The notes under the pieces were generated by a model. It was not told where the DNA came from. It worked only from the letters and a program-made list of their open reading frames with translations, and ran no database searches. A stretch of 33,912 bases of DNA from Chrysochromulina tobinii. Taxonomy: Eukaryota. A program made the translations under genes and the position numbers. Positions within the stretch are counted from its first letter, which is position 1; each line of letters begins with the position of its first letter. Positions 1 through 33,912 of this stretch are shown piece by piece. The stretch is taken from contig JWZX01002205.1 of the NCBI GenBank assembly GCA_001275005.1, positions 1-33,912 on the forward strand, given 5' to 3'.

Positions 1-1711
1 TCACATCTGAGGCCTCAAAGAAGGCGGGTGCGGATGGCGCGGCGGCGGTGGCGGTAGCGGGGCAAAAAGCAAGGGCGTCGGCAGCTGAGCAGGGCGCCAG
101 CCGAGCGGCGAAGCAGCTGCCTGCAACGACGCCACCGGTACAGGCGGCAGTTGCGGCAATGTGACCGGCGGCGGCGGTGGCATACTCGCTGGCGGCGGCG
201 GCAGTGCTGCCGCCATCTCCGCAACTGCCGAGGCTGCCAGAGTCGCTGCCGCCACCGCCAGTGCCGACGCCGGCTGTCTTGCTGCCGCCACTGCCGCCAC
301 TGCCGCGCCTTCCGCCGCGCCTTCTGCCGCCGCATCCACTGCGGCGGCATGCGACGCCTCCAGCATTGCCAGGCGGTGGCGCGCATCGCGCCCGTCCTCC
401 TGCAGCGCTACCGCCGCCGCGCGCAGCCGCCGCGCCTCCTCGCGCGCCTCGTCAAGTTCCCGATGCGCTTCGGCCAGCAGACGCTCCTTGGTGTCGAGAC
501 GGCGCTCCATCGCGCGCACCTGCTCGGTTGCGGACTGCATGTCGTGTGCACGGCTTGCACCTGATGAGGCGGGCACTCAGCATGCCCTCAGCATGCCCTC
601 AGCATGCACTCATCATGCACTCAGCATGCACTCAGCATGCACTCATCATGCACTCATCAACATCATTCACTCGGCATCTTGCACTCAGCATGTCGTGTGC
701 ACGGCTCGCACCGGCCTCGTGCGCGTTTGCGTCGGCATGTGCGAGCTCGCGCAGCAGTAGCTGTGTCACTGCTTTCCCCTGCGCGAGCTGCCACATCAAA
801 CCTTCGCTCTTCTCGGCCTGACGCAGCGAGCTGGCCTGCGCCTTCTGCAGCTGCTCGACGGCCGCACGCCGCTGCGCGTGTGCGCCGAGCTCGCGCATGT
901 GGCTTGCGTTTGCCTGCGCCTGCGTGCCATTGAGGGCCTCGGCCGTGCGCGCGAGCGTCGCGTGCGTCGCCGCGAGCTCAGCCTCTTTGGCCGCGTGCGC
1001 GCGTTCCTTGTCTGCTGCGGCGTCGCGCGCCTGCTGCACCTCGCGTAGCGCGAGCTTGAGGCGCTGCTCGAGATGCGCGCGCGGTGCGGCCGCACGCTGA
1101 GTTGCTTCAACGGCCTGCAGCTGGTGGCGCATCGCTTCCTGGTCCTTGCGCACGCCGCCGATGGCGTCCTTGCATGCGTGCTCCGCCCGTGCGGTCGCCT
1201 CGATCACGCGGCTAACCTCCTCGATCCGCGCGCGGAAGGTGGAGATCAGGTCCTCAGCTTCCTCCTGCTCGAGGCGTAGCCGGCTCACCTCGGCGGTGCG
1301 AGCGCGCAGCTGCTCCTCGAGCGAGTAGAGCTGCTGGCCCTGCTGCTGCAGCTTGGCTTGCGCAGCCTTGGCCTTGTCACTGGTGAGCTTCTGCTGCAGC
1401 TCGTGTCGCGAGCGCTCGTCCTCGGCCGCCTTGTGCTGCGCTGCCGTGCGCTGGTCAGTCTCCTCCTCCTTGCGCGTCGCCTCATCGAGGCGCCGCTGCA
1501 TGTCGGCAAGCTCCGCCTGGCGTGTCTTCGCTGCTTCGACCTCCTCCTGCAGGCGAAGCTCAAGGTCTTGCGAGCGCTGCTCGAGCAGGCCGTTCTCGTG
1601 CACAACTCCCAGAAGAGCCTGCTTGAAGCGCGAGAGCGAGATGGCTTCCGAAACGCCCTCGGACACGGAGCACAGGCCGCCTGAGGGCTGCGTGCTGGGC
1701 GAGGCCGCCAT
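1..1711 (-). CDS. Coiled-coil protein with Pro-rich C-terminus; 2 exons, join(712..1711,1..560), 519 aa
   Basis: ORF 632..1711 (ATG at 1711; heptad-like E/Q/R/A-rich) and ORF 1..576 join in frame through a phase-1 GT-AG intron at 561..711 (...HEA G|ASRAHDMQSATEQ...). TGA at 1..3. Confidence 0.75.
561..711 (-). other. Spliceosomal intron, 151 nt, 11-bp tandem-repeat body
   Basis: Donor CCG|GTGCGA at 711 and acceptor GCCCGCCTCATCAG|GT at 561. The body is an approximately (GCATGCTGAGT)n array. Removal restores the frame. Confidence 0.85.
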
Positions 1712-1981
1712 ATCGTATCGTCGTCTGCAGGGCTCGCGATCGGAATTTCTTGTTTCGTTGAACTATTCGTCACATGCATGCCGCAATTTGGACCAAAAAC
1801 TTTACAGTGTGCGCACACATGTTGTCAACCCACACGGAACCCCGCCGGTGGCATCCGCGATCTGCAGTCCGCCGCGGCGTGCGTGTGGCCACTCGTGCAC
1901 TCCCCTTATCTCGCGCATCGCAGCCAGGTTCCGTACACGCCTATGTGCCTCTCAGTCTTGCATGCACTCCTCCTCGTGCGT

Positions 1982-3115
1982 CTAAATGCGCTGGGTCATC
2001 TGCTGCTCGACGTCGGATGCGTCGCGCGCCTTTACGGCCGCCGCTGAGCGCCGTTGCTTGAGCCAGTCGCGCCAGCCCTCGGGCTTTCTGCCAGAAGCGA
2101 GAGGTGGACCCCCGTTCATGCCTCGCATGCCTCCTAGCGACGCTGGCAGCCGGCGGGCGGCAGGCGGCGAAGGGCCGTCGGTGGGGTGCCCTGCATGCAC
2201 ATGGGCCGCGCGCGGCAGATAACGACCGTCGCCATAGGCGCGCTGGTCGTCGGCGTCGTCGTCGTCGTCGTCGTCATCGTCTTCATCGAGCTCGTCGCCG
2301 TCCTCGCCCTCGCCCTCGTCTTCTGCGGCCACGCGGGCCGTCTCCGCCTCCGCCTGGCGCTCCGCCCGCGCCTGCGACTCGAGGGCCTCGAGCTCATGCA
2401 AGTCGACCTCGGCAGCGGGCACCAGATGCATCTCGATGTGGCCCACCATCTGGCGCAGCAGACTCGCCGCCTCGGCGGGCGCGGTGCACTCGCGCCCGTT
2501 GATGCGCATGATACGGTCGCCCGCGGTGAGCGTACGCGCCGCGAGCCCACCTTCCTTGATGCTCTTGATCACCGAGTGCTCGCTAAAGTCGGGAGAGAAG
2601 CCCAGGCCGAGCATCGTAGCCTGCGTCGGCTTGACGAGCACGCGGCGCACGAGCCTGTCACGGCGCGGCCAGTACGCGCGCCATATGGCCTGCACGAAGA
2701 TCGTCGCGCGTTGAGCCGATTCGGGGCACTGACGCTTGCGGATCACGAGCTCGCCCGCCGGCGCCTCGCGGATGAGTTTGACCGCGTGCACTGCACTCTC
2801 GACTGGCTCGCCGTTGATCTCGAGCAGCTCGTCGTACATCTGGATGGGCGCGACGGATGAATCGGAAGCGAGCGGCATCGACGCGGGCGTGCCGGGCGCA
2901 GTCGTGTTGACAATCGCACGGTCCGGCTCTTCAGGCGCAAGGCCGATGCCGATGCGCGTCGTTGCCGATTCCTTACGGATCGAGACGGTGACTATCTTGG
3001 TGGCCGATTGTAGCACGAACGCGGGTAGCGTCAACGGCGTCGACTCGATGACGCGGCCCTCGACGATGCACTCCTCGTCGTCGCCCAGCGCGGCACCAGC
3101 ACGCACACGAGGCAT
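1982..3115 (-). CDS. PDZ-IQ-PDZ protein with acidic tail
   Basis: Two PDZ-like units (RIGIGL...YDELLEINGEPV...AVKLIR; MLGLGF...GDRIMRINGREC...AASLLR) flank an IQ-like motif VQAIWRAYWPRR, followed by a poly-Asp tract. ATG at 3115. Confidence 0.75.
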   Translation of the reverse strand: MPRVRAGAALGDDEECIVEGRVIESTPLTLPAFVLQSATKIVTVSIRKESATTRIGIGLAPEEPDRAIVNTTAPGTPASMPLASDSSVAPIQMYDELLEINGEPVESAVHAVKLIREAPAGELVIRKRQCPESAQRATIFVQAIWRAYWPRRDRLVRRVLVKPTQATMLGLGFSPDFSEHSVIKSIKEGGLAARTLTAGDRIMRINGRECTAPAEAASLLRQMVGHIEMHLVPAAEVDLHELEALESQARAERQAEAETARVAAEDEGEGEDGDELDEDDDDDDDDDADDQRAYGDGRYLPRAAHVHAGHPTDGPSPPAARRLPASLGGMRGMNGGPPLASGRKPEGWRDWLKQRRSAAAVKARDASDVEQQMTQRI

Positions 3116-3514
3116 GAATCCGTGCACGGGCTGAACGCGATGCGCAAGGGTCTTCTCCTCTTTTGAGCCGTTGTGAACGAGAACGCCCCTCCTGTGAATG
3201 CGCTGATTTTTGGGGGTGTGACTGACGAAAGCCTACCAAGGAGGAAAGGCGTTTAGCCTATCACCTAGATGGTCCTAGATGCACAAACATGATACATCTG
3301 AGCTAAGGCTGTTTTACAGGAGCCGAGCGCCGCCCAATTGGCGCCGCCCCGCGCAGCATGATCCCCTTGGCCCTGCACTGCTCAGAGCATTTCCCCAGGG
3401 AGTTTGTTCCTTAGATAAAGACTACAAGTACCTAAAGCGCGAAAGGTCGAAACGACAAATGTGGCATTTGACAAATGCCCCCAGTGCTGGACGCTGGATC
3501 CCGCATGGGGGCGT

Positions 3515-4492
3515 CTAGCTGCCCACCCGTACCAGCCGCCCGTCGAGGAGGTGCTCACCGCCACCGCCTCCTCCGCCCTCCTCAACCACAAGCCGGCCCG
3601 CCATCACGGCGCGCAACTCCGCTGTCTCAGCGCGCAGCGCTGCGCAGGCGCGCCGCTCCGCGAGCAGCGCGTGCGACGCCTCGGCGGCACGCTCGGCGGC
3701 GCGCTGGAGGGCCATCTGCTGGCTGTGCTGCACGACAAGCGCCGCCTCCAGCTGTGCCACGTGCACGCGCAGCCGCCGGCCCTCGGCGAGACTCCCGTCC
3801 AGCGCACGCCGTAGCTGCTCGTGGCCGTCCGCAAGGGCGGCGCGAGTCCGCGGCAGGACGTGCGCGACCGGCACGAGCGACTCCGGGTGGAAGCTGTTCA
3901 GGCCGACCGACGCCTTGGCCGCCCAGCTTGTGAAGCTGTGCGCCATCGCGCGCGCCGCGTCCTGCCTGACGAGGCTGGCCATCCGCCGAGCGCCAAGTGC
4001 GCGCGCTTGGCGCAGCGCCGCCTGCCGCTCGGACTTCAGACCGTGCGAGGCGGCCACCTGTCGCTCGGCTGCCTGCTGCGCCTTGACCTGCGCTTCGCGC
4101 AACGCGCGCTCGCGCTGATGCCCGCGCTTGCGCTCCGCGTCGAGCTCTGCAAGCAGTGCCGGCACAGAGGTGTTCTCGGTCTGCAGCACGCGCAGCTTCG
4201 AGGCCTGCCGCATGCGGAGGGTGCGCTCGCGCAATGCGGCTTGCAAGGCGTCCGCCGCAGTTTGCTCCATGGCCTCGGCATCGGCAGCCGCCGCCTTGAG
4301 CAACTCGGCGGCCTCGTTTGCAACCCGGACTGCTGCACGCTCTGCCTGCGGCGAGGTGTGCACGTGGACGATCCGCTCGTCCTCGAGCGCGCGGATCTCC
4401 TCCCCGAGGGTGCTGGCGATCACCAGAGCGGCATAGATCTCGTGCATCAAGAGCTTTGCGTCGTCCAGCACCGCGGCAGAGGCGGCGCTCAT
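3515..4492 (-). CDS. Coiled-coil protein of unknown function
   Basis: Helical A/E/R/L/Q-rich ORF of about 325 aa from ATG 4492, with GC3-rich codon use and an AT-richer upstream region. Confidence 0.6.
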   Translation of the reverse strand: MSAASAAVLDDAKLLMHEIYAALVIASTLGEEIRALEDERIVHVHTSPQAERAAVRVANEAAELLKAAAADAEAMEQTAADALQAALRERTLRMRQASKLRVLQTENTSVPALLAELDAERKRGHQRERALREAQVKAQQAAERQVAASHGLKSERQAALRQARALGARRMASLVRQDAARAMAHSFTSWAAKASVGLNSFHPESLVPVAHVLPRTRAALADGHEQLRRALDGSLAEGRRLRVHVAQLEAALVVQHSQQMALQRAAERAAEASHALLAERRACAALRAETAELRAVMAGRLVVEEGGGGGGGEHLLDGRLVRVGS

Positions 4493-4841
4493 TTTCGTTA
4501 CCGCCGGCGGGAACTTGCGCGAACACACGGGCGAAGACCGCAAGGGGGAGAAGGGGGAGGGGGGAGTCGGGGGTGTAAACGTGACTCAACAGATGCCTTC
4601 GGAGGCCTGGATTCCACGCACGTCTCGCTCGTGTTGAATGGACTCGAAAAATGGTACATTAGTAATGAAGTTCGGAAAAAACGCAATCAAAGAATTCGGC
4701 AAAAGGTTCCTGATTCGTCATTCTACTTCGGGAAATTTGCGAAGCATTTTTCTCCGATGCGGCGACAAAAAATCTGAGTTGATGGGGTACTCCTGTGCAG
4801 CCTCGGGCACAGCGGCGGTCCCGTGCGTGCCCGCCTCATTC

Positions 4842-5981
4842 ATGGCGGCCCGATTGCCCCTCCCCTATGCGGGCGACGAGTATCTCGCTGGAATTTGCAG
4901 CGTTCTCGTCAGGCACATGCTTGGCGAGCTCAAAGAGATCGGCCGCATGCTTCCAGACCACGGATTGAGCGAGCCCAGCTGTTCCTTGCTCTTAGTGGGC
5001 CAGCATCCTGCGGCGGTGTCGTACACCTTGAGCACCGTCGCGGCGGCGCGCGTCTCGGGCGCATTGCTCGACGTGCAGCGGCTGTCCGAGGAGACGACAC
5101 AGGAAGATCTGCTGCACATTATCGGCCGCCTGAACAGTGACAATAACTGCCACGGCATCGTGCTGCAGCTGCCGCTGCCGGCACACCTCGATGCTAGCGG
5201 CCTGGTGCACGCCATCGCTGACGACAAGGACATCGATGGGCTCAAGGCGGCGAGTATCGGCCGACTTCCAAACGGCTCCGAGCTCACGGCCGGACCGTGC
5301 ATCGCCGCGGCGATCGAGGAGGTGCTGCGCTCGCTCAATGTTCTCCCACCCGTCGCCGCTCCTTCCAAGTCGCCACCCAAGTCGCCACCCAAGTCATCGC
5401 ACAAGACGGCCAGCCGTATCTCCGAGGTGCCGCATGTGCTGCTGCTCAGCGTGCCGCCGCTACTGAGCTTCCCTTTGGCGCTCTCGCTCGAGGCGTCGGG
5501 CTGTCGCGTCACGTGTCTCGGCGACGACCAGCCCGTCGACGCGGTCCGCACCGAGCTGCCGCACGCCGACGTGCTCCTGATCGGCGCCCGCCGGCCTGAC
5601 GTAGTTGCGGCCCAGTATGTGCGCACGGGGTGCGTGCTCCTCGACTTAGGCCTCTCGACGAGCGCCGCGCCCAAACTGCTCATGCACGCGGATTCATCAG
5701 CCGATTCATCAGCCGATTCATCAGCCGATTCATCAGGCCTGTCCGACGACTCATCGGACGGCTGCAGCCCAGCAGGAACGCGCGACGACGGCTCGCGTGG
5801 CGGCGCCGCTCCGGCAGCGGCAGCGCCGACCATGGCGCGATCGGCCTCGCGCGAGGTCCTCTGCCTGTGCTGCAGCGACGGCCTGTCGGCAATGACCGCC
5901 GCTCTGCGCATGCGTCACCTGAGCCACACCGCCTTGCTGCAGCAAAACTTCCTCGAGCATGCTGGCAACGGTAAGCCCTAG
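4842..5981 (+). CDS. FolD-like (methylene-THF dehydrogenase/cyclohydrolase family) protein, divergent
   Basis: Contains the FolD signature LNSDNNCHGIVLQLPLPAHLD...IADDKDIDG, plus ADVLLIG and GCVLLDLG. Several catalytic and cofactor motifs are altered. Start uncertain (4782 or 4842). Confidence 0.75.
   Translation: MAARLPLPYAGDEYLAGICSVLVRHMLGELKEIGRMLPDHGLSEPSCSLLLVGQHPAAVSYTLSTVAAARVSGALLDVQRLSEETTQEDLLHIIGRLNSDNNCHGIVLQLPLPAHLDASGLVHAIADDKDIDGLKAASIGRLPNGSELTAGPCIAAAIEEVLRSLNVLPPVAAPSKSPPKSPPKSSHKTASRISEVPHVLLLSVPPLLSFPLALSLEASGCRVTCLGDDQPVDAVRTELPHADVLLIGARRPDVVAAQYVRTGCVLLDLGLSTSAAPKLLMHADSSADSSADSSADSSGLSDDSSDGCSPAGTRDDGSRGGAAPAAAAPTMARSASREVLCLCCSDGLSAMTAALRMRHLSHTALLQQNFLEHAGNGKP
5691..5736 (+). 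repeat. 12-bp coding tandem repeat (GATTCATCAGCC) x about 4, encoding DSSA
   Basis: Read directly from the sequence. Confidence 0.95.
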
Positions 5982-6357
5982 CATACCGGCCGCCTCCGAG
6001 TTAACCTCCGAGGCATCGCTGCGCAAAGGCGCATTATCCCTCGCTGTTTGCGGCCCGCCGAGCGTCTATATCGATACCATACCATGGGATCGGCCGGGTG
6101 AAGAATGCAACACAAGCAGGCTGCTTGTGTTGCTGTTGTGACTGACATGATGGTGTGTTGTCGCAGTTGTTGTGTGTCTGAAACTGTAATAAACTGTAAG
6201 TGTAACGGTCCGGAAACCGGAATGAAAATGCCATCGACCTTACCATTCTCCGGGCCGGGTTTCCAGGCCGTTTCGTTTCCTGACAGAGCGGGGGCGCTGC
6301 CGCGAGCTGCCCGGCAGGCGCGGAGGCGCGGCGCGCCGGCGCCCGGCGCGCCCCTTG

Positions 6358-8040
6358 ATGAGGGATGTAATTTCGCCTGCCTGGCTTAGTTTCCTGCACC
6401 CTCTCCTCCCCGCGAACATGCCAGCCGCAGTCGCGGCGAAGTTGAGGGTGCTCCAGTTCTCCAGGAGCAAGCCACCCGACGACCTCCCCACTATCATGAA
6501 TATCCCCCGCAAGGCCCTCATCGATGAGATCAACGGTCCGTACGCTGTGCTGCAGTCGCCTGCAAACCAAAGCAAACTGAAGGTGACCTTTGTGACGCCA
6601 CGCGACATTCGCAAGATCGATCCAGCTTTCGCCACTCGGCTTGAGCCAACAATCCTTGTGCGCACGGGCTGCATCATCGTTGCATTTGGACGCTCCGAGC
6701 TGCGTGTGATCGTCACGCCCGACGCGCTATTCTGCATGCTGCCTCCACATCTCACTCCAAACCTTGCGAGCACGAGCAACGGCAGCCCACTCGATAAGAT
6801 CCTGGGAGCCCTCCACAGAAACCTCGCTGCAACACGGACCGCTCCCGTCTCCGAGGTGGCCGTTCACTCGTCGTTAGGCTCTGCCCCTCTGCATAGCTCA
6901 GAGCTCGAAGAGAACTCGTTGCCCTCGCCATCGAAGCCCTTTCCCCTTCAGAGGAGCAATTCCGAGCCCGAACTCTCTACGCTCCTCCACACACCGTCCA
7001 GCTCTATCCTTAGGAGCGGCTTGCACCGAGGAGACAAGGGGGCTAGCAGCAGCTTAGCCAGCTTAGCCGAAGGCAAGGAGACGGGCTCGTCTTTCGAATT
7101 CCTTGCCTTGGAGGCGGTGCTAATGACAGTCTGTGGTGATCTGTCGCAGCGGCAGACGGCGCTCACTGAGGCGGTGCAGCGCGCTTTGCTGGCGCTGCGG
7201 CGCAGCGTGACGGGCACGCAAGTGGCGGCGAGCGCCCGGCAGCTCGACCACGTGCGGAGGCTGAAGCAGCAGGTGCGCGAGCTGCTGGGGCAGTCGATGG
7301 CGCTCGAGGAGGAGCTGCAAGAGGTGCTCGACGCGAACGAGGACATGGAGGCCATGTACCTCTCGCGCATACTCCTTTTCGTCGAGAACGCAGATGGCGA
7401 TCTCCCAGAGGCTGACCTGCACGACCACGAGGAGGTCGAGGTGATCCTCGAGTCGTACCTGCAGGAGGTGGGTGCGACGGTGGCCGAGCTCGAGGTGCTC
7501 ACATACGCCATCGAGGGCACCGAAAAGTTCGTCTCGTTCCGGCTCGACAGCGCGCAAAACCGGCTAAAGGCTCGACGAGGCGTGCTGACCGCCTCCGCCA
7601 CTACGCTCGGCCTGGGCAATCTCTTTTTGAACCTCTTTGGCATGAACCTTCCCGCCACCATCTTCGTCTCCTCCGCAGACGACGAAGACAGCGAGAATAC
7701 AGGGTTCTGGGTTGCCGCGGGCTGCATTACACTGCTCGTCACGGCGCTCTTGCTGTTCGTCAACGGCTGGTTTGGCCTGTGGCAGCTCGAGACCTGGTTT
7801 GGCACGTGCTGGGGCAAGAGCGACGAGGCGCATGCGCAGCTTGGTGGGCAGCTTGGGCAGCTCGGCGCCACGAAGGGCGGCGCGAGGGTCGCTGTACCGG
7901 GCACCTCGGCCGCGGGCGCTGTACCGGTCACCTCGGTCACGAGCGCTGCAAGCACTACTACTGCCGCGGTGGAACGAACGCCACCCATCACGCCACCCAT
8001 CACGCCACCGCCGCCGCCACGCCGCCAGAGTCGAAATTGA
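6358..8040 (+). CDS. MRS2: MRS2/CorA-family Mg2+ transporter
   Basis: FEFLALEAVL, DMEAMYLS, EEVEVILESYLQ and LDSAQNRL motifs; GMN motif (LFGMNL) at the end of TM1; second TM helix (FWVAAGCITLLVTALLLF). Start uncertain. Confidence 0.88.
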   Translation: MRDVISPAWLSFLHPLLPANMPAAVAAKLRVLQFSRSKPPDDLPTIMNIPRKALIDEINGPYAVLQSPANQSKLKVTFVTPRDIRKIDPAFATRLEPTILVRTGCIIVAFGRSELRVIVTPDALFCMLPPHLTPNLASTSNGSPLDKILGALHRNLAATRTAPVSEVAVHSSLGSAPLHSSELEENSLPSPSKPFPLQRSNSEPELSTLLHTPSSSILRSGLHRGDKGASSSLASLAEGKETGSSFEFLALEAVLMTVCGDLSQRQTALTEAVQRALLALRRSVTGTQVAASARQLDHVRRLKQQVRELLGQSMALEEELQEVLDANEDMEAMYLSRILLFVENADGDLPEADLHDHEEVEVILESYLQEVGATVAELEVLTYAIEGTEKFVSFRLDSAQNRLKARRGVLTASATTLGLGNLFLNLFGMNLPATIFVSSADDEDSENTGFWVAAGCITLLVTALLLFVNGWFGLWQLETWFGTCWGKSDEAHAQLGGQLGQLGATKGGARVAVPGTSAAGAVPVTSVTSAASTTTAAVERTPPITPPITPPPPPRRQSRN

Positions 8041-8537
8041 AGTGTAGGTAAACGGTGTAGTCTGTAGACGCGGAAATGACGGTGCTCACTCTCACTCCGT
8101 CCGTGCACCGCCGTGGTGACTGGTGTTTCTCGCGGACTCGGCTCTCGGCGCTCTCCGGAACTCCGCTCCGGGAAGCGCTTATATTTATTTGAAGGTGCAT
8201 CACGGTACACGGACACGCCGGGCCCCGCCGCGCGGCACCCGGACCGGTTCGGACCCGCGCCGGATCGGGGACCGTGCACCGTCGACCGACGCGCGCCGGA
8301 CGGGAACCGGGCGTCGGACCGCGCCGGCCGCCGCGAGCGGCGAGGCGCGAGGGGGGGGCGCCGGGGGGGCGACCGAGGCGCGCACGGCGAGCTCTCGGCG
8401 CAACCCGGACCGAACGTCGGAACGCTAACGTAAATTAGTTAGAAACATAGCGTAGGAATCATAGCCAACTCCGCTCTCAATAAAACAATAATCGAATACG
8501 ACGGTCACAGGTGACGCGCCGGTCACCGCGTCCGTGG

Positions 8538-9941
8538 TCAAGCTTCAAGGGCCGAAGCCGAAGCTAAAGGCCCCGCCCTGGCTTTCACACCGCGCGGCGG
8601 CTTCCCACACGGCCGCAAGGTGCGCAGTGTTGGGTAGGGGCAGGCGACGACGGGGTCGGTGGCGGCGTTGACGGGAGCGGCCGCTGCCGCTTGCGCTACT
8701 GCCTTGGCGTCCGCTGCCGCAGCCACAGCGCGCGCGCGCTTGCGCCGAGCAGCGGCGTCGACGAGCGTGGCGGCAGCGGCGGCGGCACGTTCCTCTGGCG
8801 TGTCGCGGAGCAGCGCCGCCGACACGAACCAGAGCGTGATCGCGTACCGCGGCCTCCGCGCGGGAAAGACCTCGTGCGGGACTGTACAGCTAGGGAAGAC
8901 AACAACTGTCCCACCGTGGGGCACAACCTCGACGGTGCAAGGGGCGCCTGGCGGCGCATCGGGCGCATAGCAACGCAGCATGCCGCCATCGTCGGCGCTC
9001 CAATCAGGCGCGTTCAAGTACAGGATCGCCGTGAGCACACGGTAGTTACGCCACTGCTCAACGTCTCGTTGCTCGCCGGTTCCGAGGCCCTGTCGTTCAC
9101 AGTGTCGTTCACAGCCTGGTGCGCTCGAGCTGCTGCCACGTGCGGCCGACTCGATGCCGTCGGTGCTGCGAGAAGCCGGGACGCGCTCGTTGTCCATGTG
9201 GCGCACGTAGCCGAACCGAGGATCGTCATACACAGCCACCATGCCCAGGCGTGGCACGAGTAAACGGCCGCAGCCCAGCACGACCTCGAGCTGTGCGCCC
9301 ACGCTCTCCAAAAGCTCGAAGCCACGGCGCAGCTCGGGCGGGCACGGCGCGTTGCCATCATCGTCATCGTCATCGCCGTCGCCCTCGTCGGTGAGCCGCA
9401 CGAAGCCCACGCGGTCGCCACGGGTGGTTGAGGCCTGCGCGTGGTTACGCCTGCGCAGCCCCCCATCGACGTCGAGCTGCTCAACTGCGGCGCGGCAGCG
9501 CGCGACAGAAGCTGCGTCCATTGCGTCGCACCACTGCGATGCACCACCGTTGCGGATGGACTCGAGTATTGAAGCGGGCACCGAAGGCCAGTTGAGGAGC
9601 ACCTCCCGGCGAATCGTGGTGGCTGTGAGCAGCTCTCCTACCCATTCGCCCGCTGCGAGCTCCTCGTCGAGCGTGACGGAACCCGAACTGTCCAAGCTCC
9701 CGACAGCCGGGCCTGGCGTGCCGTCAGCAAGGTTCTGGAGCAGAATATTGCCGTGATACATGGTGTACAGCGTCTCGCCGATGGTGAGAGTGGACGGCGG
9801 CGGCGCAGACGTTGGGGATGAATGGGGCAGTTGCTGACCATAGATGCGTGGCAGGTTGCCCAGAGCACGGCACCCATCGGTACCGCAGTCGTTGTTAGAC
9901 TTGCCGCGCAGCGAGACGACCCGTTTGTCATCAGTGAACAT
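8538..9941 (-). CDS. 2OG-Fe(II) oxygenase, PHD/EGLN-like prolyl 4-hydroxylase
   Basis: TRGDRV, GMVAVY, GYVRHMDN (HxD), RVLTAILYLN-x-PDW, GGMLR and PHEVFPARRPRYAITLWF (distal His and 2OG-binding Arg) parallel the PHD2 catalytic motifs. Start uncertain. Confidence 0.85.
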   Translation of the reverse strand: MFTDDKRVVSLRGKSNNDCGTDGCRALGNLPRIYGQQLPHSSPTSAPPPSTLTIGETLYTMYHGNILLQNLADGTPGPAVGSLDSSGSVTLDEELAAGEWVGELLTATTIRREVLLNWPSVPASILESIRNGGASQWCDAMDAASVARCRAAVEQLDVDGGLRRRNHAQASTTRGDRVGFVRLTDEGDGDDDDDDGNAPCPPELRRGFELLESVGAQLEVVLGCGRLLVPRLGMVAVYDDPRFGYVRHMDNERVPASRSTDGIESAARGSSSSAPGCERHCERQGLGTGEQRDVEQWRNYRVLTAILYLNAPDWSADDGGMLRCYAPDAPPGAPCTVEVVPHGGTVVVFPSCTVPHEVFPARRPRYAITLWFVSAALLRDTPEERAAAAAATLVDAAARRKRARAVAAAADAKAVAQAAAAAPVNAATDPVVACPYPTLRTLRPCGKPPRGVKARAGPLASASALEA

Positions 9942-10934
9942 GATATGTGGCGTCGCCAATGCACAAAAAGGCGGCCCGCGGGGTCCGCGGGCTTTCTCAC
10001 CGTGAACAGTCCGTGAACTTCCCGTGCATGAAATTATCTTGTACATGTATTTTCCAATATCCGTAATTCACGTTCCATCGACTATCCTCACACACGCCCA
10101 CGTGGCGCCGCTCGATGGCGGTCGCTCGCACGGCGCACGTCGGCTCTTGACAAGTGACAGGTGTGCGCGAGAGTGCACGCGGTGCACCTCCTTTAGCGCG
10201 CAAGCACCCGAAATCTCTGTGGTACCGATGAGGAAGTCTATGAGCACACGAGCGGCAACCTTAGCCAAGTAACTTCACGTTCGGCGGGTCTGTGACGCTA
10301 TCCAATTGAAGCAGTGATAGGACTGAGGCAACCACTCTCTGATCCTGGCACACCAAGAACTATGCTGGCCAGCCCTTGCAATATGCTAGACTTGCAAGTC
10401 TCTTACAGTGTGCTATTCGCCCGCAGGATGATGCGACTGTCGTGCATCCACATGACAAGGCACATACGGATTAGAGTAGACTGAGACTCATGCCTCCTAG
10501 GCCAGGCTGGCTCTGCATCAAAACAGTTTATTGATGTTAAAACGAACACTCACTCCGCGCCGCAAGCGGAACAGCTGGCCAATGCGTGCACGCACTATTT
10601 CAAAGTGTGACTACGCTATGTTGCGCGCACACACCCCGCCCGCCTGGGACCGCGACGAGCCGCGGCGACCGCCCTCGCGCGTCGCGTCGCACGCCGCATC
10701 CACAGGCGTATTCCAGGACCCAGCCCGCACCGCACCCCAAACGAAAACCGGGGCGTTGCGCGCAGCGGTCCAGACAACGCACATCGTCACTGCGGGCAGC
10801 GGTACGCATGCGCACGTGGCGGACGGCGCCAGGGGCCACACCTTCACGCTGGCAATGATTGAGGCATGATTTCGCGGGTCGCCCCGCAGCCTTATCGGCC
10901 GCGCAATCGAGACACGCAATCGAGCCGCGCACGA

Positions 10935-13900
10935 TCAGATCACCTCCCCATCATCGTCGTCCTCATCGTCATCCGCCTCCTCGATGACGGGCGCCATCTC
11001 GCCTAGTGTCGTCTCGCCAGCGGGAAAGCCTTCGGCGAGCGCCTTCGCTGCCTTGGCCTTCTCAGCCTGAGCACCGATGCCAAGAGTGAGATACGGATCA
11101 GATCAATCATAATCAACCATACTCAACCACACTCAATCATAATCAACCAACCACATGCAATCACCTTAGCTGCCTTCTTGCGCTCAGCCTCGGCTTTGGC
11201 CGCCGCCTCCTCAGCCTCGGCAGCGGCGTCGGCGGCCTCTTGCTCGGCCACCCGTCGTTGATGCTCCTCCTGAAGCCGTGCGATGGCCTCAGCGACAAGC
11301 TCTGGTGGAGGTGGTCGCATGTCGGGCCGCGTCCTGTTGAGCACTTCGAGCGCGTCCTTCGCGGCCTTAGCGGCTGGCGCCACGCGACAGTTAGAGGCGA
11401 GGTGCGAGAGGGCCCCGAGCGCCAGGACAGCATGCTCAGGTACCTAATTAGGCAGGCACTCGATTTCGACGAGACGCACTCAGAGGTCATCATAGGTCAT
11501 CATAGGTCATCATAGGTCACCATAGGTCATCATAGGTCACCATAGGTCACCATAGGTCATCAGAGGTCATCAGAGGTCATCAGAGGTCATCATAGGTCAT
11601 CATAGGTCATCATAGGTCATCAGAGGCCATGCTTGGCACTCACTGTCCCCCCCTCGGGTCCGATCATCGCCTCGGTCGAGCTGGTGAGTAGGCGCTGGAG
11701 CGCCGCGGCCGCGCGATGGACTAGACCAGGCTCCTCGCAGATGAGGGCAATCTCGACGAGAGGCTCGAGCACACCAGCCTGCAGGAGGCTACCGCCGATC
11801 TCAGGCGACTGCCAGCCCAGCAGAGTTGCGATGCCGCCCACGGCGGCGATCTGCGACTTGACGTCATCCGAGCCGCAGAAGCCTACGAAGACCTTGGTGG
11901 CCGTCGAGGTAGGGCTGGTGAACTTTTGGGCGATCTCGTCGTGGGAGACAAGGTTGGACATGGCCTCAATCGCGGCGCGTTGCACGAGCGGGTTTTCGGA
12001 GGTGAGCGCCATCTCGAGCGCGCGCCACCCCTTCTCTTTGACGATCTTCTCTTTGAGATCGTCCACAGTCGCCAGATTGCATAGGCACATGCATGCCTCG
12101 AATGTGCTCAGCTCATGGCTCAGATCATCAATGAGCTTGATGATCGGCTTGACCATCGCCTCGGGCCCTGAACCGGTGCGACGCGGATAGAGCGCCGGGT
12201 TGATCGAGATGCCCACCTGTTCCGGGAACCAATCGAGATGTACTCACATGCACTCAGAAGTCATCATCGGAGGTCATCAGAGGTCATCGGAGGTCATCAG
12301 AGGTCTTCGGAGGTCATCAGAGGTCATCAGAGGCCATCAGAGGTCATCGGGAGAGAGGCCTACCTTCGCGAGCGCCCAAGCTGCCGCGCTGGCGGTCTTC
12401 GCGTCCTCACTCAAGGTGAGCCCACATAGCGCCTTGAAGCCGCCTTGCTGCACGATCTTGCCGCGCGCGTCCGGCTCGGTGGCCATGGCGAGCAGCACGT
12501 CAGCCGCGGGCCGGTGGAGGGATTCACTCTTCGACTGGGCGAGCGCCTCGGCGACGACGAGGACGGCATCGTCCATGACGAGCCTGTGGGCGAGCTTGGT
12601 GAGGATGGCCGGGTCGTCTTCCCTCTCGGAGGGCGGTGCGCCGAGTCCGCCGGCGGCCAGCTGCTTCATCTGCTCGATCTGCGCCTTGTCCATTTCGGCC
12701 TCAAGTCGCTTCTGGTCGTCCGACTTTTCGCGCGGCGACACGAGCCTGATGAGGGAGGCAATCAGCGGCCATCATCAGAGGTCATCATCAGTGGTCACCG
12801 GAGGCCGTCCTCAGTGGTCATCAGTGGTCCTTCAGAAGCACTCACCGTCGGAAGGAGGAGAGGAGAGAGAAGCCGAGAGAAGGCTCTGACGCGATGGACT
12901 GGGAGAGGGCGGTGAGGGAGCCAAATGAGGTGCCTTGCTCGACTAGGAACATCTTCGTGTCGGGTAAGATGGTGAGGTACATGAAAGCCTCGACTGCCCA
13001 TCGGTGCACCGAGGGCGCCACCTGATGAGGGACGCAATCAGAAGCGCTCAGGGCAACTCAATTAGAGGCCATCCGATGCGCTCAGAGGCCATCAGAAGCA
13101 ACTTTGAGGCACGTTGAGGCACGTTGATGCATGTTGAGGCACGTCGAGGCTCGTCGAGGCAATGACGCAAGTTGAGGCTATCCAATCAGACGCACTCAGA
13201 CGCACTCAGACGCACTCAGACGCACTCGGACGCGCTCACCTTGGCCTCGAGCAACCCGAGCGTCGCCGTGAGCAGCTTGCCCGTCGGGTTGATGGTCACT
13301 CGGTGGCTCTGGTGGATGAGCGCCGTCTTGGCCAGCGCGACGCACGCGCGGCAGCGTACGCGCGGCTTGGTCGATTTGAGCATCGTCTTCAAGTTCTTAA
13401 TGGGCTCTTCGCCAGCCTTGTCCCGGAATTGCGACTGGTCACTCGCAGCGTGCGCGTAGATCTCCGCGAGCGACTTTTGGAGGTCTTCATCGTCCAGATC
13501 GGCCGCTTCGGCCAGGGACCAAAAGATGGACTCTTGGCGCAGAAGATTCGCGCCGACCTCCTTGTTGACCTCGAGGACTGCAGTCACGCCATGCACGGCG
13601 GCCACGTGCTCGGCCCACTCGACGTGATCGGATCTGAGGATAGGAGAGAGTACGGACTCGATGAGGGAGGCAATCAGCATGCAATCAGTCATGGAGTACC
13701 CCCATGCTCCGAGTGGGCACGCACCTGATGAGGGAGGCAATCAGCATGCAATCAGTCATGGAGTACCCCCATGCTCCGAGTGGGCACGCACCTGATGAGG
13801 GAGGCAATCAGCATGCAATCAGTCATGGAGTACCCCTATGGGCACGCACCTGAGGATGGGCGAGAGTACGGACTCGCACACTTTCGAGAGAGCGGGGGTG

Positions 13901-15102
13901 TTCTCGCCCTCCTCCTTGCCATCCTTGGAGCCCCCAATCTTCGCCATGAGCACCGAGAGCACCCCGAGCGCCATCTTGTGCTGCTGTGACTCCTCGTCAC
14001 CGAGCAGCCAGATGAGCTCCTTGAAGACCTGTGGAAGCACCGCACTCGCCGCCTCCTTATCTTTATCCACGACTCGAATGAGGCCGTCCTGGCCGGCACG
14101 CGCGATGCTCGACTCGTGGTGGCGCAGAAAGGGCAGCAGACTCACCACAAGCATCCCCTGCGCATCCTGCGTGCCGAGCGCCGAGCGACAGCCGGCGGCA
14201 CTCGCAAGCAAGGAGAGGGAGCGACGCGCCGTCAGCAGCAGGTTCTTGACGCGATCGGGCTCTTTTGGCGGCGCCGGTGGGAGGCCGTGCGCGATGGCCG
14301 CGGCGGCCGCCTCGGCATCCGCTTCGCCCAGCTCCTTGCCCGCCTCGGCCGCGGCCGTCGCGACCCCGAGCAAGCGACCAATCGCGCTGCCTCCTTGGGC
14401 CTTCGTCATCGCTTTGAGCACCTCCGACTGTGCCTTGTCCTCGGGTCCAGACATGCGGTCGAGCGCCTCGATGGCGAGGCCCACGATCGGCATCGATATG
14501 TCCGCGGCCTTCGCTACCTCGCTCGGCAGCAGCTGCACGAGCACCTCGACCGCGCCCGCGTGCACCAGCTCTGCAGAGCGGCCGCCGTCCTCCGCGATAC
14601 GCGAGAGCTTGCCTGCAGCCTGCAACTGGTCGTCGCTGCCGGCTGCGGCCGTACGCAGCATCTCCACGGCCTGCGTGGGCGTCGACAGGTCGCTCTTCGC
14701 CGCGCGCTCCTCCATGGCGCGCTTCAGCTTCGCTGCGAGCTGGACTGCCTCCTTGTTCGTCGGCTCGAGCTGCATCAGCATGCGCACATCCTTGAAGGCG
14801 TCGGCGAGCTTGTTCATCGCCTCGCATGCCTGCGCGCGGCGGTAGTACGCCTTGCCGTAGCGTGGGTTGATCGCGAGCGCGGCCGTGCAGTCCTCCTTGC
14901 TCTTCTCTGGCTGCGACAGCTTGAGGTACACGAGCGCGCGGTTGGCGAGCAGTGCGGACGCATCGGCGTGCTTCTTCTCAGGATCCTTGTCCAGCGCCGC
15001 CGTGTAGCTCGTCAATGCTTCCGGGAGCTTTCCCGCCTTCAGCTGCTCGTTGCCCGCCGCTTTGAGCGACTCAATCATGGACGAGTCGTCGGGCACGAGC
15101 AT
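10935..15102 (-). CDS. UNC45: UNC-45-like TPR + ARM/UCS myosin chaperone; 7 exons: 13850..15102, 13240..13633, 12846..13021, 12364..12745, 11644..12216, 11165..11443, 10935..11066 (about 1062 aa)
   Basis: N-terminal 3xTPR (LKAAGNEQLK, NRALVYLKL, KAYYRRAQA). UCS-like motifs RWAVEAFMYLT, RGKIVQQGG, AAWALAK|VGISINP, FEACMCLCNLA and VQRAAIEAMSNL. All six GT-AG junctions join in frame. Start 15102 or 15078. Confidence 0.85.
11067..11164 (-). other. UNC-45 intron 6, 98 nt, degenerate 10-bp repeats
   Basis: AAG|GTGATTGCATG ... GCTCAG|GCT; phase 0; units such as GATTATGATT and GAGTATGGTT. Confidence 0.8.
11444..11643 (-). other. UNC-45 intron 5, 200 nt, with 15 x 10-bp array (11481..11630)
   Basis: ACA|GTGAGTGC ... 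TAATTAG|GTA; phase 0; plus-strand units CA(T/G)AGGTCA(T/C). Confidence 0.85.
12217..12363 (-). other. UNC-45 intron 4, 147 nt, 10-bp array
   Basis: AAG|GTAGGC ... GAACAG|GTG; phase 0; plus-strand units AGGTCATC(A/G)G. Confidence 0.85.
12746..12845 (-). other. UNC-45 intron 3, 100 nt
   Basis: ACG|GTGAGTGC ... CTGATTGCCTCCCTCATCAG|G; phase 2; degenerate 10-bp units. Confidence 0.85.
13022..13239 (-). other. UNC-45 intron 2, 218 nt, two different 10-bp arrays
   Basis: AAG|GTGAGC ... CTGATTGCGTCCCTCATCAG|GTG; phase 0; plus-strand arrays CGCACTCAGA and about ACGTTGAGGC. Confidence 0.85.
13634..13849 (-). other. UNC-45 intron 1, 216 nt: three stacked mini-intron units plus a 27-bp copy of the upstream exon end
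   Basis: CAG|GTGCGT at 13849; units 13792..13849, 13725..13791 and 13660..13724; acceptor ATCCTCAG|A at 13634; phase 2 (L-R-S-D-H-V). Confidence 0.85.
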
Positions 15103-15533
15103 CTCATGACGCGTCTCGCGCGTGAACAAGAAAATTTTCGTCGTTCACAGCGACGGCACAACGTCGAGCCGGCCACAACAGTCCTCAAAGTGGGGAGCAG
15201 CTGTCGACTGGCCGCAACATGTATACAAAACGCCCCGGCGGCTTGCAACGTTGCAACGCGGGGCATACCACACAGAACTCGAGAGGCTCGAGATACAGAC
15301 GCCCGTTTAAGTACACGCGGCTCGATGGTGCTCGCCTCGTCCCCACCCGCACTGTCACGCAACGCTCGCGCGGCAAGATGGCGAGAGGTTCCGCTGTGGT
15401 GCGCGTGTTCGCACGTGATCAGGTTCTCTCGCGCGCCACGCCGCAAGCAACGTCGCAGCCGTCTTCCGCGCAGTTCTGCTCACGCGTCACTCGTGACGAG
15501 ACCCAGCTGTCGGGGACTGCAGCGTGACGAACC

Positions 15534-16937
15534 TTAATCGGCGCGCGGGATGTCTCTCTCGAGCTGGAACTGCAGTGTGACGCCATCAGCCGAGTAGCGC
15601 GTCACGAGTATGAGCCATTCGCCCTCGGTCACCACAAAGGGCGCGGGCGCCATGCCCGCGGCGGCCTGCGAGAGGTCCTCGATGAGCTGCAGGCCCTGCC
15701 CCCACTGCATGTCGCGCGGGAAGTTATCGAGCGTCGCATCCGGATGGGTCGACATCGTCGCGACCAAGGGGCGTGGCGGCGCTGGTGGCAGCGAGCCGCC
15801 GCCAACGCCGCCGCCGCCGCTGCTGCTGCTGCTGATGCTGCTGTCTGCTCCGCTGGCGGCGCAGGCGTCGAGGGCGGCAGCGCCAGCCACCGGAGAAGAG
15901 TCATACACCTCCCACGAGGCAAGAATAGCATGCACCTTGCCCGATTTGGTCGCCTGCACGCGCTGGCGCATCTCTCCGCGCCACAAGCCAACTACGTCGT
16001 ACGCAAAGTCGACGTGTAGCACTGCCTGTCGTGCGGCGAGCTCGCGGTAGTGGCACGAGGAGAAGCGGAAGCCGTACTGCTTGGTGAAGACCATCGAGGT
16101 CGTGTCCTGAAGCGTGTTGAACCAGCCGAGATCGATACCCTCCCACGAGCGCACCTGATGAGGGAGGCAATCAGAGGTCATCAGAGGCCATCAGAGGTCA
16201 TCAGAGGCCATCAGAGGCCATCAGAGGCTATCAGAGGCTCTCACCGACGTGATCGACTCGATGTCCTGACTCTCGACGAGCGTGGCGAACTGGCAGCCGG
16301 CGCGCGGCACGACGGCGGCGTTGTGCGCGACGAGGCGCTGACGCGCGTCCATCACGTAGTGCAGCGCCGACTCACCCAGTAGCAGAGTGCCCAGGATCTC
16401 TGAGAGCAAGACAGTCGGCGTGCCGCCATATGCGGCGACCTCCTCCGGCTGACACTCGGTCGACATCTTGTTAATGATGTGTATGCGCGATTCGAAGCCG
16501 TTGCGCCGGATGATCTCGCGCGCCACGTTGGCCAGGTGGCGGTTCGCTTCGATGGCGATCACGGCCTTGGCACCGAGCGAGGCCGCGATGATCGAGAGCA
16601 GGCCCGAGCCCGCTCCGATCTCGAGCACGATCGACTCGGGCGTCACGACGCGGCGGAGGCAGTCGCGGTAGAACTCGTTGCGCGGATGGTCGTTCATCAT
16701 AGCGTAGTGCCAGTCGTTGGCCGCTTCGATGAGCTCATATGGCTTGTCGCGCAGCCGCTCGGGTATTAGGAATGCTTTGGGCACATTGGCCTCGAAGAGG
16801 TTCGTCTCCTTGCCTTCCGATCCGGGAGGCTTGTAGGGCATCCCCTCGTCGTACGGCTCGTCGCCGTCGTAGGCGTCATAGTCGTGCTCGTCATAGCCCT
16901 CCTGCTCGGCCAGCTCGTCGTCTGGCGCGTCACTCAT
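15534..16937 (-). CDS. Protein arginine methyltransferase-like (PRMT7/PRMT9-related), single domain; join(16245..16937,15534..16154)
   Basis: WHYAMMNDHPRNEFY, SAM motif I VLEIGAGSGLLS, double-E loop SEILGTLLLGE, beta-barrel ending RDMQWGQ. In-frame join ITS|VRSWEGIDL. Start 16937 or 16958. Confidence 0.82.
16155..16244 (-). other. PRMT intron, 90 nt, 7 x 10-bp array plus family 3' motif
   Basis: TCG|GTGAGA ... CTGATTGCCTCCCTCATCAG|GTG. It contains an in-frame TGA, so it must be spliced. Plus-strand units TCAGAGG(T/C)CA at 16171..16240. Confidence 0.88.
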
Positions 16938-17114
16938 GCCGACGGCCTCTGTGTTCATGCACGCTTTCGCAAAGACCTCGTCGCCAATGTGAAAAGTAAA
17001 CATAGGCTGTGTAAAGTCATCGGCAAGTCTTCCTGTTGTGAATAGAAGCAGGTGTTGGCGGCTGAAATGGGAGGGAAGTTGTGCGGACGCGCTGGTGCGG
17101 ACGCGCCCTCTTCC

Positions 17115-18620
17115 ATGCCAGTCCTCTCCATTGGAGCGCCCACCTTCGGCCACTTCGTGTGCGCCATGGTGCTGGCCTCGCTCGCTGCTACCTACACGCT
17201 CTCCGTGGTCGAGGGTGCCGCCTTCCTGCCCATGCTGAGCGGCACGTTCGTGCCCATCCCGGGCAATTACATTTCGCGCATCGTGCTGAGCTTGACGGGG
17301 CTGGCGCTCTACCCTCTCGCCGCCATCCCTTACTACTCCCCTGCTCAGCCGCATGAATGCATCTCGCGCAAGCTCCTCGCCGGCATGGCGATGGTCGGCG
17401 CCACGTGCCTCGCGGTCGTTGGTGCCGTGTGCGAGTCGGACAACGAACCGACGTGCATGGGCAACAGCGACGTCCACACCGCGTCCGCCATCACCTTCTT
17501 TGCGTGCTACGGCATGTACATGATCACGCTGTCGCTGCACGGCCACTTTTCAACCGCGGGCTGGGCCACTCGCACGGCGGTGCACGCCGCGATCGCGCTG
17601 TCGCTCGCGTCCAAGGTGCGCTTCCTCGACACGGGAGCGCTCGTGGGCTCGCTGCTCGTGCACCAGGGCAAGCACTTCGAGCACTCGCCGCACGGCTTCG
17701 GCGACAACCTGCTCGCGATCTTCGAGTACCTTGACACCGGGGCCATCGCCGTGTGGGTTGTGGCGGCGATGCAGCACATGGGGGCGAGCCTCCGCTTCGG
17801 CTTCGCGCCCGACACGACGCCCAAGGGCGCCGTGCCGAGCTCCTATAGCGTGCAGTACGCGCTGCCGGTGCAGACGATGGCACTCGCAACGGCGGGCTTC
17901 GGTCTGGTCACTCTCGCCTTCACCTTTGGCATCGCCTGCGCGCAGGGCACCATCGAGCCACGCGTGTCGTGGCCGTACATCTCGGACTTGTGGGTGGCCA
18001 AGCCGAGCAACATGATCTCGCGCTTTGCCATCTGCCTGACTGGCGCAATGATCGGCGTCTCGCAGCTCGGCCACTACGCCGCTGTCAGCCTGCCGCGCGC
18101 CGGCAGGCCCAGGCTGACGAAACTCGCGCTTGCCTTTTCGGTGCTAGCGGGCCTTGGGCTGATGGGTGTGGGCATGTGCAACAAGCAAGAGACGCCCAGC
18201 GTGCACTTTGGCTCCGCCGCCGTCTTCTTCGGCAGCCTCGCTCTCTGGATGCCGCTCGACCTTGCCACGTCGGTCGGGCATTGGATAGGCCCGTCGCGTG
18301 CTGCCGCTGTGATCGCCGCCTCGGTCTGCATCGGTGCCAAGCTCGGTCAGGGGTGGTGTCACCTGAAGCACGGTGCGGCGGCCCGTCCGAACGGCTCGCA
18401 CGGGGTCACGGAGATCGGCGTCTTCTCCGACATGTCGCCCGAAGGCCTCGAGTGGTCCGCCGCCCTCGCGGGCACCTGTTACTTTGTGCTGACGCACGTC
18501 GCCGCGCCCGCCGCGAGCTTTCTCGTCTACTCGGACGCCGCAAATAAAGGCGAGCTCCTCCCGCAGATCGATGCGATCGCGATGCGTGCGAAGCCGAAGA
18601 AAGTGGACGTGCGAGTGTAG
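17115..18620 (+). CDS. Polytopic membrane protein with two Frag1/DRAM/Sfk1-like halves
   Basis: About 10-12 hydrophobic helices with an internal duplication: LPMLSGTFVPIPGNYISR / WPYISDLWVAKPSNMISR, VHTASAITFF / VHFGSAAVFF, IFEY / GLEW. Start uncertain. Confidence 0.7.
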   Translation: MPVLSIGAPTFGHFVCAMVLASLAATYTLSVVEGAAFLPMLSGTFVPIPGNYISRIVLSLTGLALYPLAAIPYYSPAQPHECISRKLLAGMAMVGATCLAVVGAVCESDNEPTCMGNSDVHTASAITFFACYGMYMITLSLHGHFSTAGWATRTAVHAAIALSLASKVRFLDTGALVGSLLVHQGKHFEHSPHGFGDNLLAIFEYLDTGAIAVWVVAAMQHMGASLRFGFAPDTTPKGAVPSSYSVQYALPVQTMALATAGFGLVTLAFTFGIACAQGTIEPRVSWPYISDLWVAKPSNMISRFAICLTGAMIGVSQLGHYAAVSLPRAGRPRLTKLALAFSVLAGLGLMGVGMCNKQETPSVHFGSAAVFFGSLALWMPLDLATSVGHWIGPSRAAAVIAASVCIGAKLGQGWCHLKHGAAARPNGSHGVTEIGVFSDMSPEGLEWSAALAGTCYFVLTHVAAPAASFLVYSDAANKGELLPQIDAIAMRAKPKKVDVRV

Positions 18621-19019
18621 CGCGCGGGCACGGAGGAGGCGAGCCTCGAGGTCTCGACCAAACTCCAAAGGCCTCTCTCGGAGTGGGAGTCGGAGCGACG
18701 CGAGCTCGTGTCACCAGTGCACCGGACCGCCCGGGCGCGATCATGATTGTTTTAGAACCGCTGAGATTGTATATTTAGCATATTGGAATATTGGACGCTG
18801 TGAGTCTAGAGGGCAAGGACTAATGAACTTCGCTAGATGAGGATGATGTGACACCGTCAGCGCGGACTCTCGCGTGCAGCGTGCTCTCGCTCCGCGTCCG
18901 GTTTGTGGAATCTCAATCTGCCGACACCGCAATCAGCGGCAACCATGTGCATCATGCGCTGATGCGCACATCTCATGGGCCGTATGCCAATATGTGCGTG
19001 CCACACTATGTGCGTGCCA

Positions 19020-19628
19020 CTATCGCGGCAGCGCGGCACGAAACCGCACGGTGCCGATGGCGACCGGTGCACCGAGCTCGTATCGCGCGCTGTCCACCAG
19101 CGGACCCTCGAACGAGGCGCCTGTTGCCGACGCGGGCGGGCTCGGCGCGGCGCGCTTTTTGCCAGCGGCGCCAATCTGCGTAGCCTCGAAGACGCCCACC
19201 TGGATCAGGCTTTCGCGATCATTCGTGGGGAAGGTGAAGTGGATACGCTTCATGCCAGTCTCGTCCTGCAGCCAGCCAATAAACTTCCCGACGATGGCGG
19301 TGCTCGAGCTGCGCAGCACGAGCTGCTCGTTCACCTCCGTGCCGTCTATGGTGCAGCGCACGACCCGCAACGCGCCCGCACGCGGCGCGTGCTCGCGGAG
19401 TTTGATCTCGACCTCGTAGGCTGCACCCGGTGGTGCGACCACGCAGCCATCGACCATGTCGTAGGTAGGCGAGCGGAAGGAGAGCATCCGCCGCAGCATG
19501 TCGGTCGGCGAAGAGGCATTTCCGCATGCGAGCAGCGCGATGGTGACGTCTCCGGTGGCGAGCGAGCCGGCGCCACTGGTGCGCGCCCAGGGCAAGGCAA
19601 GGGGCTGGGAGGCCTTGGGCAAGGACAT
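19020..19628 (-). CDS. Hypothetical 202-aa protein, beta-rich
   Basis: ATG-initiated ORF with globular-looking composition (YEVEIKL, RCTIDG, KFIGW, IQVGVFEA), divergent from the MAPK gene. Confidence 0.55.
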   Translation of the reverse strand: MSLPKASQPLALPWARTSGAGSLATGDVTIALLACGNASSPTDMLRRMLSFRSPTYDMVDGCVVAPPGAAYEVEIKLREHAPRAGALRVVRCTIDGTEVNEQLVLRSSSTAIVGKFIGWLQDETGMKRIHFTFPTNDRESLIQVGVFEATQIGAAGKKRAAPSPPASATGASFEGPLVDSARYELGAPVAIGTVRFRAALPR

Positions 19629-19754
19629 GGCTCGGGCGGACCCAACTTCTTCTGATGAGCTTTTCCATCAGCTCCTTTGCACAGGCAACCGCAAGCTCAA
19701 GCAACCGCAGCCTCGGCCGCCCACTCCCGTCTCCCTCGCCGCTCCAATCCCACC

Positions 19755-20917
19755 ATGACAACCTCGGGCACAGTATCGTGCACCGTGCGTGGCACTGACT
19801 TCACCGTCGACAAGCGCTACGCCGTCCAGAAGTTCGTCGGCTGCGGTTCGTACGGCGTAGTGTGCGCCGCGGTCGACACGCGCGACCCCGCTCGCAGCCT
19901 CGTCGCGATCAAGAAGATTGGCAACGTCTTTAAGAACGAGACCACGGCAAAGCGAACGCTGCGCGAAATCAAGCTGCTGCTGCACTTCGATCATGAGAAC
20001 GTGATCTCCATCCGTGACCTCATGTGCGGCTCGGCCGACTGCTCCGACCTGTACGTCGTCACGCACCTGATGGACACCGACCTGCACAAGGTGATCCGCT
20101 CGCCGCAGCCCCTGTCCGACCAGCACGTGCAGTACTTTCTGTACCAGGTGCTCCGCGGTCTCAAGTACATCCACTCGTGCAATGTGCTGCACCGCGACCT
20201 GAAGCCGTCCAACCTTCTCGTCAACGAGAACTGCGACCTGAAGATCACCGACTTTGGGCTGTCGCGCGGCGTCAACCCGTCGGACTGCCTTGACTTCTTG
20301 ACCGAGTACGTCGTGACACGCTGGTACCGCGCGCCCGAGATCGTGCTCTCCTCCGACACGTACACCAAGGCGGTCGACATGTGGAGCGTTGGTTGCATCT
20401 TTGCAGAGCTGCTCGGTCGCAAGCCACTCTTCCCCGGATCCGACCACGTCAACCAGCTGCAGACGATCCTCGACGTGCTCGGCACGCCGAACGTCGAGAG
20501 CGAGCTGCGCCACGTGCCCGAGAAGGCGCGCCGCTACATCGCCGGCCTGCCACCCTCGCCAGGTAAGCCACTGCGCCATATCTATGCGGAAGCTTCCGAG
20601 CAGTCGCTCGAGCTGCTCGCGGGTATGCTCTGCTGGGATCCGTCGCAGAGGTGCACGGTGGCGCAGGCGCTCGCGCACCCCTACCTTGCGGCATTCCACA
20701 ACCCCGACGCCGAGCCCGTCGCGCTGCACCCCTTTGACTTCGACAGCAGCCATGTACGCGATGCTCAGGATGCCCTGTTCAGTGAGGTGGTGCGCTTCCG
20801 GCCGGAGCTCGAGCCTCAGAGGCTTCCGAGGGACGTGGCCATGGCGCAGAAGGCGAAGCGTTCGCGCCAGCCCTCGAGCGAGAACAGCAGCAGCCTCCCA
20901 CAGCAGCTGCCAAAGAT

Positions 20918-20983
<66 letters not shown>

Positions 20984-21239
20984 CAATTCGGTACGCGGCA
21001 CCGGTGGGATTGGGTACGCGGGCGCCGTGGGAGGGTACGCGGGCGCCGTGGGAGGGTACGCGGGCGCCGTGGGCGGGTTCGCGCCCGCGGCGGCATCTCG
21101 TCTCGGCACAGCGCCCCCCGTTGCGGGCGAGTACCAACGGTATGGCGAGACTCGCAATGTGATGAGCAGTCGGCATAGCGCGTTGCCAAGCCGAGCAGTT
21201 GCGCCCGGCAGGCCTCAGCGTGTGGGCCAGCCAGCGTGA
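19755..21239 (+). CDS. MAP kinase (TEY activation loop) with low-complexity tail
   Basis: GCGSYGVV, VAIKK, HRDLKPSN, DFG and LTEYVVTRWYRAPE motifs; CD-like region HPYLAAFHNPDAEP. Intronless. Confidence 0.95.
20919..20981 (+). repeat. Pure (CAG)21 coding microsatellite (polyQ)
   Basis: 63 nt of uninterrupted CAG in the MAPK frame. Confidence 0.97.
21012..21074 (+). repeat. 21-bp coding repeat x3 (GYAGAVG)
   Basis: GGGTACGCGGGCGCCGTGGG(A/C) three times. Confidence 0.95.
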
Positions 21240-22061
21240 CGCACCCGAGCCGCCACGGTGCAGTCGGGCGCCGTTGCCAGATGATGATGATGATGATAAT
21301 GGAGCCTGCGGTGATGGGATGAAGCCGGCGTCGGTGCGGTGACCGTTCGGCCTTGCGAGGCGTGCGCCAACCTGCACGGCGCCTGAGCTCTCTCTGGGGA
21401 GTTGGCAGCGGCGGTGGCCGTTGCGGACTCCGAGGCAGGCAAGATTCGTGCCGATGCACATGGCGTGAAGATGATCTGTGATGCGTGCCCTTGTGGAGAT
21501 GGATGCTGCACATTCAGCCAATGTCCGCTTTGTGACGAAGGATGATGGTTTTGTTGTTTGTTGAGATACGATATGAGAATCTGATGCGTGTGCGAGCGAG
21601 TGTATGATGCATGGTGTGGTGGTTGCGCAGTCTGTGCACTGTGGCGTGTCGATGTGGAGCTGTGGCGTGTGGGCGAGTGTCAGTGTGCCCGCTCGTTGCG
21701 TCGTTGCATGGCGTTACGTTGGCGTGGCGGGTGGTTGCCGGGTTTTTGCCGCGCGGTCCCGGGCGCGAATCAACAATCATTTTTCATTTATATTAACGAA
21801 ATCCGGTCCGTTTTTAACGGATAACGCCGTTTAAACTTTAATATTGCACGTGGTATGAACCGCTTCGAGAGCGAGTTCCTGCCGTCGTTCGAGAACCGCA
21901 TGTGCCAGGCCCGGGGTGGGGCTGGGGGTCCATCGCGCATCGGCCCGAGGGCTAATATCCGTTATCCCGTGCGTAATGTGCGTCGAGACAAGTCGAGACC
22001 ATCTAAAGACCATCCCGGGGCTCCCGGGGCCCGCTCGCTCAAGCTCACCTTCCAACCTCTG

Positions 22062-23360
22062 TCACACAAACACCTCGTGCGCCGTGTAGATCATCCGAGG
22101 CCGCCGGCGCAACACGTCAGTGCCGAGCACAACGGCCGGCCCTGCGCTAGCACCGAGCCCATCGAGTAGCGCAAGGCCCGGCAGATCGCCGACGTACGGG
22201 CGAAGGTCGTTTCCAAAGGAGGCCGAATCGCCGAGGCTCATGGCGACCGCGCTCTGCGTGCGCGTGAGCTGCACTGGGCCGTGAAGGCCGCCGACAGTGA
22301 GAACGTCGCCTCGCGCGACAGCCTGCGCGCTCTTCACACGACTCTTCACACCAGCCGCAAAGCTCGCGAGCGGGTTGGAAGTCTCCGCCGCACCGCTGCC
22401 CTCCTCGAGACCCACGAGGGTGGCGGCCGCCTTGTTGAGCACCGTGATGGGTGAGCCCGTGTCGAGCAGCGCATTCACCACGACGCCGTTGATGCGAAGC
22501 GGCACCGTCGGCAAACAACTCCCTGCGAGCGACGTCACTTTCACTGCGCTCAGCTCGGCGCGACTCGCGGCCGTGCCGGCCGAGTCTCCAAAGAAGGTGA
22601 TTGAGGGCGGCACGCCACCGCTGCCCCACACAAACTCGACCCCGCCCGGAAAGGAGTTGAGGAAAGACACGCCCAGCAGTCCAGCTGCGGCCGGCGCGGC
22701 GATCGGCAGGGCCGATGCGGTAAGGCCCGAGATGAAGGGAATGCGCTCCTCCTTGGGCAAATCCGCTAACTCGGCGACGCCCAGGCTGTACGTGGGCGAG
22801 GTGCCACCAAAGGCACCGGCGGCGCCGACGACACCTGAGAGGCTACCAACCTGCTGCAGCTCAAGGCCGCCCTGCACCGTCGGTCCGGCTACCTGCGCGC
22901 TGATGGTGTTTGCATTCGCAGCCGTGTCGACAATAAAGTCGAGGGTCACGCCAATGACGGTCGCCTCGCCACGCAGCTGGCGCGCCTTCTGAACTGGCGA
23001 GCTCAGCATCGGAAAGGAGAGCGCTACAGCCGGGTAGACGCCACCGATCCAACGCAGCGGCGACCGCAACGCCATCGGCTCATTGTCGACGATCACATCG
23101 GCAGCGACAGGAGCGGATGTCGATGGAACCTCGGTCACAGGGTTCTCGAGCCGCAGTTGCTGCGCTTGCAACTCCGCCTGCTCGGCCTCGAGGGCGGCTC
23201 GTTGGGCCAGCAGAGCCAGTCGCTCTGCCTTGCGCCTCGCGTCACTCACTTCCGTCAAGCTAACGCGAAAAGACCTTGGTAGGGATCTCAGTTCGGTGCA
23301 CGGTACCGTTGAGGACGGAGCCCACGCGCAAACCAGGACGCCCATTACCGTGTTAAGCAT
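22062..23360 (-). CDS. Two-lobe retropepsin-like aspartic protease, possibly organelle-targeted
   Basis: FIVDTAA...GLLGVSFL and ALLDTGS...VVLGTDVL give two D-T-G/A motifs, each with a psi-loop. Hydrophobic then S/R-rich N-terminus. Confidence 0.75.
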   Translation of the reverse strand: MLNTVMGVLVCAWAPSSTVPCTELRSLPRSFRVSLTEVSDARRKAERLALLAQRAALEAEQAELQAQQLRLENPVTEVPSTSAPVAADVIVDNEPMALRSPLRWIGGVYPAVALSFPMLSSPVQKARQLRGEATVIGVTLDFIVDTAANANTISAQVAGPTVQGGLELQQVGSLSGVVGAAGAFGGTSPTYSLGVAELADLPKEERIPFISGLTASALPIAAPAAAGLLGVSFLNSFPGGVEFVWGSGGVPPSITFFGDSAGTAASRAELSAVKVTSLAGSCLPTVPLRINGVVVNALLDTGSPITVLNKAAATLVGLEEGSGAAETSNPLASFAAGVKSRVKSAQAVARGDVLTVGGLHGPVQLTRTQSAVAMSLGDSASFGNDLRPYVGDLPGLALLDGLGASAGPAVVLGTDVLRRRPRMIYTAHEVFV

Positions 23361-23560
23361 GATTTGAAGTGTTCCGTCCGCGACGATGGAGAGCGGCGCG
23401 ATGAAGAATCTCTCATCACCTCGAAAGACGAAACTTTCGTGAATGGTCTCGTTTCAAAGAGAGGACCCGGATGCGGGAACATGCGGGAAGAGCAAGCAAG
23501 CAAGAATCAAGCACTTGTGTTACATGTATTTCGACTTAAGAGCTTGCTTGCTTGGTCTCT

Positions 23561-26446
23561 TCAGACGGTGCCGAGCGTTTGGAGAATCGACGCTGCGCAC
23601 GCGGCTCCCGCCGCGCGGCTCTGCTCCGCACTCGCTCTGACGACCGGCCGAAGCTCGTACCCCGTGCCGTCGTAGTGGCCATCGCCGCTGGGAGGCGGCG
23701 CCGCGTCGGCCGCGTCGTCGTGCAGCTGGTAGTCGTCATCGGCCATGCCCGCAGCGGCTGCCGACCGGGGCGGCGCCGCGCCACGCAGAGCCTCGCCTCG
23801 CAGACCCGAGCCAGCCACAACGGACTGCTCGCAAGGGGAAGTGGCGGCGTAGAAGAGATCGAGGCGCGAGTACAGGCCGGTGGCGATCTGCTGGGTGCGG
23901 GTCTCGCTGCTGACGGCCGTGTTCATCCCGAGGGAGGAGTGCGTAGCCGCGAGCGCCGCGAGAGAGTGTGGAAGGAGGCTTCCAGCGAGCCCGTTGCGCT
24001 GCAGGCCACGCATATGCGCCGTTGTGGGCGCCATCATCGGCATCTGCTGCGCCGTGAACGAGTCGACATTGGCGACGCTCGCGAGGGCCAACTGATGTGA
24101 GGGATCAAGCAGATGCGACGAGCGCATGAGCATCTCCATCGCAGAGGCGGAGAAAGACGCGTCGATGCCGAGACCCAGAGCGGTCATCCCCATACCCGTG
24201 GAGCCAGCTGCACACGAGAACGTGCCGCCGCAGCCGGCCGTATGGCTGAAGGCGACCGAGCGCTGCTGCGGTAGATTGTGGCTGAACGCTACGGAGCGAT
24301 GCGGCAGGCTGTGCATGGCAGCAGCGCCCACGTGCGTCGCTCCGGGCGACATCGCCGATGCCATGAAGCCAGGCACCGCCGTCCCTGGCACGGCCGCCGC
24401 CGCCGCTGCCGCTGCCGCGAGGGAGGGCGGCTCGATTGCACCGAAGGCGGCGGGTAGTGGCATGAGAACGCTCTCCGCAGCCGAGGCGGGCGGGAGCGCG
24501 CTCGAAGCGGCGGCGGCCGCCTCGGCTGCGGAGGCTCTGCCGCCGCCACCGCCACCGCCACCGCCGGCGGCGCCGCCCAGACCGTCGCTAGCGTCGCCCT
24601 TACCAGCGCCGCCGGCGCCGCTTGGCTCGCTTCCCTCGACGCCCATGGAAGCGCTGAGGGCGGCCCCGCCGCCCGCACCGCCCACGCCAGCAGCGCCGCC
24701 AATGTTCTTGAGCAACCCATCGCCGCGGTCGTCGCGCCACGAGGGATGCTGCGCGCGGAAGTTGACGTATGCCTTCTCCATCTTCCCATCCCTCGACCGA
24801 AGGAAGGGAGCCCCCTCGTGCGGCGAGCCGTAGCGTGGATCGCCGTGCCGTTCGAAGTCGAAGTTGGCCAAGGAGCACACGTGGCCGACACCCTCGACGT
24901 AGACTGTGAAGGTGCGCAGGAAGTCAAGCACTGCTCCTGCGCGTGGTGGGAGGAGGAAGATCATGATGAGGGGCGCCGTCACCGCGCCCAGCACCTCGTG
25001 CAGCAGCAGCGCGAAGCGGTACGGGTACAGCGTCTTGAACTCCGAGTACACGGCGCGCGTGTGGCCTCGGCCTCGCCAGTGCTCAGGCATGTGATGCGTG
25101 TGCAGCGCGAGGGACTGGAGCAGAGCGTCGGGCTGCATGGTCACGAGGCCATACGGGGTCTCAGTACCGCCCTGCCCAAGCCCATCGAAGGTGCGCGACA
25201 CGGCAAGCACCGTCGAGAGCAGCGCGAGCCACCAGAGCACGTTGAAACCAACCTCAGGGGCGCCGGGCGGCCAACGGTAGAAGAGGAACTTTTCGTTCAT
25301 GAGGGAGAGTAGCAACAGGATGGCGGCGACGGCCGACACGATGAAGGTGATGAAGCGCGCGAAGAGGGTGGTCAGCGGCGCGGGGAACTGCCGAATGTAC
25401 GCCGACGCGTCCGCGTGGCTCGCTTGCAGCCGCGCCTCAAAGACATGCGGCAGCTCGTTGAACTCGCGCATGGTCCAGCGCGCATGCAACGAGTAGTCTC
25501 GGGAGAGCGCCGAGTTGGCAGGGCGGCGGCGGAACTCTTCGGCGTGCTTGAGGAAGAAGAAGACGAGCATGAAGAGCACGAAAAAGGGCGCGAGCGCCAG
25601 GTTCACCACGCCGCAGAGCACGAGCCGAAGCTGGAGCGCACCTACGTCTCTCGTGAACGACTTCCGGATGCGGAACTGAGCGTCGAACATGGCGTCGAGC
25701 ACGCTCACGTAGAGCGACCACTCGAGGGGCTTGGACATGCCGCTGGAGAGCAGCATCGACATGCCGAGGCACATCGAGAGCGGCTGCAGCTGCAGCAGCG
25801 GCTCGTGCGGCAGCAGCCCGTGGTTGACGAGAGCGATCAGAAAGTTGTCCTTGCGCATGATCCGACTGGCGATGTCGTGCGCGGTCAGCTCGTCCTTGAC
25901 GATGCACAGGCGCGCGGTGCGCTGCAGCTCGATGACCTTGACCACGAGCTCGTCCCACGAGATCACGTGCAGGTCCGCGTCGTCGATCTTGAGCTTGTCG
26001 CGGAAGAGCGCATGCATCTCGAGGAGTGGGCGCAGCTCGATAAGGAAGTGCACAAAGCTCCAGAGCCAGTAGAGAGTGAAGAGCAGGTAATAGTAGAGCA
26101 TCGTATAGGTGGACATGCCGCCGAAGGCGTCTGAGCGAATGATGCTGATGGTTTGGCACGTCTCTTCGCTCGTGCACTCGTGCAGGATCGCGTGCCAGTC
26201 GAGCACCTCGACGAGGAAGAAGAAGAGCAGGATGGTGAATGCCAGCGTCAGGAGGCTGATGACGCGCGAGAAGAGGATGCACCGCAAGCCGCGCTCGTAG
26301 TAGTAGGTGTACATCCGGCCGAAGAAGGCGTCGAGGTCCGATATTGCTTCCCATGTCTCCTTGGGGCCGTCGTTGAGCAGCGCGACCGGATCGATCTCGA
26401 GCAGGCGTGTTTGCTGCTGACGCTCCCGATGGTGTGGAGACTCCAT
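23561..26446 (-). CDS. ATG9: Autophagy-related protein 9 (lipid scramblase)
   Basis: DLDAFFGRMYTYY, LTAHDIASRIMRKDNFLIAL, REFNELPHVF, YIRQFP, VEGVGHVCS-x-A-x-FDFERHG and GKMEKAY motifs, followed by a long low-complexity C-tail. Intronless. Confidence 0.95.
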   Translation of the reverse strand: MESPHHRERQQQTRLLEIDPVALLNDGPKETWEAISDLDAFFGRMYTYYYERGLRCILFSRVISLLTLAFTILLFFFLVEVLDWHAILHECTSEETCQTISIIRSDAFGGMSTYTMLYYYLLFTLYWLWSFVHFLIELRPLLEMHALFRDKLKIDDADLHVISWDELVVKVIELQRTARLCIVKDELTAHDIASRIMRKDNFLIALVNHGLLPHEPLLQLQPLSMCLGMSMLLSSGMSKPLEWSLYVSVLDAMFDAQFRIRKSFTRDVGALQLRLVLCGVVNLALAPFFVLFMLVFFFLKHAEEFRRRPANSALSRDYSLHARWTMREFNELPHVFEARLQASHADASAYIRQFPAPLTTLFARFITFIVSAVAAILLLLSLMNEKFLFYRWPPGAPEVGFNVLWWLALLSTVLAVSRTFDGLGQGGTETPYGLVTMQPDALLQSLALHTHHMPEHWRGRGHTRAVYSEFKTLYPYRFALLLHEVLGAVTAPLIMIFLLPPRAGAVLDFLRTFTVYVEGVGHVCSLANFDFERHGDPRYGSPHEGAPFLRSRDGKMEKAYVNFRAQHPSWRDDRGDGLLKNIGGAAGVGGAGGGAALSASMGVEGSEPSGAGGAGKGDASDGLGGAAGGGGGGGGGRASAAEAAAAASSALPPASAAESVLMPLPAAFGAIEPPSLAAAAAAAAAVPGTAVPGFMASAMSPGATHVGAAAMHSLPHRSVAFSHNLPQQRSVAFSHTAGCGGTFSCAAGSTGMGMTALGLGIDASFSASAMEMLMRSSHLLDPSHQLALASVANVDSFTAQQMPMMAPTTAHMRGLQRNGLAGSLLPHSLAALAATHSSLGMNTAVSSETRTQQIATGLYSRLDLFYAATSPCEQSVVAGSGLRGEALRGAAPPRSAAAAGMADDDYQLHDDAADAAPPPSGDGHYDGTGYELRPVVRASAEQSRAAGAACAASILQTLGTV

Positions 26447-26816
26447 GGGCCACGCGAGGCGGGATGCACCGTGTCTCCTCTCACCAGAGCAACGTTCCCC
26501 TTCGCGTGAGTCCGTCCGCCTTCGTCGCACCGCGCACGAAGGGCCCATTACGGCGCTTTTTCCGCGGCGGGATCCGTGGCAATTTTGGCGGTGGAGCTGC
26601 TACCACTACCGTTTCGCGTCTTTCCATGAACGGAGCGGTGTCTCCAGTGGAGCTGACCGCGCTCCATTTCGAGATTCGACCCGTTCTGGGCCATGCGTTC
26701 TGACTCTCTGGGGACGTGTGTCGCCGTGTTTGGACTTTGGTGTGACGTGTGTGACTGTCCGACAAAACCATATCTGCACTCGGAGAGTCCTGGATTATAC
26801 AGTACAAAATGGGGGG

Positions 26817-27377
26817 CTAGTCGTCATCGTCGGCGTCCTTGTCCTCGCCTCGAAAGCGAGGGTTGGCCTCCTGCTTGCTGCGCTTCGAACCTGGATCTGG
26901 CCCTCGCTCGTGGCCTCCCAGCGGCCCCGCAATTCTGTGCTCCAGCGGCGCGAGAGGCGGCAACGCCGGCCAGGGCTCATAACGCTTTTGACCGCCCGAA
27001 CGCCCACGGCCGTACTGCCGGCCCTCCTCGAAGCCACCGTCAAAGTCGACTTGAATTTCGCGGCCATCGACCTCCATTCCGTTAAAGAAGCGCTTCGCGT
27101 CCTCCGTGTCTGCGCGCCGGACGTATTCAACGAAGCAGAAGCCGCATGGCGTCTTATCGTTGCGATCGAGCCCCATGATGATGCGCTTCACCTCACCCAC
27201 CCGGCCAAAGAGTGCGTGGAGCTGATACTCATTCGTATACTTGGAGAGCTTGCCAATGTACAGCGTGGTCGAGCGCTCGATTGCCACCTGCCACTGCTTC
27301 GGATCCTTCCACTGCTGCCAATGTCTTTCCTTTTGCAGCTGTTGGTCGAGGATGTCCGATCCGTACAGATGCGCCAT
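26817..27377 (-). CDS. NCBP2: Nuclear cap-binding protein subunit 2 (CBP20)
   Basis: [36 protein letters not shown] and [20 protein letters not shown] motifs. ATG at 27377. Confidence 0.95.
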
Positions 27378-28301
27378 TCTCGAGGTTTCTGAGGGTCTCC
27401 CCGCGTCGCGTGTACCTCGTGGTAGAAAGTCCCAAAGAGAGAAATCGTCAATTGGCAAGTTTTTCGCCGCACAACCCTGCCGCGACGGTATCCGGATACG
27501 TGATACATGTAAAAAGACACAGATACATGTACACAAAGCTGTGTGAAAGCGGAAAGACGGCGCCACTTTTGTGTGCGACTTGCGTGCGTATGTTCCCGAC
27601 GCTCGTTTTCTTCCGGTTTGCACGATGAAGAACCGCAGGACCATCGGGAACGCCGAACGCTCGGTGACCCGTCTCGACTGGTGCGCGCAAAGGTACGTAC
27701 TACCGTTGGCCCCGAGCGCTGACGCGCATGATCAAATCGCGCGCTTTCAGACCAGCGCCGTGATTGGCCCCAGCCCCGCAGTGCCCGCGCCAAGCAATGC
27801 ACTGGGCGCGCACGCGCGCGAGCCAACCCAGTGGCCGCACGCTGGCGATCGATATCGCGCGACTCATCGTGCGCTACCCGCCCGCCCGCCTTCCTACGCA
27901 GGGACTACATCCTGAGCCGTCTGCACTACATTGATATCACCACCTCCCTTGCAGTGGCTTTGGCCGCTGCCGTGGCTATGGCCGTTGAGTTGTCGGCCGC
28001 TGCGATCCTCACCTCCGCCGCGGCAGCCACGACTCTGGTCGGCGTCACGGTCACCAGCTCTCCGACCGTCACCAAACAAACGGCTGTCGTTTCGCTGGCC
28101 CTCGGCCGCGACCCCAACTTTCGCCTCCTGGGCTCTTGCATCGCCATCATTGCCGCGGTTGCCGTGCTCGCCGCCATCCTCTCCTGCAGCCGATGGATCT
28201 CCAAACCTGAGCGGAAATTGAAAACGGGTACCAACCGTTCCGGTGGGCTTCCGACATCGCTCCGTCCACACCCGAAACTCCCGACCACTGTTTGCCTCAC
28301 A

Positions 28302-31300
28302 ATGAGGGTGGCACAACTCGTTCTGGTGCTCTTGCTTTGTCCCGGGGGTATGTCAACTACGCTCGATTCGGGACCCATTCTTATTCACCAAGTCGGCATG
28401 CATGCAGGTAATCAGGGCATGGCCACAGAACGGGCGGTGCGAGAGGCAAAGTTCCATAAGGCAGAGGCTGCAGCGGAAGATGCCTTTCTTTTCAAGCATC
28501 GCCTTCAATATCATGATGCTGTTTTGAACAAACTCACGTATTACGAGTACAGTGCACGTCGCCATCGTCACGTCCTCATGCTGAATGAGATGAACATTTC
28601 TTCGTGTGCACTGGAAGTTGTGGGTGACCAGATTCAGAAAGTTCATCTGACGTCTCGCGATCACGATGGGCTCAGAATGAACATGACGGCAGGTACGTTT
28701 CTCTCGCACCTTCGCTCTCGTGTTGATCGTTGTTTTCTCACGAACTGCGTTCGGTTATATGTCGCAGGGACGATATTTGCGGGGAAGATTGATTGCCAGG
28801 TCCAAGGAAGCCAACACTTGTATGGCAAGCCGCTACAAGAACAGGCGGTCACAGATCCTAATGTCACACTCGACGCGAACGGGTTCGAAGCCGTCCTGAT
28901 TGTCGCTACGAGACCGGTGGGTTTCAATGACTGTTTCGAACACGCGGAGATTGAGTACTTTCATGGCGAGCCGCAAAGTCTCTACGACGCACGTCTCGCA
29001 CGAAATTTGTCTCTTTCTTCCAAGGGATACAGCGTTCCTGATGAAGGCTTTGCCAAAACACATGAGGTGATTGCTGATTCTGTACGCCACAAGGGGAACG
29101 CAAGCGTTCAAGCGACTTGGACTTCTGTCGAAGACCTGGCATCGAATCGGACCGCACGCGCCTCTCGTCATCTTGCGCATTCATCCTGCCCTTTTGGTGC
29201 AGATCCCGATGATATTACAATCGACATCTTTGGGACTGATTGTACGGATCTGGCTCCTGGAGCCGCTATGGAAGGCACGGATTGCTTCTGGCATCCATCC
29301 CCGACCTCGGCTGTCCCCGTACTTAAAGTCGGCAACACGTACACCTTGCAATGGGCATCGACAACTGCGTCAAATCCAAATGTTGCCATTTATATTCAGA
29401 AACTTGGGGCACTCTGGGGAAGTACGAGCTGTGCGGACTTGTCACCACAATACTGGATTGACAACCAAGCTTACTCAGGTTCTACGTCAAGCTCCCCGAA
29501 CTCCTTCACATTTCAAATGCCTGATCTTCGGGCGCTTGCGTGTGCAAGCGACTTTCTTGGCGGCTTCCCGGTATTTCAGTTCAACATTTACACCGAAGGC
29601 GAATGCCATCGTGGTTCGTCGAGTGAGTTCAGGCTTTTGCAGAACGCCTCAAGAACTTCTCAAGCAATTTCTCTGAGCGTCCCTGCCCAATACGAGCTTG
29701 GTAGCGCAAGTGAAGGTCTTAGGGTCAAGTGTGCGAGTTGCTATGCCAGTGGCACAGGTAGCATTCATGTCCTACTTCGCACCTCGAGTTACAATCCCTT
29801 CGATGAGACATGGACGTGGGGCAACTTGAACCTGAGTGGCCATGTAGATGTCGAAGCACAAGCGTATGCAGCGGCATCGCGGACTCTTGGCCCTGTTCAG
29901 GTCCTCGGCCGTCTTTGTATTCCACCTCTCTGTGTTCCAGCCAGTGTTGCAAGCGTTGACGTCTTCTTTGGAGTCCTTGCGGATCTTTGGGTGGGCGCAG
30001 AAGCAACATTTGATGCAATCGCCACTCTCACGTATCAACGCACTTTGAGCTCCTCTGGAACGCTGGCACATCATACATGGCAGGGTTCGGTCCTACAAAC
30101 TTCCATAGACGGATTCGTTCCCAGCGCTCCGACAACAGCTTCTCCGGCAACACCGCAACTGCGGCTGAATATTGATGCAACTGCTCGTGTGCACGTGATC
30201 CCCCGATTCTACGCTGGTTTCTTCCTATCCGCCTCAACATGGACGCAAGCAGAGGCGTACATTAAAGTCGAGGTTCAAATGTCGCTATCAGCTCAGTTCA
30301 ACTTTCGAACTGCACTCGGGACAAGCAATTTCTTCCCAGCCAGAAACTTAGCCCTGGTCGCACCTCTCTCCCGCCTTCCGCCGATTCCCTATGTGCTGTG
30401 CGGCGAGACCTGCGACTACTCATCCGATGGCTCATGCGACGACGGCGGCCCCGGCGCGGAGTACTCGGATTGTGGGTACGGCAGCGACTGCACCGACTGC
30501 GGCCCGCTGCTTTCAGCGTGCACAGAGACTTGCAACTATCCATCCGATGGCTTTTGCGACGACGGCGGCCCCGGCGCGGAGTACTCGTCTTGTGGGTATG
30601 GCACTGACTGCACCGACTGCAGCCCGCGGCCCGCACGGCTTCCAGCAGCAGCGTGCACAGAGACCTGCAACTATCCATCCGATGGCTCATGCGACGACGG
30701 CGGCCCCGGCGCGGAGTACTCGGATTGTGGGTATGGCACTGACTGCACCGACTGCAGCCCGCGGCCCGCACGGCTTCCAGTGGCACCGCCCGCGACTGGC
30801 CTCTGCACAGAGACGTGCGGATCTTATGCCTCGGATGGCTCATGCGACGACGGCGGCCCCGGCGCGGAGTACTCGGATTGTGGGTACGGCACCGACTGCA
30901 CCGACTGCGGCCCCCGCACCTCGGGAAGCCCACCGGGAAGGCCCCCGCCGCCCTCTGCCCCTGCAACCGGGCCGCCGCAGACCTGCACCAATGCTTTGAC
31001 TGGTTGTTCATCAGCATGCTCAGGAAATCACGATACACATCTAGGATTCCGGCTCAGCACAACTGTCTATGGTGCATACAAGTTCTATCTTCAAACCTCA
31101 CTTCCTCTGTTTGGGGCTTTGAATTTCGGTTCCCCGTGGGAGATAAGTTTATCATCCTTGTCCTATGTTTACAACCGGTACATTGGCTCCTTCTGCTATT
31201 ACCTCTTCCCTCAATCGCTCCCACCACCGCCGCCATTGCCGCCGCCGCCGCCATCGCCCTCACCGACGCCTTTGCCGCCGCCGCCCTCGCCCTCGCCCCC

Positions 31301-33912
31301 GCCGCCCTCGCCCTCGCCCCCGCCGCCCTCGTCGCCTCCACTCCCGCCGCTCGCTCCGCTCCTGACTAATGGCGAGTGCGCCGTCATCTACGTGAAGAGC
31401 GACGAGCCAGACAACTTTGGGATCGTGCTCTTCGACTGGGTCTATGCTGGCCAGCAGATCTTCGTGACCGACAACAATTACTTGGGCGGCTGCACCGACA
31501 CGTGCAACTACGCCTCCGACGGCGACTGCGACGACGGCGGCCCCGGCTCGGAGTACGTCGCTCGACGCCAACTGGAGGAACGCCGACTTTTTTTCGGCGG
31601 CGGGGGGGCCACTGAATGCACTTACGGTACCGACTGCACCGACTGCGGGCCCCGCGTTGCGAGGTTCAGCGATACAGAGACCCATACGACGTACACGGCC
31701 CCCGTGGACCAGCCCCCCGGATCCGTCATCACCTTGAACTCCCCCGGCATGTCTGGCAGCATTCAGCTTCAGACCGACGGAGATGAGCTCATCGTCTACC
31801 GGGGCTCCCGGGCCAACCCGATTTTCCTGTGCGGCTTCTGCAACAGGCCGCTCTTCGCGAACTGCAATTTCAACTTAATTCCAGGCTACAACTCGAGCAT
31901 GCCCGCTGGCGTCTTCAACTACCTCCAGAATCCCGGCGGATCATCCCGGGCCGACCAGTGGATCTACGATACTCGCCCGCGTGGGACCCCGGGAATCCCA
32001 GTCTCGACTGGAACGCCACCTCCCGGCCTTGGCGCCCCCTTCGCCGGCTCGGCCGCTACGCTGCTGGCGGCCATCAACAACCGCTCGAATTGGTTTCAGA
32101 GCAACACGCTCTGGATCGCCGTTCAAGATGTCGTCCCTGCGGGTGGGTACCGCATCGGCAATCTCCCCCCGTCGCTCCCCCCCCCGAGTCCGAGCGCGCC
32201 GCGATCCCAATCGCCGCCGCCGCCACCCAGCCCCCCCAAGTCGCCGCCGCTGCCACCCGCCGCGCCGCCGCCACCGCCGCTGGGCCCGGGCGACTGTCTC
32301 TTCACCGCCCTCAAGACGGACGACCCGGACGACTTCGGGCTCGTCCTCTTCAAGACGCTCGGCTACACGGAGACGCTGTACGTGACCGACGACACGTGGC
32401 TCTCGCCGACCGGACCGTTTGCTCGGAACCCGCTTGAGCCCCACCTCATGTTCCGGCCCAGGATGAACCGCGACGTGCCCGCGGGCACGGTGCTCCGGAG
32501 GGCCAACTTCACCCTGACCAACGGTGCTCCAGGTAATTTCCAGCTCAGCGACGCCGGCGACCAGCTGCTCGCGTACCTCTGGCCAAACCACTTTAGCAAC
32601 ACCACCCAGCCCACCTTCCTATGCGGCATCGACAACACCGCCACGGGATGGTACGTCCCCTCGTCCACCTGCACCGAGACGTGCAACTGGGCCTCTGACG
32701 GCGAGTGCGACGACGGCGGCCCCGGCTCGGAGTTCAACGCTGGACGCCGACTGGAAGAACGCCGACTTTTTTTCGGGGGAGGGGGGGGAGGGGGGGATAA
32801 TGGATGCCCCCTCGGTTCCGACTGCAGCGACTGCGGCCCGCGCGTGAACCCTCTGTGCCCTCTTAATGCTGACGGGCTGCCAAGCTGCGGAGAGAAATCG
32901 TATTTGCCCTCAAGCCTCGTGACGGACTACAGCGCGCTGAGCTTTGGGCACGACGACAACTTGAGGTACGTGGGCGGCTTCCAGAACGTCACCAACGCCG
33001 GCACCGTCGCGGCTCTGCGGGCGTCCATCGTCCGGAGAGCAAACTGGGTGTTCAACAACGTGATCACCGGCCCATTCCAACAGATAACCTCTTTTGAAGT
33101 CTACCCCGACCCGCCCTCCCCGCCGCCTTCTCCGCCCTCGCCGCTGCCCCGACCCCCCCCCCCATGTCGCCGCCGCGGCCACCCGCCGCGCCGCCGCCAC
33201 CGCCGCTGGGCCCGGGCGACTGTCTCTTCACCGCCCTCAAGACGGACGACCCGGACGACTTCGGGCTGGTCCTCTTCAAGACGCTCGGCTACACGGAGAC
33301 GCTGTACGTGACCGACGACACGTGGCTCTCGCCGACCGGACCGTTTGCTCGGAACCCGCTTGAGCCCCACCTCATGTTCCGGCCCAGGATCAACGGCAAC
33401 GGCCTCGACGTGCCCGCGGGCACGGTGCTCCGGAGGGCCAACTTCACCCTGGCCAACGGTGCTCCGGGCAATTTCCAGGCCAGCGACGTTGGCGACCAGC
33501 TGCTCGCGTACCTCTGGCCAAACCACTTTAGCAACACCACCCAGCCCACCTTCCTGTGCGGCATCGACAACACCGCCACGGGATGGTTCGTCCCCTCGTC
33601 CACCTGCACCGAGACGTGCAACTATGCCTCCGACGGCGACTGCGACGACGGCGGCCCCGGCTCGGATTCCCCTTTGTGGAAAGTTATAGCGGGTCTATTT
33701 GGGGGTGATTGCCCCCTCGGTTCCGACTGCACCGACTGCGGCCCGCGCGTGAACCCTCTATGCCCTCTTGTTGGCGGGGTGGCAAGCTGCGGTGAGAAAT
33801 CGTATTTGCCCTCAAGCCTCGTGCCGGACTACAGCGCGCTGAGCTTTGGGCACGACGACAACTTGAGGTACGTGGGCGGCTTCCAGAACGTCACCAACGC
33901 CGGCACCGTCGC
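28302..33912 (+). CDS. Giant modular secreted/surface protein (Cys-rich DDGGPG modules, Ser-Pro linkers, repeated beta-domain); 3'-partial, with an apparent 1-nt frameshift near 33153..33163
   Basis: The ORF is open from 27831; a signal-peptide-like MRVAQLVLVLLLCPGG starts at 28302. It contains 7 CxxTC-x4/5-DGxCDDGGPG...DCxDC modules and SPPPP tracts. The repeated domain continues in another frame after an 11-C run. Confidence 0.8.
30398..30918 (+). repeat. Four near-identical Cys-rich coding modules (about 120-150 bp period)
   Basis: Repeated TGCGACGACGGCGGCCCCGGCGCGGAGTACTCG...GACTGCACCGACTGC. Confidence 0.92.
32252..33912 (+). repeat. Large tandem duplication, period about 926 bp (second copy truncated by the window end)
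   Basis: TGGGCCCGGGCGACTGTCTCTTCACC starts at both 32281 and 33207, with near-identity thereafter. Confidence 0.92.

Follow-up and report, generated by a model that had tools for sequence, protein, structure and literature searches.

Cassette-ended introns of the haptophyte Chrysochromulina tobinii are likely to arise from copied intron ends and not from a classical transposon

Introduction

Where newly gained introns come from is in most cases not known (PMC4202315), and only a small number of introns have been recorded as derived from another intron (PMC3443670). Introners (Gozashti et al. 2022, 10.1101/2022.06.06.494994, PMC9860276; Gozashti et al. 2025, PMC12130899; Roy et al., 10.1101/2020.10.14.339549) form families known in marine Chrysochromulina MAGs and in Emiliania, where one 5-copy family is annotated '10bp terminal direct repeats, co-opt 5' carry 3''; the published survey assigned 0 families to C. 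tobinii. Like the C. tobinii introns described here, introners carry one splice site, obtain the other from a target-site duplication and show a phase-0 bias. However, each introner class has short duplications of one set length (3-8 nt in Polarella, 4 nt in a Chrysochromulina MAG example), whereas those of C. tobinii span 11-55 nt, and introner copies are alike from end to end, whereas here only about 20 nt are fixed and pieces of other introns are captured. The C. tobinii introns have no inverted ends, a trait that some introner families share. A sequence-only reading of the locus had already set these introns apart from known introners, and the variable long duplications, missing inverted ends and dissimilar copies uphold that distinction.

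Three further processes are related. Intron gain at staggered breaks in Daphnia pulex (PMC4202315) resembles the present case in the duplication of an exon end at the far end of the intron, in repeated events per site and in internal repeats; the Daphnia repeats are 4-12 bp and most insert sources are unknown, whereas here the repeats are longer and the source can be traced to other introns. A new intron made from an existing one, with working splice signals, is likewise the outcome of intron transposition and of intron transfer, for which a review counts 14 and 3 events (PMC3443670); those models invoke reverse splicing or paralogue recombination, from which neither a long duplication nor a 5'-truncated copy would be expected. 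Breaks can also be patched with sequence templated elsewhere (templated sequence insertions, PMC5110952) or with telomere repeats (interstitial telomeric insertions, PMC7215372), sometimes with duplication, much as proposed here; creation of introns is not reported in the consulted sections of these papers, and in those sections of PMC7215372 no human telomeric insertion is exonic. The consulted sections of three papers make no mention of the cassette introns.

Results

Introns of the window

The window is the whole 33,912-nt stretch of C. tobinii contig JWZX01002205.1 that was analysed, and its features are collected in Table 1. A 20-nt cassette matches the window seven times with up to 3 mismatches, always on the minus strand, against an expectation of 0.01, and seven matches were reached in 0 of 100 shuffles of the window. 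It forms the 3' end of the introns at 561, 12746, 13022 and 16155, which lie in three unrelated genes, and the other three matches are internal to intron 13634-13849; the sequence-only reading had named these four introns and the recurrence within the fifth. The cassette contains CTGAT, which we take to be branch-point-like, and the exact copy at 16155-16174 can form a weak 5-bp hairpin (-1.3 kcal/mol).

Tandem Repeats Finder detected an array in all eight mapped introns, with periods of 10-11 in six, 13 in one and 67 in intron 13634-13849. The earlier claim that all eight mappable introns are built of tandem repeats stands; two further GT-AG candidates, 27693-27901 and 28693-28767, have no repeats, so the claim would be too wide for every intron of the window. 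Emiliania huxleyi introns, in the 2013 work of Read and colleagues, reportedly contain 10-11-bp tandem repeats, with the same period and intronic location as here; we know of no link between those repeats and duplications or intron gain. Contig depth over the repeats was about 43,000-47,000 as against 65-100, a figure that measures abundance and not copy number. An Rfam search of 11000-16400 gave four sub-threshold matches to archaeal C/D snoRNAs, which we attribute to chance occurrences of CTGA/TGATGA words, and a likeness of the repeat unit to the hammerhead core had no Rfam support.

Table 1. Features of the window (all on the minus strand)
Feature	Position	Strand	Basis
Predicted intron in the gene (1-1711) of a coiled-coil protein: downstream exon start copied (24 nt), 11-nt repeats, 3-mismatch cassette	561..711	-	frame test
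Intronic duplication copy, putatively supplying the predicted GT donor	688..711	-	
Exonic duplication copy, 1 mismatch	537..560	-	
UNC-45-like gene, 1062 aa once six introns are removed	10935..15102	-	
UNC-45 intron 1: 67-nt unit x2.7, three internal cassettes; own donor carried, acceptor from 27-nt duplication	13634..13849	-	RNA fit
Intronic copy of 27-nt duplication, ends in AG	13634..13660	-	
Exonic copy of 27-nt duplication	13850..13876	-	
UNC-45 intron 2: 10-nt repeats, acceptor cassette with 1 mismatch	13022..13239	-	RNA fit
UNC-45 intron 3: repeats, exact acceptor cassette	12746..12845	-	RNA fit
UNC-45 intron 4: 10-nt repeats, cassette absent	12217..12363	-	RNA fit
UNC-45 intron 5: 10-nt unit x15, full cassette absent	11444..11643	-	RNA fit
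UNC-45 intron 6: degenerate repeats (10 nt, another type), cassette absent	11067..11164	-	RNA fit
Intron in SAM-methyltransferase gene (15534-16958): 10-nt repeats, exact acceptor cassette	16155..16244	-	
Exact 20-nt cassette: branch-point-like CTGAT, pyrimidine tract, CAG	16155..16174	-	

Splicing of the UNC-45 introns, which the earlier reading had assumed, is confirmed by RNA. An RNA contig of 3108 nt covers 10540-14626 of the window (4087 nt), and the shortfall of 979 nt equals the summed length of the six introns at their corrected limits (Table 1); the three listed pieces of the contig lie at the predicted offsets. Removal of all six introns therefore fits the RNA contig to the base. Intron 16155-16244 has partial RNA support, as the alignments of two RNA contigs end at its donor, and its removal extends the reading frame from 245 to 444 aa; for the predicted intron 561-711 the corresponding values are 359 and 519 aa.

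Terminal inverted repeats are absent from the ends of all eight introns, and the two exon duplications previously noticed are present, with 24-25 nt and 1 mismatch at 561-711 and 27 nt and 2 mismatches at 13634-13849. No duplication is detectable at the cassettes of 12746, 13022 and 16155. At the start of UNC-45 intron 4, 9 of 12 bases agree with the downstream exon, possibly a decayed duplication. Seven UNC-45 relatives with 57-66% identity are full length, have no extra residues at the six intron positions and appear, judged indirectly from their residues, to be intronless there; two relatives break close to intron 1, at a distance of a few codons. The metagenome calls of the UNC-45 gene itself end within intron 1, and among the exon-1 variants listed, 7 of the 7 that reach the junction read into this intron.

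Duplications and orientation in metagenome loci

The wider sample comprises 136 metagenome loci, from which genome-wide counts are estimates. GT or GC directly follows 140 of 163 terminal cassettes. At 77 of 161, the next 11-55 nt are also present as an upstream copy, against 0.5% in permuted controls and 4/161 at an offset of 40 nt; the remaining 84 have no detectable duplication. The fixed branch-point/acceptor cassette is thereby tied to long duplications, as had been suggested. The first copy has no preceding cassette in 59 of the 77 cases, and 48 of these 59 copies begin with GT or GC. It is likely, as far as sequence can tell, that the duplication supplies the GT donor and that the acceptor comes with the inserted cassette; intron 13634-13849 has the reverse arrangement (RNA fit). 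In the other 18 cases the first copy follows another cassette, which points to secondary events at old acceptors and not to new intron positions.

The cassette follows the coding strand, a bias that the earlier reading had proposed to measure: confident calls are 105 sense and 14 antisense, compared with 147:134 in the control. When the flanks of the 59 first copies are joined, 44 of 58 are coding in the sense direction and 3 in the antisense direction. Phase 0 is favoured (61/105), and the reading frame agrees across the removed segment in only 20 of the 39 cases with both sides called. Simple duplications have about 5% mismatch overall and 18 of 53 are still identical, a putative sign that supports recent gain.

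The exon begins directly after the cassette, with G in 149 of 181 contexts, leaving no poly(A) or other simple tail in between. Duplication lengths show no helical periodicity and no 10-nt period (Rayleigh p ~0.3, n=90). Mismatch at duplication positions 3-6 (0.061) is not distinguishable from that at later positions (0.047), giving no sign of donor-improving mutations. No presence/absence polymorphism was seen in 10 overlapping locus pairs, all fetched as cassette-bearing, and viral contigs contain 0 exact cassette matches.

Introns that resemble donor and copy

Up to five intron pairs resemble a donor and its copy, with an insert apparently templated at another genomic site: two are clear and distant, one is weaker and two are local. 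These donor-copy pairs are a new finding of this study. Introns L110 and L051 (donor first here and below) have 75 nt in common with 2 mismatches between unrelated flanks, together with 12 identical exon-start bases, a number reached by 0.01% of random pairs. L074 and L134, again with unrelated flanks, have 61 nt in common, including part of the exon-derived duplication of L074. In both clear pairs, which connect unrelated genes, the donor's exon-derived piece is thus present in the copy. The weaker pair, L106 and L057, has 39 nt in common; the local pairs have about 104 nt (L026, from 3113 to 245, 2.9 kb apart) and 42 nt (L094, from 522 to 320). Identical exon-start bases number 3-12 across the five pairs, against a random-pair mean of 1.8. 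Whole introns reappear in unrelated genes. Among the metagenome loci a donor was identified for none of the window introns.

Filler is common to neighbouring introns more than to distant ones: at least five bases before the cassette are shared by 17.3% of 139 same-region pairs and by 4.7% of 12,741 distant pairs, only 38 of which share at least 15. The repeat units are very diverse, the commonest 10-mer before the cassette occurring in 13 of 161 cases, and 10 of 17 arrays consist of units unlike one another. Near-identical copies of one locus differ by 80 nt in filler length, which suggests slippage. Microhomology at the variable junction is not in excess (mean 0.9 versus 0.75, n=20).

A second cassette family has a variable linker instead of repeats, and duplications of 10-40 nt at 13 of 27 sites versus 0.4% under the null; at locus L127 a single border bears cassettes of two different families. 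At L076 there are two predicted GT-AG introns of 111 and 112 nt with 11 and 3 telomere hexamers, both inside duplications and both ending in the last ten bases of the cassette; with both removed, 148 of 149 codons are open. This is the only one of 136 loci with telomere-repeat introns, and the window has none.

Discussion

Staggered-break repair, put forward in the sequence-only reading, remains the best frame for these observations, and new introns are likely to come from copied intron ends and not from a classical transposon. We lean towards a reading in which existing introns pass on the shared 3' end, by being copied into staggered breaks in genes or through a replication template switch. 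The strand opposite the message, ending at GT/GC, would pair, over a few bases, with another intron where its acceptor meets the exon, the template being either DNA or unspliced RNA. Copying would then run through the acceptor, pyrimidine tract and branch point of that intron and into part of its filler, followed by rejoining; fill-in would leave the 11-55-nt target duplication that gives the GT donor. Selection would retain insertions that splice out exactly, and slippage could afterwards lengthen or shorten the 10-11-nt filler. A new intron would again end in cassette plus GT and so serve as a template in turn, besides being a favoured target.

Alternatively, the reverse transcriptase of a non-LTR retrotransposon could copy intron-containing RNA, either unspliced or a circularised intron, by target-primed reverse transcription from the acceptor with variable 5' truncation. 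This would account for a 3' end that is fixed and a 5' end that varies, for the differing lengths of the duplications and the strict sense orientation, and for non-GT duplications that also end at the cassette; LINEs are reported in other haptophyte genomes. We nevertheless find it rather doubtful. A bias to nearby donors would be unexpected for a trans-acting enzyme, there is no tail, and the exon-start identity of donor and copy requires a template running beyond the AG, so that a plain excised lariat does not fit. The search for a reverse transcriptase or template RNA suggested earlier found neither, with no reverse transcriptase domain among 148 reading frames beside cassettes; an autonomous partner element of the introner kind was likewise absent from these frames.

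A telomerase or telomerase-like enzyme that uses one or a few short RNAs as template to extend the broken end, adding 10-11-nt units repeatedly, would explain the two predicted introns of L076. CCCTAA is the telomere motif of the haptophyte Phaeocystis globosa (PMC11347835), and mammalian staggered breaks take up telomere repeats, sometimes with telomerase-RNA sequence (PMC7215372). Against this stand the single locus of this kind, the diversity of the units and the repeat-free linker of the second family. The traceable copies take filler and exon pieces from other introns, which also makes the earlier idea of filler freshly synthesised from one short template less likely. No template RNA was found, the Rfam matches being sub-threshold C/D snoRNAs only. 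We regard this enzyme as an improbable source of the introns.

It is more improbable still that the introns are old, the cassette being a strongly selected splice signal homogenised by conversion and the duplications later local accidents at acceptors. The 84 cassettes without duplication, the 18 first copies that come after a cassette and the listed exon-1 variants, which read into intron 1 whenever they reach the junction, are what such a history would leave. However, 59 first copies have no preceding cassette and their joined flanks are mostly coding in the sense direction, the UNC-45 relatives appear intronless at six positions, and entire introns recur across unrelated genes. Tandem genomic duplication (the AGGT model) is rejected, since it takes both splice sites from the duplicated exon segment and involves no foreign insert, whereas the acceptor here comes from the inserted cassette.

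Returning to copying from existing introns, a bolder version, which we consider speculative and unlikely, is that C. tobinii has a self-propagating intron system that does without a dedicated element. A reverse transcriptase, perhaps telomerase, would prime at staggered breaks on pre-mRNA acceptor junctions and copy the intron ends, so that new introns would start from every existing one; a substantial fraction of the introns would have been built in this way, including stacked GT-AG units that need recursive splicing, hidden from introner searches.

Probably thousands of C. tobinii introns keep a dated footprint, in the form of two diverging duplication copies, and some also have a traceable parent. 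Because the alga is in culture and its genome is public, the mechanism can be tested by mapping parents genome-wide. C. tobinii was scored as introner-free, and our results suggest that one way in which introns are gained on a large scale escapes surveys that rely on similarity from end to end.

Repeat-built introns and their splicing

The 20-nt branch-point/acceptor motif CTGATTGCCTCCCTCATCAG (the cassette) has seven matches in the window at up to three mismatches, all on the minus strand, against an expectation of 0.01, which bears out the recurrence claimed in the sequence-only reading. As that reading also held, tandem arrays are present in 8/8 of the introns it named and inverted repeats are absent from the ends of all of them; two repeat-free candidates also lie in the window, around the start of a gene (27978-33308) without a Pfam match at E 0.001. 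The exon duplications claimed at two introns are both present, their lengths being 24-25 nt and 27 nt.

An RNA contig (run X13, record 20, 3108 nt) aligned across 10540-14626, and the 979 nt absent from it equal, by our computation, the summed length of the six UNC-45 introns, with the listed pieces at the predicted offsets. The contig therefore fits removal of all six, and the product of the spliced gene, of 1062 aa, aligns colinearly with seven relatives (57-66% identity) across 6/6 junctions. The public C. tobinii annotation, a member of the UNC-45 protein cluster, equals this protein minus 58 residues after intron 5; this gap is likely an annotation error, because the residues have support from the length of the RNA contig and from the relatives. 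One window protein shares a 90% cluster with Chrysochromulina parva.

Two local features were also observed. Within the 67-nt unit of UNC-45 intron 1, the stretch outside the repeats contains a perfect 9-nt copy, in inverted orientation, of nearby exon sequence (13613-13621 versus 13710-13718 and 13777-13785), and part of this unit may therefore be locally templated. RNA contigs pass colinearly through an in-frame coding 12-nt repeat with a cassette-like end.

Locations of introns and related features in the window and in metagenome-contig loci (L-numbers)
Feature	Location	Strand	Remark
UNC-45 intron 1	13634-13849	minus	
UNC-45 intron 2	13022-13239	minus	
UNC-45 intron 3	12746-12845	minus	
UNC-45 intron 4	12217-12363	minus	
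UNC-45 intron 5	11444-11643	minus	
UNC-45 intron 6	11067-11164	minus	
Intron	16155-16244		frame test, partial RNA support
Predicted intron	561-711		frame test only
Candidate GT-AG intron	27693-27901	plus	no tandem repeats; around start of long lower-GC gene
Candidate GT-AG intron	28693-28767	plus	no tandem repeats; around start of long lower-GC gene
Coding repeat	5691-5736		
Telomere-repeat introns	L076:1901-2177	minus	two predicted, GT-AG, 111 and 112 nt, each within a duplication
Second cassette family	L048, L077, L009, L021, L046, L078, L112, L127 and others		
Longer fixed form	L007, L041, L118, L135, L022		
Stacked units	L009, L014, L042, L061; 13634-13849		
Inserts without cassette	L078:2804, L125:462, L075:1726, L003:1253		15-25 nt, within 23-30-nt duplications

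The cassette family in metagenome contigs

An exact-match scan of metagenome contigs retrieved at least 136 loci, with about 2,200 stretches estimated. Overlapping loci across assemblies are mostly ~99% identical, so the sample probably represents one species group. Duplicates were dropped by the 40 bases after the cassette, which left 184 array-ending cassettes, among which alleles that are not identical may appear twice. GT or GC directly follows the cassette in 140/163 (the set within 2 mismatches), and an upstream copy of the next 11-55 bases is found at 77/161 AG-ending cassettes, compared with 0.5% of permuted pairs and 4/161 at offset; the remaining 84 have no detectable duplication. 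In 59 of the 77 duplications the first copy lacks a preceding cassette, and 48 of these 59 begin with GT/GC. The segments that they bound measure 50-425 nt, and their joined flanks are sense coding in 44/58 cases and antisense in 3, with both sides agreeing in frame in only 20/39 separately called cases. Among confident calls the downstream coding strand is that of the cassette in 105 cases versus 14 (control 147:134), with phase 0 in 61 of the 105. Simple duplications are still identical in 18/53 cases. At least 29 further terminal cassettes occur among 152,805 flanking bases; scaled to a genome of ~59 Mb, as given in the accessible part of PMC4580454, this suggests thousands genome-wide, an estimate that is biased upward.

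The same long-duplication footprint is seen in 13/27 cases (null 0.4%) of a second cassette, in which a branch-point-like core is fixed, the pyrimidine linker varies and CAG closes the motif; its core words occur in ~30/137 sequences. A longer, ~55-nt fixed form brings its own donor and takes its acceptor from the long duplication, an arrangement resembling that of UNC-45 intron 1; it is the most introner-like member. In L127 both families are inserted at the same border with unlike duplication lengths, and unlike units occur in 10/17 arrays. Duplication-filler-cassette units are stacked in some loci, and in several of these each unit starts with GT/GC and finishes with AG; they are candidate sites of recursive splicing through exons of zero length. 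Short inserts without a cassette possibly arose by the same route, only a short copy having been made.

Origin of the introns

We hold with moderate confidence, as the most likely reading, that an existing intron end (as DNA or pre-mRNA template) was copied into a gene at a staggered break or by a template switch; the donor would come from the duplication, selection would retain clean introns, and slippage would reshape the filler, the mostly 10-11-nt repeat part before the cassette. The whole L110 intron, which has a 20-nt duplication of its own, recurs in L051, whose flanks are unrelated; the shared 75 nt differ at 2 positions, and the first 12 exon bases are identical. Likewise, the final 61 nt of an L074 intron reappear in L134, and with them a portion of L074's exon-derived duplication. 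Weaker or local cases are L106/L057 (39 nt), L026 (~104 nt, 2.9 kb apart) and L094 (42 nt). The number of pairs fits the 2-5 computed if 161 introns each have one recognisable parent among 5,000-11,000. Filler is shared by 17.3% of 139 neighbour pairs versus 4.7% of 12,741 distant pairs, although alleles may be among the same-region pairs. Between two copies of a single locus, filler length differs by 80 nt, so slippage, or assembly collapse, acts on filler after insertion. Against the copying of intron ends count the lack of general microhomology at the variable junction and of a polymorphic intron among 10 locus pairs, a biased sample.

LINE-type reverse transcription of intron RNA is a distinctly less probable source. 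Out of 307 candidate reading frames, the 148 scanned had no reverse transcriptase or transposase domain. Telomerase-like synthesis on a short template is improbable, and the predicted telomere-repeat introns that bear on it occur in 1/136 loci. These L076 segments consist partly of telomere hexamers and end in the last ten bases of the cassette, one with a mismatch; their C-rich repeat includes a branch-point-like CTAAC, and with both removed 148/149 codons are open. Of the two, the second may have been copied from the first. Since telomerase synthesises the G-rich strand only, the predicted introns suggest synthesis on the antisense strand, from the acceptor side. The telomere motif of Phaeocystis globosa is given as CCCTAA in the accessible part of PMC11347835.

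Least probable of all is that the introns are old and the duplications later. Metagenome gene calls of UNC-45 end within intron 1, and therefore this calling does not splice; under such calling the full-length UNC-45 relatives, whose contigs reach 27.7 kb, are probably intronless at these positions, which speaks indirectly against ancient introns. Two other relatives break a few codons from the intron 1 position.

Relation to known systems

Introns in the Emiliania genome reportedly contain 10-11-bp repeats. In the parts available of two introner studies (10.1101/2022.06.06.494994; 10.1101/2020.10.14.339549), introners share the splice logic of cassette introns but have short, fixed duplications and copies alike end to end, unlike the cassette family with its 11-55 nt, in line with the mechanistic difference first proposed. 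The accessible part of PMC12130899 scores C. tobinii with 0 introner families and Emiliania with one 5-copy family with 10-bp terminal direct repeats; neither cassette occurs in the 12 of its 14 supplementary files that were searched or in the searched part of PMC9860276. Intron gains at staggered breaks in Daphnia, as available from PMC4202315, have repeats of 4-12 bp, compared with 11-55 nt here, and mostly unknown sources. For mammals, the accessible parts of PMC5110952, PMC7215372 and PMC2246262 describe both templated and telomeric insertions. The openly accessible literature searched yielded no description of the cassette family. We conclude that the cassette introns are real, that they are not classical introners, and that they are best regarded as a novel form of intron gain in which existing introns are copied.

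What the first reader, a model, noticed from the sequence alone, without database searches (positions are those of the whole stretch)
13660..13849. Head-to-tail concatemer of complete mini-introns (zero-length exons, AG|GT ratchet points)
Seen: GTGCGTGCCC...CTGATTGCCTCCCTCATCAG occurs as 58-nt and 67-nt complete GT-AG units plus a third 65-nt copy lacking only the final AG. The unit boundaries coincide exactly with splice sites. Stopping at either internal acceptor would retain 158 or 91 nt and shift the frame. Known: AG|GT ratchet points support recursive splicing, normally in very long animal introns. Inference: splice-site-exact concatemers point to an RNA-level origin (repeated reverse splicing, or rolling-circle RT of a circular intron) and predict recursive splicing in a 216-nt intron. 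DNA slippage on the CTCAGGT/ATCAGGT microhomology is the alternative.
Basis: partly seen in the sequence, partly recalled or inferred. Interest (0 to 1): 0.8.

Follow-up and report, generated by a model that had tools for sequence, protein, structure and literature searches.

The report
Stacked intron copied from another gene
A spliced 216-base intron in an algal myosin-chaperone gene is a head-to-tail stack of three mini-introns whose front ends are leftover coding sequence of an unrelated gene; it was likely pasted in from that gene by an intron-making process that duplicates its landing site and has left over a hundred similar stacks, and whether it is cut out piece by piece is untested.

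Summary
The stack is real. Minus strand 13849-13634 is a 216-nt intron of a UNC-45-like gene, spliced exactly in RNA contigs of three studies. The units did not arise here. A 95%-identical array of at least six units lies in another gene (L109), and each unit's first 25 nt copy that gene's conserved codons VRAHSEHM (UDP-glucose-dehydrogenase family). Stacks are common: 112 distinct ones among 132 loci, 55 with exact CATCAG|GT joints. They follow from how introns arise in this lineage: a branch-point-repeat filler between 13-41-nt duplicates of exon, so that exchange between the duplicates repeats a whole intron. Repeated reverse splicing and local slippage are disfavoured. An RNA template for the transfer remains open. 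Recursive splicing is plausible but not shown, and probably not obligatory: 32 of 121 clusters keep a perfect internal acceptor with no donor after it. Depth favours three units in two DNA runs and fewer in one.

The parts
13634..13849 (-). 216-nt GT-AG intron (first intron of a UNC-45-like gene), phase 2
   Evidence: RNA contigs of three studies join 13850^13633; 7 of 9 homologs project to exactly one residue (R) between the exons and the other 2 also read ...LSPILR once
13792..13849 (-). Unit U1, 58 nt: complete GT...CATCAG, with a 9-nt deletion in the head relative to U2
13725..13791 (-). Unit U2, 67 nt: ~25-nt head copied from coding sequence of the L109 gene + branch-point-like repeats + family acceptor
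13660..13724 (-). Unit U3, 65 nt, identical to U2 up to ...CCTCATC; base 13660 is shared with the exon duplicate
13634..13660 (-). X': right-hand target duplicate, a 27-nt copy of the upstream exon end (2 third-position mismatches); supplies the acceptor that is used
13850..13876 (-). X: left-hand copy, the last 27 nt of exon 1 (codons ESVLSPIL + AG)
13850..15102 (-). Exon 1 of the UNC-45-like gene (TPR domain)
   Evidence: Pfam TPR_1; homologs with TPR + UNC45-central + Arm; RNA cover of 13850-14300
13240..13633 (-). Exon 2 (UNC45-central domain)
   Evidence: PF11701 E 1.7e-08; 85% identical to P0002 426-556; RNA cover
13022..13239 (-). Next intron (218 nt), same acceptor family, followed by exonic GTG
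   Evidence: RNA joint, ends
12746..12845 (-). Third intron (100 nt), same acceptor family
   Evidence: RNA joint, ends

Best explanation
The 216-nt intron is a spliced stack of three mini-intron units that was likely copied from an intron array in another gene (L109, UDP-glucose-dehydrogenase family) and pasted into conserved UNC-45 codons at an inferred staggered cut, leaving a 27-nt duplicate of the exon end. Step 1 (architecture shown, process inferred): introns in this lineage arise as a filler of branch-point-like 10-11-nt repeats, often ending CTGATTGCCTCCCTCATCAG, between 13-41-nt duplicates of exon. At L109 the left duplicate (GTGCGC..., codons VRAHSEHM) gave the GT donor. Step 2 (inferred): slippage or unequal exchange between the 25-nt duplicates repeated the whole intron at L109, so every joint is AG|GT by construction. 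Step 3 (source shown, chemistry inferred): at least two units were copied into UNC-45. They bring their own GT donor, and the right-hand exon duplicate supplies the AG. I put target-primed reverse transcription of the donor intron's RNA at about 55% and DNA-templated break repair at about 45%. Step 4 (inferred): one further local duplication made U2 = U3. Splicing: the end product is shown. Piecewise removal (58, 67, then 91 nt) is possible, at about 45%, but probably optional.
For: Source: window 13659-13840 matches L109 at 95% over 182 nt; this was the only match over 150 nt among the 132 loci. The unit head equals the 25 nt after L109's last AG. That stretch is conserved protein: R2, S5 and H7 are invariant in an alignment with 8 of the 18 hits, and P0049 and P0052 carry UDPG_MGDP_dh domains. 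P0049 has no hit in the window. L109-type letters occur in the same runs as the window sequence. Target duplication; homologs have VLSPILR once. General architecture: 19 of 47 isolated acceptors have an upstream copy of their own downstream sequence, against 0 of 47 shuffled pairs and 2 of 47 for exon+30 (at least 2 of the 19 are whole-unit repeats). In 58 of 107 stacks the unit head matches what follows the array (0 of 111 shuffled). 73 candidate flanking repeats of 13-41 nt; 15 rows take the acceptor from the right copy, as here (some rows are one locus). One shared 5' head occurs at 12 sites, 6 followed by a copy of their upstream end. Filled versus empty site in the donor gene itself: P0001 reads L109 407-607, about 12 codons of filler, then re-enters at ~576. 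DNA-level growth: L109 has a 134-nt higher-order dimer with alternate joints dead, GG|CT. 38 of 118 units are at least 85% identical to the stretch before them.
Against: The window's three units share a change (CATATGGG to CATRGGGG) absent from the five full L109 units aligned, and lack L109's alternating variants. The direct template was therefore an older state, another allele, an unseen part of the array or a third locus, and a single-unit circular template fits this too. Only 683 nt of L109 is held; its upstream end is unseen. RNA contigs of X12 and X14 do not cover L109's exon, so splicing there is unverified. 80 of 118 units are under 85% identical to their upstream neighbour (ungapped), so many stacks are not simple duplicates and may be repeat insertions. 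38 of the 73 candidate insertions have no GT/GC-AG placement; the set is noisy. No element-encoded enzyme was looked for or found, and RNA versus DNA template is not resolved.
Confidence: 0.68

Rival explanations
1. Rolling-circle reverse transcription: one 67-nt unit excised from the L109 intron circularised, and an RT primed at the nicked UNC-45 site went round it about three times.
For: The three window units are homogeneous at sites where L109 units alternate. The insert starts exactly at a unit's GT and ends within 2 nt of a unit's AG, which selection did not require because X' supplies the acceptor. L109-type array contigs are in RNA runs at depth 4-15 while L109's exon is not covered (weak, since the array is multi-copy).
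Against: The AG|GT joint already exists in the donor DNA, so no circle is needed. U1 and U2/U3 differ by a substitution and a 9-nt deletion, which fits stepwise DNA duplication. No circle was observed; contigs cannot show one.
Confidence: 0.13
2. Local origin: a single intron already in UNC-45 was duplicated in place by slippage on CTCAG/ATCAG microhomology, and the exon end was duplicated separately.
For: A 4-nt TCAG microhomology exists at the left junction. U2 = U3 does point to one local duplication.
Against: The downstream exon starts ATCC, not GT. The same joint and unit exist at L109, where a 25-nt homology explains them. It needs several independent jumps, whereas 'own donor + right-hand exon duplicate' is a common single-step form here. 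The head is foreign coding sequence in any case.
Confidence: 0.08
3. Repeated reverse splicing of the same intron into the same exon junction, fixed by cDNA recombination.
For: Exact joints; the intron is in the sense orientation; reverse splicing has been proposed for Micromonas introners, which include nested or merged copies (PMC3879977, passages).
Against: Reverse splicing leaves no target duplication, and here there is a 27-nt one. U3 lacks its AG. 13-41-nt duplications are the rule in this lineage.
Confidence: 0.03
4. The third unit is assembly over-looping of a two-unit, 149-nt intron, or copy number differs between cultures. This does not exclude the best explanation.
For: U2 and U3 are identical, so 31-mers cannot count them. 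In X6 the joint contig has depth 43.9 against 57-88 for the flanks.
Against: In X5 and X3 it has 2.1 and 2.2 times the depth of a single-copy contig.
Confidence: 0.15

Closest known systems
Introners / introner-like elements that recruit a splice site from the target duplication (Symbiodinium, Polarella glacialis, Aureococcus; a marine Chrysochromulina MAG)
   Same: New introns in coding sequence with one splice site carried and the other recruited from the duplicated target, or both from it (10.1101/2020.10.14.339549, parts 1-2 of 4 read; PMC9860276 and PMC12130899, passages).
   Different: The duplications in the passages read are 3-9 nt, with a characteristic length per class, often with terminal inverted repeats. 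Here they are 13-41 nt and variable, there are no terminal inverted repeats, only the acceptor end or a short head is shared, the body is simple repeats, and units stack and capture exon sequence.
Intron gain by repair of staggered double-strand breaks (Daphnia pulex)
   Same: A direct repeat of the adjacent exon end at the far end of the new intron; repeated rounds build internal repeats (PMC4202315, passages).
   Different: The repeats there are 4-12 bp and the paper says the source of most new introns remains unknown. Here they are 13-41 nt, the filler is a recurring family, and the source gene was traced.
Tandem genomic duplication of AGGT-bearing exon segments
   Same: Duplicated exon sequence supplies the splice sites (PMC3443670, passages); 12 of 73 candidate rows have both sites inside the duplicate.
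   Different: A foreign branch-point filler lies between the copies, and here the donor is imported.
Recursive splicing at zero-length exons (animal ratchet points; S. pombe SPNCRNA.445, a 336-nt intron)
   Same: A 3' splice site directly followed by a 5' splice site inside an intron (10.1101/226894, passages), so it is not limited to long animal introns.
   Different: Those sites were shown by spliceosome profiling and are conserved between species. These are young duplicates, have no intermediates shown and show no significant selection signal.
Fungal stwintrons and nested or merged Micromonas introners
   Same: Complex introns made of several intron units that can be removed in consecutive steps, or in one (PMC7138796, PMC3879977; passages).
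   Different: Stwintrons nest one intron inside a splice signal of another; these units abut head to tail.

Membership tests
Introner / ILE | Many introns at unrelated sites share sequence | tested here: met
   269 distinct sites with the exact 13-nt acceptor in 0.85 Mb (loci chosen for stacks); one 5' head at 12 sites; window unit 95% like L109
Introner / ILE | End-to-end similarity of family members | tested here: not met
   Most members share only the 3' ~20 nt or a short head; the heads are locus-specific exon copies
Introner / ILE | Splice site recruited from a target duplication; inserted at a site empty in relatives | tested here: met
   filled/empty pair
TIR DNA transposon (MITE-type introner) | Terminal inverted repeats and a fixed short duplication | tested here: not met
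   Duplications 13-41 nt; no significant fold of unit or intron (z 0.03-0.95)
Non-LTR retroposition (target-primed reverse transcription) | Variable-length duplication with one defined and one truncated end | tested here: met
   selection for spliceable inserts can produce the same picture
Non-LTR retroposition (target-primed reverse transcription) | An autonomous RT/endonuclease partner sharing the 3' end; exact ends also in unselected (antisense, intergenic) copies | not testable with these tools
   No whole genome is held; orientation test confounded (GT-AG placement 25 vs 8 of 73 on the two strands)
Recursive splicing (zero-length exon) | 3' splice site abutting a 5' splice site | tested here: met
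Recursive splicing (zero-length exon) | Intermediates or lariats at the internal sites | tested here: inconclusive
   Only contigs at depth ~10 were available; none of the pieces shown joins 13850 to 13791 or 13724, but the tables were cut
Recursive splicing (zero-length exon) | Selection keeps AG and GT paired | tested here: inconclusive
   In 50 in-phase stacks: AG lost with GT kept at 5 loci, GT lost with AG kept at 2, both lost at 1. The wider table (55/60 vs 34/52, p 8e-4) is confounded by out-of-phase repeats
Stwintron | Internal intron interrupts the donor, branch point or acceptor of an external intron | tested here: not met
   Units abut; no signal is interrupted

The most novel reading that the evidence does not exclude
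This lineage makes new introns by target-primed reverse transcription of its own excised intron RNAs, including pieces released by recursive splicing. That would write 13-41-nt duplications, carry captured exon heads from gene to gene, and leave hundreds of natural AG|GT ratchet stacks that are removed unit by unit. The UNC-45 intron would be a traced donor-to-recipient case of this cycle.
Probability: 0.25. Interest if true: 0.88.

Novelty: new variant of a known kind. Interest (0 to 1): 0.6.

Why it matters
Where new spliceosomal introns come from is a long-standing question, and the source sequence of a gained intron is rarely found. Here the intron carries a fossil of another gene's codons, so donor, recipient and direction can be read from the sequence. 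The lineage also shows an intron-making process with long, variable target duplications, unlike the short fixed ones of the introners in the papers read. Exact AG|GT stacks arise from it as a by-product. More than a hundred such stacks, with intact, half-dead and dead joints, in organisms that appear to be in culture, make it directly testable whether a short-intron spliceosome removes a stack piecewise and whether intron RNA serves as the insertion template.

Tried and rejected
No whole genome is held, and L109's contig could not be reached by handle, so the left end of the donor array is unseen. Pattern scans of viral contigs and prokaryote genomes found nothing. The one metagenome scan covered 10 of 64 parts and did not return this locus. 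No Rfam match in 11000-17000. No special RNA fold hides the internal sites (z 0.95 for the region, 0.03-0.34 for units), and the 5-bp hairpin of the terminal 20-mer is not significant (z -0.19). Use of the CATCGAG at 13657 as acceptor was rejected: it keeps 23 nt with a stop after 24 codons, and RNA uses 13634. The idea that L109's head is merely a partial last repeat was rejected because it is conserved protein. The first protein search of that piece found only itself, and Pfam gave nothing for the short piece. The test for selection on paired AG/GT was inconclusive. L109's exon has no cover in two RNA runs; this is not taken as evidence. An estimate of 200-300 distinct stack loci from redundancy is rough and mixes strains. 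Ten paper searches were run; those aimed at this system showed no description of it. Most subscription papers are not searched, and the supplementary introner tables of PMC9860276 and PMC12130899, which were not read, may list the family.

Full report
Observation. On the minus strand, AG|GT occurs at 13850|13849, 13792|13791 and 13725|13724. The pieces are U1 (58 nt), U2 (67 nt) and a 91-nt remainder whose first 65 nt equal U2 up to CCTCATC. TRF gives period 67, 2.7 copies, 99%. The host gene is UNC-45-like: TPR in exon 1, UNC45-central in exon 2, and 9 of 10 hits carry PF11701. RNA contigs from three studies join 13850 to 13633 with no other letters. Seven of nine homologs project to a single R between the exons, and the other two also read LSPILR once. 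The 216-nt intron is therefore real and sits in conserved codons. One homolog's cluster member is a single 3126-nt reading frame on a scaffold (P0025), which fits a gain in this lineage. Stopping at an internal acceptor keeps 158 or 91 nt and meets a stop after 13 codons.

The last 27 nt of the intron (13660-13634) copy the last 27 nt of exon 1 (13876-13850), with two third-position mismatches; chance expectation is 0 in 100 shuffles. The structure is X [U1 U2 U3] X' exon 2: an insertion flanked by a target duplication, with the donor brought by the insert and the acceptor supplied by the right-hand copy.

Copy number. 31-mers cannot count identical units. The contig specific to the U2/U3 joint has 2.1 and 2.2 times the depth of a single-copy contig in runs X5 and X3 (74.4/35.4, 82.1/37.0; other contigs there 40-53), but 43.9 against 57-88 in X6. 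Three units are favoured. Fewer units in some culture, or over-looping, is not excluded. These runs may be the window's source.

The unit comes from another gene. One metagenome scan for two acceptor motifs 39-99 nt apart returned 138 stretches (132 loci, 815,810 bases) from 10 of 64 parts, with about 840 estimated in all. L109 holds at least six 67-nt units, 95% identical to the window array over 182 nt. Its last AG is followed by 25 nt that match the unit head and open a frame VRAHSEHMVAIREP. A search of cluster representatives gave 18 hits. In an alignment with eight of them R2, S5 and H7 of the head are invariant, and two longer hits carry UDP-glucose/GDP-mannose dehydrogenase domains. That gene is not in the window, but L109-type letters are in the same runs. 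The 5' ends of the window's mini-introns are thus fossil codons of another gene, which gives the direction L109-type locus to UNC-45 (inference from sequence). The window units share a change not seen in the five full L109 units aligned and lack L109's alternating variants, so the direct template was not the visible part of today's array.

Why joints are splice-site exact. Among 47 isolated acceptors, 34 are followed by GT and 19 have their own downstream 13-60 nt copied upstream (0 of 47 shuffled pairs, 2 of 47 for exon+30; at least two of the 19 are whole-unit repeats). An independent search found 73 candidate repeats of 13-41 nt around a filler of TGATTGC/TGATGAC-type repeats. Of these, 8 take the donor from the left copy, 15 rows the acceptor from the right copy as here, 12 both, and 38 neither; the set is noisy and some rows are one locus. 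A filled and an empty state of one site are seen in the donor gene itself. When the left copy starts with GT and the filler ends in AG, any exchange between the two copies repeats a whole intron and makes AG|GT by construction. Of 112 distinct stacks, 55 have CATCAG|GT at the first internal joint, and in 58 of 107 the head matches what follows the array (0 of 111 shuffled). L109's 134-nt higher-order dimer with alternate dead joints is what DNA-level expansion leaves (established knowledge of tandem arrays). Against a single simple route, 80 of 118 units are under 85% identical to the stretch before them, so repeated insertion at the same site probably also occurs.

RNA or DNA template. Variable duplications with one defined end are the mark of target-primed reverse transcription (recalled). 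The window insert ends within 2 nt of a unit's AG although X' made that unnecessary. Donor-type array contigs are present in RNA runs (weak). However, staggered-break repair also leaves such repeats (4-12 bp in Daphnia; PMC4202315, passages), and selection alone would keep only spliceable inserts. Neighbouring introns share tails more often than distant ones (7 of 75 same-strand pairs at least 80% alike vs 129 of 5563, rank test p 0.005; opposite strand 4 of 33, p 0.24), which fits a local template of either kind. I put it at 55:45 for RNA. Reverse splicing (PMC3879977, PMC3443670; passages) would not leave X'.

Recursive splicing. For: each unit has the family acceptor and the commonest donor hexamer among GT units (GTGCGT, 8 of 76, tied with GTGCTC), and 58 and 67 nt fall in the 57-163 nt range of single duplication-flanked introns. 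It is known for a 336-nt yeast intron (10.1101/226894, passages). Against necessity: 32 of 121 clusters keep an intact 18-nt internal acceptor with no usable GT/GC unit after it (a few have a shifted donor, and none is RNA-checked), which suggests that perfect acceptors can be skipped. Selection on paired sites is not significant (5 vs 2 loci of 50). No intermediate appeared among the pieces shown, but contigs at depth 10 and cut tables cannot exclude one. About 45%.

Comparison and novelty. It works like an introner that recruits a splice site from its target duplication (10.1101/2020.10.14.339549, parts 1-2 of 4; PMC9860276, PMC12130899, PMC11282704, passages), but fails end-to-end similarity and terminal inverted repeats, and its duplications are far longer. 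It is not a stwintron (PMC7138796, passages). Searches aimed at this system found no description; supplements were not read. That note reported the duplication-flanked family. New here are the traced donor gene, the right-copy acceptor form and the stacks. Verdict: a real feature, one of many, a new variant of a known kind; interest 0.6.

Noticed in passing
L109 576-616 vs proteins P0001, P0039-P0045: Presence/absence of insertions in the donor gene across assemblies: one state has a ~30-nt duplication at AAG|GTG around ~12 codons of filler; another diverges after 616 into a tail-like stretch; L109 is empty.
   Followed up: partly
L004, L012, L020, L026, L040, L068, L072, L074, L110: A shared intron 5' head GTGCGATCTCCCTT at 12 distinct sites, 6 followed by a copy of their own upstream exon end: a donor-side counterpart of the acceptor family.
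   Followed up: partly
L021:1420+ and L034:2086+; L094 and L123: Further cross-locus shared unit heads (18 and 15 nt), possible additional donor-recipient pairs.
   Followed up: partly
L013, L014, L016, L027: Another recurring intron 3' motif, TGCATGCAAGTGCTCACCACGGCGC, at unrelated loci.
   Followed up: no
L043, L045, L001, L025: Runs of the 20-22-nt acceptor itself, several with intact AG and no donor.
   Followed up: partly
L109:51-385: Higher-order 134-nt dimer; in alternate joints both AG and GT are lost together (GG|CT).
   Followed up: yes
window 16155-16244 (-), 11480-11630, 12264-12350, 573-656: Other likely introns of the same family built from 10-11-nt repeats; the acceptors at 16155 and 561 are followed by exonic GTG.
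   Followed up: partly
window 30394-30936 and 31490-33912: Coding-like 135-nt repeats and 245-264-nt duplicated blocks about 930 nt apart.
   Followed up: no
window 20918-20982: Perfect (CAG)21 run.
   Followed up: no
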